Source: an uncultured Acidobacteriota bacterium
GTDB taxonomy: Bacteria > Acidobacteriota > Thermoanaerobaculia > Thermoanaerobaculales > Thermoanaerobaculaceae
Direction: 5' to 3'
Assembly (NCBI GenBank): GCA_963747245.1
Contig: CAVVEO010000004.1
Coordinates: forward strand, 17,876-81,875
DNA: 64,000 nt
A program made the position numbers and the translations under genes. Of the stretch, positions 1 through 64,000 are shown piece by piece (positions within the stretch are counted from its first letter, which is position 1; every line of letters begins with the position of its first letter). The notes beneath the pieces are model-generated. The model was not told the DNA's origin, searched no databases, and saw only the letters and a list, made by a program, of their open reading frames with translations.

Positions 1-173
1 TCGCCGCCGCATTCGCCTGGCTCACGCTCGGCGAGCGCTGGACGCCCGGCCAGTTCGTCGGCGCCGCCGCGGTTCTCTCCGGCATCGCCCTGACGCGCCT
101 CCGCCCGGCGGCTTCTGCCGCCGCGACGCACCCGGGGTCGAGCGCCGAATCGCGCCCGCCCGGCGTGGTCTGA
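1..173 (+). CDS. 3' end of a DMT/EamA-family transporter gene (partial, enters from window edge)
   Basis: Frame 3 is open from the window edge to TGA at 171-173. Translation ..AAAFAWLTLGERWTPGQFVGAAAVLSGIALTRLRP.. resembles the last TM helix of EamA domains. Absent from the ORF track because no start codon lies in the window. Confidence 0.5.
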   Translation, partial: AAAFAWLTLGERWTPGQFVGAAAVLSGIALTRLRPAASAAATHPGSSAESRPPGVV

Positions 174-308
174 GCGGGTCCGCCGACGCGTTCCGGGCCG
201 CTCCGAGCGCGGCGGGGGTTCACCGCGCCTTCACGCCGCCCTCTCGTCGTCCTCACGGCGGCCCCGTACAAAGTCCCGACGGGGCGCCGCCCCCTAGAAG
301 GAGGAGAG

Positions 309-1706
309 ATGACGATGCCAGCCCAGGGTGTCAACGAGAAGCGCAGCACCACGCTCTGGCGCGTAGCCGCGGGCTTCCTCGCCGCGCTGCTGCTCGCCGG
401 GGCCGCCGCCGCCCAGGTTACGGGCCTCTACTACCAGGAGATCCGGAAAGACGGCACGATCTACGTCTTCAACACCTACGAGCGCTACAAGGCGTTCCAG
501 GAGACGGGCGAGATGGGCAAGTCGGCGATCACGCTGACCGGGCGCGGGCCGAACGGCGAGACGCTCATCGGAGAGAACGCGACCGCGATCGACCTGTTCC
601 TGTTCAAGAACAACCTGCCGGGGTACGACCGGCCCACGCCCAAGCCGGCACCGCCGTCGGCGCTCAAAGGCCTGCACGTTGGCGGCACGTTCTACATGTC
701 GTTTCAGAACGGGACGGCCTACGCCGGCACGCCCGGCCAGACGACCTCGTACAGCAAGTTCGTCCTCAAGCGCGGCTACCTCGACGTGACCGACGACATC
801 ACCCCCTGGTTCACCGGCCGCATCACCACCGACATCTACCAGAACACCGCCGGCGACTACCAGCCCAGGATCAAGTACCTGTACGGGAGCTTCCACTGGC
901 AGGGCAACGACTTCTTCTCCCAGCCCTACGTCAACTTCGGCCAGGTGGTCATCCCGTGGCTCGACTGGGACGAGGCCGTGAACCGCTACCGCATGCAGGA
1001 CGAGATGTTCCTCGAGCGCAACGGCATCCTCAACAGCGCCGACGACGGCATCCTGGTGGGGTCGAACTTCGGCGGCCTGATGTCCGAGGAGTACCGCAAG
1101 AACGTGGATGGCGCCTACGCGGGCCGGTACGGCTCCTGGCAGTTCGGCATCTACAACGGCAACGGCTACCACGCGGCGGAGAAGAACCAGAACAAGGCCC
1201 TGGAGGCGCGCATCTCGCTCCGCCCGTTCCCCGACGCGGTCCCGGGACTCCAGTTCACGGTCTTCGGCGTCAACGGCAAGGGCAACGTGGCCAGCGTCCC
1301 CGGCAAGAGCCTGCCCGACTGGACCGTGTTCGACGGCATGGTGTCGTACGAGAACGCCCTCTTCACGGGCCAGGCCGAGTACTTCTCCGGCAAGGGGAAT
1401 CAGGGAGGCACGGTCCTCAACGCCGACGGGTCGGCGCGCAATCAGAAGGGCTACTCCCTGTTCGCGAACGTCCGTCTCGGCGAGGGCGCCAGGTGGGGCG
1501 TCATCGGCCGCTACGATCGCTTCGACCCCAACCCCGACGGGGTCGCGAGCGGGGTGGACGACGTGACGAAGATGTCCATCGTCGGCCTCTCCTACGCCTT
1601 CAGCGGTCCGAACGTGTGCCTGCTCGACTACCAGGTGAAGAAGCACACCGACCCCAACATCCCCGACGAGAAGCGCGTGCAGCTCACGTTCCAGGTCAAG
1701 TTCTAG
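309..1706 (+). CDS. Outer-membrane beta-barrel porin (OprO/OprP-like by eye)
   Basis: 465-aa ORF with SD GAAGGAGGAG just upstream. Has a signal peptide (..LLLAGAAAAQ), a Gly/Tyr/Asn-rich alternating strand pattern, and a C-terminal ..QLTFQVKF aromatic terminus typical of OM barrels. Confidence 0.8.
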   Translation: MTMPAQGVNEKRSTTLWRVAAGFLAALLLAGAAAAQVTGLYYQEIRKDGTIYVFNTYERYKAFQETGEMGKSAITLTGRGPNGETLIGENATAIDLFLFKNNLPGYDRPTPKPAPPSALKGLHVGGTFYMSFQNGTAYAGTPGQTTSYSKFVLKRGYLDVTDDITPWFTGRITTDIYQNTAGDYQPRIKYLYGSFHWQGNDFFSQPYVNFGQVVIPWLDWDEAVNRYRMQDEMFLERNGILNSADDGILVGSNFGGLMSEEYRKNVDGAYAGRYGSWQFGIYNGNGYHAAEKNQNKALEARISLRPFPDAVPGLQFTVFGVNGKGNVASVPGKSLPDWTVFDGMVSYENALFTGQAEYFSGKGNQGGTVLNADGSARNQKGYSLFANVRLGEGARWGVIGRYDRFDPNPDGVASGVDDVTKMSIVGLSYAFSGPNVCLLDYQVKKHTDPNIPDEKRVQLTFQVKF

Positions 1707-1753
1707 CTGGCCCCGCCCAGGGGGGAAGAGCCGGGGCGGGAACCGTGTTGCAC

Positions 1754-1777
1754 GGGATGGAGGGCAACCTCCATCCC
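1754..1777 (+). terminator. Perfect 10-bp GC-rich hairpin with GCAA loop downstream of the porin gene (possible terminator or RNA stabiliser; no U-tract)
   Basis: GGGATGGAGG-GCAA-CCTCCATCCC read directly from the sequence, 48 nt after the porin stop. Confidence 0.3.
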
Positions 1778-1887
1778 GCCTCTGGCGGGATTGGGGCCGC
1801 TGACTGGGGGGGAGGCGGCCCCTCTTTCTTTCTCCGCGCGCCCCGCGCCCTCCCCCGGCGGTACGATGGCGCCATGCGGAGGCCGGC

Positions 1888-3312
1888 ATGAGAGAACTCG
1901 GGCTGTTCGTCGCGGGCGCCTGGCAGCAGGGGGACGGTGCCATCACCGTTCGCTCGCCCTACGACGGGCGTGAGGTCGCCCGCGTAGCGCGGGCCGGCCG
2001 CGCGCACCTTGAGGCCGCCATCGAGGCCGCCGCCGCGGCCCGGCCTGCGGTGGCGGCGCTGCCCCCGCATCAGCGGGCGGCGATCCTGGAGAGGGCCGCG
2101 ACAGAGGTTTCGCGCCGCCGCGATGAGCTGGCCCAGACGATCGTCGAGGAGGCGGGGAAGCCGGTCGCCCTCGCGCGAGCCGAAGCGGAACGCTGCGCCG
2201 AGACGCTTGCCGACTCGGCCAGGGTCGCCCACACCCCGCACGGCGAGCTGATCGACCTCGGCGGGTTCGCGTCGGGCAGTGGGCGCACCGCGCTGCTGCG
2301 CCGGTTCCCGGTTGGCGTCGTCGTCGGGATCACGCCGTTCAACTTCCCCCTCAACCTGGTGGCTCACAAGCTCGGCCCCGCGGTGGCGGCCGGCTGCCCG
2401 ATCGTTCTCAAGCCGGCCTCGCAGACGCCGTCTTCGGCGCTGCTGCTCGCCGGGATCCTCCAGGAATCCGGGCTGCCGGCGGGGGGGGTTAACGTGGTGC
2501 CGTGCGGCGGGGCCCAGGCCGCGGCCCTTCTCGACGACCCGCGGGTGCGCCTGGTGACGTTCACCGGCTCGGCAGCCGTCGGGTGGGGCCTCAAGCGGAA
2601 GCTCTGGGACCGCAAGGTCGCGCTCGAGTTGGGCGGCAACGCGGCGGTGATCGTGGAGCCCGACGCCGGCGACCTCGAGGCCGTCGCGAAGCGGATCGCG
2701 GGTGGCGCGTACGCGTACGCCGGCCAGTCGTGCATCTCCGTCCAGCGTGTCCTCGTCCACGAGGCCGTGGCGGCCGATTTCCGCGACGCCCTGGCGGCGG
2801 CCACGGCCGCGTTCCCGGCCGGCGACCCGGCCGCCCCCGAAACCCTCTGCGGCCCGATGATCACCCCCGGCGACGCCGACCGCATCGAGGCCTGGATCTC
2901 CGATGCGGAGGGCCGCGGGGCTCGTTGCGTGACACCGCGGCGGCGCGAAGGTTCGGTCGTGTTTCCCGTCGCGCTCGACCGCGTGACGTCCGATGCCGCG
3001 CTCTGGTCCGACGAGGCGTTTGCGCCCATCGCCGCGCTGCGCACCTATCACGACTTCGGCGAGGCGCTCGCGATCGCCAACGACTCGCGGTTCGGATTGC
3101 AGGCCGGCGTGTTCACCCGCGACATCGAGAAGATCCAGCGGGCGTTCGCCGCGCTCGAGGTCGGCGCCGTGATCCAGGGCGACATGCCTTCCTGGCGCTC
3201 CGACCCGATGCCGTACGGCGGCGTCAAGGAGTCCGGCGTCGGGCGCGAGGGCCCCCGCTTCGCCGTCGAGGAGATGACCGAGCCCCGCCTCCTCGTGCTC
3301 CGCACCGGCTGA
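1888..3312 (+). CDS. NAD(P)+-dependent aldehyde dehydrogenase
   Basis: 474 aa with ALDH hallmarks: FNFPLNL, KPASQTP, ELGGNA (catalytic Glu), GQSCIS (catalytic Cys), PYGGVKESG. Confidence 0.93.
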   Translation: MRELGLFVAGAWQQGDGAITVRSPYDGREVARVARAGRAHLEAAIEAAAAARPAVAALPPHQRAAILERAATEVSRRRDELAQTIVEEAGKPVALARAEAERCAETLADSARVAHTPHGELIDLGGFASGSGRTALLRRFPVGVVVGITPFNFPLNLVAHKLGPAVAAGCPIVLKPASQTPSSALLLAGILQESGLPAGGVNVVPCGGAQAAALLDDPRVRLVTFTGSAAVGWGLKRKLWDRKVALELGGNAAVIVEPDAGDLEAVAKRIAGGAYAYAGQSCISVQRVLVHEAVAADFRDALAAATAAFPAGDPAAPETLCGPMITPGDADRIEAWISDAEGRGARCVTPRRREGSVVFPVALDRVTSDAALWSDEAFAPIAALRTYHDFGEALAIANDSRFGLQAGVFTRDIEKIQRAFAALEVGAVIQGDMPSWRSDPMPYGGVKESGVGREGPRFAVEEMTEPRLLVLRTG

Positions 3313-3454
3313 TCCGCGTGCCGCCGCCGGAGAGGGAGGGGTCCGGGAACCGGGCACCGGAGAGACGCGGTCCGTGGTCCGAACCGGCTGCGCCGGCCGC
3401 AGGCCGCGCGGCCCCGAGCGCCTCCCTCGAAGACGGACTCTCCGCGAACCGGAT

Positions 3455-3536
3455 GTAGGGGCGGGCCTGTCCCCGCCCGTGAGGGCAGCGCCCGTGTCTC
3501 CCGCCACCCGCGGGCGGCCGCAAGGGCCGCCCCTAC
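3455..3536. repeat. REP-like nested GC-rich palindromic element in a 443-bp convergent intergenic region
   Basis: Outer arms GTAGGGGCGG (3455-3464) and CCGCCCCTAC (3527-3536) enclose two internal hairpins (GGGCGG..CCGCCC and GGCGGCC-GCAAG-GGCCGCC). It resembles widespread intergenic palindromic repeats. Only one copy occurs in this window. Confidence 0.4.
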
Positions 3537-3755
3537 GTTGAGGAGCAACGACAGCGCGCCCGGGGGGCGCGCCCCACACTAGGAACAACCACGCCGAGCG
3601 CAGGGCGCCGCAGCTTGGGGCGTCCAGCCGCGCCGCCGAGAGTGGGCCGGATGCAAGGCGCCCGAGGCGGACGCGGCGGAGCGTAGCCGGAGGCTACGTG
3701 AGCACGCGAGCCGCCGAAGGGCAACGCAGCAGACGGTCCGCTGTCGGCGGCGCAC

Positions 3756-4466
3756 CTACCGGAGCCAGCCGGCCAGCGATTGCGCGAGGGTCAGCGCCGC
3801 CACCGCCGCGGTCTCGGCGCGCAGAATGCGCGGGCCGAGCGGCAGCCCGGCGAACCTCGCGGCCCGGATCGCCGCCAGCTCCTCGTCGGTCAGGCCGCCC
3901 TCCGGCCCGACGAGCACCGTGATGCCGTCGGCGGAGACTCGGAGCGAGCCCGGCGCCGGCGCGCCGGGCTCGGCGACGAGGCGGACGCCGCGAGCGCCGG
4001 CGAGGAAGTCGGCAAGGGACCGAGGTTCGGCCACCGCCGGCGGCCGGCTGCGCCCGCACTGGGCGACCGCGGCGTCGGCGAGGCGCTGCCAGCGCTCGAC
4101 TCGCGCGGCGTGCCGCCCGCCTTGCACCCGCGCCGCGAGAACTGGCACAACCTCGGTAGCGCCCAGCTCGGTCGCCTTCTCGACCGCCCAGTCGAACGCC
4201 TGCGTGTGCAGCGCGGCGAGGCCGAGGACGAGCGGGGCGGGCGGCTCGCCGCGCCCCCGTTCGACCCGCTCGACTTCGACCACGCACGCCGTGCCGTCCC
4301 ACCGCGCCAGCACCCCGATCCCGACGATGCCGGCGAGATCCAGCACCTCGACCGGGTCGCCTGCCACGACCCGCGCCACGCGGGCGTGGTGCGCCGCCTC
4401 CGCCGGTATGAGGACCTCGCCCATGGCGAGCACCGCACCTGGCAGCACGAGACGGGTGACGCTCAT
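3756..4466 (-). CDS. rsmE: 16S rRNA (uracil1498-N3)-methyltransferase RsmE
   Basis: ORF 3756..4550 trimmed to the internal ATG (MSVTRLVLPG..), which overlaps the prmA stop as ATGA. SPOUT-type C-terminus (LVGPEGGLTDEEL, RILRAETAAVAAL). Sits where the rsmE homologue sits in the Bacillus dnaK operon. Confidence 0.85.
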   Translation of the reverse strand: MSVTRLVLPGAVLAMGEVLIPAEAAHHARVARVVAGDPVEVLDLAGIVGIGVLARWDGTACVVEVERVERGRGEPPAPLVLGLAALHTQAFDWAVEKATELGATEVVPVLAARVQGGRHAARVERWQRLADAAVAQCGRSRPPAVAEPRSLADFLAGARGVRLVAEPGAPAPGSLRVSADGITVLVGPEGGLTDEELAAIRAARFAGLPLGPRILRAETAAVAALTLAQSLAGWLR

Positions 4467-5338
4467 CGGATGGCCGCGGGATCGGGGAGGTCCTTCCGGA
4501 CCCCGGACCCCGAACCCCGGGCCCCGGCCGTACACACCAGCCCGGCCCACTCCTCGAGCTCACGGGCGCGGTCGACCGCGAAGCCGCAGCGCGCCAGCTC
4601 CTCCTCGCTCGCCGCGAGCTGGTCGGCCATCAGCCCCGAGAGCACCAGCACCCCGCCCGGCGCCAGCAGCGACCGCAGGTCGGCGAGCAACGGCTGCGCC
4701 TCGACCGGGATGAGGTTGGCGAGAATGACGTCGAACGCCGGCCGCCGCGCGAGCGCCGCAGTCGAACCTGCGAACAGCGCGACCGGCAGCCGCTGCGGCT
4801 GCACGGCGACGGTCTGGTGCGCGATGCACACCGCCTCGAAGTCGATGTCGAACCCCACGACTTCGGTCGCGCCGAGCGCGCGCGCGGCAAGCGCGAGGAT
4901 CCCCGAGCCGGTCCCGACGTCGAGGACGCGGCGGCCCGCGAGCGGCAACTCCTCCATCATCAGGAGGACGAGCCTGGTGGACTCGTGCGACCCGCTGCCG
5001 AAAGCCTGGCGGGGCTCGACGACGAGGTGCAGACGCCCCGCGGGCGGGGGCGTCGGGACCTCCGGGTGCGGGTCCACCCAGAACAACGTTCCGATCGGGC
5101 GCGGGACCGCGTGGCGCCTGTACTCGGCGAGCCAATCCTGCTCCGCGAAGCGGCCGGCGCCGATCTCCCGGCCCCCCATCGCCGCGAGTCCCTCGCGGAC
5201 GGACGCGAGCGCACCCGCCTCGGCCTCCTCGATGAACACGGTCACGGTGATGTCGGCGCCGGCGTTTTCGACCTGACAGCCCAGCACCGGCCAGCGTTCC
5301 AGGGCGCTCGAGAGATCCGACTCAGCGCCGGCGGGCAT
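4463..5338 (-). CDS. prmA: Ribosomal protein L11 methyltransferase PrmA
   Basis: Last 291 codons of ORF 4463..6031; the upstream part of that ORF is a shadow frame over dnaJ. Motifs: FGSGSHESTRL, SAM-binding VLDVGTGSGILA, GFDIDFEAV. Confidence 0.88.
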   Translation of the reverse strand: MPAGAESDLSSALERWPVLGCQVENAGADITVTVFIEEAEAGALASVREGLAAMGGREIGAGRFAEQDWLAEYRRHAVPRPIGTLFWVDPHPEVPTPPPAGRLHLVVEPRQAFGSGSHESTRLVLLMMEELPLAGRRVLDVGTGSGILALAARALGATEVVGFDIDFEAVCIAHQTVAVQPQRLPVALFAGSTAALARRPAFDVILANLIPVEAQPLLADLRSLLAPGGVLVLSGLMADQLAASEEELARCGFAVDRARELEEWAGLVCTAGARGSGSGVRKDLPDPAAIR

Positions 5339-5367
5339 GCGGCAGGTGACGGTCAGGTAGCTCGCGC

Positions 5368-8322
<2,955 letters not shown>

Positions 8323-8330
<8 letters not shown>

Positions 8331-8940
8331 TGGTCCCCTCGGAACTCTGCCCCGCGTCGGCCTGCCGGGTCGAGCCGGCGGGCACCGCCACGATCACCAG
8401 CGCGGGACGGATCAACCGCTCACCCAGAAGGTAACCCTTCTGCAGCACCTGGACGACAGTCGGCTCCTGGACTCGAGAGTCCTCGTTGCGTGAAATCGCC
8501 TCGTGCAGCGTCGGGTCGAACGGCCGACCGATCGGGTCGACCTCTGCGAGCCCGTTGCGGCCCAGCACGTCCTTGAACTGCCGCAGCACCAGCTCGACGC
8601 CCTCACGCAGGCCGCCGGCAGCCCCCCCCGGGACCGCGAGCGCACGTTCGAGGTTGTCGAGTACCGGCAGGCAATCGCGGAGCAACTCGCCGTTCGCGAA
8701 CCGCCGGAACTCGCCCATCTCGCGCTCCTGCCGCTTGCGGTAGTTGTCGAAGTCCGCGAGCTTGCGCAGGTAGAGCTCGCGGAACCGCGCGATCTCCTGC
8801 TGCAGGTTGGTCAGCTCCTCCTGGAGCGCGTCCTTGTCGGGCGGAGACGATTCCTCGGTCTGTCGCCCGTCTCCCCCCGCGGGCTCGATGCCGGTCTCGG
8901 CCTCTTCCTCCGGCGCCTGGCGCCGTTCCTCGTCGCTCAT
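8323..8940 (-). CDS. grpE: Nucleotide exchange factor GrpE
   Basis: 205 aa with an acidic N-terminus, a coiled coil (FDNYRKRQERE) and a C-terminal beta domain (FDPTLHEAI..VLQKGY). Confidence 0.95.
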
Positions 8941-9986
8941 CCAACTCCTCCCGGCTCGCTACCGGACCCAGTGAGATACTGACCAATATAGTCCACGATC
9001 GGTATGATCCTGTGGTAGTCCATGCGTTTGAGACCGACCACTCCGATCAACCCCTGCTCCCCGCTCCTGCGCTGGAACGACGACACGATCAGCCCGAGGT
9101 CGCCCCCGCCGACCAGCGTGAACTCGGAGCCGAGCAGCACCAGCGGCCCGGAGGCCTCGAGGAAGTCGTTGAGGAGCGTCAGTAGAGCCGCCTTGTCGGC
9201 GAGGGCGCCCAGCAACCTCCGCACGGCCTCGAGCTGACCCGGCCCAGCGCGCTCCAGCAGGCGTCCCGCGCCCTCGACGAAGACCTCGCCAGCGGGCGCA
9301 GCCTGGGTCTCGACCGCGCGCCGGGCGAGGGCGACGACACCCGTCAGCAGCTGGTCCGCCTGGGCTCGCTCCTCGACGACGAGGGCGAGAAGGCGGTTTC
9401 GGATCTCCTGCAGCGACAGCCCTTCGAACGTCTCGGTGCAGTAGTTGGAGATCCGCTCGAGTTCGGGCGGCAGGAAGTCGCGATCGACCGTGAGCAGCCT
9501 GGAGTCGACGAGCCCTCCCCCCGTCACGACCACGGTGAGGACCCGCTGCAGCGCCACGCGGACGAAGTGGATCGACTGCACCGTGGCCTGCTGCGAGGCC
9601 GGCGCCAGCGCCATGCCGACCTCGGTGGTGACGTCGGCGAGGACGCGGCTGGCCTGCGCCAGCACCTCCTCGAGCGAACCGGAGGGCGAGAGCATCGCCC
9701 GCAGGCGGCGCTCCTCGCGATGCGGGAGCGCGACGCGCTGCAGAAGCCCGTCGATGTACAGGCGAAAACCCCGGTCCGAGGGGATCCTGCCCGCCGAGGT
9801 GTGGGGCTGGAGGAGGAATCCATGCTCCTCCAGGTCGGACATCACGTTCCGCAGCGAGGCGGACGAGAGGCCGGTCCGCGAGGTCCGCGCCAGCGCGGCC
9901 GAAGCCACGGGTTCGCCGTCGGCGAGGTACAGCTCCACCACCTCGCACAGGATCTCCCGTTCGCGCTCGGTCATGATGTCTTTCAT
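8937..9986 (-). CDS. hrcA: Heat-inducible transcription repressor HrcA
   Basis: 349 aa with an N-terminal winged helix (LTEREREILCEVVELYL..GEPVAS..LSSASLRNVMSDLEE.G.L.QPHTSAGRIP). First gene of the hrcA-grpE-dnaK-dnaJ operon. Confidence 0.93.
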   Translation of the reverse strand: MKDIMTEREREILCEVVELYLADGEPVASAALARTSRTGLSSASLRNVMSDLEEHGFLLQPHTSAGRIPSDRGFRLYIDGLLQRVALPHREERRLRAMLSPSGSLEEVLAQASRVLADVTTEVGMALAPASQQATVQSIHFVRVALQRVLTVVVTGGGLVDSRLLTVDRDFLPPELERISNYCTETFEGLSLQEIRNRLLALVVEERAQADQLLTGVVALARRAVETQAAPAGEVFVEGAGRLLERAGPGQLEAVRRLLGALADKAALLTLLNDFLEASGPLVLLGSEFTLVGGGDLGLIVSSFQRRSGEQGLIGVVGLKRMDYHRIIPIVDYIGQYLTGSGSEPGGVG

Positions 9987-10029
9987 CGGCCTGTTCCCGC
10001 CCGCGCGAAGCCGCCCCGCGGGTTGCCAT

Positions 10030-10057
10030 ACTGTACCATGATCGTATGCTCTCTCAA
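10030..10057 (-). promoter_or_regulatory. Candidate sigma70-type promoter of the hrcA operon (TTGAGA-N16-TACAGT), lying inside the 5' end of the divergent gene
   Basis: The minus strand reads TTGAGA (10057-10052), a 16-nt spacer, then TACAGT (10035-10030), about 40 nt upstream of the hrcA ATG. A short inverted repeat CATAC-N12-GTATG (10027-10048) overlaps it. Confidence 0.3.
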
Positions 10058-10936
10058 TGGTTTCTCGTGGGCGCGGGCCGTTGCGGCGTGCAGCTGGCCC
10101 GGGCGATCGAGGCGTCGGGTCTCGGGGTGGCCGGGGTGGAGACGCGCACGCCGCGGGGCAGGGCGCGAGTGAGGCGGGCGCTGCCGGGCGTCCGCGCGTT
10201 CGGCCCCGACGACGCGCTGCCGCCCGTGCACGGGGTGCTCGTCGCCGTGCCCGACTCGGCGATCCCGGCGTGCGCCGAGCGGCTGGCGCCGCGGCTGCAC
10301 CCGGCCACGACCGTCGTGCTCCACACCTCCGGGCTGCTCGCGGCCGACGCTCTCGCGGCGGTCGCGCGGTCCGGACCGGCGACCGGGTCGTTCCACCCGA
10401 TGGTGAGCTTCCCCGCGGCCGCCGGGCCGCTCGTCCGCCTGGCGGGCGCCGTCGCGACGGTCGAAGGGAGCGCCGTTGCGGTGCGCGAGGCGCGCCGCCT
10501 CGCCGTTGCGCTCGGAATGCGGCCGGTGCGCCTCGCGGCAGCCGCCAAGCCCACGTACCACGCCGCCGCTGCGCTGGCCGCCAACCTCACCCACGTGCTC
10601 GTCGTGACCGCAATGGACCTCCTGACCCGGGTGGGGTTCTCTCGGCGCGGCGCCGCGGCGGCGCTGCGCCCCCTCGTCGCCGGCGCCGTGGAGGCTGCCC
10701 TCTCGGCGCGCGCCATGGAGAATCTGACGGGCCCGCTGGCGCGGGGGGACGGCGCCGCGGTGTTGGCCCACCTCGAGGCGCTGCCCGACGGGGCCGCTGC
10801 CGTCTATCGTGCCGTCGCGGCTCTTGCCGTCGCGGCGCTCGCCAACGAGCACCTGCTCAACGAAATGCGGATCGCCGACCTCAAACTCGCGTTGACCGGC
10901 CACGTCCGGTGTGGTAGGTTCCAGCCGATGACGTAG
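10046..10936 (+). CDS. Rossmann-like / DUF2520 domain protein
   Basis: 296 aa with an N-terminal dinucleotide-binding-like motif (FLVGAGRCGVQLA) and a C-terminal helical region (KPTYHAAAALAANL..GPLARGD) typical of DUF2520 proteins. Confidence 0.7.
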   Translation: MLSQWFLVGAGRCGVQLARAIEASGLGVAGVETRTPRGRARVRRALPGVRAFGPDDALPPVHGVLVAVPDSAIPACAERLAPRLHPATTVVLHTSGLLAADALAAVARSGPATGSFHPMVSFPAAAGPLVRLAGAVATVEGSAVAVREARRLAVALGMRPVRLAAAAKPTYHAAAALAANLTHVLVVTAMDLLTRVGFSRRGAAAALRPLVAGAVEAALSARAMENLTGPLARGDGAAVLAHLEALPDGAAAVYRAVAALAVAALANEHLLNEMRIADLKLALTGHVRCGRFQPMT

Positions 10937-10953
10937 TCTGGGGGCGTGCAGCA

Positions 10954-12306
10954 ATGGTCTTCTTCAACTGGGCCACAATGCAGATGGCGGCCAAGATCGT
11001 GTACTACGGTCCCGGTCTGTGCGGGAAGACTACCAACCTCTCGTTCATCTACGCCAAGACGGCGCCCGGCTCCCGCGGGGAGATGGTCTCGCTCGAGACC
11101 GAAACCGACCGGACCCTGTTCTTCGACCTCCTTCCGATCGAGGTCGGAAAGGTCGGCGGCTTTCGCACCCGCCTCCAGCTCTACACCGTGCCCGGCCAGG
11201 TCTTCTACAACACGACCCGCAAGCTCGTGCTCAAGGGCGTCGACGGGATGGTTTTCGTGGCGGACTCGCAACGACCGATGGCCGACGCCAACCTCGAGAG
11301 CCTCCAGAACCTCACCGAGAACCTCCTCGAGCTGGGCCTGGCCATCGACACCCTTCCCATTGTCCTGCAATACAACAAGCGCGACCTGAAGAATGTCCTC
11401 GCCCTCGACGAGCTCAACGGCCGGCTCAACCCTGACGGCCGATGGGATTACTTCGAGTCGGTGGCGACCGACGGCACCGGCGTCTTCGAGACCCTGAAGG
11501 CGATCACCAAGCTCACCTTGCGGTCGCTGCGGCGCCGGATGACCACGCACGACGCCACTGGCTCTCCCCTGGCCGCCTCGACTGCATCCGCCCCCTCCGG
11601 CGCCCCGTCGCGGCATCAGGTCGCGTTCAGCCCCGCGGCGCTCGCGGCGGCCGCGGCCGAGGGCCTCGGGACGCTGGCCACCGCCACGCCGGCAACCGAA
11701 CCTGACGCAGAGGAGACGCCCCTCCCGGAGGCGCAAGCGGTCGAGGCGGCGGATGCCCAGCCAGCGGCGGCCGCGGCCGAAGAAGCCGCAGTGTCCGCCG
11801 GGGTTGAGACGTCGGACGCCGAGGCCGCGACGGCGAGCCCGGAGGACACCACGGCCGAGTTCCCGGCCGCCGAGGAGGTCGAGGAGGCCGAAGAGGCGGG
11901 GGTCGAGTTCGCCACCACGCCCGAGGCGGAGCCCGAGGCGGTGGAGACCGAGATGCGCCACGTCAAGGTCTCGTCGTCGCTCGACATCCTTGCCGAACTC
12001 GAGACGCTGCGCAAGTCGAGCACGTACAGACCGGAACCGAGGCCGTCACGGGAAAGCGCGCCGGCGTTCGATCTCGACGCCCTGCTCCAGGGTTCGCTCA
12101 ACTCCCGGCAGGAGGTCAAACGGCGCATCGACGAACAGGTCGGAAGCGCTCTCGGCGAGGCTCACCGCTGCCTGGTCAGCATCCAGCTCGTGGACGGAGA
12201 CGGCCGGGTCGTGAAGGACATGTCGCCTCTGGAGGTCGAGCTCAAGCGCGGCGGCCAGATCCGCCATCTGGCCTTGACACTCCTCGTGAACCTGCAGGGC
12301 GAATGA
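10954..12306 (+). CDS. MglA-like Ras-superfamily GTPase with long C-terminal extension
   Basis: Residues 1-195 track Myxococcus MglA almost position for position (KIVYYGPGLCGKTTN, ETDRTLFFD, YTVPGQVFY, GVDG.VFVADSQ, QYNKRDL). An Ala/Glu/Pro/Thr-rich linker of about 140 aa and a C-terminal region of about 115 aa follow. Confidence 0.9.
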   Translation: MVFFNWATMQMAAKIVYYGPGLCGKTTNLSFIYAKTAPGSRGEMVSLETETDRTLFFDLLPIEVGKVGGFRTRLQLYTVPGQVFYNTTRKLVLKGVDGMVFVADSQRPMADANLESLQNLTENLLELGLAIDTLPIVLQYNKRDLKNVLALDELNGRLNPDGRWDYFESVATDGTGVFETLKAITKLTLRSLRRRMTTHDATGSPLAASTASAPSGAPSRHQVAFSPAALAAAAAEGLGTLATATPATEPDAEETPLPEAQAVEAADAQPAAAAAEEAAVSAGVETSDAEAATASPEDTTAEFPAAEEVEEAEEAGVEFATTPEAEPEAVETEMRHVKVSSSLDILAELETLRKSSTYRPEPRPSRESAPAFDLDALLQGSLNSRQEVKRRIDEQVGSALGEAHRCLVSIQLVDGDGRVVKDMSPLEVELKRGGQIRHLALTLLVNLQGE

Positions 12307-13901
12307 GCCGAAGAGCAATCACCTCCGGGGCTTTGCTTGTCGTGCTTGCGGCCGTCGCCGGGTGTCGCACGGCGCCGCCCGCCCGCGCCGGAATCGACCC
12401 GGCCAAGGCCCCGGCCGCGGTCGTCGGTTCCGACCCCTCGCCGGCGTCCCGGCCGGACGCCCGCGACCAGGTCGAGGCGTTGCTCGCGTCGGCCCAGGAC
12501 GCGACCGCCAGGGGTGATGCAGCCGAGTTCCAGGACTGCGAGGCCGCCATCTTCCAACTCCTCGACCGCACCCCGGAACTCGCCGCCCAATCGAACGGGT
12601 GCTCCGCGTACCGCGACGACGCCGTGGCCGAGCTTGCCTCGCTCGCCGACCAGATCGACGACGGCGACGACACCGCGGCCGATGACTCGCCGCCCGAACC
12701 TGAGCCCGTGGCCGAGGCGCATGTCAGCGAGGTGCAGGAGAAGGCGCGCCAGTCCCAGTACGACCTCCCGGTGGTCGTCAACCCGGAGGTCACCTCGCTG
12801 ATCGACTTCTACACCGGACGGTACCGGGAACGGCTCATCGCCGCGCTCGACCGGGCCTCGATCTACCTGCCGTACATCCGCGCCCAGCTCAAGAAAGCGA
12901 ACATGCCGCAGGACCTCGCCTGGCTGCCGCTGGTCGAAAGCGCGTTCAACCCGCGCGCCCGCTCGCGCGCCAAGGCGCAGGGGCTGTGGCAGTTCATGGC
13001 GGGGACGGCGCGGCTGTACGACCTCCGCGCCGACAGCCTCGTCGATGAACGCAACGACCCGTTCCTCGCCACCCAGGCCGCCGTACGCCACCTCGCCGAC
13101 CTGCACAACATGTTCGGTTCATGGGAACTGGCGCTGGCGGCGTACAACTGCGGCGCCGGCAACATCCAGCGGGCGCTGCGACGGAGCAAGGGCGACACCG
13201 ACTTCTGGACGTTACGCCGCTACCTGAGGCGCGAGACGCGCAACTACGTCCCGGCGCTGTGGGCGGTGGTGGTGGTGACGAAGAACCCCACCGCCTACGG
13301 CCTGCCGCCGATCGAGGAGCACCCACCGTGCCTGGACCGGGTCCCGGTTACGGGAGCTCTCGACCTCGACGTGCTGGCGCAGCGGGCCGGCCTCGATGCC
13401 CAGGACCTCGCGGACTTGAACCCGGCGCTGAAGCAGCGCCTCACACCGGCGAGCGGGAGCTATCAACTGGCCGTCCCCTGCGGTCTCAAGTCCAACATCG
13501 CCGACGTCATCGCCGCGATCCCCCCCTCCGAACGGGTGCGCCGCTTCCTCCACGTGATCAAGAGGGGCGACACCCCTGGGGCGATCGCGCGGAGGTACGG
13601 CTCGAGCGTGGATACGATCATGGCGGCGAACGGCATCAGGAACCCGCGCGCCTTGCGCATCGGCCAGACGTTGATCATCCCTCGCGGGCCGGTCGCCGCT
13701 TCCGAGCGTCACACGGTGGCGTCGGCCCCGGCCCGCAAGGCGTATACCCACGCGCCGTCGAAGCGGTACGTCGTCAGGCGCGGCGACACTCTGTACAGGA
13801 TCGCGCGGCGGTTCGGGACCTCGACCGGGGAGCTGCTCAAGCGCAACAACCTGGCCGACGAAACGATCCGGCCCGGCGACGTCCTCCTCCTTGGCCGCTG
13901 A
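12303..13901 (+). CDS. Membrane-bound lytic murein transglycosylase (MltD-like; SLT domain + 2 LysM)
   Basis: Lipoprotein-like N-terminus (..LAAVAGC). SLT motif LPLVESAFNPRARSRAKAQGLWQFM. Two LysM repeats (HVIKRGDTPGAIARRYG.., YVVRRGDTLYRIARRFG..). ATGA overlap with the upstream GTPase gene. Confidence 0.9.
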   Translation: MSRRAITSGALLVVLAAVAGCRTAPPARAGIDPAKAPAAVVGSDPSPASRPDARDQVEALLASAQDATARGDAAEFQDCEAAIFQLLDRTPELAAQSNGCSAYRDDAVAELASLADQIDDGDDTAADDSPPEPEPVAEAHVSEVQEKARQSQYDLPVVVNPEVTSLIDFYTGRYRERLIAALDRASIYLPYIRAQLKKANMPQDLAWLPLVESAFNPRARSRAKAQGLWQFMAGTARLYDLRADSLVDERNDPFLATQAAVRHLADLHNMFGSWELALAAYNCGAGNIQRALRRSKGDTDFWTLRRYLRRETRNYVPALWAVVVVTKNPTAYGLPPIEEHPPCLDRVPVTGALDLDVLAQRAGLDAQDLADLNPALKQRLTPASGSYQLAVPCGLKSNIADVIAAIPPSERVRRFLHVIKRGDTPGAIARRYGSSVDTIMAANGIRNPRALRIGQTLIIPRGPVAASERHTVASAPARKAYTHAPSKRYVVRRGDTLYRIARRFGTSTGELLKRNNLADETIRPGDVLLLGR

Positions 13902-13907
13902 CCGCGC

Positions 13908-14402
13908 TCACTTGCGGAGAGCGCGGACGAGAACCCACACGCCCACCACCACGAGCGCAGCGGGCCACCATGTGCGCACCGCGATCATCGCCTGCGGTGG
14001 GATCACGGCGACGTTCCGCAGGTAACGGGCGCCCCCGAGCACGAGCAGGATCACGCCGGGGACGAGCGGCCACCAGTGGCGGTTCAGCCTGAGGATGAGC
14101 GCGAGAACCCAGATCCCGATGAAGCCCGCGCCGAGGCCGAGTTGGATCCAGGCGCCGGACGACATACCCGCCAAGCCGTGGTCGCCCAGCACCATCCCGG
14201 CGCCCAGGCCCAGCAGGATCATCCCCCCGACCAGCGCGTGGTACGACGAGCTGACGATCGCGATGAGCGCCAGGCCGACCCCGAGCCCGAGCAGCCACGC
14301 GGGGGCCGTGTTCATCAGCGCGAAGCGGGTCACGAGCAGGACCCCGCCGACCACCACCAGGATCACCCCAGCCGCCAGGTTCGACTTGCGCGTCCGAGCC
14401 AT
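13908..14402 (-). CDS. Hypothetical polytopic membrane protein
   Basis: 164 aa with about five hydrophobic helices rich in Gly/Leu/Val. SD GGAGGGG upstream. No recognisable family. Confidence 0.7.
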   Translation of the reverse strand: MARTRKSNLAAGVILVVVGGVLLVTRFALMNTAPAWLLGLGVGLALIAIVSSSYHALVGGMILLGLGAGMVLGDHGLAGMSSGAWIQLGLGAGFIGIWVLALILRLNRHWWPLVPGVILLVLGGARYLRNVAVIPPQAMIAVRTWWPAALVVVGVWVLVRALRK

Positions 14403-14493
14403 CGCCCCTCCAAATCGCGCCGCGGGTCCGCCCGCCGCCCCTCACCTTCGGCACGCTCCGCGAGCTTAGCAAACCCGCGGGCGCCGGGGCGCC

Positions 14494-14604
14494 TCAGAAG
14501 ATCCTGAGGAACCTGACCACCAGCAGGCCCAACAGGGCAATCAGATAGAACCGCAAGAAGAACAGGGCCGCCTTGACCGTCGGTGTCATCTGGACGCGGG
14601 GCAT
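14494..14604 (-). CDS. 36-aa hydrophobic peptide (MPRVQMTPTVKAALFFLRFYLIALLGLLVVRFLRIF), not in ORF track
   Basis: Hand-translated. The ATG lies 9 nt after the stop of the upstream MgtE_N/CBS gene, and AAGGAG lies 12 nt upstream of the ATG. One predicted TM helix. A palindrome (GGCGCC-CC-GGCGCC) follows the stop. Confidence 0.4.
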   Translation of the reverse strand: MPRVQMTPTVKAALFFLRFYLIALLGLLVVRFLRIF

Positions 14605-14613
14605 GAGGCTCAC

Positions 14614-15909
14614 CTACTCCTTTCGGGACACCGCGCCGGCCATGATCTCGTTGGAGCGGATCACGCCGAGAATTCGGTCCTGGGCGTCGACGATCGGGAT
14701 CATCCGGTAGTGGTACTTGGCGAAAACCGCGGCGATGTCGTCCTGCACGTCGCTTTCCTCGACCGACACCACCGGGGACGTCATGATCGACGACACCGGA
14801 GCGTCGTCCGCCGCGAGCACGAGTTCGCGCAGGTCGACGACCCCCGCGAGGGTGCGTCCTTCCTGGTTGACCACGTACACGTACGAGATCGTCTCCGGCT
14901 CGGATCCCGACTTCCGGATCCGATCGAGCAACGGCCCCACTCTGGTGTCGAACGGAACCGCAATGAACTCGGGTGACATCAACGCCCCGGCCGTCGCCTC
15001 GCGCTCCGAGAGGATCGCCCTGATCCTCGAGGCGTCCTCGGGCGACAGCACGTCCATGAGCTCGGTCGCGTCGTCGTGCGGTAGGACCGAGAACAGCTTG
15101 GCGAGCTGCGGGACGCTCATCTCCGAGAGGATCAGCCGGGCCCGCTCCTTGCGGAGGTCGGCGATCAGCTGGCGTTGGGCGCGCGGCTCGGCCTCGAGCA
15201 GCGTCTCCGCGGCCTTCTCGGAGTCCAGGGCCGAGAACAGCGCTTCCTGCTCGTCGCCCTCGAGCTCCTCGAGCGCGTCGGCGAGGTCCTCGCTCGGAAG
15301 GTCGAGCATCTGCCTGCGGGTCACGGAGAGCGACACCTTGTCGGTCGCGACGGCGTCCTCCACCGACAGCGGCTGGACGTACTTCCACGAGATGAACTCG
15401 TCCTTGACCCATTTCAGCCTGCCGAGGCCCCACCGGCGCAGGATCCCGTTCATCGAGGTGTCCACGTGCACGAGGAGAAGGTGGCCCTTGGCCTCGAGCA
15501 GGTGGACGTCGTTGACCACCTCGGTGCGCCGGCCGTCCATGTCGAGGATCGTGCGGCCCATGAGGTGCGCGTCCACCAGCATCCAGCCCGGCTGGTCGAC
15601 GAACGGCGGGTAGACCGCGCCGGTCTCGGGCGGCTTCACGAAGACCGCGTCGTCCTCGACCTTGACGACCCGTTCCCATGGGACGAACTGCGTCGGCTTG
15701 CCCCACCCGAACTCGAGGACGATGCCGACCGCCTCGGGGTAGGGCTCCTTCAGCGCGAAGACGAGGTCGGAAAGCTTGCCGATCCGGTCCTTGATCTTCC
15801 CGGCACACACCGGTCGCTTGAGCAGCTGGGAGAAGAAGAGGAAGCGGAAGCTCCCGATCCCCTGCGGCAGGTCCGGGACTCTCGGCGGCTGAACGGTCGG
15901 CGCTGCCAT
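14614..15909 (-). CDS. Soluble PRC-barrel-like x2 / MgtE_N / CBS-pair protein (MgtE cytosolic module without a membrane domain)
   Basis: 431 aa. MgtE_N-like acidic helical repeat (LPSEDLADALEELEGDEQEALFSAL..). CBS pair (ALMSPEFIAVP.., IMTSPVVSV..MIPIVD). No TM segments. SD GGAGGA sits 4 nt before the ATG, directly after the Nramp stop. Confidence 0.85.
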   Translation of the reverse strand: MAAPTVQPPRVPDLPQGIGSFRFLFFSQLLKRPVCAGKIKDRIGKLSDLVFALKEPYPEAVGIVLEFGWGKPTQFVPWERVVKVEDDAVFVKPPETGAVYPPFVDQPGWMLVDAHLMGRTILDMDGRRTEVVNDVHLLEAKGHLLLVHVDTSMNGILRRWGLGRLKWVKDEFISWKYVQPLSVEDAVATDKVSLSVTRRQMLDLPSEDLADALEELEGDEQEALFSALDSEKAAETLLEAEPRAQRQLIADLRKERARLILSEMSVPQLAKLFSVLPHDDATELMDVLSPEDASRIRAILSEREATAGALMSPEFIAVPFDTRVGPLLDRIRKSGSEPETISYVYVVNQEGRTLAGVVDLRELVLAADDAPVSSIMTSPVVSVEESDVQDDIAAVFAKYHYRMIPIVDAQDRILGVIRSNEIMAGAVSRKE

Positions 15910-15918
15910 GTCGTCCTC

Positions 15919-17235
15919 CTACTTGCCCGCCCCGAACAAACCGGGGAACAGGGTGCTGATCGCGAACAGCGTGGACATGAACGTCACGAAGAGGACGATG
16001 CCCCAGTTCGCGATGTTCTGCCAGCGGGTGTTGACGTGCTCTCCGACGAACGCCGGATCGTTGAGGATCAGGATGAGGAAGACGAGGGCCGAGGGAAGCA
16101 GCGTCACGGCCGCGACCTGCACGAACATGGTGATCGCGATCAGCGGCGCGCCGGGGATCAGCACGATCGCCCCCGCGCCGAGCAGCATCGCCACGTGCAC
16201 GACGTAGAACCAGGGCGCTTCCTTCACGCTCTTGTTCAGCGAGTGCGCCCAGCCGAACACCTCGCCGACCGCCCAGGAGGTCGAGAGGGAGATGCAGAGG
16301 GCGCCGAGGAACCCCGCGTCGAAGAGCCCGATCGCGAAGAGTTTCCTCGCCAGGACGCCGTACCCGCCGAGGAGCGGCACGATCGCCTCGGCGGTCTGCT
16401 TGGCGTCCTCGATGACGATCGGAGGATGGTGATAGAAGAACGCCGCGCCCGTCGCGATGATGATGAACGCGGCCACGACGCCGGTGATGAGCGACCCCGC
16501 GAAGGTGTCGACCTTGCCGAACTTCACGTCGTGGACGTCGAGCCCCTTGTCGACGACGGAGCTCTGCTGAAAGAAGATCTGCCAGGGCGTGATCGTCGTC
16601 CCGATGTTCGCCAGGATGATGAACAGCAGGCTGCCCGACAGGCCTCCGGGCAACGTCGGGAGGAAGAGCCCCTCGAACACCTTGCCCCAGCCGGGGCTGG
16701 TCGGGGTCTTCATGGCCCAGAACGCCGCCGGGATGTAAACGAGGTTGAAGGCGCAGAAGAAGAGCGTCAGCCGCTCGAAAGTCCAGTACTTCCCGGTCAT
16801 CGAGACGGCCACGAGGATGGCGGTCACCACCAGGAAGGTGACCACCGGCGGGACGCCGAACAGGCTCATCGCCGCGATCATCCCGATGTACTCGGTGACC
16901 AGCGTCAGCAGGTTGACGATCGCGAGGTCGACGAGGGAGAACCAGCCCCAGAACGGGCCGAACCCCTCGAAGATCGCCTCGGCGTGCCCGCGCTTCGTCA
17001 CGGCGCCGAGGCGAACGGTCATCTCCTGGATGTAATACGCCATCGGGACGAGGATGAAGATGATCCAGAGCAGCGAGAAGCCGTACTTGGAGCCGGTCAC
17101 CGCGTAGGTGGAGATCCCGCCGGCGTCGTTGTCGGCCACCATCGTGATGATCCCGGGGCCGAGCACGGCGAGGAAGATGAGGAGCCGGCGCTTGAACCGG
17201 TTCAGGACGTGAAAGCTCTTCGAGACCCAGTACAT
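15919..17235 (-). CDS. Nramp/SLC11-family transporter with non-canonical metal site (NRMT-like)
   Basis: 438 aa with about 11 TM helices. The TM1 motif reads MVADNDAGGIST (canonical DPGN). The TM6 motif reads ANIGTTITPWQIFF (canonical GA.VMPHN). Confidence 0.88.
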   Translation of the reverse strand: MYWVSKSFHVLNRFKRRLLIFLAVLGPGIITMVADNDAGGISTYAVTGSKYGFSLLWIIFILVPMAYYIQEMTVRLGAVTKRGHAEAIFEGFGPFWGWFSLVDLAIVNLLTLVTEYIGMIAAMSLFGVPPVVTFLVVTAILVAVSMTGKYWTFERLTLFFCAFNLVYIPAAFWAMKTPTSPGWGKVFEGLFLPTLPGGLSGSLLFIILANIGTTITPWQIFFQQSSVVDKGLDVHDVKFGKVDTFAGSLITGVVAAFIIIATGAAFFYHHPPIVIEDAKQTAEAIVPLLGGYGVLARKLFAIGLFDAGFLGALCISLSTSWAVGEVFGWAHSLNKSVKEAPWFYVVHVAMLLGAGAIVLIPGAPLIAITMFVQVAAVTLLPSALVFLILILNDPAFVGEHVNTRWQNIANWGIVLFVTFMSTLFAISTLFPGLFGAGK

Positions 17236-17630
17236 GGACCGCTTCCCTCAGCGCTCACGACACGCCCTCCGGGAGCGGGCGTCGTCGCATGCCGAAACCC
17301 TCGGCCCGGCTGCACGTCTCGTTGTCAGGCGGCGAAGCATGCGCATCTCCGTTTCCCCGCAGGGACTCGAGGCCGGAGACGCGCCGCGGATGGGAATCAG
17401 ATGCGCGGTGCCGCAGCGCCCGCCGGCCGGCGAGCCCGGGTGTAGAAGTCGCTTTCCCGACTTGGAGGTTCCATCTGTCCTTTCCACCCCATGGCCGGCG
17501 CCGGCTGCCACGCCGTCGCCTCACGGCACACCACCACGATTGGCCCTTGTAGTCCAGGTCCGCACCGCTTGTCAACCGCCGCCGCGCGACCACCCGGGCG
17601 AGGGGTTTCTTCGCTACAATATTCTCCGAA

Positions 17631-19133
17631 ATGTCTCTCCCCCGCATCCTCGTCACGGGCGCTTCCGGCTTCGTCGGCCGTCACCTCCTCGAGGAGATCA
17701 AGGAGCGGTATCGGATCGTCGGGCTCGGGCGCCGCTCGCAGCGCGACTGTGGCGCGCCGGTGCACGCCAACATCGCCTGGTCGCAGGTCGACATCGGCGA
17801 ACGCGGGAGCCTCGCACGCGTGTTCGAGGGGGTTGCAGCGAGCGGCGGCGCGGACGTGCTGCTGCACCTGGCCGCCCACTACGATTTCACCGGGGCGGAG
17901 GATCCCGAGTACTGGCGAACGAACGTCGAGGGGCTGCGGAACGTCCTCGAACTCGCCAAGGACCTCAAGGTCCGCCGATTCATCTTCGCCAGTTCGGTGG
18001 CGGCGTGCAAGTTCCCTCCGCCGGGCCGGGCCCTTGACGAGACGAGCGTCCCCGACGGCGATCACATCTACGCGCGCACCAAGCGCATCGGCGAGGAGAT
18101 GGTCGGGGAGTACTCCGCGTTCTTTCCCACCTGCACCGTCCGCTTCGCCGCGCTCTTCTCGGACTGGTGCGAGTACCCGCCCCTTTACGTGTTCCTCGAG
18201 ACCTGGTTGTCGCACCGGTGGAACGCGAGGATCCTTGGCGGGCGCGCCGTCTCGGCGATCCCGTACCTGCACGTGCGGGACGCGGTGCGCGCCTTGCAGG
18301 TCCTGCTCGCGCAGCCGGAGCTCCCGCGCGAGCGGGAGGTCTTCGTCATCAGCCCCGACCGCGCCGTCTCGCACCGCGAGCTTTTCACGGCGGCGCGGAT
18401 GGCCGGCCTCGGGCAGGCCTCGCGGCCGATCTGCCTGCCCAAGCCGCTGTGCGGACCCGGCATGCTGACGCGCGACCTGCTCGGACGCGCCCTCGGTGAG
18501 CGGCCGTTCGAGCGGCCATGGATGGCGAAGTACATCGACCTCGCGATGAGGGTGAATGCCGAGCGCACCCGCGGCCGCCTCGGGTGGGCGCCGCGCCCGC
18601 GCCTGGAGATCCTCCGCCGCCTGCCGTTCCTGCTGGAGGACCGCAAGACGCAGCCGGTGAACTGGAGCTGCCTCAACCTTGCGGCGATGAAGACCGTGAA
18701 TATCCGCCCGAACCTCCAGATCCACCGCCTCCTCGAGGCGCATGAGGCGGCGATCTGGGGCGCGATGACCGATCAGCTCCTCATGCCGGACCTCCACCAA
18801 AGGCATTCGAAGTACGAGCAGATCCCGAGACACGAGCACGACTGGTACAACCGGTTGCTGTTGCACAGCCTGATGAACTCGGTCCGCACGCGCGAAAAGG
18901 CGCTGTTTCGCTCGCACTGCCGCGACCTCGCCGAGCGCCGCCGGGTGCAGGGTTTCACCGCGGAGGAGGTTTGCTTCGCGCTCCGCCTCCTCAACGAGAC
19001 CTGCATCAAGATCCTCTCCATGGAACCCGCGCCCGTCAGTCTTGTCGAGCTCGACGACTACATCACCGCCGCGGTGCAGTTCGGCATCGACGAAGTCGAG
19101 GACGTCTTCGACCAGGATGGAGGGGGACGGTAG
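17631..19133 (+). CDS. Extended-SDR (NAD-dependent epimerase/dehydratase fold) fused to a C-terminal helical domain, paralogue 1
   Basis: 500 aa. VTGASGFVGRHL (GxxGxxG), YARTK (YxxxK), SDWCEYPPLYVFL. A helical C-terminal region of about 170 aa. Clear paralogue of 21658..23265. Confidence 0.85.
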   Translation: MSLPRILVTGASGFVGRHLLEEIKERYRIVGLGRRSQRDCGAPVHANIAWSQVDIGERGSLARVFEGVAASGGADVLLHLAAHYDFTGAEDPEYWRTNVEGLRNVLELAKDLKVRRFIFASSVAACKFPPPGRALDETSVPDGDHIYARTKRIGEEMVGEYSAFFPTCTVRFAALFSDWCEYPPLYVFLETWLSHRWNARILGGRAVSAIPYLHVRDAVRALQVLLAQPELPREREVFVISPDRAVSHRELFTAARMAGLGQASRPICLPKPLCGPGMLTRDLLGRALGERPFERPWMAKYIDLAMRVNAERTRGRLGWAPRPRLEILRRLPFLLEDRKTQPVNWSCLNLAAMKTVNIRPNLQIHRLLEAHEAAIWGAMTDQLLMPDLHQRHSKYEQIPRHEHDWYNRLLLHSLMNSVRTREKALFRSHCRDLAERRRVQGFTAEEVCFALRLLNETCIKILSMEPAPVSLVELDDYITAAVQFGIDEVEDVFDQDGGGR

Positions 19134-19175
19134 CGAAGAGCGTCTGGTAGTATCGTTCATCACTGGGAGAGCGCG

Positions 19176-19607
19176 ATGGGATCCGGTCGCAGGCTGATGA
19201 TGATCGACGACGACGTCAACCTGGTGAGCGTCTTCAAGCTCGTCTGCACGGCCAAGGGCTACGAGTTCTTCTCGGCCCACTCCGCCGCCGAGGCCCTCGA
19301 GAAGATCCCGGAAGTGGAGCCCGACGTCATCATCCTTGACGTGATCATGGAGGACTTCGTGGCGGGCTTCCGGGTGGTGAGCGAGCTGCGCGCTGGCGGC
19401 CCGGACTCTCGCTTCGCCAAGTACGCGAAAGTCCCCATCATCATGCTGACGAGCGTGACCAGCAAGACCCACCTCAACTTCTCCGACCGGGTCGGGACGG
19501 CGCTCCTTCCCGTCGACGACTTCATCGAGAAGCCGGTCAAGCCTGCGGAGATCCTGACGAGGATCGACGCCTTGCTGGCGAAGACGCGGGCGCCGGGCGC
19601 CTCCTGA
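19176..19607 (+). CDS. Stand-alone response-regulator receiver protein
   Basis: 143 aa with the acidic pocket IDDD, phospho-acceptor context VIILDVIM, MLTS and EKPVKP. Confidence 0.9.
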   Translation: MGSGRRLMMIDDDVNLVSVFKLVCTAKGYEFFSAHSAAEALEKIPEVEPDVIILDVIMEDFVAGFRVVSELRAGGPDSRFAKYAKVPIIMLTSVTSKTHLNFSDRVGTALLPVDDFIEKPVKPAEILTRIDALLAKTRAPGAS

Positions 19608-19618
19608 CCGCGCGGTCT

Positions 19619-21618
19619 CTATGCCGGCCCGGCGCCGCCGGCGCTCTCGTTCGGCGCCGCGGGCGCGACCGGAAGGGTGAAGATGAACTCCGCCCACCAC
19701 CCCGGATCGGACTCGGCCCAGATATGACCGCCGTGCTTCTCGATGATCCGCTGCGACACGAACAGCCCCAGGCCGGTGCCCGATTTCGTGTCGTCTCCTC
19801 CGGATGAGAGCCGTGAGAACTTCTGGAAGAGCTTCTCGCCGGCGCCCCGCTCGAAACCCTCGCCCTCGTTCCAGACGCTGAAGCGCAACGACCGGCCGTC
19901 ATCGGCCGGATGCGCAGCGACGAGGATCTCCCCGCCTTCGCGGCCGTACTTGATGGCGTTCGACAGGAGGTTCTGGAAGACGGAGGCGACGAGGCCGGGA
20001 TCGCACACGCCGGCGAGACCCGCCGGCACGTCGCAGACGATGCGCATGCCCCGCTCACTCGCCAGATCGGAGAGCCGGTCGATCAGGGGTTCGATCATGC
20101 CGGGGCAGAAGCGGACCTCGGCGAGGTGCAGCTTCAGCTCCCCCTCTTCGATCCGGCTGAGATTGAGGTAGTTCGCGATCGTGTCGCGGAGGTAGTCGGC
20201 ACTGATCGAGGCGGCCTTGAGGAGCGCCTCCTGCTTCGCATTCAGGGAGCCGAGGATATGGTCGCGGAGAGACCCGATGGCGAACACGATCGAGGCGAGC
20301 GGCGACTTCAGCTCGTGCGTGACGAAGCCGAGCATCTCGAGGTAGGCCCGGTTCTTCTCCTCCGCCCGAAGGTACGCCTTCTGCAGGGCGAGGGAAGCCT
20401 CGTGCAGCTCGTTGCTGCGGACCTCGAGGGCCGCCGCCATCGAGTTGAACGCCTGCGCCAGTTCCGTCACCTCCTGGCTGGCGTGGACCACTTTCACCCT
20501 CGCCCCGAGGTTGCCCCCGGAGAGCTCGCGCGTGGCGCGCACCAGGCGCAGGATCGGCCTGCGGAAACCGCTCGAGAGGTACATCGCGATCCCCGCGGCG
20601 AGCGCCAGCGACAGGAACGTGATACCGAGATACTCCAGGGCGAGGCCCGACTTGTACCCGAGGTACTGCTTCTCCAGCAACCCGACGTAGATGATGCCGA
20701 TGATGACGCCCGTCGGGTCCCTGATCGGGTCGTACGCGGAGAGGTACCAGTCGTTCACCACGAACGCCCGGTCGGCGAAACGCTCGCCGCGGCGGAGGAC
20801 CTTGTCGTAGACCTCCTCCGAGATCCTAGTTCCCAGGGCGCGCGTTCCCGTGTCGAGCATCACGTTGGTGGCGATGCGCACGTCCCCAAGGAAGATCGTC
20901 ACGGTGCCCACCGGTTTGCCCAGGTACGTCCGGTCGCCGAACGCGGCGTTGCGAATGCGGTCGACGAGGGCGGACTTCCGGTTGAGCAGGACGCCGCCGT
21001 AGACGACGCCCAGCACGCGCTCGCGGGCGTCGAGCACCGGGATTGCCGCCTCGATGACCATCCCCCGGTCCTCGGCGACCCTGTCCGTGGGGGTCGCGTG
21101 TGCCGTGTAGACGATCGGGATGCGGGCCCTCTCGGCGAGCCGTTCACCCTCGCGGAGCAGCTCGGCCCGCGACATGAGGATCGTGCCGCTGGCGGCCGTC
21201 CCTGCGAGGGCGGGGCCGATGACCGCGTTTGCCTCCACCTTGTCACCCGCCGCGAACGGCGGCCGGGACCGCGCGATCACGCGACCGTCCCCCCCACGAG
21301 GGCGAGGAAGTCGACCTCGTACTTCCGGCGGAACGCGTCGAGCTCGTTCGAGATCCCGGCGCTCGAGAGCTGGCCGCGCAACGCCGACCTCAGAGACTCG
21401 CTCTGGGACACCATGCTCACGACCACCTGCATCCGCGTCCGTTCGGTCTCGTAGGCGGACCAGGCGGCGCCGAGGTCCATCTCGACCCTCAGCATCGCCT
21501 CCTTCACGACCGTCCTGGAGATGAAGGAAAATCCGGTCCAGGTGCTGACGGATGCCACGATCCCGATCACCAGGATGAACCCCAGCAGCAGCCGGGTCCT
21601 GAAGGTGAGGTTCGTCAC
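19619..21618 (-). pseudogene. Cache-type / HAMP / HisKA / HATPase sensor histidine kinase, reading frame broken at a C7 (G7 on the coding strand) homopolymer
   Basis: Two ORFs. 21277..21618 encodes TM1 plus the start of the periplasmic Cache-like domain and ends ..FLALVGGTVA*. 19619..21280 (GTG start) encodes the rest of the Cache-like domain, TM2, HAMP, H-box FVTHELKSPL and the N/G boxes. One extra G in the run at 21289-21295 gives continuous ..FLALVGGDGRVIARSR.. (about 666 aa). Confidence 0.8.
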
Positions 21619-21657
21619 GGACGGGCTCCGGCCGAGGGAGACTCTCCGGTCAACGCC

Positions 21658-23265
21658 TCATCTCCTCTGCACGAGGCAGTTCCAGATCGTGCTCTCGATG
21701 GACTCACGGGCCGTCGTGCCGTCCTCCCCGGAGGTCTTGACAGCGTCGCCGGACATCGTCGCGACGCGCTCATCCAGCCGTTCGTACTGACCCCGCACCT
21801 CCTCCATCGCCAGCTCGATCGGCACGGTGATTCGGTCGAAGACCTCCTGCTCGAGACGTTTGAGGTCGACTCGCCGCCTCAGCGCCGCGACCACGGCGTC
21901 GTTCATCGCCTGCAGGAACAGGCAGACCTCGTTCACCGAGAACCCGGCCTTGAACCGGCTGCCCCCCGTCACCTCGAGGTAGTTCACCAGCAGCATCCTG
22001 TTGCTCGTCTGCACCGAGGTCAGCAGCAGCCTGTGCAGCAGCCGCACCAGCCAGACCAGCTCGGAGTCCTCCATCGCCCCGTACGACGGCAGGCGGCCCA
22101 GCGCCGCCTCCTCGCCGACCCGGGCGACGATCGAGCCGATGATCTGGTTCTCCTCGGTGACGAGCGCCTTGAGGATCGCGAGGTCGGGACGGGCGATGTC
22201 CTTCCTCATCACCGCCGCGTTCCGCGCGTGCCACTCCACCGGCTCGCTCTTGAAGCGCTCGATCAGAAAGGGCAGCCGCCTCTCCATCTGATTCCTGGGG
22301 CTCGGCGACCAGTCGAGGCGCGTACGGCTTTGCGAGTTGTCCACCTCCATCCGCCGGTCGATGTAGTGGTACATCCAGAGCCGCTCGAACGGCATCCGTC
22401 CACGCAGTTTCCCCAGGGCACTCATCAGCACCATGCCGAGGCCGCAGAGCGGGACGGGGCACGGAACCGGCCTCCTCGCCGACCCGGTGTAGGAACGGGT
22501 CGCGAGCTCGAACAGCGTGCGGTGCGAGGTGCAGCCCGTCGTGGACGCGATCAGTATCTCGCCCGGCACGAGAAGCTCGCGGCGGAGCAGCAAGCGCCTG
22601 AGAAACGCGACGACGTCCCGGATGTGGATGTAGGGGATGGCGCTCAGGCCCCGCCCCCCCAGGATCCTCGCCCTCCACGACCCGCCGAGCCAGGTGTTGA
22701 GGAAAACGTACAGCGGCGGGTATTCGCACCAGTCGCTGTACACCGCTCCGAAACGCACGATGCAGGTCGGAATCGCTCCCTGCTGCTCGAGCACCAGCCG
22801 CTCGCCCTCCCGCTTGCTCCAGGCGTAAATGTGCCGTCCGTCAGGCGGAGTCGCCTCGGTGATCGGGCCCTCCCGCCTCGGGAATTCGCACGCCGCCACC
22901 GAGCTCGCGAACACGAAGCGCTCGAGGTCTAGGTTCCTCGCCAGTTCGAGGACGTTCTTCGTCCCCTCGACGTTCGTCCGCCGGTACTCCGGCCGGTGCT
23001 CGCCGGCGTAGTCGTAGTACGCCGCGAGGTGGAGGAGGACTTTGGCCCCCCCCGCGGAGGCGATCTCGCGGAACGTCCTCGCCAGACCGTCGATGTCGCC
23101 GATGTCCACCTGCATCCATGCGATGTTGGGATGTACGGGCGCACCGCACTCGCGCTGGGAGCGACGGGCGATCGCGAAGACCCGGTACTCATCCTTGAGG
23201 TCCTCGAGGAGATGCCGCCCAACGAAGCCGGATGCGCCGGTGACGATCAGCGCCGGCCGGGGCAT
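21658..23265 (-). CDS. Extended-SDR fused to a C-terminal helical domain, paralogue 2
   Basis: ORF 21658..23295 trimmed to the ATG at 23265 (MPRPALIVTGASGFVGRHL..), which has SD GAGGTGG 7 nt upstream and aligns with the paralogue 1 start. YAWSK, SDWCEYPPLYVFL. A C-terminal extension of about 190 aa. Confidence 0.85.
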   Translation of the reverse strand: MPRPALIVTGASGFVGRHLLEDLKDEYRVFAIARRSQRECGAPVHPNIAWMQVDIGDIDGLARTFREIASAGGAKVLLHLAAYYDYAGEHRPEYRRTNVEGTKNVLELARNLDLERFVFASSVAACEFPRREGPITEATPPDGRHIYAWSKREGERLVLEQQGAIPTCIVRFGAVYSDWCEYPPLYVFLNTWLGGSWRARILGGRGLSAIPYIHIRDVVAFLRRLLLRRELLVPGEILIASTTGCTSHRTLFELATRSYTGSARRPVPCPVPLCGLGMVLMSALGKLRGRMPFERLWMYHYIDRRMEVDNSQSRTRLDWSPSPRNQMERRLPFLIERFKSEPVEWHARNAAVMRKDIARPDLAILKALVTEENQIIGSIVARVGEEAALGRLPSYGAMEDSELVWLVRLLHRLLLTSVQTSNRMLLVNYLEVTGGSRFKAGFSVNEVCLFLQAMNDAVVAALRRRVDLKRLEQEVFDRITVPIELAMEEVRGQYERLDERVATMSGDAVKTSGEDGTTARESIESTIWNCLVQRR

Positions 23266-23410
23266 GCGAAAACCACCTCGAGACTCTTGAGACAACCGCC
23301 GGTCATCGCGGATTTCCCTTCGTCTTCGAGTAAGAATAGCATCCCGGCCGGCTCGATCGGCGCCGCGGCGCGCCTCTCGACGACATCACGGTTCCGGTGC
23401 CGGCGCCGGC

Positions 23411-23824
23411 CTAGGACCGCCTCGGGGCCGGACGGGGCGCGCCGGCGGAGCGGACCATCCGGCGCGCCAGAAGCACGGCGAGGCCCATCAGCCCGTCCGC
23501 GGCCCCTGCGAAGCCCACGAACCACGGCCCCCCCCCCAACAGCGCCGCCGCTCCCAGGAAGACGGTCGCGAGCGCCTTCGCCGTCAGCAGCAGGACGACA
23601 CCCCGCTGGCGCGCGTACTCCAGCAGGTAGCCCGTCCCGAGCACCAGGTGGAACACACCCGCCTGGCGCGGGAAGAAGAGCGGCGGGACCGTCTCCCAAC
23701 CCCCGAACCGGAGCGCCCACGCCGGCACGACCAGCAGCGCGATCCCGATCGCGTACGTGTGCACGGCGACCAGCACGACCAGCCACCGTTCCAGGAGGTC
23801 GGCCCGAGCGCCGTCGATCCTCAC
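23411..23824 (-). CDS. Hypothetical membrane protein downstream of hybD
   Basis: Hydrophobic, about four helices. The ORF track starts it at 23839. A GTG at 23824 gives a GTGA overlap with the hybD stop, the coupling pattern used throughout this window. Confidence 0.6.
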   Translation of the reverse strand: MRIDGARADLLERWLVVLVAVHTYAIGIALLVVPAWALRFGGWETVPPLFFPRQAGVFHLVLGTGYLLEYARQRGVVLLLTAKALATVFLGAAALLGGGPWFVGFAGAADGLMGLAVLLARRMVRSAGAPRPAPRRS

Positions 23825-24381
23825 GGCCGCTCCCACCACAGGTCCGGAGGCGACTCCTGCGACCTCGGGCGGGCGGGGACGCCCAGACGCGCGAGCTCGC
23901 GCACCACCTCGGCCGCCGCATCCGGCACGGCGGCGCGCACCGCGGGCGTGAGGCCGATGCCGGTCGTCACCCTGCCGGGGACCACCCCGACCAGCAGCAC
24001 CTCGCGCGGCCCGCCGCCGGCGAACGCCACGGTCAGGAGGGCTTCCTTGAGGCCGGGGTCGTGCGGCGAAAGGCGCGGCTGGGGCGGGCTCTTGAGGATC
24101 TCGTCGCGGCGGTACAGGACGATCGACCCGGCGGCGCCCGGCGCGCCCACCGTGTCCACGATGACCGCCGCGTCAAACCCCAGCAGGTACGGCGTGAGGT
24201 CGAGGCCGGGGGTGCCGAGGTCGTGTACCGCCACCTCCGGGGGGAACTCGAACCCAGCGTCCAGGGCGCCGATCACCGTCGGGCCCAGGGCGTCGTCCCC
24301 CATCAGCACGTTGCCGAGCCCGATCACGGCCACCCGCCGCTGCGTCTCGCCCCCGTCTTCGGCGGCGCTCTCGTCGCTCAT
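23821..24381 (-). CDS. hybD: [NiFe] hydrogenase maturation endopeptidase (HybD/HyaD family)
   Basis: 186 aa with VIGLGNVLMGDDALG and DLGTPGLDL..IVDTV. Confidence 0.92.
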   Translation of the reverse strand: MSDESAAEDGGETQRRVAVIGLGNVLMGDDALGPTVIGALDAGFEFPPEVAVHDLGTPGLDLTPYLLGFDAAVIVDTVGAPGAAGSIVLYRRDEILKSPPQPRLSPHDPGLKEALLTVAFAGGGPREVLLVGVVPGRVTTGIGLTPAVRAAVPDAAAEVVRELARLGVPARPRSQESPPDLWWERP

Positions 24382-24489
24382 CGCTCCTCGCCGGCTCGTG
24401 CGCGCACATTCCAGGGGCGGGAGCCTTGCCCCCGCCCCGACCTGATCGCTGCCCGGATGGGCGTGCCTCCTCGACCCCGGCCGCCGCGT

Positions 24490-26193
24490 CTAGGTCAGGG
24501 TCCTGATCTTCGACAGCTCGTTCCCTTCGACGTCCAGCGTGTGGATCGCGCATGCCAGGCAGGGGTCGAACGAGTGCACCGTGCGCAGGACCTCGAGAGG
24601 CTTCTGGGTATCGGCGATCGGGTTCCCCACCAGCGAGGCCTCGTACGGTCCCTTCTGCCCCTTCTCGTCGCGCGGTCCCGCGTTCCAGGTGGACGGGACC
24701 ACGGCCTGGTAGTTGGCGATCTTGCCGTCCTTGATCACGATCCAGTGCGACAGGGTGCCGCGCGGCGCCTCGTGGAACCCGAAGCCGCGCTGCTCGCCCG
24801 CCGGGTAGGTCCAGGGCGTGAAGATCGCGACGTCGCCCTTGCCGACGTTCTCGATGAGGAGCTGCAGGTGCTTGGAGGCCAACTCCGACAACGTCGCCGC
24901 CCGCACCGCCCGCGCGGCGTGCCGCCCCAGCGTCGAGTGGAGCACGGCCGGAGTCAGCTTGACCTTGGCGATCGCCGAGGCGGTGTTCAACACCTGGTCG
25001 GCGTACTTCTTGATGATCGGATGGCCGGTGGCGTAGCCCACGAGCACCTGGGCCAGAGGACCCACCTGCATCGGCCGGCCTTGGAACCGCGGCGCCTTGA
25101 CCCACGAGTACTTCTTGTCGCCGTCGAAATCGGTGTAGTGCGGGACGGTCTCCTCCTCCCACGGGTGTTTGTCCCAGTCGCCGTCGTACCAGGCGTGGGC
25201 GATGCTCTCCGTCACGTTGTCCTTGAAGTAGGGGTCCTGGAAGCTCGTGATCTGCTTGAGGGTCGAGAGGTTGCCGTCGAAGATCGTCCCGCCCGGCAGG
25301 TCGAACTGGGTGCCCTTGGTGTCGAGGGGCAGGTCCGGCACCGACAGGTAGTTGGTGACGCCGCCGCCGTAGCCGAGCCACTCGGGGTACATCGCGCCGA
25401 TCGCCGCGACGTCCGGCACGTAGACCTGCTGCACGAACGCCGCGACCTCGTCCAGGAGGTCCTTCATCATGAACAGCTTTTCCATGTTCAGCGTGGCCTG
25501 GTTGTCGAGGTTGATCGCGTTCGCCACGCCGCCGACGGCGAGGTTCTGGATGTTGGGCGTCTTGCTGCCGAGGATCGCCACCACCTTGTTGGCCTTGAAC
25601 TGGTACTCGAGCGCCTGCAGGTAGTGAGCCACCGCCAACAGGTTGACCTCCGGCGGCAGCTTCATCGCCGGGTGGCCCCAGTAGCCGTTCGTGAAGATCC
25701 CGAGCTGCCCGCCGGCGACGAAGCTCGCGAGCTTGTCCTTGACCGCCTCCATCTCGCGCTTCGAGTTGTGCGGCCAGGGGGACAGGCTCTCGGCCAGCGC
25801 CGAGGCCTTGGCCGGATCGGCCTTGAGCGCCGACGTCACGTCTACCCAGTCGAGCGCCGACAGGTGGTAGAAGTGCACCATGTGGTCGTGCAGCGCGTGT
25901 GCGGCCACGATCACGTTGCGGATGTACTGAGCGTTGATCGGGATCTCGATGTTGAGCGCGTTCTCGACGGCGCGCACCGAGGCGATCGCGTGGACGGTCG
26001 TGCACACGCCACACAGACGCTGGGTGAAGATCCAGGCGTCGCGCGGGTCGCGGCCCTGGAGGATCGTCTCGATGCCGCGGTACATCTGCCCCGAGGACCA
26101 GGAGTTCTTCACCCGGCCGCCGTCGACCTCGACGTCGATGCGGAGGTGCCCTTCGATGCGGGTGATCGGATCTACCGTGATTCGCGTGCTCAT
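24490..26193 (-). CDS. hybC: [NiFe] hydrogenase large subunit, group 1 (Hyb-type)
   Basis: 567 aa with PITRIEGH, N-terminal RLCGVC, C-terminal DPCLACAIH and a short cleavable tail. Confidence 0.97.
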   Translation of the reverse strand: MSTRITVDPITRIEGHLRIDVEVDGGRVKNSWSSGQMYRGIETILQGRDPRDAWIFTQRLCGVCTTVHAIASVRAVENALNIEIPINAQYIRNVIVAAHALHDHMVHFYHLSALDWVDVTSALKADPAKASALAESLSPWPHNSKREMEAVKDKLASFVAGGQLGIFTNGYWGHPAMKLPPEVNLLAVAHYLQALEYQFKANKVVAILGSKTPNIQNLAVGGVANAINLDNQATLNMEKLFMMKDLLDEVAAFVQQVYVPDVAAIGAMYPEWLGYGGGVTNYLSVPDLPLDTKGTQFDLPGGTIFDGNLSTLKQITSFQDPYFKDNVTESIAHAWYDGDWDKHPWEEETVPHYTDFDGDKKYSWVKAPRFQGRPMQVGPLAQVLVGYATGHPIIKKYADQVLNTASAIAKVKLTPAVLHSTLGRHAARAVRAATLSELASKHLQLLIENVGKGDVAIFTPWTYPAGEQRGFGFHEAPRGTLSHWIVIKDGKIANYQAVVPSTWNAGPRDEKGQKGPYEASLVGNPIADTQKPLEVLRTVHSFDPCLACAIHTLDVEGNELSKIRTLT

Positions 26194-26202
26194 GTCTCCC
26201 CC

Positions 26203-27384
26203 TTAGAAAGTCGTCTTCGCGGGCGCGGGGCCCTCGAGGATCGGGAACGTCTTGACCACCGCGATATAGATCGCAACCTCGGCCGCGATGATGCCGAAGG
26301 TGATCAGGAGCTCCGGGACGGCTGGAAAGTACGAGAACGCCGATCCGGGCCGGAACGCCACCAGATAGGTGTCCACCCGGTGCAGCGCGGCGCCGAGGAA
26401 CAACAGGATCGCGCCCCGCACCTGCCAGACGGCCTGGTGGCGCCGCTCGGAAAGCAGGATCGCGGCGGCAGCGAGCGGCAGGAGCACCTCCGCCATGAAT
26501 GCGATCCCGTAGCCGCTGATGAGGTATCCCAGCTTGCCGGCGAGAGCCGCCTCGCCGACCCGGAAGACCGACCAGCCGACCGCGACCCATGCCGCGACCC
26601 GGGAGAGCGAAGCGAGCATCGCGGTCTCGCGGGGACGGCCGAACGCCGCGGCGGAGAACGTCGCCTCCAGCACCACCACCGCGTACCCGATCAGGATGCA
26701 GTTCACGACGAAGAGCAGCGGCAGCCAGGGCGTCAGCCAGAGCGGGTGCATCCTGGGCCCGGGCAGGAGCATCATCGTCCCCAGCGACGACTGGTGCATC
26801 GTCGGCAGCAGCAAACCGAGGGCGAGGATCCAGACGAAGTTCTTCTCCACGAGCGTGAGGCCCCTCTCCGCCATGCGGCGCAGGCGGGTCGAGGTGCCGG
26901 CGCGGAGCTTCTCGAACAGCGCCGGCGAGAGCTCGATCATCAGCACCAGGGTGTACGCGGCGACGCAGAGGGCGACCTCGAGCTGCGGAGAGTGGGACCA
27001 GCGCCAGACGTAGACCGGGACCTTCCACAGGCTCCAGAAGCGCCCGAGGTCGATGACCACGGCGATCACCGCGAGCCCGTAGCCGAGTAGGCTCGTCAGC
27101 ACGGCAGGGCGGACCAGGGGGTGGTACTGCCCCCGGTTGAGGATGTACACGAGGATCCCGACCGCGTAGCCGCCGCACCCGATCGCCGTGCCGACGACGA
27201 CGTCGATCGCGATCCACACGCCCCACGGATAGCCGTTGGAAAGGTTCGAGACGGCGCCGATGCCGTAGAGGAACCGGACCGCCGCCATCACCGCCCCGAC
27301 ACCTGCGATCGCGAGCAGCGCGATGAACGGCCGGGTCATCAGCCGGCCGCCCATGGCGACGTGGACCTGGGCGTGGCTGCTCAT
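26203..27384 (-). CDS. hybB: NrfD/HybB-type integral membrane subunit of the hydrogenase
   Basis: Last 393 codons of ORF 26203..28014, starting MSSHAQVH.. About 10 TM helices. SD GAAGGAGGG upstream. ATGA overlap with the hybA stop. Confidence 0.9.
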   Translation of the reverse strand: MSSHAQVHVAMGGRLMTRPFIALLAIAGVGAVMAAVRFLYGIGAVSNLSNGYPWGVWIAIDVVVGTAIGCGGYAVGILVYILNRGQYHPLVRPAVLTSLLGYGLAVIAVVIDLGRFWSLWKVPVYVWRWSHSPQLEVALCVAAYTLVLMIELSPALFEKLRAGTSTRLRRMAERGLTLVEKNFVWILALGLLLPTMHQSSLGTMMLLPGPRMHPLWLTPWLPLLFVVNCILIGYAVVVLEATFSAAAFGRPRETAMLASLSRVAAWVAVGWSVFRVGEAALAGKLGYLISGYGIAFMAEVLLPLAAAAILLSERRHQAVWQVRGAILLFLGAALHRVDTYLVAFRPGSAFSYFPAVPELLITFGIIAAEVAIYIAVVKTFPILEGPAPAKTTF

Positions 27385-28325
27385 CGCTTTCCCTCCTTCT
27401 CGGCGGCGCCGACCGAATCGGCCCGGCGGTTCCGGTAGATCACCGCCCCGAGCACGGCGAACAGACCAACGGGTGCGACGAACGGGACCTTGTAGTAGAT
27501 CCCCTCCTGCACCGCGTAAGCGGTCTCCGGTACGGGCTGCGTTCCGAGGTCGGGAAGCCCGATCCTGTCGAACGGCACGTGCGCGAGGTACAGCACCTGC
27601 GTCCCGCCGCCGTCGAACTCGCCGTACACCCGGTCCTTGTAGTACTTGCCAGGCCACGCCGCGATCCTGCGCTTCGCCTCGGCGAGCAGCTCGTCCCGCC
27701 GGCCGTAGATCACGGCCTCGCGCGGGCACACCTCGCAGCACGCGGGGCCCTGGCCCTTGGGGTAGCGGGTGAAGCCTCCCGCGCCCATGACCGCGGCATC
27801 CTTGATCCGCTGCCGGCAGAGTTCGCACTTGACGATCTTTGGCGCGGCCTTCTCGAACTCGAACTTCGGCACGTTGAACGGGCACGCCATCATGCAGTAG
27901 CGGCAGCCCACGCAGTAGGTCGGGTCGTACATGACGACCCCGGTCACCTCGTCCTTGTGCAGCGAGTGCAGCATGCACGCCGAGGCGCACCCGGGATCTA
28001 CGCAATGCATGCACTGCTGCTTGACGAACGACTCCTGCTCACCATCTTGGTAGCGCTTGATGATGTTCTTGGTCGTGCTGTCGAGGTCGGTGGGAGCGTC
28101 CCAGAGACCGCCGTTGGCGGCGCTGTCGGCGGGCATGTCGTTCGCCTGCTTGCACGCCACCACGCACGTCTTGCACCCGATGCACAGCGTCGCGTCGTAC
28201 AACATCCCCATCGCTCCGGGAGGCGCGGTCTTCCGGACGGCGGCACCGGCTGGAACGACGCCTGCGGCAACGGCCGTCCCGCCGACGGCGAGTGACTTGA
28301 TGAGGGAGCGTCGGTCGATCGCCAT
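27381..28325 (-). CDS. hybA: HybA-type periplasmic 4x[4Fe-4S] ferredoxin subunit (Tat signal, C-terminal anchor)
   Basis: 314 aa with a twin-arginine signal (DRRSLIKSL), several CxxCxxCxxxCP motifs and a C-terminal TM helix. Confidence 0.92.
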   Translation of the reverse strand: MAIDRRSLIKSLAVGGTAVAAGVVPAGAAVRKTAPPGAMGMLYDATLCIGCKTCVVACKQANDMPADSAANGGLWDAPTDLDSTTKNIIKRYQDGEQESFVKQQCMHCVDPGCASACMLHSLHKDEVTGVVMYDPTYCVGCRYCMMACPFNVPKFEFEKAAPKIVKCELCRQRIKDAAVMGAGGFTRYPKGQGPACCEVCPREAVIYGRRDELLAEAKRRIAAWPGKYYKDRVYGEFDGGGTQVLYLAHVPFDRIGLPDLGTQPVPETAYAVQEGIYYKVPFVAPVGLFAVLGAVIYRNRRADSVGAAEKEGKR

Positions 28326-28326
28326 G

Positions 28327-29463
28327 TCACGCCCCCTTGTCCGGCTTGGTGCCCGCCTTCTCGCCGCCGCCGTCCACCTTCTTGGCCGCCACCCACCCGC
28401 CGCCCACGAGCGCGCCGCCGACCAACCCCGCGAGCCCGGCTGCAGCGGCGCTGACCGCTCCCTGGTGCGCCTTGATCGGCGGGTAGCCGTCGGGAGGCGT
28501 CGGGTGCTCGATCTCGACCGTCGTGTGCAGCGGAATGCGGAACGCGACCGCCTGCTCGGTGCAGCCGACGCAGGGGTGGCCGACGCCGATCGGCCACGCG
28601 CCCGGCACCTCGCAGAACGGTTGCAACGAGCAGTTGGCGTGCGTCACCGGGCCCTTGCACCCCATCTTGTACAGGCACCACCCGTTGCGGTGGCCCTCGT
28701 CGCCGAACTGCTGCACGAAGCGGCCGGCGTCGAAGTGCGGCCGCCGCGGGCAGTCCTCGTGGATGACGCGCCCGTAGGCGAAGCGCGGCCGACCCTTTTC
28801 GTCGAGCGCCGGCAACGTGCCGAACGTCACGAACTGCAGCGCGGTGCCGAGGAAGTTGTACGGGTTCGCAGGGCAACCCGGGATGGTCACCACCGTCTTT
28901 CCGGCCAGGATCGTCGGCGCGCCGGTCGCGCCGGTGGGGTTGGGGTCCGCCGATGGGATACCGCCCCACGAGGCGCACGAGCCGATCGCGATGATCGCCC
29001 CGGCCTTTTCCGCGACCTCGTTCAGCATGTCGACCGCGGTCTTGCCGCCAATCTTGCAGTAGATCCCGTTGTCCTTCGTCGGGATCGCGCCCTCGACGAC
29101 GCAGATGTACTTGCCCGCGTTCGCCGCCATCGCGCTCTTGAGCGCGTCCTCCGCCTGGTACCCGGCCGCCGCAAAGAGCGTCTCGCAGTAATCCAGCGAC
29201 ACGAGGTCGAGAATCAACTGCGCGAGCGCCGGGTGCGAGGTGCGCAAGAGCGACTCGGTGCACCCGGTGCACTCCTGGAAGTGGAGCCAGATGACCGACG
29301 GCTTGAGCCCCTTGGCCGCGGCCTCGGCCCACTTGACGCCGACCGACGCCGGCAGGCCGACGGCCACGGCGGCCATCGTGCAGACTCGAATGAAGTCCCG
29401 CCGGTCCAACCCATGACGATCCGAAAGCACGCGATCCGCATCGTTCCGTCTCGAGCTTGGCAT
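28327..29463 (-). CDS. hybO: [NiFe] hydrogenase small subunit (Tat signal, C-terminal anchor)
   Basis: 378 aa with a Tat motif (DRRDFIRV), WLHFQECTGCTESLL, GSCASWGG and GCPANP, plus a C-terminal hydrophobic anchor. Confidence 0.96.
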   Translation of the reverse strand: MPSSRRNDADRVLSDRHGLDRRDFIRVCTMAAVAVGLPASVGVKWAEAAAKGLKPSVIWLHFQECTGCTESLLRTSHPALAQLILDLVSLDYCETLFAAAGYQAEDALKSAMAANAGKYICVVEGAIPTKDNGIYCKIGGKTAVDMLNEVAEKAGAIIAIGSCASWGGIPSADPNPTGATGAPTILAGKTVVTIPGCPANPYNFLGTALQFVTFGTLPALDEKGRPRFAYGRVIHEDCPRRPHFDAGRFVQQFGDEGHRNGWCLYKMGCKGPVTHANCSLQPFCEVPGAWPIGVGHPCVGCTEQAVAFRIPLHTTVEIEHPTPPDGYPPIKAHQGAVSAAAAGLAGLVGGALVGGGWVAAKKVDGGGEKAGTKPDKGA

Positions 29464-29519
29464 GAATACCCCCCTCAGCAGTCCCGTTTCGCCCTGTTGC
29501 GCTCAAAATGCTGGAATCG

Positions 29520-29548
29520 AAATTAGTCCCGCGTACCAGGCGTGTCAA
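29520..29548 (-). promoter_or_regulatory. Candidate sigma70 promoter of the hyb operon (TTGACA-N17-TAATTT)
   Basis: The minus strand reads TTGACA (29548-29543), a 17-nt spacer, then TAATTT (29525-29520), about 57 nt upstream of the hybO ATG, inside an unusually AT-rich intergenic region. Confidence 0.45.
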
Positions 29549-29672
29549 ACGGGCGAATAGCACTACTCTTACGTACATGTAATTGCGTCTCCTTTGAACT
29601 TACGACCCCTTCCCGGACTCCATTGTCCCTTCCGTGCCGCCTGCGTTCGCTTGCGGAAAAATCATCGCGCGT

Positions 29673-29688
29673 TGTGCGCACTTTCACG
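29673..29688 (+). promoter_or_regulatory. CRP/FNR-family-like operator half-sites (TGTGC-N6-TCACG) upstream of hdrC, with a TAGAAT -10-like box at 29729-29734
   Basis: Read from the sequence. The site centre lies roughly 60 nt upstream of the transcription start implied by TAGAAT. A second CTTTCAC copy occurs at 29713-29719. Confidence 0.25.
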
Positions 29689-29791
29689 ACATCGGCAAAC
29701 TACTAGTTCGTTCTTTCACAACAAGGCGTAGAATCCGATCTCGGTCGTCGGGAACGACCCCGCGGCTCGACCGCCCGAGGGAGGACGACAG

Positions 29792-30364
29792 ATGCGCTCG
29801 CCCCGATCCGCAGCCGGAGACCACGGCCGGCCATCGCTTGCCGAGGAGCTGCGCCGGGCCACCGGCGGCAACCCCGCCCGCTGCTACCAGTGCGGCAAGT
29901 GCTCCGCCGGGTGCCCGATGACGCCCGAAACGTCGCTTCGCCCGCACGACATCATGCGGCTCGTCAACCTCGACCGCCGCGACGAGTTGCTCGCCTCCCC
30001 CTCGATCTGGCTCTGCCTCACCTGCGAGACCTGCGTTGCGCGCTGTCCCAACCAGTGCGATCCCGCGCGCACGATCGACGCGCTGCGCGAGATGGCCGCC
30101 GCCTCGTCGCGCGAGGTGCCGCGCCCGATCGCGGCGTTCCACCGGTCGTTCCTCGGCCAGGTGCGCCGCACCGGCCGGATGTTCGAGCTCGGCCTCATGG
30201 TCGAATACAAGCTCCGCACCGGCGCGCTCCTCGCCGACGTGACCGCCGCCCCGGGCACGATCGCGCGCGGGAAGCTCGCCTTCGTGCCCCACGCGATCGC
30301 GGGGGTCCGCGACATCCGCCGCATCTTCGCGGCGTGCCAGGCTGCGGCCGAGGAGGAAGCGTGA
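29792..30364 (+). CDS. hdrC: Heterodisulfide reductase subunit C-like (2x[4Fe-4S])
   Basis: 190 aa with CYQCGKCSAGCP and CLTCETCVARCP. SD GAGGGAGGA upstream. Confidence 0.88.
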   Translation: MRSPRSAAGDHGRPSLAEELRRATGGNPARCYQCGKCSAGCPMTPETSLRPHDIMRLVNLDRRDELLASPSIWLCLTCETCVARCPNQCDPARTIDALREMAAASSREVPRPIAAFHRSFLGQVRRTGRMFELGLMVEYKLRTGALLADVTAAPGTIARGKLAFVPHAIAGVRDIRRIFAACQAAAEEEA

Positions 30365-31242
30365 GGCTCGGCTACTTTCCCGGCTGCTCCCTCCACGGCA
30401 CCGCGCGGGAGTTCGACGAGAGCGTGCGTGCGATCGCCGGTCCCCTCGGCCTCGACCTGGTCGAGATCGCCGACTGGTCGTGCTGCGGCGCCACCTCGGC
30501 GCACGCCACCAACCACCTGCTCGCCGTCGCGCTGGCGGCCCGCAACCTCGCCCTCGCCGAGTGCCAGGGGCACGGGGCCGTGATGGCGCCGTGCGCGGCG
30601 TGCTTCAACCGGCTCGCCGACGCCCGCCACGAGATCGGCAAGGACGAAGAGCTCGCCGGCCGCGTGTCCGGGATCCTCGGCCGACCGTTCGCGAACGCCG
30701 TCGCGGTGAAGAACCTCGTGGAGGTGTTGCAGCAGCTCGGCCCGGCGATCCGCGCGAGGGCCTCGAGACCGCTCGCTGGCCTCAAGGTCGCGTGCTACTA
30801 CGGGTGTCTGCTCGTCCGCCCCGGGGAGGTCTGCAACTTCGACGATCCCGAGGCCCCGACCGCGATGGAGGACGTCGTCACCTCCGCGGGCGCGACGCCC
30901 GTGAGATGGAACCTGCGCCTGGAGTGCTGCGGCGGAGGGTTCTCGATCCCCCGCACCGGCTCGGTGATCCGCCTTGGGCGCGCGATCCTCGCGGACGCCC
31001 GCGCCGCCGGCGCCGAGGCGATCGCCGTCGCCTGTCCGATGTGCCATTCCAACCTCGACTTCCGCCAGGGCGCCATGGCCCGCCGCGGCGACGCGCCGAT
31101 GCCCATCCTCTTCCTTTCCGAGTTGGTCGGCCTCGCGCTCGGCATCGAGCCGCGCCGTCTCGGGATGGAGCGCCACTACGTCAGCACGGCGCCGCTCGCG
31201 GCCTACACCCGCGACCCGGCTGCGAAGGCGGAGGTGCGCTGA
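30361..31242 (+). CDS. hdrB: Heterodisulfide reductase subunit B-like (two CCG domains)
   Basis: GTG start with a GTGA overlap to the hdrC stop. 293 aa: YFPGCSLHG.., DWSCCGA, ..CYYGC.., LECCGGG, ACPMCH. Confidence 0.9.
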   Translation: MRLGYFPGCSLHGTAREFDESVRAIAGPLGLDLVEIADWSCCGATSAHATNHLLAVALAARNLALAECQGHGAVMAPCAACFNRLADARHEIGKDEELAGRVSGILGRPFANAVAVKNLVEVLQQLGPAIRARASRPLAGLKVACYYGCLLVRPGEVCNFDDPEAPTAMEDVVTSAGATPVRWNLRLECCGGGFSIPRTGSVIRLGRAILADARAAGAEAIAVACPMCHSNLDFRQGAMARRGDAPMPILFLSELVGLALGIEPRRLGMERHYVSTAPLAAYTRDPAAKAEVR

Positions 31243-33263
31243 TGGCCCGCATCGGCGTGTTCGTGTGCCACTGCGGCGAGAACATCGCTCGAACCGTGGA
31301 CTGCGCGCGCGTGGCCGAGTCCCTGCGCGGGCTCCCCGGCGTGGCGCACGCCGTCGACTACAAATACATGTGCTCGGACCCGGGCCAGGCGCTCATCAAG
31401 CAGGCGATCGCCGAGAAGGGACTCACCGGCGTCGTTGTCGCAGCCTGCTCGCCGCACATGCACGAGAGGACGTTCCGCCGCGCGTGCGCCGCCTCGGGCC
31501 TCAACCCGTTCCTCGCCGAGATGGCCAACATCCGCGAGCACTGCTCGTGGATCCACGAGGACCGCAAGGCCGCGACCGACAAGGCCATCGACCTCGCCCG
31601 TTTCATCGTCGAGAAGGTCAAGAGGAACGTCCCGCTCGAGACGATCCGCATCCCCGTGGAGAGGCGGGCGCTCGTGATCGGAGGAGGCATCGCCGGCATC
31701 CAGGCGGCGCTGGACATCGCCGACGGCGGCGCGCAGGTGGTCCTCGTCGAAAAGGAGCCTTCGATCGGCGGACACATGAGCCAGCTCTCCGAGACGTTCC
31801 CAACCCTCGACTGCTCGCAGTGCATCCTCACGCCGCGCATGGTGGAGGTGGTCCAGCACCCCAACATCAGGCTCCTGGCGTACAGCGAGGTGGCTGAGGT
31901 CTCGGGCTACATCGGGAACTTCACCGTCACGATCCGCCAGAAGGCGCGGTACGTCGACGCCTCCGCGTGCAACGGCTGCGGCGCCTGCCAGAAGGCGTGC
32001 ATCGTCCGCAAGATCCCCTCCGAGTTCGACGAGCGCCTCGGGAAGCGAACCGCGATCTACGTGCCGTTCCCGCAGGCGGTGCCGAACATCCCGGTGCTCG
32101 ACCGCGACAACTGCGCTTACTTCAAGGCCAAGGCCAAGGGCGTCAAGAAGGACGCCTGCGGCAAGTGCAAGGAGGCGTGCAGCAAGGAAGCCATCGACTT
32201 CGAGCAAACGGACACGTTCGTCACCGAGAAGGTGGGCGCGATCGTCGTCGCCACCGGGTACTCGCTCTACTCGATCGCCAAGGAGCAGCCGGCGGGCCTT
32301 TCCGGCTACGGCGAATACGGCTACGGGACGATCCCCGACGTGATCGACGGCCTGCAGTTCGAACGCCTGGCCTCCGCCTCGGGGCCGACGGCGGGCAAGA
32401 TCGTCCGCCCGTCCGACGGCCGCGAACCGAAGCGCATCGTGTTCCTCCAGTGCGTCGGCTCCCGGGACCCGGCCAAGGGCATCGAGTACTGCTCGAAGAT
32501 CTGCTGCATGTACGTCGCCAAGCACACGATGCTCTACCGGCACAAGGTCCACGACGGCCAGGCGACCGTCTTCTACATGGACATCCGCGCCGGCGGCAAG
32601 GGGTACGACGAGTTCGTCCGGCGCGCCATCGAGGAGGACGGCGCCCGGTACGTCCGCGGCCGGGTCTCACGGATGTACCGCGACGGCGAGGCCATCAAGG
32701 TCTGCGGCTTCGACACGCTCTCCGCCGAGCCCGTCGTGATCGACGCCGACATGGTGGTGCTCGCGACCGCGATGCGCCCGCAACCCGGGATCGAGCTGCT
32801 CGCCCAGAAGCTCTCGGCTTCGTACGACACGCACGGCTTCTTCAACGAGGCGCACCCGAAGCTGCGGCCGGTGGAAACCAACACCGCGGGGGTGTACCTC
32901 GCTGGCGCCTGCCAGGCCCCGCGCGACATCCCCGACTCCGTGGCGATGGCCTCGGCCGCAGCGGCGAAGATCCTCGGGCTGTTCAGCAAGGCCGAGCTCG
33001 AGCGCGAGCCCACCGTGGCCCGGGTGGACGCCGCCGTCTGCGCCGGGTGCTTCCACTGCGAGCGCGTGTGCCCGTACGGCGCGGTGACACGCGCGGAGGT
33101 TCGCGACCGCAAGGGCAACGTCGTCAAAGTCGTCGCCGAGGTCAACCCCGGGGTTTGCCAGGGCTGCGGCACGTGTCAGGCCACCTGTCCGTCGAAGAGC
33201 ATCGAGCTCGCCGGGTTCACCGACGAGCAGATCTGGTCCGAGATCAACGCGCTGCTGGCATGA
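31242..33263 (+). CDS. hdrA: Heterodisulfide reductase subunit A-like flavoprotein (FAD + multiple Fe-S)
   Basis: ATG overlaps the hdrB stop. 673 aa: VFVCHCGENI, VIGGGIAGIQAALD, TLDCSQCILTPRM, and C-terminal ferredoxin motifs CAGCFHCERVCP and CQGCGTCQATCP. Confidence 0.93.
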   Translation: MARIGVFVCHCGENIARTVDCARVAESLRGLPGVAHAVDYKYMCSDPGQALIKQAIAEKGLTGVVVAACSPHMHERTFRRACAASGLNPFLAEMANIREHCSWIHEDRKAATDKAIDLARFIVEKVKRNVPLETIRIPVERRALVIGGGIAGIQAALDIADGGAQVVLVEKEPSIGGHMSQLSETFPTLDCSQCILTPRMVEVVQHPNIRLLAYSEVAEVSGYIGNFTVTIRQKARYVDASACNGCGACQKACIVRKIPSEFDERLGKRTAIYVPFPQAVPNIPVLDRDNCAYFKAKAKGVKKDACGKCKEACSKEAIDFEQTDTFVTEKVGAIVVATGYSLYSIAKEQPAGLSGYGEYGYGTIPDVIDGLQFERLASASGPTAGKIVRPSDGREPKRIVFLQCVGSRDPAKGIEYCSKICCMYVAKHTMLYRHKVHDGQATVFYMDIRAGGKGYDEFVRRAIEEDGARYVRGRVSRMYRDGEAIKVCGFDTLSAEPVVIDADMVVLATAMRPQPGIELLAQKLSASYDTHGFFNEAHPKLRPVETNTAGVYLAGACQAPRDIPDSVAMASAAAAKILGLFSKAELEREPTVARVDAAVCAGCFHCERVCPYGAVTRAEVRDRKGNVVKVVAEVNPGVCQGCGTCQATCPSKSIELAGFTDEQIWSEINALLA

Positions 33264-33380
33264 GAGACAGAGGCGTGCTCCGTGGTCGGTGGTCCGCAGC
33301 CGGCGGCCGGCGCTGCCGCCGGGCCGCGGCCCGGGTCGTATCCGCCCACCGGCCGCCCGCCACGCGGTTGGGGAGACAAC

Positions 33381-33833
33381 ATGGCGACACCCGCTGAGAA
33401 GATCGACGCGTTCGAGCCGCAGATGACCGCGTTCGTTTGCAACTGGTGCACCTACACCGGGGCCGACCTCGCAGGCACGAGCCGTTTGCAGATCGAACCC
33501 AACGTGAGGATCATCCGCCTCCCCTGCACCGGCCGCATCGACCCGCTCTTCATCATCAAGGCGTTCGAGCGCGGCGCCGACGGCGTGATCGTCTCGGGCT
33601 GTCATCCGGCCGATTGCCACTACACCTCCGGCAACTACCACGCCAGACGGCGTTTCGCCGTCTTCAAGGAGCTGGTCGAGTTCGTTGGCGTCGCGCCGGA
33701 GCGCCTGACGTTCTCCTGGGTCTCGGCCTCCGAGGGCCAGAAGTGGCGCGACGTCGTCAACGACGCCACCGCCCGCGTGCGCAGGTTGGGCCCGTTCGAC
33801 GCCTACCGGGCGCTGGCCGGGAGGCGCGGATGA
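33381..33833 (+). CDS. MvhD/FlxD-like [2Fe-2S] protein (methyl-viologen-reducing hydrogenase delta-subunit family)
   Basis: 150 aa from the internal ATG (MATPAEK..): FVCNWCTY, LPCTGRIDP, IVSGCHPADCHY. Confidence 0.88.
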   Translation: MATPAEKIDAFEPQMTAFVCNWCTYTGADLAGTSRLQIEPNVRIIRLPCTGRIDPLFIIKAFERGADGVIVSGCHPADCHYTSGNYHARRRFAVFKELVEFVGVAPERLTFSWVSASEGQKWRDVVNDATARVRRLGPFDAYRALAGRRG

Positions 33834-34702
33834 CGCAGCTGCAGGAGCTCGCGCGGACGTTGCTCTCCGAAGCCGCGGTCGGCGTCGTGATCGGCTGGGA
33901 GGAGGGGCCGCGCGGCGCGCGCCCCGCTTTCGTCACCGACCCCGCCCGGGCGGACCGCCTGATCTTCGACCGGCGCTGCACCGCGAACCTCGCAACCTAC
34001 CTTTCGCCGCGCCGCACTCACCTGGCGCCACTGGGCAAGGCCGCGGTAGTGGTCAAGGGGTGCGACGCGCGGGCCGTGGCCGGCCTCATCCGCGAGACCC
34101 AGATCAAGCGCGAGGATGTCGTCCTGATCGGCGTGCGCTGCGGCGGCGTTCTCGCCGACCCGGCGAGCACGGCGCCGCTCACCGCCGACACCGTGGCCGA
34201 CCGCTGCCCCGGCTGCCAGGCGCGCGAGCCCGGACTCGCGGACCACGTCGTCGGCGATCTGCCTCCGGCCCCCCCCGGCGAAGCGACGCGCGACGCTCTC
34301 ATCGCCCGGCTCGACGCGTCCAGCCCATCGGAACGCTGGGCGTTCTGGGTGCGCGAGTTTTCCCGTTGCGTGCGCTGCAACGCCTGCCGCGAGGTCTGCC
34401 CGATGTGCTTCTGCGAGCGCTGTGTGGCCGACAAGACGCAGCCGCAGTGGCTGGAGTCCTCGCCGCACCCGCGCGGGAACCTCGCCTGGCACCTGACGCG
34501 GGCGCTGCATCAGGCGGGCCGCTGCGCCGACTGCGGCGAGTGCGCGCGAGCGTGTCCGGCCGGCATCCCCCTCGGGCTTCTGAACCGGAAGGTCGCCAGG
34601 ATCGTCGCCGAGCGGTTCGACTACCGCGCGGGCGACGACCCGTCCGTGCCGGCGCCGATCGGCGCGTACTCGCTGTCGGACACCCAGGAGTTCATCCTGT
34701 GA
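33830..34702 (+). CDS. Fe-S protein, FlxC-like (4Fe-4S dicluster)
   Basis: 290 aa with an ATGA overlap to the previous gene: CVRCNACREVCPMCFC and CADCGECARACP. Confidence 0.75.
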   Translation: MTQLQELARTLLSEAAVGVVIGWEEGPRGARPAFVTDPARADRLIFDRRCTANLATYLSPRRTHLAPLGKAAVVVKGCDARAVAGLIRETQIKREDVVLIGVRCGGVLADPASTAPLTADTVADRCPGCQAREPGLADHVVGDLPPAPPGEATRDALIARLDASSPSERWAFWVREFSRCVRCNACREVCPMCFCERCVADKTQPQWLESSPHPRGNLAWHLTRALHQAGRCADCGECARACPAGIPLGLLNRKVARIVAERFDYRAGDDPSVPAPIGAYSLSDTQEFIL

Positions 34703-35772
34703 ACGCCAAGACGATCACTATCGCGAACCTGGCTGGGCTGGTCGACGACCTGGCGGCCGGAAACACGCGCGTGACGGCCCCGGCGCGGGCCGCCGACGGC
34801 AAGCTGGAGTACCGGGCGATCACCCGCTCCGAGGAGGCCGAAATCGGGGCCGGACTGCCGCGAAACTCGCTCAAGGAGTTCTTCCTCCCGCCCACCGAAC
34901 CCCTCTTCTCCTGGCGCCAGAGCAAGGGCGCCGTGACGGTGGAGCCGGTCCCGGTGTCGTTCCCGCCGCACCTGGTGCTCGGGGCGCGGCCGTGCGACGC
35001 CGCGGCGCTCGAGATCCTGGACCGGGTCATGGGCTGGGACTACCGCGACGAGCTCTGGTTCGGGCGCCGCGAGGCCACCACGATCGCCTCCGTCGCCTGT
35101 CCCGGCGTCGACGATTCGTGCTTCTGCACGGCGACGGGCGCGGGGCCCGATTCCACGCGCGGCTCCGACCTGATGATGGTGCCAATCGGCGGCGGCTACC
35201 TGGTCGAGACCGTGACGGCCAAGGGCGATGCGTTCGTCGCGGCGCACCAGCTCCGCTTCGCCGACGCCGCCGACCCGGGCCTCGCCGCGGCCGCCGAGGC
35301 GTTCCGCGCTGGGGCGAGCCGCAAGGTCGCCGAGAACCTCGCGCTCTCGCTGCCCGCGGTTCGGCGCTGGCTCAAGGACGGCTTCGAGCACGAGCTGTGG
35401 CGCGGGCTCGCCCTGCGCTGCCACGGCTGCGGGGCGTGCGCGTCGGTGTGCCCCACGTGCCACTGTTTCGACATCGTGGACGAGCCCGAGGGCGTCTGCG
35501 CCGGCACGCGGCGGCGCAACTGGGACACCTGCCAGACGGCGCGCTTCACCGTGCACGCGTCCGGCCACAACCCCCGCGCCGACCAGAGCGCGCGCTTTCG
35601 CCAACGGGTGATGCACAAGTTCTCGATCTACCCCGAACGCTTCGGCGAGGTCCTCTGCACCGGCTGCGGCCGTTGCGCCCGGGCCTGCCCGGGCGGCATG
35701 GACCTGCCCGAGATCCTGCGTGGCATCGCCGCCCTGGCCGGGACCGGCGGGGCCGCGGAGGCTGCCGTATGA
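34699..35772 (+). CDS. Fe-S protein, FlxB / AsrA / sulfhydrogenase-beta-like
   Basis: GTG start with a GTGA overlap. 357 aa: CHGCGACASVCPTCHCFD and CTGCGRCARACP. Confidence 0.75.
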   Translation: MNAKTITIANLAGLVDDLAAGNTRVTAPARAADGKLEYRAITRSEEAEIGAGLPRNSLKEFFLPPTEPLFSWRQSKGAVTVEPVPVSFPPHLVLGARPCDAAALEILDRVMGWDYRDELWFGRREATTIASVACPGVDDSCFCTATGAGPDSTRGSDLMMVPIGGGYLVETVTAKGDAFVAAHQLRFADAADPGLAAAAEAFRAGASRKVAENLALSLPAVRRWLKDGFEHELWRGLALRCHGCGACASVCPTCHCFDIVDEPEGVCAGTRRRNWDTCQTARFTVHASGHNPRADQSARFRQRVMHKFSIYPERFGEVLCTGCGRCARACPGGMDLPEILRGIAALAGTGGAAEAAV

Positions 35773-36599
35773 ACCTCTACCAGCCGCACCTCGTGACGAT
35801 CTCGGAGTCGATCGACGAGACGCCGGACACGCGCACCCTCCGGCTGGTGTTCCAGGACCCGCAACTCGCCGCGGGGTTCGATTTCAAGGCCGGGCAGTTC
35901 GGCGAGTACTCCGTCTTCGGCGCTGGCGAGTCGACGTTCTGCATCGCCTCCTCGCCCACCCGGAAGGGCTCGATCGAGTGCACGTTCAAGGCGGTCGGCA
36001 AGGCGACGAGAGCGATGCGCGAGCTGGCCGTCGGCGACACGATGGGTTTCCGCGGACCGTACGGCAACCACTTCCCGGTCGAGCGCATGGAGAAGGCCAG
36101 CGTCGTCTTCGTCGCCGGCGGCATCGGCCTCGCTCCGGTACGCTGCGTGATCTGGAACGTCCTCGACCGGCGGGACGCCTTCGACGAGGTGACGATCGTG
36201 TACGGTGCGCGCTCGGTTTCGGATCTCGTGTACAAGCGCGAGCTCGCCGAGTGGGCCGCGCGCGCGGACGTCAGACTGTGGCAGACCGTCGACCCGGGCG
36301 GCGAGACGCCGGAATGGAGGGGCGAGATCGGTTTCGTCCCGGCCGTCGTCGAGAAGGCCGCGCCGCCGGCCGCCAACGCCTATGCGGTCGTGTGCGGGCC
36401 TCCGGTGATGATCAAGTACACCCTGCCGGTCCTCCAGGGGCTCGGCTTTCCCGACGATCGGGTCTTCACGACGCTCGAGAACCGGATGAAGTGCGGCGTC
36501 GGCAAGTGCGGCCGCTGCAACGTGGGGGAGGTGTACGTCTGCAAGGACGGCCCGGTGTTCAGCGCCAGCCAGCTGGCGGCGCTGCCCGCCGAGTTCTAG
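35769..36599 (+). CDS. FAD/NAD(P)-binding oxidoreductase with C-terminal [2Fe-2S], FlxA / AsrB / PyrK-like
   Basis: ATGA overlap. 276 aa with an FNR-like fold (GQFGEY..S..SSP, VAGGIGLAPV) and a C-terminal CGVGKCGRCNV cluster motif. Confidence 0.82.
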   Translation: MNLYQPHLVTISESIDETPDTRTLRLVFQDPQLAAGFDFKAGQFGEYSVFGAGESTFCIASSPTRKGSIECTFKAVGKATRAMRELAVGDTMGFRGPYGNHFPVERMEKASVVFVAGGIGLAPVRCVIWNVLDRRDAFDEVTIVYGARSVSDLVYKRELAEWAARADVRLWQTVDPGGETPEWRGEIGFVPAVVEKAAPPAANAYAVVCGPPVMIKYTLPVLQGLGFPDDRVFTTLENRMKCGVGKCGRCNVGEVYVCKDGPVFSASQLAALPAEF

Positions 36600-36697
36600 A
36601 AGACGCATCAAATCGCAACACGCGCCGGCGCCGGGGCGCCAACTTGTGATATGATGCACAAGGCTGCCCCGTGAAGGGTGCAGCGGGGGGACGGACG

Positions 36698-37201
36698 ATG
36701 GCGACAACCGACGACCTCAAGGCGGCGTTCGCCGGCGAGAGCCAGGCGAACCGTACCTACCTCGCGTTCGCGAGGAAGGCGGAATCGGATGGGTTCAAGC
36801 AGATCGCCAAGCTGTTCCGGGCGGCGGCCGAGGCCGAGACCGTTCACGCCCTGGCGCACTTGCGGGCGATGGGCGGCGTCCGGACCACCGAGGCGAACCT
36901 CGAGGCGGCGATCGCGGGCGAGGCCTACGAGGCCACCGAGATGTACCCGGGGTTCCTGGCCGAGGCCGAGAGCGAAGGGAACAAGGCCGCGGTCGTGTCG
37001 TTCCGCAACGCCCTCGCCGTCGAAAAGGTCCACCACGCCCTCTACGCCGGCGCGCTCGCGGCGTTCAAGGAGGGTCGCGACCTTAAGGGCGCCCGCATCT
37101 GGATCTGCCCGGTGTGCGGCAACACCGTGGTCGGCGAGGAGCCGCCGTCGGCGTGTGACGTCTGCGGGGTGCCCGGCGACAGGTTCTCCGAGGTCAGTTA
37201 G
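36698..37201 (+). CDS. rbr: Rubrerythrin (diiron ferritin-like domain + C-terminal rubredoxin)
   Basis: ORF 36671.. trimmed to MATTDDLK.. Motifs ESQANRTY, EAETVHA and EKVHH, plus CPVCG..CDVCG. Confidence 0.92.
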   Translation: MATTDDLKAAFAGESQANRTYLAFARKAESDGFKQIAKLFRAAAEAETVHALAHLRAMGGVRTTEANLEAAIAGEAYEATEMYPGFLAEAESEGNKAAVVSFRNALAVEKVHHALYAGALAAFKEGRDLKGARIWICPVCGNTVVGEEPPSACDVCGVPGDRFSEVS

Positions 37202-37241
37202 CGGGCGCCGCGTGGCGCGGGCCCGGTCCGGCCGGAGGATC

Positions 37242-37269
37242 GCGTGGCCCGCCCGGCCGCGGGCCACGC
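37242..37269. terminator. Perfect 11-bp GC hairpin between convergent genes (possible bidirectional terminator; no U-tract)
   Basis: GCGTGGCCCGC-CCGGCC-GCGGGCCACGC read directly from the sequence. Confidence 0.35.
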
Positions 37270-37283
37270 GGGTCCGACCGCGT

Positions 37284-38117
37284 TCAGGGCTTCTGCGGCT
37301 GGAGAGCCGGTTTCGGCTCGTAGTGGCCGGGGCACCGCTGCTGGGGACCGGGCTCCATGCCGTACGTCAGGATCGGCTGCGCCATCCCGGGGACGACCAC
37401 CTTGAGCCCCCACTGGTGCGCGCGGTCGACCGGGTCCACAGCCGTGTGTGCGACGTCGACGACCTCGTCGATGTGGGTCGGCAGCGGCGCCGAGAAGACC
37501 TTGTCCGCGTTCGTATTGCCGGTGAAGACGGACCACACCGAGTAGGAGGCGATCCCGGCCGGGCTGTCGATCAGGATGTGCACCTTGACGTTGAGCCCGC
37601 CCGCGCAGTCGATGCTCACGATCTTCGCCTCGGGCTGCCTGGGTTCCCGGCAAAGGATCTCGAAGTTGGCGTGCGCCCACTGATGGGGTGCGCCCGGCGA
37701 CGTCGTCCTGACCGCCTCCCACCCCGCGAAGTGCGGCAGTTCGGGGCCGCCGAGCTGCCAGGTCGTGGAGACCGGTTTCGACCCGGGGGCGGTGAACGTG
37801 AGGGTCTTCTCGATGGTGTCGACGCCGCCATCGCTGCGATCGAAGAAGTAATTGACGACGCACGGGTTGTTCGGACCGATCTTGCCGGCGACCTTGATTG
37901 CGCCTTCGAACTTGATCGTCACCGGGCACTTCCCGGCGTACCTCGGAGGCAGCGCCCGCAAGGGCGCCTCGACGACGCGGCACGGCGCGGGCCTGATGTT
38001 GAGCTGCTCGACGTCCTTGACCTTCGCGGTCTGGGACCACGCCGAAGCTCCGAGGACCAGCGCGAACGTCACGACGAGAGACACGACGACGCGTGCGGAC
38101 ACCCGACGCTCTCTCAT
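37284..38117 (-). CDS. Secreted hypothetical protein (signal peptide, beta-rich, paired Cys)
   Basis: 277 aa with a signal peptide (..VTFALVLGASAWSQ). No recognisable family. The frame looks protein-like rather than a shadow ORF. Confidence 0.65.
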   Translation of the reverse strand: MRERRVSARVVVSLVVTFALVLGASAWSQTAKVKDVEQLNIRPAPCRVVEAPLRALPPRYAGKCPVTIKFEGAIKVAGKIGPNNPCVVNYFFDRSDGGVDTIEKTLTFTAPGSKPVSTTWQLGGPELPHFAGWEAVRTTSPGAPHQWAHANFEILCREPRQPEAKIVSIDCAGGLNVKVHILIDSPAGIASYSVWSVFTGNTNADKVFSAPLPTHIDEVVDVAHTAVDPVDRAHQWGLKVVVPGMAQPILTYGMEPGPQQRCPGHYEPKPALQPQKP

Positions 38118-38368
38118 GGTGCTCTCCTCCCTTGTTTTCTCAAGTATCGGCCCCGGATGGACCGGACGTCAAGGCCCGTGCTCGAGGCGAAGCCCATCCG
38201 CCCCCGGAGCCGGTGGAGAGACCCCGAGGAACCGCTTCGCCGCCTCCTCCAGCGCCTCGCCGGGGTGCTACGATACGGGTCGGGAAGGTTGCCGGGCGTT
38301 CGGTTTCCGGAGCCCCCGACTCCGCGCCGTTCCGACGGCGCCACCACCCAGAAACGCGAGGCAAGCTC

Positions 38369-39766
38369 ATGAGCACCGCCACCGAAGGCGTGAGGATCGA
38401 CGAAGGTCTGATCGCCGAGACGCTGGTCGCGGGGCGCCGGCACGACGCCGCCCGCGTGCGCGAGGTGCTGGCCAAGGCGGCCGAGCTCGGGGGACTGCAG
38501 GAGCTCGACATGGCCGTCCTGACGGGCGTCTCGGACCCCGAGCTCCTGGGCGAGGTCTTCCAGGCCGCCAGGAACGTCAAGGAGGGCATCTACGGCAACC
38601 GCCTGGTGCTCTTCGCGCCCCTGTACATCTCGAACCTCTGCGACAACGAGTGCGTCTACTGCGCGTTTCGCGCCCGCAACCGCGAGCTGCAGCGACGAGC
38701 GCTCAGCCAGGAAGAGATCGCCGTCGAGGTGAGGCACCTCGTCGAGCAGGGCCACAAGCGCGTCCTCCTCGTCGCCGGCGAGGCGTACCCGCGCGAGGGT
38801 TTCGAGTACGTCCTCAACGCGATCGACACCGTCTACCGCACCGCCTCCGGCCCGGGCGAGATCCGGCGCGTCAACGCCAACATCGCGCCGCTGACGCTTG
38901 ACGAGTTCAAGCGGTTGAAGGCGAGGCAGATCGGCACCTACCAGGTCTTTCAGGAGACCTACCACCGCGAGACGTACGCGAAGGTCCACCTGGCAGGGAA
39001 GAAACGCGACTTCGACTGGCGCGTCAACGCCCCCGACCGCGCGATGGAGGCGGGAATCGACGACGTCGGCATCGGCGTCCTCTTCGGCCTGTTCGACTGG
39101 CGCTTCGAGATCCTCGCGCTGGTGCAGCACATCCGCCACCTCGAGCGGCGGTTCGGCGTCGGGCCGCACACGCTCTCGGTGCCGCGCATGGAACCCGCGA
39201 CCGGCTCCGACGTCGCGAGCCACCCGCCGCATCCGGTCTCCGACGTCGACTTCCGCAAGATCGTGGCGATCCTCCGCCTGGCCGTGCCCTACACCGGGAT
39301 CATCATGTCGACCCGGGAGGCGGCCGAAATCCGACGCGAGACGTTCGCCCTCGGGGTGTCGCAGATCTCCGCCGGCAGCCGCACGAACCCCGGCGGCTAC
39401 TCGGACGAGGAGAGGCTCGAGGCGGCGCAGTTCTGCCTCGGCGACCACCGCCCCCTCGACGAGGTGATCCGCGACGTCGCGGCGCTCGGCTACGTCCCTT
39501 CGTTCTGCACCGCCTGCTACCGCCTCGGGCGAACCGGGCGCGACTTCATGGACCTCGCGAAGCCGGGCGAGATCAAGGAACACTGCGGCCCCAACGCCCT
39601 CGCCACCTTCCAGGAGTACCTGGAGGACTACGGCTCGCCGGCCACCCGGCTGGCCGGACAGGCCGCGATCGCGCAGTCGCTCGCCGCGCTCGACCCCGGG
39701 CTGCGCGGAAAAGCGGAGAGGATGATCCGGATCGTGAAGGACGGCACGCGGGACGTGTACTGCTAG
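38369..39766 (+). CDS. hydG: [FeFe] hydrogenase maturase HydG (radical SAM tyrosine lyase)
   Basis: ORF 38093.. trimmed to MSTATEG.. 465 aa. Radical-SAM CDNECVYC. C-terminal auxiliary-cluster motif SFCTACYRLGRTGRDFM..HCGPNA. Confidence 0.93.
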   Translation: MSTATEGVRIDEGLIAETLVAGRRHDAARVREVLAKAAELGGLQELDMAVLTGVSDPELLGEVFQAARNVKEGIYGNRLVLFAPLYISNLCDNECVYCAFRARNRELQRRALSQEEIAVEVRHLVEQGHKRVLLVAGEAYPREGFEYVLNAIDTVYRTASGPGEIRRVNANIAPLTLDEFKRLKARQIGTYQVFQETYHRETYAKVHLAGKKRDFDWRVNAPDRAMEAGIDDVGIGVLFGLFDWRFEILALVQHIRHLERRFGVGPHTLSVPRMEPATGSDVASHPPHPVSDVDFRKIVAILRLAVPYTGIIMSTREAAEIRRETFALGVSQISAGSRTNPGGYSDEERLEAAQFCLGDHRPLDEVIRDVAALGYVPSFCTACYRLGRTGRDFMDLAKPGEIKEHCGPNALATFQEYLEDYGSPATRLAGQAAIAQSLAALDPGLRGKAERMIRIVKDGTRDVYC

Positions 39767-39788
39767 GGACGGGGGCGAGGCGAGAAGC

Positions 39789-41264
39789 GTGAAGCGAGAG
39801 GACGCGAGCGGCGGCGGATCCGGCCCGGAAAGCGCGGCGGGGGTCGGCGGCGCGAACACCCGGACCGAGCGGGACGCGCTCGGAGAGATGACTCTCCCCG
39901 CCGACGCCCTCTGGGGGATCCACACGGCCCGGGCCGCCGCCAACTTCCCCATCGCCGGCCGCCCCGTGCACCCCGAGCTGGTGCGCGCGTTCGGCGCGGT
40001 CAAACTCGCGTGCGCCCGCACCAACCGCGCGATCGGCGTCTGGGGGGACGCGGCCAAAGCCGACGCGATCGAGGGAGCCTGCCGCGAGATGGCCGACGGC
40101 CTGCTGACCGGAGACGTGGTCGTGGACTCGCTCCAGGGCGGCGCCGGCACCTCGCTCAACATGAACGTGAACGAGGTGCTCGCCAACCGCGCGCTCGCGC
40201 TGCTCGGCGAGGCGCCGGGGCGCTACGACCTGGTCTCGCCGCTCGACGACCTCAACCTCCACCAGTCCACCAACGACACCTTCCCCACCGCCCTGCGCCT
40301 CGCCGCGATCCGGCTCGTCCGCGTGCTCGAGGGCGAGGCGCTGGCGCTGCAGGAGGCGTTCCAGGCCAAGGAGAGGGCGTTCGCCCACGTCGTCAAGGTG
40401 GGGCGCACCGAGATGCAGGACGCCGTCCTGACGACGCTCGGCCGCGAGATGGGCGCGTACGCCGAGGCGTTCAACCGCGATCGCTGGCGGGCCTCCAGGT
40501 GCGAGGAGCGCCTCCGCGTCGTCAACCTCGGCGGCACCGCGATCGGCACCGGGATCGGCGCCCCGCGCGCGTTCGTCTTCGCGGCCGTCGACGCGCTGCG
40601 CGAGATCACCGGCATCGGCTTCGCCCGCGCCGAGAACCTCGTCGAGGCCACGGCCAACGCCGACGTTTTCGTCGAGGTCTCCGGGATCCTCAAGGCGTGC
40701 GCGGTGTCCCTCGCCAAGGCGAGCTCCGACCTCCGCCTCCTGTCATCCGGTCCGGAAGCCGGCCTCGGCGAGATCCGGTTGCCGCCGCGGCAGGCGGGCT
40801 CCTCGATCATGCCGGGCAAGGTGAACCCGGTCATCCCCGAGGCCGCCTGGCAGGCCGCCGCGCTCGCGATGGGCCACGACCAGGTGATCGCCGCCGCGGC
40901 CGCGGCCGGCTCCCTCGAGCTCAACCCGTTCCTGCCCTTGGTCGCCCACTGCCTGCTGGAGAGCTGCGACCTGCTGGCGCGAGGGTGCCGCATGCTGCGC
41001 CTGCACTGCGTCCTTGGGATCGAGGCGGACGAGGCGCGCTGCCGCCGCCATGTCGAGAACTCGACCGCGGCCGCAACCGCGCTCCTGCCGGCGCTCGGCT
41101 ACGATGGCGCGAGCCGCCTTCTCGCCTTCGCGCGGGAGCAGGGCCTCTCCGTCAGGGAGGCGGCCATCCGAGGGGGTTTCGTGACTCCCGAGCGGTTCGA
41201 CGAGTTGACCAGCCCCGAGGCCGTCTGCCGGCTCGGGTCTCCCGGGGACGGGGACGCGCGGTGA
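39789..41264 (+). CDS. Aspartate ammonia-lyase / class II fumarase family protein embedded in the hyd maturase operon
   Basis: 491 aa with GTSLNMNVNEV, HQSTNDTFPTA and the lyase signature GSSIMPGKVNP. GTG start. The stop overlaps the hydF start (GTGA). Confidence 0.9.
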   Translation: MKREDASGGGSGPESAAGVGGANTRTERDALGEMTLPADALWGIHTARAAANFPIAGRPVHPELVRAFGAVKLACARTNRAIGVWGDAAKADAIEGACREMADGLLTGDVVVDSLQGGAGTSLNMNVNEVLANRALALLGEAPGRYDLVSPLDDLNLHQSTNDTFPTALRLAAIRLVRVLEGEALALQEAFQAKERAFAHVVKVGRTEMQDAVLTTLGREMGAYAEAFNRDRWRASRCEERLRVVNLGGTAIGTGIGAPRAFVFAAVDALREITGIGFARAENLVEATANADVFVEVSGILKACAVSLAKASSDLRLLSSGPEAGLGEIRLPPRQAGSSIMPGKVNPVIPEAAWQAAALAMGHDQVIAAAAAAGSLELNPFLPLVAHCLLESCDLLARGCRMLRLHCVLGIEADEARCRRHVENSTAAATALLPALGYDGASRLLAFAREQGLSVREAAIRGGFVTPERFDELTSPEAVCRLGSPGDGDAR

Positions 41265-42496
41265 GCCAGACCGCGCCGCGGAACCAGCGCCTGCATATCG
41301 GGCTGTTCGGCCGCCGCAACGTCGGCAAGTCCAGCCTGTTGAACGCCGTCACCCGGCAGGACGCGGCCATCGTCTCGGACACGCCCGGCACCACGACCGA
41401 CCCGGTCGAGAAGCCGATGGAGCTGCTCCCTCTCGGGCCGGTCGTGTTCATCGACACGGCCGGCGTAGACGACGCCGGGGCGCTCGGCGAGAAGCGCATC
41501 GCGAAGACGCGTCAGGCCCTCGACCGCACCGACCTCGGCGTGCTCGTGACCGATGCCGGAGCGTGGGGGGAGTTCGAGGAGTCGCTGCTCGCCGAGTTGC
41601 GATCCCGGGGCGTGCCGGTCGTCGTCGCGCTCAACAAGAGCGACCTCGGCGCGGCCGCGGCGACGATCCTCGCGCGCCTCGCGGCCGAGAAGGTCGCGTG
41701 GGTGCAGACCGCGGCCGCTTCGGGCGCCGGGATCGGCGACCTGCGGCGCGCGCTTCTCGCAGCGGCGCCCGCCGACTACCTTGACGCCCGCCGGATCGCC
41801 GGGGACCTCGTCGGCCCGGGCGAGCTCGTCGTCCTCGTGGTCCCGATCGACAAGGAGGCCCCCAAGGGGCGCCTGATCCTCCCCCAGGTGCAGACGATCC
41901 GGGACGTCCTCGACGCCGACTCGTTCTGCCTGGTGGTCAAGGAGCGCGAGCTCAAAGCCGCGATCGAGCGCGTCGGACGGCCGCCGAAGCTCGTCGTCAC
42001 CGACTCGCAGGCGTTCCTCAAGGCGGTCGCCGACACCCCGCCCGGCGTGATGCTGACCTCGTTCTCGATCCTGTTCGCGCGGTTCCAGGGCGACCTCGCC
42101 GAGCTGGCGCGCGGGGCGAGGGCGATCGAAAGCCTCGCCAACGGCGACAAGGTCCTGATCGCCGAGGCGTGCACCCATCACCCGATCGGCGAGGACATCG
42201 GCCGCGTCAAGATCCCTCGCTGGCTCACGCAGTACGCCGGCTGCAGGCTCGAGTTCGCCACGGTGCAGGGACACGACTTCCCCGAAGACCTCTCGCCCTA
42301 CGCGCTGGTGGTGCACTGCGGCAACTGCGTCGGGAACCGGCGGGAGATGCTCTCCCGCATCCTGCGTTGCCGCCAGGCGGGGGTGCCGATCACGAACTAC
42401 GGCCTGGCCATCGCCTACTCCCTCGGGATCTTCGAGCGCGCCCTCGCTCCGTTTCCGGCCGCCCTCGCGGCCTACCATCGCGTTGCGGGCCGATGA
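41261..42496 (+). CDS. hydF: [FeFe] hydrogenase maturase GTPase/scaffold HydF
   Basis: 411 aa from the GTG: GRRNVGKSSLLN, DTPGTT, DTAG, NKSD, and C-terminal cluster ligands CTHH..HCGNC. Confidence 0.93.
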   Translation: MSQTAPRNQRLHIGLFGRRNVGKSSLLNAVTRQDAAIVSDTPGTTTDPVEKPMELLPLGPVVFIDTAGVDDAGALGEKRIAKTRQALDRTDLGVLVTDAGAWGEFEESLLAELRSRGVPVVVALNKSDLGAAAATILARLAAEKVAWVQTAAASGAGIGDLRRALLAAAPADYLDARRIAGDLVGPGELVVLVVPIDKEAPKGRLILPQVQTIRDVLDADSFCLVVKERELKAAIERVGRPPKLVVTDSQAFLKAVADTPPGVMLTSFSILFARFQGDLAELARGARAIESLANGDKVLIAEACTHHPIGEDIGRVKIPRWLTQYAGCRLEFATVQGHDFPEDLSPYALVVHCGNCVGNRREMLSRILRCRQAGVPITNYGLAIAYSLGIFERALAPFPAALAAYHRVAGR

Positions 42497-43530
42497 CCCC
42501 CGCCGAGATCCTCCGCTGGCTTCGCGAGGACGATCCGGACGCCCTGGAGGCGCTCTGGGCGAGGGCCGACACCGTGCGCCGGGAGCACGTCGGCGACGCG
42601 GTCCACCTGCGCGGCCTCGTCGAGATCTCGAACCACTGCGTGCGGCGCTGCGCCTATTGCGGGATCTCCGTCGCGAACCGGGAGCTCGCGCGCTACCGGA
42701 TGACGGCCGCCGAGATCGCGGCCTGCGCCCGCCGGACGGCGGCGCTCGGATACGGTACGGTCGTCTTGCAGGCGGGGGAGGACGCCGGCATCGCGCGCGG
42801 GTGGCTTGCGGGCGTGGTTCGCCGGATCAAGGCCGAGGTCCCCCTCGCCGTCACGCTCTCCCTCGGCGAGCGGTCGGACGACGACCTCGAGGCGTGGCGA
42901 GCCGCCGGCGCCGACCGCTACCTCCTGCGCTTCGAGACCTCGGACGCGGCGCTGTACGACCGCATCCACCCGCCGCTCGCGGGGCGGCCTTCGGATCGGT
43001 TCGTCATCCTGACGCGCCTCGCGGCCCTCGGCTACGAGGTCGGCAGCGGCGTCATGATCGGCATCCCCGGACAGACGTTCGCGAGCCTCGCCGCCGACCT
43101 CGCCGTGTTCGCCGGCCTCGACCTCGACATGATCGGCGTCGGGCCGTTCATCCCCCACCCCGCCACCGCCCTCGGCCGCGGCGAGCTCCCGGCGGCGCCG
43201 GCGGGAGAGCAGGTCCCCAACACCGAGCTGATGACCTACAAGGTCGTCGCTCTCGCCCGCCTCGTCTGCCCCGACGCCAACATCCCCTCCACCACGGCCC
43301 TCGCGACCGTCAATCCGGCAGGCGGCCGCGAGATCGGGCTCGCCCGCGGCGCCAACGTCGTGATGCCCAACCTGACGCCGGCGAGGTACCGCGCCCTGTA
43401 CGAGATCTACCCCGGCAAGGCGTGCCTGCGCGCGGCCCCGGCCGCGGGGGACGACGGCGTGCGCGGCCGGATCGAGCGGATCGGGCGCCAGGTCGGCTCG
43501 GGCCCCGGGCCACGGCGCCGCCGGGCCTGA
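42493..43530 (+). CDS. hydE: [FeFe] hydrogenase maturase HydE (radical SAM, BioB-like)
   Basis: ATGA overlap with hydF. 345 aa: SNHCVRRCAYCG, VLQAGED, and the typical ..LRFETSD..Y..I. Confidence 0.9.
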   Translation: MTPAEILRWLREDDPDALEALWARADTVRREHVGDAVHLRGLVEISNHCVRRCAYCGISVANRELARYRMTAAEIAACARRTAALGYGTVVLQAGEDAGIARGWLAGVVRRIKAEVPLAVTLSLGERSDDDLEAWRAAGADRYLLRFETSDAALYDRIHPPLAGRPSDRFVILTRLAALGYEVGSGVMIGIPGQTFASLAADLAVFAGLDLDMIGVGPFIPHPATALGRGELPAAPAGEQVPNTELMTYKVVALARLVCPDANIPSTTALATVNPAGGREIGLARGANVVMPNLTPARYRALYEIYPGKACLRAAPAAGDDGVRGRIERIGRQVGSGPGPRRRRA

Positions 43531-43806
43531 CGCGGCCCCCGCTTTCACCGGGTGGGCCCCTCCTTCCGGACCCGCGGGCGCACGAGCCGATGGTCACCCG
43601 CGCCGCCTGCGGATGGACGCCCCCCGCTGACCGGGCGGAGTCCCTGCCGCAAGGTGAGGACCATCGGCAGGGGTTCCGCAGCGCGGTAGGGTTGCGGTGA
43701 GACCGCCCCGGGGGTGGACGCCCGTCGCGCCGAAACCCCGGCGCCGGACAGGCCTGGGCGGCAAGAGAAGCCCCGTGCGCCCGGCGCCGGGGGGCGGGGG
43801 TCCCAC

Positions 43807-43829
43807 TTGCAAGATTCTCGTGATAGTAT
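43807..43829 (+). promoter_or_regulatory. AT-rich promoter-like patch (TTGCAA ... TG-n-TAGTAT extended -10) upstream of the [FeFe] hydrogenase structural genes
   Basis: Read from the sequence, about 100 nt upstream of the SD-ATG at 43928. The spacing from the -35-like hexamer to the -10 is short (11 nt), so only the extended -10 is convincing. Confidence 0.3.
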
Positions 43830-43927
43830 TCACATAGCGTATGCAACGCCCGCCGGGCGTCCGCGGCGCAAACCGCCGGACACGGGCGGGGAGCCCGCAA
43901 CGCCACTGGCCGTGAAAGGAGACGGTA

Positions 43928-44092
43928 ATGGCAAGGACCCTGATCGTCGACAACGACCCCGACGTCGTCGAGGCGTGCCGCCTTCTTCTCCAGCGGGAGC
44001 ACCACGACGTCGCCTGGGCGCACAACCGGGCCGAGCGGGTGCAGCCTGCCGCCACCAGGGCCTCCGGACTGCTCGCGGAGAGGGTGAGGTGA
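43928..44092 (+). CDS. 54-aa ORF: N-terminal remnant of a response-regulator receiver domain (not in ORF track)
   Basis: Hand-translated: MARTLIVDNDPDVVEACRLLLQREHHDVAWAHNRAERVQPAATRASGLLAERVR. Strong SD AAAGGAG 6 nt upstream. The first 35 aa or so match the receiver beta1-alpha1-beta2. It ends before the phospho-acceptor Asp. The stop is 4 nt before the hydC-like ATG. Confidence 0.45.
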   Translation: MARTLIVDNDPDVVEACRLLLQREHHDVAWAHNRAERVQPAATRASGLLAERVR

Positions 44093-44096
44093 CGCC

Positions 44097-44624
44097 ATGC
44101 TGGTAACCGATCGACAGCGCCTGCGCGACGACATTGCCGCCTGGGTCGCACGCTCCGGCGCGCAGCGCTCCTCGCTGATCCCGGTCCTGCAGGAGATCCA
44201 GGCGAAATACCACCAGATCTCCGACCACGCGATGCAGGTGGTCGCCGATCATCTCGACATCCACCCGGTGGAGGTCTACAGCGTCGTGACCTTCTACGCC
44301 TTCCTCAACGAGGGGTACCACGGGAAGTTCGTGATCCGGCTGTGCCGCACGGTCTCGTGCGACATGGCGGGCAAGGACCGCGTCGCCCGCCAACTCGAAA
44401 ACGACCTCGGGATCTCGTTCGGCCAGACCACCAGGGACGGCAAGTTCTCGCTCGAATGGGCGAGCTGCATCGGCATGTGCGACCAGGGGCCGGCCCTGCT
44501 CGTCAACGACCAGGTGTTCACCTCCGTGACTCCCGAAAAGGTCCACGACATCCTGCAACTTTGCCGCAAGAGCTTCGGACCGCTGGCCGTGCACCAGGCC
44601 AACCACCAGGAGGCCCGCCAATGA
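44097..44624 (+). CDS. hydC: NuoE-like [2Fe-2S] subunit of the [FeFe] hydrogenase (HydC)
   Basis: 175 aa with the thioredoxin-like ferredoxin motifs RLCRTVSC and ASCIGMCDQGPA. Confidence 0.92.
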   Translation: MLVTDRQRLRDDIAAWVARSGAQRSSLIPVLQEIQAKYHQISDHAMQVVADHLDIHPVEVYSVVTFYAFLNEGYHGKFVIRLCRTVSCDMAGKDRVARQLENDLGISFGQTTRDGKFSLEWASCIGMCDQGPALLVNDQVFTSVTPEKVHDILQLCRKSFGPLAVHQANHQEARQ

Positions 44625-45811
44625 GCCTCGGACACCATGGCCTCGTGACCTTCAAGACGGTCGACCCGGACGCAGGGCTCGCGTCCGCGCTCGCCAGGAG
44701 CTCCGCGGAGATCATCGCCGAGCTCACCGCCGCCAGACTCAAAGGGCGCGGCGGCGCCGGCTTCCCCACCGGCGTCAAGTGGCAGCTCGCGGCCGCGGCC
44801 GCCAGCGGCGTCAAGTACGTGGTCTGCAACGCCGACGAGGGCGAGCCCGGGACGTTCAAGGACCGGGTGATCCTCGCCGAGGTGCCCGACCTCGTCTTCG
44901 CGGGTATGACGATCGGCGGCCTCGCAATCGGAGCGGCGGAGGGGATCGTCTACCTGCGCGGCGAGTACGCCTACCTGCGCCGGCAACTCGAGGAAGCGCT
45001 CACCCGGCGGCGGGCCGCGGGCCAGCTCGGGGAGAAGGTCATGGGGACGGGGCTCGCGTTCGACATCGAGATCCGCATGGGGTCAGGCGCCTACGTGTGC
45101 GGTGAGGAGACGGCGCTCATCGAGTCGCTCGAGGGGTACCGCGGCGAGCCGCGCAACCGGCCGCCGTTTCCGGTCGACAGCGGCTACCTGGGCCGGCCGA
45201 CGATCGTGAACAACGTCGAGACGTTCGCCTGCGTGACCGCGATCATGGCCAAGGGCGCCCCATGGTTCGCCGCCATCGGCACCGAGAGGTCCACCGGTCC
45301 GAAGCTGTTCTCGGTTTCCGGCGACTGCGCCCGGCCGGGCGTGTACGAGTTCCCGATGGGGCTCCCGGTTTCCGAGTTGCTGCACGAGGTCGGGGGCGAA
45401 GGCGCGAAGGCGGTCCAGATCGGCGGGGCCTCCGGGCGCTGCGTCCCGGCCTCGGAGTTCGCCAGCACGATCTGCTACGAGGGGATCTCGACCGGCGGCT
45501 CGGTGATCGTGTTCGGCCCGCAGCGAGACATGCTGCGCGTCGCCAGGAACTTCATGGAGTTCTTCGTGGAGGAGTCGTGCGGCCAGTGCACCCCGTGCCG
45601 CGAGGGAAACGCAAGGCTCCTGGAGGGCATCGAAATGCTGGAGGATGGCCGCTGCTCCGCAGCCTACCTCGCGGAGCTGACCAGGCTCGGGGAGGTCATG
45701 CAACTCGCCTCCAAGTGCGGGCTCGGCCAGTCGAGCCCGAACGCGTTCCTGTCGATCGTCGAGCACTTCCGGGACGAGATCATGGGCCGCACGTACGGCC
45801 CGGCGCGGTGA
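44621..45811 (+). CDS. hydB: NuoF-like FMN/NAD(H)-binding subunit (HydB), core-only version
   Basis: ATGA overlap. 396 aa: GRGGAGFPTG.KW, NADEGEPGTFKDR, ESCGQCTPCREG. No N-terminal [2Fe-2S] domain and no C-terminal 2x[4Fe-4S] ferredoxin domain. Confidence 0.92.
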   Translation: MSLGHHGLVTFKTVDPDAGLASALARSSAEIIAELTAARLKGRGGAGFPTGVKWQLAAAAASGVKYVVCNADEGEPGTFKDRVILAEVPDLVFAGMTIGGLAIGAAEGIVYLRGEYAYLRRQLEEALTRRRAAGQLGEKVMGTGLAFDIEIRMGSGAYVCGEETALIESLEGYRGEPRNRPPFPVDSGYLGRPTIVNNVETFACVTAIMAKGAPWFAAIGTERSTGPKLFSVSGDCARPGVYEFPMGLPVSELLHEVGGEGAKAVQIGGASGRCVPASEFASTICYEGISTGGSVIVFGPQRDMLRVARNFMEFFVEESCGQCTPCREGNARLLEGIEMLEDGRCSAAYLAELTRLGEVMQLASKCGLGQSSPNAFLSIVEHFRDEIMGRTYGPAR

Positions 45812-45827
45812 GGAAAGGGAGCCGGCC

Positions 45828-47768
45828 ATGTCGGATCAAGAGAACACCAACGTCGAGTCCGCCCGGGCCCCGGTCAGCCAACGCGGCCACCTCGTGAGGG
45901 TGCCGGACGACGCTCAGACGATCGGCGCGACGGTTCAGATCACGATCGACGGCCAGGAGGTGACGGTGCCGATCGGGACCACGATCCTGGAGGCCGCCAA
46001 GCGGATCGGGGTCAAGATCCCGACGCTGTGCCACCACGAGGACCTCTGCGTCGCCGGGGTGTGCCGGATCTGCGTGGTGGAGGTCGAGGGCCAGCGGACG
46101 CTGCAGGCCTCCTGCGCCTACCCGATCACGGCGCCGATCGCCATTCACACCCACACGCGCAAGGTGCGGCAGTCGCGCCGGCGCATTCTCGACCTGCTGC
46201 TCTCCAAGCACTACGGCGAGTGCTACGCGTGCTTCCGCAACGGCAACTGCGAGCTGCAAGCCCTCGCCGCCGATTGCGGCGTGGACTTCTTCCGCTTCGG
46301 CCACCCCACCGCCCCGATGCACGAGCTCGACAACTCCTCGTACTCGGTGCTGCGCGACATGAACAAGTGCATCCTGTGCCGCCGCTGCGTGCGCACGTGT
46401 ATCGACCTGCAAGAGGTCGGCGTGCTGGAGACCGTCCACCGCGGCGACAAGACCAGGGTCTCGACGTTCATGGACAAGCCGCTCGCCGAGGTCATCTGCA
46501 TCAACTGCGGCCAGTGCATCAACCGCTGCCCGACCGGTGCCCTGGGGGCCGCCGACCCCACCGACGACGTCTGGCGCGACATCAACGATCCCAGCAAGCA
46601 CGTCGTGATCCAGACCGCGCCGGCGCCGCGCGCCGCCATCGGCGAGTGCTTCGGCCTGCCCCCGGGCACCCCGCTCACGTTCGAAATGAACTCGGCGCTG
46701 CGGGCGATCGGCTTCGACCGGGTGTTCGACACGAACTTCACCGCCGACCTCACGATCATCGAGGAGGGGACGGAACTCATCCTCCGCCTCTACCGCGCGC
46801 TCGTCGAAAAGCAGCCGGTCGCGCTGCCGCAGTTCACGTCCTGCTCGCCGGGCTGGGTGAAGTACATCGAGCACTTCTACCCGGAGATGCTGCCGCACCT
46901 CTCATCCGCCAAGAGCCCGCAGCAGATGTTCGGGTCGGTGATCAAGACCTACTACGCCAAGCTCAACAACCTCGACCCGGCCGACATCGTCACCGTGGCG
47001 CTGATGCCGTGCTCGGCCAAGAAGTTCGAGTGCAACCGCCCGGAGATGGCCGCCTCCGGCCACAAGGACGTGGACTACGGCCTGGTCACCCGCGAGCTGG
47101 CGCAGATGTTCAAGGAAGCCGGCATCGAGCTGCCCAAGATGCCGAAGAGCGGCTTCGACGAGCCGTTCGGCACCGCCACCGGCTCCGGCGTGATCTTCGG
47201 CGCCACCGGCGGCGTGATGGAGGCGGCGCTGCGCACCGTCCTCGAGCTGGTGTCGGGGCTCAAGGTGGAGAACCTCTACGACCACGCCGACATCCTCCCG
47301 GTCCGCGGCTTCGACGGCATCAAGTACGCCGAAATCAGGATCCCGCAGCTCGGCCCGGTCCCCGAGATCCTGCGGATGAACCCCCACCTCCCGTTCGAGA
47401 GCTGGGAGTGGCTCGCGGGCGCGACCCTCAAGGTCGCCGTCTGTCACGGCACCGCCAACGCCAAGCGAGTCCTCGAAGACATCAAGGCGGGCGGGAAGCT
47501 CTCCGAGTGCCACTTCATCGAGTTCATGGCGTGCCCGGGTGGGTGCCTGGGCGGCGGCGGCATGCCGATCCCGACCAGCCCGGCGATCCGCGCGGCCCGC
47601 GCCCGCGCCATCTACGCCGAGGACGCCGCTTACGAGGTCCGCAAGTCGCACGAGAACCCGGCCGTCATCCGCCTCTACAACGAGTTCCTGACCGAGGGCC
47701 CGGCCGGCCACACCGCGCACCGGCTCCTGCACACCACCTACACCCCGCGCGGCAAGTACATCGCGTGA
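45828..47768 (+). CDS. hydA: [FeFe] hydrogenase catalytic subunit HydA (M3-type: 2Fe-2S, His-ligated 4Fe-4S, 2x[4Fe-4S], H-domain)
   Basis: 646 aa. F-cluster motifs (CHHEDLCVAGVCRIC, HYGECYACFRNGNC, CILCRRCVRTC, CINCGQCINRCP). H-cluster motifs L1 FTSCSPGW (Ser where the canonical TSCCPxW has Cys), L2 MPCSAKKFE, L3 EFMACPGGCLGGGG. Confidence 0.96.
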   Translation: MSDQENTNVESARAPVSQRGHLVRVPDDAQTIGATVQITIDGQEVTVPIGTTILEAAKRIGVKIPTLCHHEDLCVAGVCRICVVEVEGQRTLQASCAYPITAPIAIHTHTRKVRQSRRRILDLLLSKHYGECYACFRNGNCELQALAADCGVDFFRFGHPTAPMHELDNSSYSVLRDMNKCILCRRCVRTCIDLQEVGVLETVHRGDKTRVSTFMDKPLAEVICINCGQCINRCPTGALGAADPTDDVWRDINDPSKHVVIQTAPAPRAAIGECFGLPPGTPLTFEMNSALRAIGFDRVFDTNFTADLTIIEEGTELILRLYRALVEKQPVALPQFTSCSPGWVKYIEHFYPEMLPHLSSAKSPQQMFGSVIKTYYAKLNNLDPADIVTVALMPCSAKKFECNRPEMAASGHKDVDYGLVTRELAQMFKEAGIELPKMPKSGFDEPFGTATGSGVIFGATGGVMEAALRTVLELVSGLKVENLYDHADILPVRGFDGIKYAEIRIPQLGPVPEILRMNPHLPFESWEWLAGATLKVAVCHGTANAKRVLEDIKAGGKLSECHFIEFMACPGGCLGGGGMPIPTSPAIRAARARAIYAEDAAYEVRKSHENPAVIRLYNEFLTEGPAGHTAHRLLHTTYTPRGKYIA

Positions 47769-47943
47769 CCGGCGCAGACCCGCCCGGCCCCGCCGACCCG
47801 GTCGCTCGGCGTGACCTCTTGCCTGGAATCGGCTGCGGTCCGCCTCCACCGGCGAGACTGGCGCGGGAACGTCGCAACACGGGCTGCGATCGCGTTCGGC
47901 ATGTCCGTCAGCGCATCACGGTTGTCTGAGCTAGAGTGGTGTT

Positions 47944-48855
47944 GTGGGTCCTTTGAGCGCCCCGAATCTGCTGGCGGACCGGCCTTTGCCCGCGCGGATC
48001 ACCGTGGTGATCGCCACGATCGGGCGGCCGGACAAGCTCGCGCCATCTTTGGCCGCGTACGGTCGGCTTGACGCAGGCACGCCGCCTTTCGAGGTCATCG
48101 TCGTGCTCGACGGCGACGACCCGGCCTCGCGGGAGATCGCATCGCGTCCCTACCCTTTCCCGACCCGGGTCCTGTCGCAGCAACGCTCGGGGATCGGCCC
48201 CGCCAAGAACCTCGGTGCGCGCGCGGCCGCCGGGGACCTCGTCCTGTTCCTCAACGACGACGTGCGCCCCGACCGATCATGCCTGCGCGTGCATGCCGAG
48301 GTGCAGGAGCGTTGCGGTCCCAGCGTCGTCCTCGGCAAAGTGGACTGGGATCCCGAGCACGAGGTCACCCCGTACATGGCATGGCTCGCGCCGAAGGGGC
48401 ACCAGTTCAACTACGCACGCCTGAATCCGGACGCGCCGATCCCGTGGGACGCGTGCTGGGGCGCCCACCTGGCCGTCCCCAGGGCGTGGATGCTCGACGA
48501 GCCGTTCGACCCCGCATTGCCGTTTTCGGCGCTCGAAGACGGGGAATGGGCCTACCGCCAGGCCCGGCGCCGGCGTCCGCTCCGGTACGCTTCGGCGGCG
48601 CGGGCGTGGCACAACCATCGCTTCGACGGTCCGCGCGACTTCCGCTGGCGCCCGCGCGCCGCCGCGGCCACGGCCCGGTGGGTTTCCAGCCGCCACCCGA
48701 GCCTTGCCTTCAAGCTCATCGTCCGGCCCGTCCTCGCCGCGGCCGCCGCCTCGGTGCTCGCCGCATGGCCGGGACGCTGGCGGAGAACCACCCTCTGGGA
48801 CCTGGACTTCCGCTGGAGCTACGTGGCCGGCCTCTTCGTTCCCCCCAAGGGCTGA
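47944..48855 (+). CDS. Family 2 glycosyltransferase
   Basis: 303 aa with a GTG start: VVIATIGRP, VIVVLDGDD, NLGA..A.GDLVLFLNDD. Confidence 0.85.
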   Translation: MGPLSAPNLLADRPLPARITVVIATIGRPDKLAPSLAAYGRLDAGTPPFEVIVVLDGDDPASREIASRPYPFPTRVLSQQRSGIGPAKNLGARAAAGDLVLFLNDDVRPDRSCLRVHAEVQERCGPSVVLGKVDWDPEHEVTPYMAWLAPKGHQFNYARLNPDAPIPWDACWGAHLAVPRAWMLDEPFDPALPFSALEDGEWAYRQARRRRPLRYASAARAWHNHRFDGPRDFRWRPRAAAATARWVSSRHPSLAFKLIVRPVLAAAAASVLAAWPGRWRRTTLWDLDFRWSYVAGLFVPPKG

Positions 48856-48968
48856 GGCGTCACCGCCGGCGCGCCGGGCACGGCGCCCCCTCCCTCCAGC
48901 CGGCGCCGGGAGCGCCGCCTCGCGGGACGCGCTACATTGGCGCCGCGAGAAGCGGGGGTCAGCGAGAC

Positions 48969-50858
48969 ATGTGTGGGATCTGTGGCGTTGCTTTCTCCGA
49001 TCCACTGCGCGTCGCGGGCGAGGCGACGATCGAACGGATGCTGGCGCCCATTGCCCACCGGGGTCCCGACGGGCGCGGCAGTGCACGCCTCTCCGGCGCG
49101 GCCCTCGGGATCCGGCGCCTCGCCATCATCGACCTCGAGACCGGGGGCCAGCCGCTCGCCAACGAGGACGGCACGATCACGCTGGTGTGCAACGGCGAGA
49201 TCTACAACGCCCCGGAGCTCCGCGCGGCGCTGCTGGGAGCCGGGCATCGGTTCCGCTCGCGCTCCGACGTCGAGGTGATCATCCACCTCTACGAGGACGC
49301 AGGCGTGGAGTGCCTGGCGAGGCTGCGCGGGATGTTCTCGCTCGCGCTCTGGGACGGGCGCCGCCGGCGCCTCATGCTGGCCCGGGATCGTTTCGGGATC
49401 AAACCGCTGGTGTATGCCGCCAACTCTGACGCCGTCTGGTTCGCCTCCGAGGCGAAGGCGATCCTCGCCGCCGGCGTCGCCGGAGGCGAGGCCGACCCGG
49501 GGGCGATCGACGACCTCTTCAGATTCGGGTTCGTGGCCGGTCCGCACACGCTCTTCTCCAACATCAAGAAGCTGCCTCCCGCGCACTTCGCGCTCTACCA
49601 GGGCGGCACGCTCTCCCTCGGAAGGTACTGGGCCATGCCCGAGGATCGGGACCGTTCCCGTTGGGGAGCAGGCGAGTGGGCCGAGGCGGTGCGCGCAAAG
49701 CTCGAGGAAACGGTCCGCGTCCATCTCCGCAGCGACGTCCCGGTTGGCACGTGGCTCAGCCCGGGCGTGGACTCGAGCGCCGTCACCAGTCTCTCGATGC
49801 GAAGCCTCGGCCGGACCCTCCCGACCTTCACCCTGGGTTTCGAGGACCCGGACGTCGACGAGACGCGGCGTTTCCCCACGCTGGACGCCTATGCGGGCTA
49901 CGAGACGCCGAACCGGCGCACGTGGTGCACTTCGGATTCGTTGGCCCTTCTCCCCAGGGCCGTCTGGCACATGGAGGAGCCGACCGCCTGGGGCGTCGAG
50001 ATCCCGCGGATGCTGCTCGCCGAGGCTGCGGCCCGCGAGGTCAAGGTCGTGCTCACCGGGGAGGGTTCCGACGAGATCTTCGGGGGGTACGCCCACTTCC
50101 GCATGGAGCGATTCTCGCGCCTGGTCGCGATGCTCCCGCTTGGCGTGCGCCGCGCGTTCCTGGCTCCCCTGGTGCCCGCGCGCCGGCCGATGGTGTCGAG
50201 GTTGCTCCTCGCTCCGCGGGGCCTGACGGCCGAGCGGTACGCCCGGCTGGTCGGCCCGGTGCATGCCGACGAGCGCCGCCGCCTCATCTCGGCCGGCTTC
50301 CGGGAACGGATGGACGACGCGGCGGAGGCGGAGGCGTGGGTCGTGCCTCCGGAGTGGATTCGGTCGAAGCACTGGTTCGACCAGTTGCGCCGGTGCGATC
50401 TCGCCCTCCGCCTGCCCGACATGGTCAACCACTCCCTGGACCGGGGCGCCATGGCCCACGGCGTCGAGGCGCGGGTGCCGTTCCTCGACCACGAACTCGT
50501 AGAGCTCGTCGCCCGAATCCCCCCCCGCCTCACGGCTCAGGGCCCGATGGAGAAGTCCATCCTCCGGGAAGCCTTGCGCGGCGCGTTGCCGGAGGAGGTC
50601 CGCCGCCGCCGCAAGGCAGGCCTGGGCGTCCCGTTCGAGTCCTGGATGGCCGCCCCGCTCCCCGCGTTCGCCGAGGAGTTGCTCTCCGAGCGGCGGCTCC
50701 GCGACAAGGGGTACTTCGAGCCGCGAGTCGTCCGGCAACTCCTGCGCGAGCAGCGCGAGGGGCGCCGCCGGCTCGGCGCCGTCCTCATGGCGGTCCTCGG
50801 CGTGCAGCTCTGGGACGAGATCTTCCTCCGCGCCAGCCCGGCCGTTGCGCCTCCCTAG
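48969..50858 (+). CDS. asnB: Asparagine synthase (glutamine-hydrolysing) family amidotransferase
   Basis: ORF 48279.. trimmed to MCGICGV.. (Ntn nucleophile Cys2). 629 aa: NGEIYN, RDRFGIKPL, PP-loop-like LSPGVDSS. Confidence 0.92.
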   Translation: MCGICGVAFSDPLRVAGEATIERMLAPIAHRGPDGRGSARLSGAALGIRRLAIIDLETGGQPLANEDGTITLVCNGEIYNAPELRAALLGAGHRFRSRSDVEVIIHLYEDAGVECLARLRGMFSLALWDGRRRRLMLARDRFGIKPLVYAANSDAVWFASEAKAILAAGVAGGEADPGAIDDLFRFGFVAGPHTLFSNIKKLPPAHFALYQGGTLSLGRYWAMPEDRDRSRWGAGEWAEAVRAKLEETVRVHLRSDVPVGTWLSPGVDSSAVTSLSMRSLGRTLPTFTLGFEDPDVDETRRFPTLDAYAGYETPNRRTWCTSDSLALLPRAVWHMEEPTAWGVEIPRMLLAEAAAREVKVVLTGEGSDEIFGGYAHFRMERFSRLVAMLPLGVRRAFLAPLVPARRPMVSRLLLAPRGLTAERYARLVGPVHADERRRLISAGFRERMDDAAEAEAWVVPPEWIRSKHWFDQLRRCDLALRLPDMVNHSLDRGAMAHGVEARVPFLDHELVELVARIPPRLTAQGPMEKSILREALRGALPEEVRRRRKAGLGVPFESWMAAPLPAFAEELLSERRLRDKGYFEPRVVRQLLREQREGRRRLGAVLMAVLGVQLWDEIFLRASPAVAPP

Positions 50859-50919
50859 GGTGTGCTCATCGTCATGTGGTGCGCGCCGGCCGGTTCGGGA
50901 CGCGTCCACCGAGGGCGCG

Positions 50920-52734
50920 TCACAGATGGTCCTTTGCCCACAGGGCGAGGATCAGGAGTTGTTTGAGCCTGCTGCCTTCGGAAATGAGGTCGCCGCTGTA
51001 GCGGACCGGCTCGCCCGGAGGGGGGAGGATCTCGTCGAGGACCTCGGGGACGAACAGCGCCTTGAGCCCGTCACGCCAGGGCTCGGCCAGCCGGCGGACT
51101 GCCGCCCACCCCTCGTTGTTCAGGTCGAAGGTGCGGTAGTAGTAGCGACGCTCGAACTTCGGCCCGATCCTCGGGGCGAGCCAACGGGTCCGCACATACG
51201 AAGGGATCCGGTCCACGAACCGGCGGACGGGGCCCGCCAGCAGAGGGGTCGTCAGGTAGCCGTTGCGGTCGAGCGGCAGGCGCGCCAGAGCCGGGAACTG
51301 CCTGCACAGCAGCGCCTGTTCGGCCTTGCGGTCCGCCATGGTCACCAGCGGCAAGCCGGTGACCGTGGTGAAAAGCTCGCGATTCAGCGAAACCATCATC
51401 GGCCACGAGCCGAACGAAAGGTGCCAGGCGGCGCCGCCGGCGCTGAAGCGTCCCCGATGCAGGAGAAAGAAGTGCCAGAACCGCCGAAGCGGATCCTCCG
51501 CCAGAGAATCGCAGTCGGCACGCATCTCCTCGAGAATGTCCGGAACGAGGCTGCCGAAGACCTCGCGGCGGAGCAGGCGGGCCAGCAGCGCCGGCGAGAA
51601 TCCGCGGGCGTTGATCTTCAGCGCGAAGCCGTGGTCGAACGAAAGCCGACCCGGCTCGACGCCATAGTCGTAGGAGCCGCCGACCAGCCAATCCAGCGGA
51701 ATGCCGTTGGCGATCCGGGCCGGGAACGAGGTCAGGAACGCTCTGGTCCCCCAGTTGAAGATCACCTCTCCACCGTTCGCGAGGTGTTCCCACCGGCTGG
51801 TCAACGTCTCCGCGAAAACCGGGTAAAGCTCGAACGGCACCGAGGCGGTGCGGTGCTCGATTCCGAGCTCGCGCGTCACCCGCCGTGCGCACTTCATCTC
51901 GATGTCGCTGGGAACCCCGAGCGTCAGCGCCGTGAGTCGCGTGCCCTGACGGTGCAGGTAGCCGGCCACCAGGCGCGAATCCAGCCCGCCGGACAGGAGG
52001 ACCCCGCAGGGGTCCCCGGCCGGGGAGTGTCGCGCGGTCGCCATTCTGAACGCACCGTCGATCGTATCGAGTTGGTCCGAGAGAGACAGGTGCGTGCCGC
52101 CGCGTCGCTTCAGGCTTGCCGTCAGACCCGAGTCCGCGGACTCGGTGGGAACGCTCCCGCGCCTGAACGAGAGAAAGTGCGCCGGCTGCAACCTGCGGAC
52201 GTCCTTCCACAACGCCCGGCCGCGGAACAGGCCGTTCGTGAGCATGACGCCGACCAGCCCGGCCGGATCGAGGGAGCGGCGGAACGCGGGATGGTACTGG
52301 AACGGCTCTGGGCTCGAGGCCACCAGGAGGACCTCGCCGTCCGACCAGTGGTAGAGCGGGAAGATGCCGAGCAGGTCCGCGCCGGCGACGACCCCGCGCC
52401 GCGGGTCGAACACGATGGCCGCAAAGAAGCCGTCCCATGTCCGCCATCCGGATGGTCCGGCGTCCGGGTGCCAGAGCTCCCGCAGCTCTTTCGGGGCGAT
52501 CCGCTCGTCCGAATCCGGGGCGATGGCCTCTCCCCAGACTACGGCTCCGCCGCGGACGTCCGAAATGCTCCGGATGGGAGCGTTGGGCGCGGCCGCCCAA
52601 ACGGCGTCGAACTCTCCCGAGTGGCAGGACCCGGCGACCAGGCCGGGGAGGAGGTGGAGACGAGGAGAGACGGCTGCGATGAACCGCTCCCGTCTCGCCG
52701 GATCGGGGTCGACGACCGCCGCGAAGTTGGCCAG
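50920..52734 (-). CDS. Asparagine-synthase-like protein lacking the glutaminase Cys, apparent CTG start
   Basis: The ORF track gives 50920..52413 (GTG). The same frame stays open, with GC-rich third positions and protein-like sequence, for 139 more codons upstream. CTG at 52734-52732 is preceded by GAGAGGAGG plus a 5-nt spacer, and gives (M)ANFAAVVDPDP.., which aligns with the MCGIAG.. termini of class II amidotransferases. PP-loop LLSGGLDSR. Confidence 0.7.
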   Translation of the reverse strand: MANFAAVVDPDPARRERFIAAVSPRLHLLPGLVAGSCHSGEFDAVWAAAPNAPIRSISDVRGGAVVWGEAIAPDSDERIAPKELRELWHPDAGPSGWRTWDGFFAAIVFDPRRGVVAGADLLGIFPLYHWSDGEVLLVASSPEPFQYHPAFRRSLDPAGLVGVMLTNGLFRGRALWKDVRRLQPAHFLSFRRGSVPTESADSGLTASLKRRGGTHLSLSDQLDTIDGAFRMATARHSPAGDPCGVLLSGGLDSRLVAGYLHRQGTRLTALTLGVPSDIEMKCARRVTRELGIEHRTASVPFELYPVFAETLTSRWEHLANGGEVIFNWGTRAFLTSFPARIANGIPLDWLVGGSYDYGVEPGRLSFDHGFALKINARGFSPALLARLLRREVFGSLVPDILEEMRADCDSLAEDPLRRFWHFFLLHRGRFSAGGAAWHLSFGSWPMMVSLNRELFTTVTGLPLVTMADRKAEQALLCRQFPALARLPLDRNGYLTTPLLAGPVRRFVDRIPSYVRTRWLAPRIGPKFERRYYYRTFDLNNEGWAAVRRLAEPWRDGLKALFVPEVLDEILPPPGEPVRYSGDLISEGSRLKQLLILALWAKDHL

Positions 52735-52830
52735 TGCTGCCTCCTCTCTCAGTTCCCGCCGCTCATGGTAGACGGTACGGGGATCGTCCTCCGCGGACCT
52801 CTGTCGAATCGCCCCTATCCCTCGGGGCCC

Positions 52831-54075
52831 TCAGCGCGAACGCCGGCGCCGCAGCCACCGGCGGGCCCGGCGTGCGAGCCGGGTCAACCATGCCCCCGTG
52901 CTGCCGGTCGCACCGCTGGATGCCCGGTCAAGGACTCCCCGCATCGCCACGAACACGGGGTCCCGGCCGAAATCGGCCTGCAGGGCCCGTTCGTAGCAGC
53001 GCCGCCACTCTTCGACGACCACGGTCATCGGCAGCACCGTCGCGAGTACCGTGGCCGGGGTCAGCGGCGTCGCGAACGCCGAGAAGTCCGTGATGCCGCA
53101 GGCGCGCATGCAGAGCATCTGCCGCACGCACTTCTCGCACCGCCCGCAGTTCGTCGAGAGGTCGTCCCCCTCCCAGCAGACCCGCACGTTGCGCCAGACC
53201 GTCTCGTCGCCCGCCAGCCGCTCGGTCTTCTCGACCCGGGTCACCGCGAGATCGGGGACGACGCTGAAGGTCGCCGACGAGAGCAGCGGGTCCGACCACG
53301 GCGTCGAGCCGTCCTTCGACGCGATCCAGTGCGTGTTCTCGTACGCGCTCGACGCCGCGAGCAGCCCGATTTCGAACCGTCGCTCGAACAACGACAGGAC
53401 GGCGCCGATGCCCGCCGGGAACGTCGTCTCCCACAACGGAAGCAACTCCTTCAGGTTCGAGCGGACCGTCAGAAGCTCGGTCGAATAGCGGTCGGTGAGC
53501 GTCCGTGCGCGGGCGAGCGCCGCGCCGAACGCGCCGTCGTCGAGCGGGATGTCGAACCCGTGGACGAAGACGCACGCCCCGATGTCGAGCGAGTTCCGGC
53601 CCCGCCACCCCCCCTTGTGCGCCGCCAGCGACTCGATGCTGTCCAGGCCGCCCGAGAAGGCAAGGAGCGCGGCTCCCCGCCGCGCCTCGCCGCCCGCCAC
53701 CGCCCGGGCCGCGACCTCGTCGTCCACCTCCTCGTCGGCCCGGAGGCTGACCGCGCGGTACTCGGGCCACCATCGGCACACGACTTCCTGGTAACGCTCC
53801 AGGTTCGCGAGCAGGCGCGTGGAAACGCGCCCGTGAACGGTCAGCTCGCCTCCGGCTTCCATCGCCGACCAGATCGTGGCGCGCAGGAAGGCGTCGTGGA
53901 GGTCGTCGGGCCGGCCGCGAATGGCAAGCCAGTCGCGAGCTCGGACCGGCACGTCGAAGAAGAAGGCCCCGCCTCGCCGGGGCAGCCGGGGATGGCCGCG
54001 GATGACACCGTGGACCTTCAACCACTCCCCGAGAACCTCGGGTTGCAAGACGTCGACGTGCATCTCGATGCCCAT
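52831..54075 (-). CDS. PP-loop ATP-pyrophosphatase-like protein (QueC/ExsB-like core with ~130-aa N-terminal extension)
   Basis: 414 aa. SGGLDS PP-loop in LLAFSGGLDSIESL. C-terminal Cys cluster C.....NCGRCEKCVRQ, like the QueC zinc site. SD GGAG upstream. Confidence 0.65.
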   Translation of the reverse strand: MGIEMHVDVLQPEVLGEWLKVHGVIRGHPRLPRRGGAFFFDVPVRARDWLAIRGRPDDLHDAFLRATIWSAMEAGGELTVHGRVSTRLLANLERYQEVVCRWWPEYRAVSLRADEEVDDEVAARAVAGGEARRGAALLAFSGGLDSIESLAAHKGGWRGRNSLDIGACVFVHGFDIPLDDGAFGAALARARTLTDRYSTELLTVRSNLKELLPLWETTFPAGIGAVLSLFERRFEIGLLAASSAYENTHWIASKDGSTPWSDPLLSSATFSVVPDLAVTRVEKTERLAGDETVWRNVRVCWEGDDLSTNCGRCEKCVRQMLCMRACGITDFSAFATPLTPATVLATVLPMTVVVEEWRRCYERALQADFGRDPVFVAMRGVLDRASSGATGSTGAWLTRLARRARRWLRRRRSR

Positions 54076-54260
54076 TAGTCAACTCCGGCGATCGGCCGCG
54101 GTGCCGCCAGCACCGGAGGCTCGGAAACCAGAATACCGGACGCAGGCAGCGTGCGACACCGCCGGGCGCCGACAACGGCCGAGTGGTCCCGGATCCGTGC
54201 ATCCGGATCAGCGTTGCGCCGCCGTAGCGGCTCCCTTACCCCTCCGGTACACTCCGCCCC

Positions 54261-55373
54261 ATGCCTCACGATCCGTCCTCGGGAGGAGATGCGACCGGCG
54301 GGTTGGCCGACCGCATGCGGGAGGAACTCGACTCGGTGATCGGCGGCGTGCTGGCCGGGCGGCCCGAGGTCGCACTGGCCACCTTCCCAAACCACCCGAA
54401 CCTCGGCGACACCGCGATCTGGGCGGGTCAGCGGGCGGCGCTCGCCCGCCTCGACGTCGGCGTCCCATACGTCTGCGACTTCCGCACCTATCGGCCTGCC
54501 GCCCTGCTCCGCGCGCTGCCCGAGGGCCCGATCCTGCTCAGCGGCGGAGGCAACTTCGGGGACGTCTACCCAGACGAGCAGGGGTTGCGGGAACGCATCC
54601 TCGACGACTTTCCCGACCGGCCCGTCGTCCAGCTCCCCCAGAGCGTGTGGTTCCGTTCCGAGGCGGCGCTCGATGCCATGCGCCGCCGGTGCGAGAGAAG
54701 CGGGCGGTTCGTCATGCTCGTGAGGGACCGCCGGAGTCTCGACCTCGCGCGGGCGCGGTTCGCCGTCGACGTGCGCCTCGCGCCCGACATGGCGTTCGGC
54801 TTGCCGGATCTCCGCCTGCGACGGCAGCCGCCGGCCATCGACGTGCTCTGGCTGCTGCGCAGGGATATTGAGGCGAGCGTGCGTGGGATGCGGCGCGAAG
54901 CCGCGCGCCAGGCGCCGGGCGCGGTGCGCGACTGGACCAGGCCCGCCTTCGGCCGCGGCGGCGTCCCCTGGGCCTCGTTCGCGCGAGCTTTCTGGTTGTC
55001 AGGGCGGCTGCAACGGACGCCCAGGGGACTGCTGCGCAGCCGCCAGGCATGGGTCAAGCGCTCGTTCGAGACCATCGTGAGCCTTCGGATGGAGATCGCG
55101 TGCCGGTTCATTTCTGGGGGGCGGGCCCTGGTGACGGACCGCCTCCACGGGCACATCCTTGCGCTGCTGCTGGGGGTCCCGAACGTCTGCCTCGACAACC
55201 GCGACGGCAAGGTGCGCCACTTCTACGAGACGTGGACCGCCGGCCACGCCCTCGTCCGCTGGGCCGACTCCGTGCCGGACGCCCGCGCGCTGGCCCGCGA
55301 GCTGCTCGCCGGCCCGTCGCCGAGGGCTGACGCCGGACCCGGTCCGTCGCTTCCGGGCCGCCCCGCGGGTTGA
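54261..55373 (+). CDS. Polysaccharide pyruvyl transferase family protein
   Basis: 370 aa: NLGDTAIW.G, LSGGGNFGD, and VTDRLHGHILALLLGVP, typical of CsaB/WcaK/EpsO-type enzymes. Confidence 0.8.
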   Translation: MPHDPSSGGDATGGLADRMREELDSVIGGVLAGRPEVALATFPNHPNLGDTAIWAGQRAALARLDVGVPYVCDFRTYRPAALLRALPEGPILLSGGGNFGDVYPDEQGLRERILDDFPDRPVVQLPQSVWFRSEAALDAMRRRCERSGRFVMLVRDRRSLDLARARFAVDVRLAPDMAFGLPDLRLRRQPPAIDVLWLLRRDIEASVRGMRREAARQAPGAVRDWTRPAFGRGGVPWASFARAFWLSGRLQRTPRGLLRSRQAWVKRSFETIVSLRMEIACRFISGGRALVTDRLHGHILALLLGVPNVCLDNRDGKVRHFYETWTAGHALVRWADSVPDARALARELLAGPSPRADAGPGPSLPGRPAG

Positions 55374-56068
55374 CCGGCGGGCGGGGCTCACCGATAGTAG
55401 CCGCCATGCCTGGGGAAGATGGTCCGTTCTCGGCCCCTGATCAGCGGGGCGCTTCGCCATCGCCGGAGCGTTGCTTCCGGCTCTCCGAAGAGCTGGAGGA
55501 CGTGCTCCGCCTCGCCTCCGGAGAGACCGTCCCGGTAAGGGTGCTGGTCGAGCACCTCAGCGGCCGCGGCACGGCCCTGCTCGCGCTCTTCCTCGTCCTT
55601 CCGTTCCTGCAGCCGATCCCGCTGCCGGGTTTGTCCACGCCGTTCGGGATCGCGGTCGTGCTGCTCGGCGCGGCGATGGCGCTCGGGCGGCCGCTCTGGC
55701 TGCCGAAACGTTGGCTCGACCACGAGCTCCGCTCCGCCCTCGTGATCCGCATCGGCGGCGGCGGTCAACGACTCCTGAAGAAGGTCGAACGTTTCATCAA
55801 GCCGCGCGGTCTCTGGTTTCATCGTCACCGCTGGGCTCACGCCATCGCCGGCGTCGTCATCGCGGTCTCCGGCGCCGAGCTCGCGCTTCCGCTGCCGATC
55901 GTGTTCACGAACACGCTGCCCGCGCTCACGATCGCGGCGACCGCCGTCGGGTTGCTCGAGGAGGACGCCGTCCTTGCGATCATCGGGCAGGCGCTCTTCC
56001 TCGTCGGGCTGGTCGTCTTCGGCGGCATCCTCGTCCTCCCCTTCCTCGGCCTGCACCTGATCTTCTAG
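55370..56068 (+). CDS. exoD: ExoD-family exopolysaccharide synthesis membrane protein
   Basis: 232 aa: ..LSGRGTALLALFLVLPFLQPIPLPGLSTPFG.. and further TM helices. The start is uncertain: TTG at 55370 overlapping the upstream stop, or ATG at 55406. Confidence 0.75.
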   Translation: MTGGRGSPIVAAMPGEDGPFSAPDQRGASPSPERCFRLSEELEDVLRLASGETVPVRVLVEHLSGRGTALLALFLVLPFLQPIPLPGLSTPFGIAVVLLGAAMALGRPLWLPKRWLDHELRSALVIRIGGGGQRLLKKVERFIKPRGLWFHRHRWAHAIAGVVIAVSGAELALPLPIVFTNTLPALTIAATAVGLLEEDAVLAIIGQALFLVGLVVFGGILVLPFLGLHLIF

Positions 56069-56078
56069 CGAGCCTTCC

Positions 56079-56198
56079 GTCATGCCCGCGAGCGCGGGAA
56101 AGGACGGTCGCCGTTCCCGCGAACGCGGGAACCCAGGTCTCTGTCTCTTGCCCTTGCCAGCAAGGGGACTGGATCCCCGCTTTCGCGGGGATGACGAC
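56079..56198. repeat. Cluster of three REP/BIME-like GC-rich palindromic units (two forward, one inverted) plus an extra hairpin
   Basis: GTCATGCCCGCGAGCGCGGGAA (56079-56100), GTTCCCGCGAACGCGGGAAC (56113-56132) and ATCCCCGCTTTCGCGGGGATGAC (56173-56195, opposite orientation). Hairpin CCCTTG-CCAG-CAAGGG at 56151-56166. Shadow translations give the typical PAFAG / RFRGDD peptides seen for this kind of repeat. Confidence 0.6.
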
Positions 56199-56244
56199 GC
56201 CGGTGTGCGTCGTGTCCGGGGCCAATGGCCCGTTGCCCCGTTCG

Positions 56245-56275
56245 CAAAAGGAAAAGGCGGGGATCGCTCCCCGCC
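56245..56275 (-). terminator. Rho-independent terminator of groESL
   Basis: The minus strand reads GGCGGGGA-GCGA-TCCCCGCC followed by TTTTCCTTTTG, 56 nt after the groEL stop. Confidence 0.75.
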
Positions 56276-56330
56276 CTTCGAACCTCGTCGTGTCCGGACC
56301 CCGGTGCCCGGGGCCCGGACCCCTGTCGCT

Positions 56331-57989
<1,659 letters not shown>

Positions 57990-58280
57990 TTACTTTTCCA
58001 GCACGCCGAGGATCTCGTCCTCGCGCGCGATCAGGTACTCCTGGTCGTCGATCTTGATGTCCGAGCCCGAATACTTGCCCACCAGGACCCGATCACCCTT
58101 CTTGACGTCGATCGGCATCCGCTTGCCGTTGTCGTCGAGCTTGCCGGGGCCGACGGCGATCACCTCGGCCTCCTGCGGCTTTTCCTTGGCGGTGTCGGGG
58201 ATGATGATCCCGCCCTTCACCACTTCTTTCTCTTCCAGGCGGCGGAGGAGAACCCGATCATGGAGTGGACGAACGTTCAT
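57990..58280 (-). CDS. groS: Co-chaperonin GroES
   Basis: 96 aa: [38 protein letters not shown]. Confidence 0.98.
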
Positions 58281-58332
58281 ATGTTTAACCCTCCCTCTTT
58301 CTTATGTTTACGTTTTCTCGTCGGGGTGCGGA

Positions 58333-58359
58333 CTGGCACTCGCCATACGAGACTGCTAA
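58333..58359 (-). promoter_or_regulatory. CIRCE operator (HrcA binding site) in the groESL leader
   Basis: The minus strand reads TTAGCAGTC-N9-GAGTGCCAG against the consensus TTAGCACTC-N9-GAGTGCTAA (3 mismatches), immediately downstream of the -10 box. Confidence 0.8.
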
Positions 58360-58360
58360 C

Positions 58361-58389
58361 ACTTTAGGACCTGCGTCCCGGGTTGTCAA
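58361..58389 (-). promoter_or_regulatory. sigma70-type promoter of groESL (TTGACA-N17-TAAAGT)
   Basis: The minus strand reads a perfect TTGACA (58389-58384), a 17-nt spacer, then TAAAGT (58366-58361), directly followed by CIRCE. This is the classic promoter-CIRCE arrangement. Confidence 0.6.
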
Positions 58390-58507
58390 GTGGCCCCACG
58401 GACTCGGCCTCCCAGACCGGCCGCGCGCCGTCGTAAGAGGTGACAGGGCAAAGGGAAAGGGCCAATGACGAGGCCGTGGCGCGGCGCCATGACGTCGCCC
58501 CCCACCA

Positions 58508-58536
58508 TTGCAGGAAGGCCGTCGGCGCGCTATACT
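58508..58536 (+). promoter_or_regulatory. Candidate promoter upstream of the ECF sigma gene (TTGCAG-N17-TATACT)
   Basis: Read from the sequence, in a locally AT-richer stretch 25 nt before the longest ORF start. Confidence 0.35.
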
Positions 58537-58560
58537 TGAAGCACTGCAAATAGCAAGGAG

Positions 58561-59229
58561 TTGCAGGTACTTAGCGGTGGCTGGCGCGATTTTGCGACTG
58601 GTGGAACCCAGAGGCGGTCCGTGGCCGACGCAAATTCTCCTCCTTCCTCTCAGGCCGTCCCCCCTCGGGAGACGGAAAGCACTGCAGCGCTGCTCGAGTT
58701 GATCCGGGCAGGTGACCCCGCCGCAACCGACCGCCTCGTCAGGCGGTGCCTGCCCGCCCTCCGACGATGGGCGCACGGTCGCCTTCCGGTCCGGGCGCGA
58801 GGCATGGTCGACACCGATGACCTCGTGCAGGTGGCCGTGCTGCGAGCTTTGAACAAGGTGGGACGCTTCGAACCGCGCCGGGAAGGCGCCTTCCTCGCGT
58901 ACCTGCGCCGCATCCTGTTGAACGCGGTGCGTGACGAGATCCGCCGGGTGGCCAGGAGGCCGGGGACGGAGGAAATGTCCGAGGACCTGGCCGACCACGC
59001 TCCCCCTGCGGTCGAGCTGGCGATCGGACGCGAGGCGATGCAGGCGTACGAAGCGGCGCTCGCCGAACTGAGCGATGCGCAGCAGGAAGCCGTGATCCTG
59101 CGGGTCGAGTTCGGCTATACGTTCTCGGAGATCGCGGAGGCCACCGGCAGTCCGTCCGCGAACGCCGCCCGCATGACCGTCGCAAGGGCCCTGGTGCGGC
59201 TCGGGGAGGCGATGGATGTCCGGCGATAG
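58561..59229 (+). CDS. ECF-type RNA polymerase sigma factor (kinase-associated type)
   Basis: Sigma70 region 2 (DTDDLVQVAVLRAL..F...R.GAFLAYLRRILLNAVRDE) and region 4 (LSDAQQEAVILRVEFGYTFSEIAEATGSPSANAARMTVARAL). The start is uncertain: TTG at 58561, or GTG at 58621 with GAGG upstream. The 3' end overlaps the kinase gene. Confidence 0.85.
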   Translation: MQVLSGGWRDFATGGTQRRSVADANSPPSSQAVPPRETESTAALLELIRAGDPAATDRLVRRCLPALRRWAHGRLPVRARGMVDTDDLVQVAVLRALNKVGRFEPRREGAFLAYLRRILLNAVRDEIRRVARRPGTEEMSEDLADHAPPAVELAIGREAMQAYEAALAELSDAQQEAVILRVEFGYTFSEIAEATGSPSANAARMTVARALVRLGEAMDVRR

Positions 59230-61852
59230 CGACGACATCCTGCGGATGGCCGAGGCGATCGCCGACGAGACCCCGGTGGACTGGGACTCGTGCGCCGCGA
59301 TCACCCCCGAGGACAAGCTCCGGCTCGAACACCTCAAGGTCGTCGAGGCGGTCGCCGCCGCGTACCGATCCTTGCACAGCTCGGACCCGGGCAGTGAGGA
59401 CTCATCCCCCTCAGGGGCGCGGCACAGGCCGGCGCCGGGGCGCGTGCTGTTCGAGTGGGGGCACCTCAAGGTCCTCGAGAAGCTCGGCGACGGGAGCTTC
59501 GGTGAGGTGTTCCGGGCCTACGACCCTCTCCTCGACCGGGAGGTCGCGCTCAAGCTCTGGCGGGCCGAGCAGGCCGCGCCGGCCGCAACCCGTCGCCACT
59601 TCGTCCAGGAGGCGCGCCGCCTCGCACGGGTGCGCCACCCCAACGTCATCGTCGTCCACGGGGCCGACGTCCACGACAGCCGCGTTGGGCTGTGGACCGA
59701 CCTCGTAACCGGAAACACGCTGGAACAGTGGCTCGCGCAGGAGGGGCCGCTGAGCGCCGAGGAGACGACCCTGATCGGCCTCGACCTGTGCCGGGCGCTG
59801 GCTGCCGTCCATGCGGCCGGTCTCGTCCACGGCGACGTCAAGACGACGAACGTCATGCGCGAGCGGGGCGGGCGGATCGTTCTGATGGACTTTGGCGCCG
59901 GCATCGAGATCGCCCAGGGACACCTCGAGGACGCCGCGGCGGGAACCCTCGGGACACCCATCGCGATGGCGCCCGAGCTGTTGCGCGGGGAACCGCCGAG
60001 CCCGGCGTCCGACATCTACTCCCTTGGCGTCCTGCTGTACCGGCTGGTCAGCGGACGGTACCCCGTCGAGGCAGCCACCCTGCAAGAGCTTCAGGAGAGG
60101 CACAGGCAGGGGGCGCTCTCCCCGCTGCGCGACGTCCGCCCCGACCTGCCCGCCGACATCGCCGCCGTCGTCGCGCGTGCGTTGGCGCTGGCGCCTTGCG
60201 ACCGCTACCCGAGCGCCGGCGCGATGGAGCACGCCCTGCTGAACTGGCTTGCCCCCGGGCGCAGCGCGAACGCCGAGGCGCGAGCCCCTGGGGCGGCCCA
60301 TCGCGGACGGAGCGGAGCCGCGGCACGGCGTCCGCTCGCTTGCTGGCGTGGCGCCGGGCCCCGCTGGAGAGTTGCCGCCGCCTGTGCGCTCCTCGCTGCG
60401 ACCGTCGCCACCACCCTCGCTGTTCTGGGACTCCGCGGCGGTCGTGAGCGCCAGGCTCTCCGGCCGGCCCAGGTGCGCTCCCTGGCCGTGCTCCCCTTCC
60501 AGGTGTTGGACCGGGAGGGCCAGAACGACTACCTGGGGCTCGGAATGGCGGACGCCCTCATCAACCGCCTGAGCCACCTGCCCGGGATCGTCGTCAGGCC
60601 GAGCAGCGCCGTGCTCCGGTACGCCGAGGCGCGCCCCGATCTCCAGGACGTCGGCCGCAGCCTCGGGGTGGAGGCGTTGCTGGATGGCCGGATCCAGCGC
60701 TCCGGCGACCGGGTCCGCGTCACGGCGCAACTCGTCAGCACCGAGGGGGGCGCGCCGATCTGGGCGGCGACGTTCGACCGGAAGGCGGCCAACATCTTCG
60801 AGCTCGAGGACTCGATCTCCGAGCAACTGGCGCGCGCGCTGCGCATCCGGCTCACCGAAGCGGAGCGGGTCAACCTCGTGTGGCGCCCCGCCACGAAAGC
60901 CGAGGCGTACCAGGCGTACGTGAAGGGCCGCTACTTCTGGAACAAGTGGACGCCGGCGGCGGTCCGGAAGAGCATCGAGTTCCTGGAGCAGGCGGTTCGC
61001 TCCGACTCTTCCTTCGCGCTCGCGCACGCGGGTCTCGCTGACTCGTACACGGTCCTCGCGGGGCTCGAGCCGGGGCCGGCCGCTCCGGTCGAGGCATACG
61101 CGCGCGCGCAGGCCGCCGCGATGCGGGCCCTGGAACTGGACGCCAACCTCGCCGACGCCCACGCCGCCCTCGGGGCCGTCCGCATGCACCATGATTGGGA
61201 CTGGCCGGCCGCCGAGGCCGAGTTCGGCAAAGCCATCGAGCTGAACGCCGGGTGCCTCACGGCCCACCTCTGGTACGCCGAGTTGCTCTCCCAGCTCGGC
61301 CGTCACGATGAGGCGATCGCCGAGATCGGACGCGCCCTCCAGATCGATCCCCTCTCCCTGGCGGCCAACGCCATGGCGGGCGGAATCTACCTCGAGGCCG
61401 GCCGTGGGGACGAAGCCGTCCAGCAACTCGCCCGAACGCTCGAGATCGAGCCGGCGTTCCACCTCGCCTACACCTTCCTGGCGTCGGCCTATGAGAGACA
61501 GGGCAACAGCGATGAGGTCGTCTCGAACTGGCAGAACGCGATGGTGCTCGGGGGGGCTCCCCAAGAGGAAGCTGCGGCGCTAGGACGCGCGTACCAGGCC
61601 GGGGGCATCGCGGCGGCCTGGCGCTGGCGGCTCGACCGCATGCGGGATAGCGCGGCGCGTGAGTATGTCCCGCCGGCCCTGATGGCGCGGGCCCACGCGG
61701 CCCTCGGTGAGACACGCGAGGCGTTTGCCTGGCTCGACAGGGCCCTCTCGGCTCACGACGAGTTCCTCCTGCGGGTCAAGGGCGAGCCGGCGTTCGACGG
61801 CCTGCGTTCGGACCGGCGTTTCGTCGCGATGCTGCAGCGGCTCGGTCCCTGA
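59216..61852 (+). CDS. Ser/Thr protein kinase with TM helix, TolB-N-like domain and TPR repeats
   Basis: 878 aa. Kinase subdomains (LGDGSFGEVF, VALKL, HGDVKTTNV, DFG, APE). A TM segment (WRVAAACALLAATVATTLAVL). LAVLPFQ..DYLGLGMADALI (TolB-like). C-terminal TPR-like repeats. Confidence 0.92.
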   Translation: MSGDSDDILRMAEAIADETPVDWDSCAAITPEDKLRLEHLKVVEAVAAAYRSLHSSDPGSEDSSPSGARHRPAPGRVLFEWGHLKVLEKLGDGSFGEVFRAYDPLLDREVALKLWRAEQAAPAATRRHFVQEARRLARVRHPNVIVVHGADVHDSRVGLWTDLVTGNTLEQWLAQEGPLSAEETTLIGLDLCRALAAVHAAGLVHGDVKTTNVMRERGGRIVLMDFGAGIEIAQGHLEDAAAGTLGTPIAMAPELLRGEPPSPASDIYSLGVLLYRLVSGRYPVEAATLQELQERHRQGALSPLRDVRPDLPADIAAVVARALALAPCDRYPSAGAMEHALLNWLAPGRSANAEARAPGAAHRGRSGAAARRPLACWRGAGPRWRVAAACALLAATVATTLAVLGLRGGRERQALRPAQVRSLAVLPFQVLDREGQNDYLGLGMADALINRLSHLPGIVVRPSSAVLRYAEARPDLQDVGRSLGVEALLDGRIQRSGDRVRVTAQLVSTEGGAPIWAATFDRKAANIFELEDSISEQLARALRIRLTEAERVNLVWRPATKAEAYQAYVKGRYFWNKWTPAAVRKSIEFLEQAVRSDSSFALAHAGLADSYTVLAGLEPGPAAPVEAYARAQAAAMRALELDANLADAHAALGAVRMHHDWDWPAAEAEFGKAIELNAGCLTAHLWYAELLSQLGRHDEAIAEIGRALQIDPLSLAANAMAGGIYLEAGRGDEAVQQLARTLEIEPAFHLAYTFLASAYERQGNSDEVVSNWQNAMVLGGAPQEEAAALGRAYQAGGIAAAWRWRLDRMRDSAAREYVPPALMARAHAALGETREAFAWLDRALSAHDEFLLRVKGEPAFDGLRSDRRFVAMLQRLGP

Positions 61853-62313
61853 GAGGTCGTCTCCAGGGCAGGATCGCGCCGTCCCGCATCTCCCGATCCG
61901 CCGGCGGCGGCGTGGACGGTGAGGGAGGCGGCTGCCGGGCCTGTCGCAGAGGAGGGACAGGCATGAGAACGCGGGCTCCGGCCGTCGCCTCGACCGTCGC
62001 CCACCGACTCGGAAGAGTTCCATTGCCTGCCGTTCCTTCCCCGCTCCTGACCGATCGGGTGCAACCCCAGCCGCGCGACACCACGGACGCCGCTTCTCCC
62101 GGCCATTCGCCCCTCGTCTGCCCAGCGGCCGCGGCGTCCGAAGCCGCATGCCGCCACGGCGGCCGTGCGCCGTGCGGTTTCGCGGCGAGCCGGCGTTGTC
62201 ACGGATGAAGGCCATGAGGTGGCCTTCGGAGACGCCGCGCGAGCGCTCCGGCTCGCCGTCTCGTCCGCCGGACCACGCCCGCGAGGTCGGGCTGACGCCG
62301 AAGGAGGTCTGAG

Positions 62314-62829
62314 ATGGAGCTCAGGAGAGGGAGATTGGGTGTGGCCGCGGGGGTTGCCCTCGCAGCCGCTGCGACGGCGATCGCCGGGGTCGTCGTCGAG
62401 GAGAAGCCGGTTTCCCTTGTGACCAACAACCTCGTCATGCATGCCGGCAGGCCGTTCGTGCGCCTGACCGATCTGGCAAGGGCGCTCGGCGGAAACGGGA
62501 GGTGGGACCCGGCCCGGCTGAAGTACGAGATCCAACCCGGCCCCGTCGGTGTGCTCCAGTTCAACCCTGGGGCGCTGGGGCCGCTCGCCGTCCGCGGCAC
62601 CCCCCGGCTCGCGGGTCAGGCCGCCGGCCGGAACTCCTTCGAGCTCGGGATCGGCGGTCAGGACGTCATGATCGGGGATGAGGAACACGTGCTCTTGCCG
62701 CCGGCTGACCCGGCGGTGGCCTTGAACTTCCTCGCCCGGTTGCTGGGCGGGCAGGCGAGGTTCGACTCCAGCAGGGGGGCCTGGGTGCTTCCACCGGGCG
62801 GCGCCGGCACCCCGTTGAGGTTCCGCTGA
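62314..62829 (+). CDS. Secreted/anchored hypothetical protein (weak similarity to copper-amine-oxidase-N 'stalk' domains)
   Basis: 171 aa with SD GAAGGAGG upstream and an N-terminal hydrophobic segment. The ..GRPFVRLTDLARALGGNGRWD.. pattern resembles stalk domains. Confidence 0.6.
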   Translation: MELRRGRLGVAAGVALAAAATAIAGVVVEEKPVSLVTNNLVMHAGRPFVRLTDLARALGGNGRWDPARLKYEIQPGPVGVLQFNPGALGPLAVRGTPRLAGQAAGRNSFELGIGGQDVMIGDEEHVLLPPADPAVALNFLARLLGGQARFDSSRGAWVLPPGGAGTPLRFR

Positions 62830-62938
62830 AACGGCGCGGCGACGGCTGGCCGGCCGACGCCGAGTGCGGCGGCGCAGTCGGTTTCACCAGCCTGTGAGGA
62901 CCGGACCCGATCGGGCCCGGCCGAAAGGGGGAACGTCG

Positions 62939-63475
62939 ATGGCCCGAACAAAGGCAACGCTCAGATCCACCGTCATCATCGCCGTTGCAGTGGCTCTCCT
63001 GGCGGGGGTCGCAGCACGGGGCCAGCACCTCACGGCGAGCCCGACCGCAACCCAGAAGGCGTCGTCGCCCGAGGCGCAGCCGCTCTACGGGCAGCTGGCC
63101 AACGGCGACTGGGTCATGGTCCACCGGGACCAGATGTTCTTCGTGGGCGCTGGTGGGGTCAGGAGCCTGTGTCCGGACGGTGACTACCGGCTGAAGAACG
63201 GCTCCCGCCTGCCGGTGCTGGCGGCGCACATCGTTCCGCCCTGGGTCAAGCAGGGGTTCAACCCGCAGCCCGAGCCCCCAGGGAAGGAACTTCGCGCCGT
63301 GACCGCCGGCGGCAGGCCGCTCGTCATCTCCGGAGGCCGGCTCTTCTTCGCCGGCGACGGCGGCCCGCAGACCCGCTGCCCCGACGGCGTCTACGCGCTC
63401 GCGGGTGGCGGGTCGGTGCGGATCATCGGGGGGAGGATTCAGAACGCCGCCCACCTCCAGGGGTTCGCCCCGTAA
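62939..63475 (+). CDS. Secreted hypothetical protein with an internal duplicated Cys-Pro-Asp-Gly module
   Basis: ORF 62864.. trimmed to MARTKATL.. (SD AAGGGGGA upstream). Has a signal peptide. Two related segments: FFVGAGGVRSLCPDGDYRLKNGSRLPV and FFAGDGGPQTRCPDGVYALAGGGSVRI. Confidence 0.6.
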   Translation: MARTKATLRSTVIIAVAVALLAGVAARGQHLTASPTATQKASSPEAQPLYGQLANGDWVMVHRDQMFFVGAGGVRSLCPDGDYRLKNGSRLPVLAAHIVPPWVKQGFNPQPEPPGKELRAVTAGGRPLVISGGRLFFAGDGGPQTRCPDGVYALAGGGSVRIIGGRIQNAAHLQGFAP

Positions 63476-63608
63476 ACGGTCGGCGCGGCCGCCGCACCGG
63501 CGCCAACCCAGGACGCCCGCGCCCCGATGGACGCGCCGAAGAGGCAGGCGGCTCGGCCACCGCGTTGGAGGTCTCTCGCCCCCGGGGCCAAGGGCGCCGG
63601 TCTGCGAC

Positions 63609-64000
63609 CTAGCCCTGTGCTCGCCCGCGATCGGCGCGCCTCGTCCCGAGACCGGTCCTGCCGGCCTCGACCATGATCGGGAAGGCGAGGATGAAGCGCG
63701 GCCAGACCAGCGGCACGCCCCGCGCTTCCAGGCGCCAGGAAACCGTCGGCGGGCCGCCGCTCGAGGGCTTGGCGTCGGCCGGGATGCGGAGCGTGAAGCG
63801 GCGCTCGAGGGGAGCCCTGCGGCCGATCGTCGTCGGGCCGATCTCGCCGACCACCTCGTCCGACAGGGTCGTCACGTCCGGGGAGCCTTCCCTGGCCGGT
63901 GTCTCCTCCCGACCCACCAGGCGCACTTGCAACGAGCGCAGGCGCAACGGCCCCGGCTGCAGAATTACAACGTCCACGGAGTCACCGGGCGCCACCGACC
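63609..64000 (-). CDS. Hypothetical protein, 5' end outside the window
   Basis: The frame is open to the window edge; the track shows it from a GTG at 63995. Protein-like composition with no recognisable motif. Confidence 0.45.
   Translation of the reverse strand, partial: SVAPGDSVDVVILQPGPLRLRSLQVRLVGREETPAREGSPDVTTLSDEVVGEIGPTTIGRRAPLERRFTLRIPADAKPSSGGPPTVSWRLEARGVPLVWPRFILAFPIMVEAGRTGLGTRRADRGRAQG

Follow-up and report, generated by a model that had tools for sequence, protein, structure and literature searches.

In an uncultured Acidobacteriota bacterium, two genes for SDR-type proteins point toward each other around the genes for a sensor histidine kinase and a stand-alone receiver. The question that this locus raises is whether the two proteins are sugar-nucleotide enzymes that lie beside signalling genes by chance, or parts of a signalling device. 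The window, which is the whole stretch of 64,000 nucleotides that was analysed, contains the following features, listed by position and strand.

17631..19133, + strand: P1, SDR-globin protein of the P1 lineage, 500 aa (ORF, Pfam, AlphaFold2, Foldseek)
17631-18605, + strand: extended-SDR domain of P1, residues 1-325
18606-19115, + strand: globin-like, putatively RsbRD_N-related domain of P1, residues ~326-495
19176..19607, + strand: stand-alone receiver, 143 aa (Pfam Response_reg only, E 4e-15)
19619..21618, - strand: sensor histidine kinase with TM, periplasmic Cache (sCache_3_3 / Cache_3-Cache_2), TM, HAMP, HisKA and HATPase_c (Pfam)
21658..23265, - strand: P2, SDR-globin protein of the P2 lineage, 535 aa (Pfam, orthologue group)
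22291-23265, - strand: SDR domain of P2
21661-22290, - strand: globin-like domain of P2 and lineage-specific C-terminal tail ESTIWNCLVQRR
23411..23839, - strand: memb142, 4-TM protein of an unannotated family (family HMM)
23821..29463, - strand: HybOABCD-type respiratory [NiFe] hydrogenase operon, lying just upstream of memb142 and P2 and encoded on their strand
23821-24381, - strand: hybD protease (Pfam HycI)
24490-26193, - strand: hybC (Pfam NiFeSe_Hases, E 3e-225)
26203-27384, - strand: hybB, NrfD-like (Pfam NrfD)
27381-28325, - strand: hybA (Pfam Fer4_11)
28327-29463, - strand: hybO (Pfam Oxidored_q6 and NiFe_hyd_SSU_C)

P1 and P2 are paralogues of the extended-SDR type

Both SDR-globin ORFs are present where a sequence-only reading of this DNA had placed them, and BLASTP bears out the paralogy that it claimed, with 47% identity over 496 residues, one gap and E 8e-150. 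Its estimate that well over half of the first 330 or so residues are identical describes the SDR part accurately; identity is 56.4% across residues 1-330 and 27.6% beyond. The shared blocks that it quoted all occur in both proteins (TGASGFVGRHLLE, RRSQR(D/E)CGAPVH, RTNVEG, FASSVAAC, YxxxK and SDWCEYPPLYVFL). The P2 ORF can be extended to a TTG at 23295, and the ATG at 23265 is favoured by 535-aa orthologues, one of them 99% identical. P2 falls in its own orthologue group of about 535 aa, and comparison of C-terminal pieces reveals a conserved tail (consensus LLEETIWxCLVQRK) that is found only in P2-type proteins. P1 and P2 are true paralogues and belong to old lineages of one family.

Pfam Epimerase (PF01370) matches P1 at E 9e-28 and P2 at E 2.6e-28, and the scores (97.8 and 99.5 bits; cut-off 20.9) place both among the extended SDRs. 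The cofactor loop TGASGFVG (TGxxGxxG) and the catalytic residues S121, Y147 and K151 are intact. Across 80 family sequences G10, S12, G13, G16, R34, R35, D54, S121 and K151 are invariant and Y147 is at least 90% conserved; many aromatic and charged residues in the substrate half are also invariant (DWCEYPP, PFERPWM..YID). NADP(H) is suggested as the cofactor because the Arg-Arg pair after strand beta2 (R34, R35) is invariant; GDP-mannose dehydratase has a similar motif, RR(S/A)S. The AlphaFold2 model (pLDDT 91) has the two-domain fold of Rossmann domain and substrate lobe, and the best Foldseek matches of the SDR part are GalE and RmlB (E about 1e-16, target-normalised TM about 0.8, about 350 columns), at identities of 16-22%.

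Assignment as a nucleotide-sugar 4-epimerase/4,6-dehydratase equivalog was rejected, the NCBIfam equivalog scores being far under their cut-offs (45 bits versus 262 for GalE). Among NCBIfam models HpnA, thioester reductase and OleD come closest, and these too are all far under cut-off (67 bits versus 368 for HpnA). Further Pfam matches are to the lipid-acting SDR models 3Beta_HSD and NAD_binding_4, and one family member has a faint NmrA match. Source databases label the homologues 'nucleoside-diphosphate-sugar epimerase'. Catalytic residues that are intact and invariant suit a working enzyme at least as well as a pure sensor.

The C-terminal domain resembles a globin

The sequence-only reading had described an all-helical C-terminal region that ordinary epimerases lack and had suspected a likeness to the non-haem globin-like domains of RsbRD. 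Structure prediction agrees with the first point, with roughly 170 residues forming helices at 327-494 of the P1 model (mean pLDDT 91; 91.2 for P1). A profile search of the PDB bears out the lack of such a region in known epimerases, since its matches are confined to residues 1-230 and none reaches the C-terminal extension. When the isolated domain was compared with the PDB by Foldseek, the top-50 matches listed were all globin folds (phycobiliproteins or globins, E about 1e-2, TM 0.45 to 0.67), and the highest-ranking ones include the globin domains of DosC and BpeGReg. P1 matches RsbRD_N (PF14361) with E 0.018 as a whole protein and 0.0028 as an isolated domain, at 16.2 to 18.8 bits and thus under the gathering threshold of 24.3 bits; P2 has no match to this Pfam model. 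Such sub-threshold matches recur in 8 of 30 family members at E <=0.1 (best E 5.6e-4), the similarity spans profile positions 2-99 of 104, and a precomputed PF14361 match is found on many homologues. These weak, recurrent hits favour the suspected likeness and are consistent with a globin fold distantly related to RsbRD_N. Haem binding is unlikely because the proximal His of haem globins is not conserved; the alignment contains no His within this domain that is shared by both lineages. Profile and Foldseek searches did not yield the outcome that would have told against a sensor domain, namely a match of this region to a characterised non-signalling domain of epimerases.

A membrane protein and a hydrogenase operon are conserved neighbours

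The SDR-globin family is phylum-spanning and undescribed: one-genome-per-species contigs from many phyla (more than ten) contain 332 confirmed relatives, and orthologues of P1, and likewise of P2, occur in several phyla. Neighbours were counted for three groups, comprising 54 P1-type, 13 P2-type and 28 clade-C genes.

The commonest conserved neighbour of the family, across phyla, is memb142, which lies within 400 nt of 37 P1-type, 8 P2-type and 17 clade-C genes. Its family HMM matches in 65 loci, it has no match in Pfam, and its homologues are all called 'hypothetical' and are typically 137 aa long; the start codon used in the window probably lies at 23824, which gives 137 aa and a 4-nt overlap with the hybD stop. 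H27, G47, F55, Q59, G61, F63, H64, Y71, K88, F94, L95 and D115 are invariant and F56 is 98% conserved, and the polar residues among them (H27, Q59, H64, Y71, K88 and D115) are in TM helices. Two metagenomic proteins carry memb142 fused to the SDR-globin protein, at the C-end in P0260 and at the N-end in P0255 (family HMM E 1e-42 and 4e-36). Because memb142 is fused at either end and has an even number of TM helices, the soluble SDR-globin part is suggested to lie on the cytoplasmic face of the membrane; each fusion is on one or two metagenomic contigs and could be a gene-calling read-through.

Second to memb142 in the P1 lineage is a hydrogenase operon, with a HybC homologue within 10 kb of 35 of the 54 genes. 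Pfam identifies all five components of a Hyb-type (group 1) operon in the window: small subunit, HybA ferredoxin, HybB, large subunit and endopeptidase. This operon and memb142 lie outside the coordinates of the sequence-only reading and were not seen there. At one locus (L089), a gene called as a fusion of an SDR-globin protein with an [FeFe]-hydrogenase adjoins an Mvh-type [NiFe] hydrogenase, and this fusion too is on one or two metagenomic contigs and could be a read-through. The hydrogenase link is lineage-dependent, because clade-C members adjoin Rnf or Hdr-type clusters instead, and hydrogenase synteny by itself is no proof of hydrogenase regulation.

The two-component genes belong to the P2 lineage

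The receiver is stand-alone, as had been claimed, and it aligns with CheY at the acidic pocket (DDD), at the phospho-acceptor Asp of ILDVIME, at the T/S of MLTSV and at the K of EKPV. For the kinase, the claimed Cache and HAMP domains are present, but a single intact ORF is not; the coding sequence is divided between two frames, at 21277-21618 and 19619-21280. Alignment with its counterparts at loci L001 (91%-related) and L002 locates a 1-nt deletion in a C7 run at 21288-21294, and restoring one base gives a 666-aa kinase, equal in length to both. The repaired kinase has the H-box FVTHELKSPL and the HisKA and HATPase_c domains of a two-component kinase; on the cytoplasmic side Pfam finds only these and HAMP, and no sensor domain of its own. 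The frameshift may mean that the cassette does not work in this genome, or the deletion may be a homopolymer sequencing error.

All 13 P2-type genes examined have the same Cache/HAMP kinase next (two copies are cut by contig ends), and a convergent orphan receiver follows the kinase in 11/11 loci that extend far enough. P2 is directly upstream of the kinase in every cassette, with a gap of about 25-45 nt. The order P2, Cache kinase, convergent receiver was also found for 7/7 independently fetched orthologues of 47-60% identity, and in the tree for all P2-clade genes but two cut by contig ends; the synteny is seen in Acidobacteriota, Zixibacteria, Calditrichia and Eisenbacteria. Against the window receiver, cassette receivers score 173-300 bits and other receivers in these loci <=45 bits; the cassette receivers are tight orthologues.

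The association of this SDR subfamily with two-component genes, as the sequence-only reading proposed it, therefore holds for the P2 lineage and not generally for the P1 lineage, where 4 of the 54 genes have a receiver within 3 kb, all of them at sites at which a P2 cassette adjoins P1. That reading had allowed that homologues elsewhere might not be syntenic with two-component genes and that the duplication might be unique to this genome. The P2 lineage is syntenic and orthologues are found in several phyla, but P1 is generally unlinked. The mirror-image bracket is a lineage-specific juxtaposition, because P1-type genes meet receivers only where the P2 cassette adjoins P1; the layout is seen only in close relatives, and loci L003-L005 have the same flanks as the window without P2, kinase and receiver. 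The literature searched contains no description of such a layout, in agreement with what had been supposed.

SDR-globin proteins fused directly to a receiver also occur (P0342 and P0390), and at locus L090 the order is memb142, SDR-globin-REC and a different (6TM PilS-type) kinase. The fused receiver of P0342 is only 21% identical to the cassette receiver and is an analogue, not an orthologue. Fusions of SDR-globin proteins to PAS domains also occur.

Relation to known systems

With GalE and RmlB (PF01370) the family shares the Rossmann fold, the TGxxGxxG loop, Ser-Tyr-Lys and the two-lobed architecture. It differs in the extra 170-residue globin-like domain, in its own substrate-lobe motifs (DWCEYPP, PFERPWM), and in having a dedicated 4-TM partner with hydrogenase and two-component neighbours instead of glycan genes. 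Like globin-coupled sensors (DosC, BpeGReg, HemAT) and RsbR/RsbRD_N proteins, it joins a sensor-type globin fold to another functional domain, but the globin is C-terminal rather than N-terminal and is joined to an SDR where those proteins have a cyclase, MCP or STAS domain; the conserved proximal His of globin-coupled sensors is also lacking. NmrA/HSCARG-type proteins use an NAD(P)-binding SDR fold to regulate through protein-protein contact, but NmrA-type proteins have lost the catalytic Tyr and have no globin domain or membrane partner, whereas SDR-globin proteins keep their catalytic residues.

Two-component genes beside an uptake [NiFe] hydrogenase operon recall the control of uptake hydrogenases by the hydrogen-sensing system HupUV/HoxBC-HoxJ-HoxA. 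There a regulatory hydrogenase is the sensor, the kinase is a soluble protein of the PAS type and the regulator is an NtrC-type protein that binds DNA, whereas the window has a periplasmic-Cache kinase, a receiver without an output domain and an SDR-globin accessory protein. In sterol C4-demethylation the SDRs ERG26 and ERG27 are tethered by the 4-TM scaffold ERG28. A 3-beta-HSD-like SDR with a 4-TM membrane protein of about 140 residues is similar by analogy only, there being no detectable sequence relation and the context here being energy metabolism, not sterol or hopanoid genes.

Proposed function and alternatives

The locus consists of two conserved modules built on one undescribed protein family. 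One combines the P1 lineage and memb142 with an adjacent HybOABCD-type uptake hydrogenase; the other, fixed in the P2 lineage, is memb142, P2, the Cache/HAMP kinase and the convergent receiver without an output domain. We see even chances that together they form a membrane-tethered, NADP(H)-dependent SDR-globin unit that is controlled by a phosphorelay and tied to hydrogen respiration. The Cache domain would sense a periplasmic ligand and the kinase would phosphorylate the receiver, which may then make direct contact with one or both SDR-globin proteins, probably at the globin domain. Such contact would alter NADP(H)-dependent activity or the redox-sensing state at the membrane and so tune hydrogen-driven electron transport. 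More tentatively, and with the balance of our judgement against it, the pathway may have a non-transcriptional output in which a phosphorylated single-domain receiver switches a membrane-tethered SDR via its haem-less globin domain, working with the 4-TM partner at an uptake-hydrogenase anchor or, elsewhere, at Rnf/Hdr.

A possible though rather doubtful alternative is that the SDR-globin protein and memb142 are a membrane-bound NADPH-dependent reductase or dehydrogenase acting on a lipid, quinone or hydrogenase-related cofactor, much as 3-beta-HSD-type SDRs are tethered by a 4-TM scaffold; the globin domain would only dimerise or bind substrate, and the kinase and receiver would share regulation or sense the product. 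The invariant catalytic Ser and Lys and nearly invariant Tyr favour this, as do HpnA, thioester reductase, OleD, 3Beta_HSD and NAD_binding_4 as nearest models, the invariant aromatic and charged residues in the substrate half, which suggest a specific ligand, and the invariant polar residues in the memb142 helices. However, all the NCBIfam matches are far under cut-off, no biosynthetic neighbours are conserved across loci among the neighbour gene clusters, and a fixed kinase operon, REC/PAS fusions and a sensor-type globin fold would be unusual for a plain enzyme. We consider it unlikely that P2 is instead a co-sensor that reads cytoplasmic NADP(H) or redox state and signals to the Cache kinase, for example via its C-terminal tail, with the receiver acting on an unlinked target. 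The position of P2 immediately upstream of the kinase, the tail exclusive to P2-type proteins and the kinase's want of a cytoplasmic sensor domain point this way, and NmrA-type SDR-fold redox sensors are an established precedent; but the REC fusion puts a receiver on the SDR-globin protein itself, which fits a target better than an input, and the catalytic residues are kept, unlike those of NmrA.

Two further readings seem to us very improbable. Ordinary nucleotide-sugar epimerases or dehydratases for envelope polysaccharide, duplicated in this genome and near two-component genes by chance, would agree with the database name and with GalE and RmlB as best structural matches. Identities to these are low, however, none has the C-terminal domain, orthologues of both proteins occur in several phyla, and the synteny data contradict this reading, the neighbours being hydrogenase, memb142, kinase and receiver, not glycosyltransferases. 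The partner-switch idea of the sequence-only reading, by which an RsbRD_N-like domain would recruit RsbS/RsbT-type partners as in a stressosome, has the weak RsbRD_N similarity in its favour and fares no better: the domain is C-terminal on an enzyme fold, not N-terminal on a STAS protein, and the window and conserved neighbour clusters contain no STAS domain, RsbS, RsbT-type kinase or PP2C phosphatase.

With its hydrogenase neighbour, the SDR-globin cassette suggests a hitherto unstudied device for the control of respiratory hydrogen metabolism. If the more tentative reading, with its non-transcriptional output, is correct, anaerobic respiration would have a phylum-spanning regulatory device that had not been recognised before, through which hydrogen-driven electron flow would be matched to nicotinamide redox state or to an external electron acceptor.

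Two paralogous proteins with an extended SDR fold

The part of the window (~70% GC) that concerns us contains the following genes.

17631–19133, plus strand: P1, a real open reading frame of 500 aa
19176–19607, plus strand: stand-alone receiver, 143 aa
between P1 and P2, minus strand: kinase with Cache, HAMP, HisKA and HATPase_c domains (Pfam)
21658–23265, minus strand: P2, a real open reading frame of 535 aa
23411–23839, minus strand: memb142, a protein with four visible hydrophobic segments

The sequence-only reading had described P1 and P2 as paralogues and this is confirmed: BLASTP aligns 496 residues of the two with a single gap at 47% identity (E 8e-150), with 56% identity at residues 1–330 and 28% past residue 330. 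Both score well over the threshold for Pfam Epimerase. In an 80-sequence alignment of the family, which we refer to as SDR-globin, the cofactor loop (G10, S12, G13 and G16), R34 and R35 after strand beta2, D54, and the catalytic residues S121 and K151 are invariant, and Y147 is at least 90% conserved. The AlphaFold2 model of P1 (pLDDT 91.2, pTM 0.76) has an extended-SDR fold at residues 1 to ~325 and an all-helical region at residues 327–494. Foldseek matches of this model in the PDB are GalE/RmlB-type enzymes (~350 columns, 16–22% identity) and exclude the C-terminal domain; a PDB sequence-profile search gives generic SDR matches only, within residues 1–230, and none to the C-terminal domain. 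Among NCBIfam models the SDR half is far below threshold everywhere, the top matches being HpnA, thioester reductase and OleD. This half is a genuine extended SDR, yet an equivalog of no named enzyme. The invariant Arg-Arg that follows beta2 suggests a preference for NADP(H).

Scanning one genome per species gave 332 confirmed relatives, and the 80 loci that we fetched are from Acidobacteriota, Myxococcota, Desulfobacterota, Krumholzibacteriota, Eisenbacteria, Fibrobacterota, Bacteroidota, Ignavibacteriae, Calditrichota, Marinimicrobia, Latescibacterota and Lentisphaeria; among them, L036–L039 place the family in Anaeromyxobacteraceae and in an Archangium MAG. P1 and P2 fall into separate orthologue groups, and P2-type proteins (~535 aa) carry a conserved C-terminal tail, LLEETIWxCLVQRK. 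A neighbour-joining tree of 95 full-length genes resolves three clades, P1, P2 and a divergent clade C, and this separation indicates that the P1/P2 duplication is ancient and not peculiar to the window's genome; a duplication unique to that genome was rejected on the orthologue groups together with the tree. Database names for the family and for memb142 are 'hypothetical' or a generic epimerase label only. The papers searched contained no description of the SDR-globin family or of the cassette formed by P2, the kinase and the receiver; we classify the parts (SDR, sensor globin and two-component system) as known, and their combination and context as undescribed.

The C-terminal domain resembles sensor globins

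Residues 365–457 of P1 match RsbRD_N below threshold, and P2 does not match. RsbRD_N is matched by 8 of 30 family members (best E 5.6e-4, profile positions 2–99 of 104), and a precomputed PF14361 match is present on many homologues. When the isolated domain is modelled (pLDDT 83.5), its top PDB matches by Foldseek are all globin folds (E ~1e-2, TM 0.45–0.67) and include myoglobin, the sensor globins of DosC and BpeGReg, phycocyanin beta and ApcE. The recurrent weak RsbRD_N matches and the globin-only structural matches bear out an earlier guess that this region is related to RsbRD-type non-haem globins. Alignments of the domain contain no histidine common to the P1 and P2 lineages, and binding of haem or bilin was rejected because there is no conserved His. 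On the model and the profile matches, the most fitting description of the domain is a haem-less sensor-type globin related to RsbRD_N, the haem-less label reflecting the lack of a His conserved across both lineages. It is likened to the sensor globins of globin-coupled sensors and of RsbR, but it lacks the conserved haem histidine of the former, and the window proteins score under the RsbRD_N threshold.

Some residues of the globin-like domain are conserved in the P1 lineage only, with C430 at 95% and H371 at 87% (38 sequences), and C448 is at least 90% conserved in P1-type proteins (30-sequence alignment). Residues 371, 430 and 448 map to ~18741–18976 of the window and could form a candidate redox or metal site.

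A fixed kinase and receiver pair accompanies the P2 lineage

A receiver and a Cache kinase had been placed between the paralogues and both are present, although the kinase is not one intact reading frame. It is broken into two ORFs of 113 aa and 553 aa in different frames, and alignment with the homologous loci L001 and L002 reveals a 1-nt deletion in a C7 run at 21288–21294; restoring one base gives a 666-aa kinase, equal in length to those of L001 and L002. The frameshift may have arisen from a mistake in the assembly or at the homopolymer, or the gene may truly be inactivated.

Seven P2 orthologues (47–60% identity), including MAGs of Acidobacteriota, Zixibacteria, Calditrichia and Eisenbacteria, were fetched independently. 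All seven loci have P2, a gap of ~25–45 nt, a Cache_3-Cache_2/HAMP/HisKA/HATPase_c kinase, and a convergent receiver of 136–146 aa. memb142 is just upstream in four of the seven, in a fifth (L081) it is ~2 kb upstream, after hybD, and a Hyb-type hydrogenase lies within 8 kb in 4/7. The cassette receivers are tight orthologues and score 173–300 bits, versus at most 45 for other receivers in the loci. In the tree, the kinase is present at all P2-clade genes, two of which are cut by contig ends and still show a partial kinase. Members of this lineage keep to a single pair of kinase and receiver.

A general tie of P1 to two-component genes was rejected, with a receiver within 3 kb in only 4/54 genes and a Cache kinase within 400 nt in 0/54. 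The proposed synteny of this SDR subfamily with two-component genes therefore holds for the P2 lineage and not, in general, for the P1 lineage. The reading of the region as a signalling cassette stands insofar as the P2 lineage is fixed with its kinase and receiver, whereas the mirror-image bracket occurs only in close relatives, namely L001 and L002 (83–91% identical to P1) and, in a variant form, L023. In loci L003–L005 the left flank is as in the window (MglA-like gene, transglycosylase, membrane protein, PRC/MgtE_N/CBS protein and NRAMP) and P1 directly faces memb142-hybD-hybC, with receiver, kinase and P2 all absent.

Near two P2 cassettes there are Rieske genes, a 135-aa gene after the receiver in L081 (12168–12575) and Rieske/cytochrome b genes in L083 (15235–16793). 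In several P2-cassette loci the hyb operon next to the cassette is preceded by a MarR gene, joined in L082 and L086 by a NikR gene; these genes lie at 14520–15635 in L082, 12575–13738 in L086 and 12284–12859 in L088, and may supply the transcriptional regulation for which the orphan receiver has no domain.

memb142 and respiratory hydrogenases are the main neighbours

Neighbours were scored by tblastn of window proteins against the loci and then by family HMMs. Gene calls in the loci required high GC3 and GC1 greater than GC2, and since the caller merges hybA into hybB in places, the tallies rest on the HMM and tblastn matches.

Neighbours of SDR-globin genes by clade. Counts are lower bounds, because contig ends cut several loci.
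P1 clade (n = 54): memb142 within 400 nt, 37; HybC within 10 kb, 35; Cache kinase within 400 nt, 0; receiver within 3 kb, 4
P2 clade (n = 13): memb142 within 400 nt, 8; HybC within 10 kb, 6; Cache kinase within 400 nt, 11; receiver within 3 kb, 11
Clade C (n = 28): memb142 within 400 nt, 17; HybC within 10 kb, 5; Cache kinase within 400 nt, 1; receiver within 3 kb, 2

The commonest partner is memb142, which has no Pfam match. Its homologues likewise carry no Pfam domain or name, all being 'hypothetical', and are typically 137 aa long, a length that would place the memb142 start at 23824 with a 4-nt overlap with the hybD stop codon. The residues invariant across 62 sequences are H27, G47, F55, Q59, G61, F63, H64, Y71, K88, F94, L95 and D115, and conservation of F56 is 98%. 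Next comes a HybO-HybA-HybB-HybC-HybD [NiFe] hydrogenase operon (Pfam), which frequently has hyp maturation genes close by; the minus-strand order in the window is hybOABCD, memb142, P2, kinase. Clade C instead adjoins RnfCDGEA-RnfB clusters, or HdrA/B/C-like and radical-SAM genes. No further conserved neighbour family was found among the loci. In the P1 and P2 lineages the SDR-globin gene occurs preferentially with genes for a respiratory uptake hydrogenase. A scan of 17200–24500 found no promoter-like sites, and two terminator-like sites with no excess over shuffled sequences, and does not inform operon structure.

A six-gene cluster at 29792–36599 (plus strand) is divergent from the hyb operon and encodes HdrC-like (Fer4_17), HdrB-like (two CCG domains), HdrA-like (Pyr_redox_2 and Fer4), MvhD (FlpD), Fer4_22 and FAD/NAD-binding DHODB-type proteins; it is a Flx/Hdr-type NAD(P)H-linked module. 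In L059 (Desulfobacterales), HdrB/C-like genes adjoin clade-C SDR-globin genes.

Natural fusions of the SDR-globin protein

An exhaustive profile search with the C-terminal domain returned 427 proteins at E ≤1e-3. Among the 150 matches listed, full-length proteins almost always have the domain at ~328–510, as in the SDR-globin family, and most shorter matches resemble gene fragments.

Domains fused to SDR-globin proteins.
memb142 at the C-terminus: P0260; one contig, HMM E 1e-42
memb142 at the N-terminus of a P2-type protein: P0255; two contigs, HMM E 4e-36
Receiver: P0342 and P0390; two independent sources
Rieske: P0256 and P0391; two sources, one contig of 190 kb
PAS: P0367 and two further full-length members; three sources
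Complete [FeFe] hydrogenase: P0331; one contig

Fusion of memb142 at both ends, together with its four TM segments, would place the soluble part on one membrane face, presumably the cytoplasmic one, which has access to NADP(H). Locus L090 has the order memb142 (HMM E 4e-40), SDR-globin-REC, 6TM-PilS-type kinase, the same logic as the window cassette but with a different kinase and with the receiver fused to the SDR-globin protein. The fused REC is only 21% identical to the cassette receiver, so it was rejected as an orthologue and is usable as analogy only. In L089 a single gene call of 1104 aa (102–3416) joins SDR-globin to a complete [FeFe] hydrogenase (Fer2_4, NADH-G_4Fe-4S_3, Fe_hyd_lg_C and Fe_hyd_SSU, with the L1 motif TSCSPAW) and is convergent with an Mvh-type cluster (MvhD, [NiFe] small subunit, large subunit and HycI); this fusion, seen on one contig, could be a read-through.

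Other genes in the window

A soluble PRC-barrel, MgtE_N and CBS protein without a transporter domain (14614–17235, minus strand) immediately precedes an NRAMP transporter. Both genes stay together in L001, L004 and L005 (in opposite gene order in L005), both genes are seen by tblastn in L003, and L002 is cut within NRAMP. The arrangement suggests an MgtE-type cytoplasmic gate acting on NRAMP. The gene at 10954–12306 (plus strand) encodes by eye an MglA-like small GTPase (KIVYYGPGLCGKTTNL) with a ~250-residue Ala/Glu/Pro-rich extension and no Pfam match at E ≤1e-4; this gene and the downstream LysM lytic transglycosylase gene are conserved in L001 and L003–L005. An ordinary hrcA-grpE-dnaK heat-shock operon occupies 6471–9986 (minus strand).

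A possible role in hydrogen-linked electron transport

The SDR-globin fusion is real and conserved. No conserved neighbour accompanies it more often than memb142, which in some proteins is fused to it. Since the cassette receiver has no output domain and a REC domain is fused to SDR-globin beside a kinase elsewhere, the simplest reading, by analogy, is that the SDR-globin unit is the phosphorelay target. A periplasmic ligand would be sensed by the Cache domain and the kinase would phosphorylate the receiver, which would then contact the SDR-globin protein, plausibly at the globin domain; this would alter, at the membrane, its NADP(H)-dependent activity or its conformation, and thereby affect hydrogen-linked electron transport. 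We consider this overall picture about as apt to prove right as wrong. Hydrogenase regulators of the HupUV-HoxJ-HoxA type have different parts throughout.

The main competing explanation is that SDR-globin and memb142 are chiefly a membrane enzyme whose substrate is a lipid, quinone or cofactor; that the catalytic residues are intact speaks for this, and we judge it rather unlikely overall. That the direction is reversed, with P2 a cytoplasmic co-sensor feeding the kinase, seems improbable. The Epimerase label would fit an ordinary sugar epimerase, an interpretation contradicted by the conserved neighbours. The neighbour data also contradict an RsbR-type partner switch, and with STAS and RsbT genes absent the partner-switch idea is not borne out, for all the likeness of the globin domain to RsbR. 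The SDR-globin unit offers single-domain receivers a concrete candidate target, an enzyme-fold protein, backed by a natural REC fusion, and extends the partners of globin-type sensor domains by a new class.

In many uncultured phyla of soils and sediments, Hyb-type uptake hydrogenases are the drivers of hydrogen respiration, and to our knowledge their control outside Proteobacteria is essentially unknown. The analysis defines a conserved, unnamed three-part unit of SDR-globin protein, 4-TM partner and, in one lineage, Cache kinase with orphan receiver, which recurs beside hydrogenase, Rnf and Hdr-type clusters in more than ten phyla. Several hundred family proteins are now mis-named 'nucleoside-diphosphate-sugar epimerase'. 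The SDR-globin module combines a wide distribution and strong conservation with a tie to hydrogen respiration, and its components are testable candidates for accessory or regulatory factors in hydrogen metabolism.
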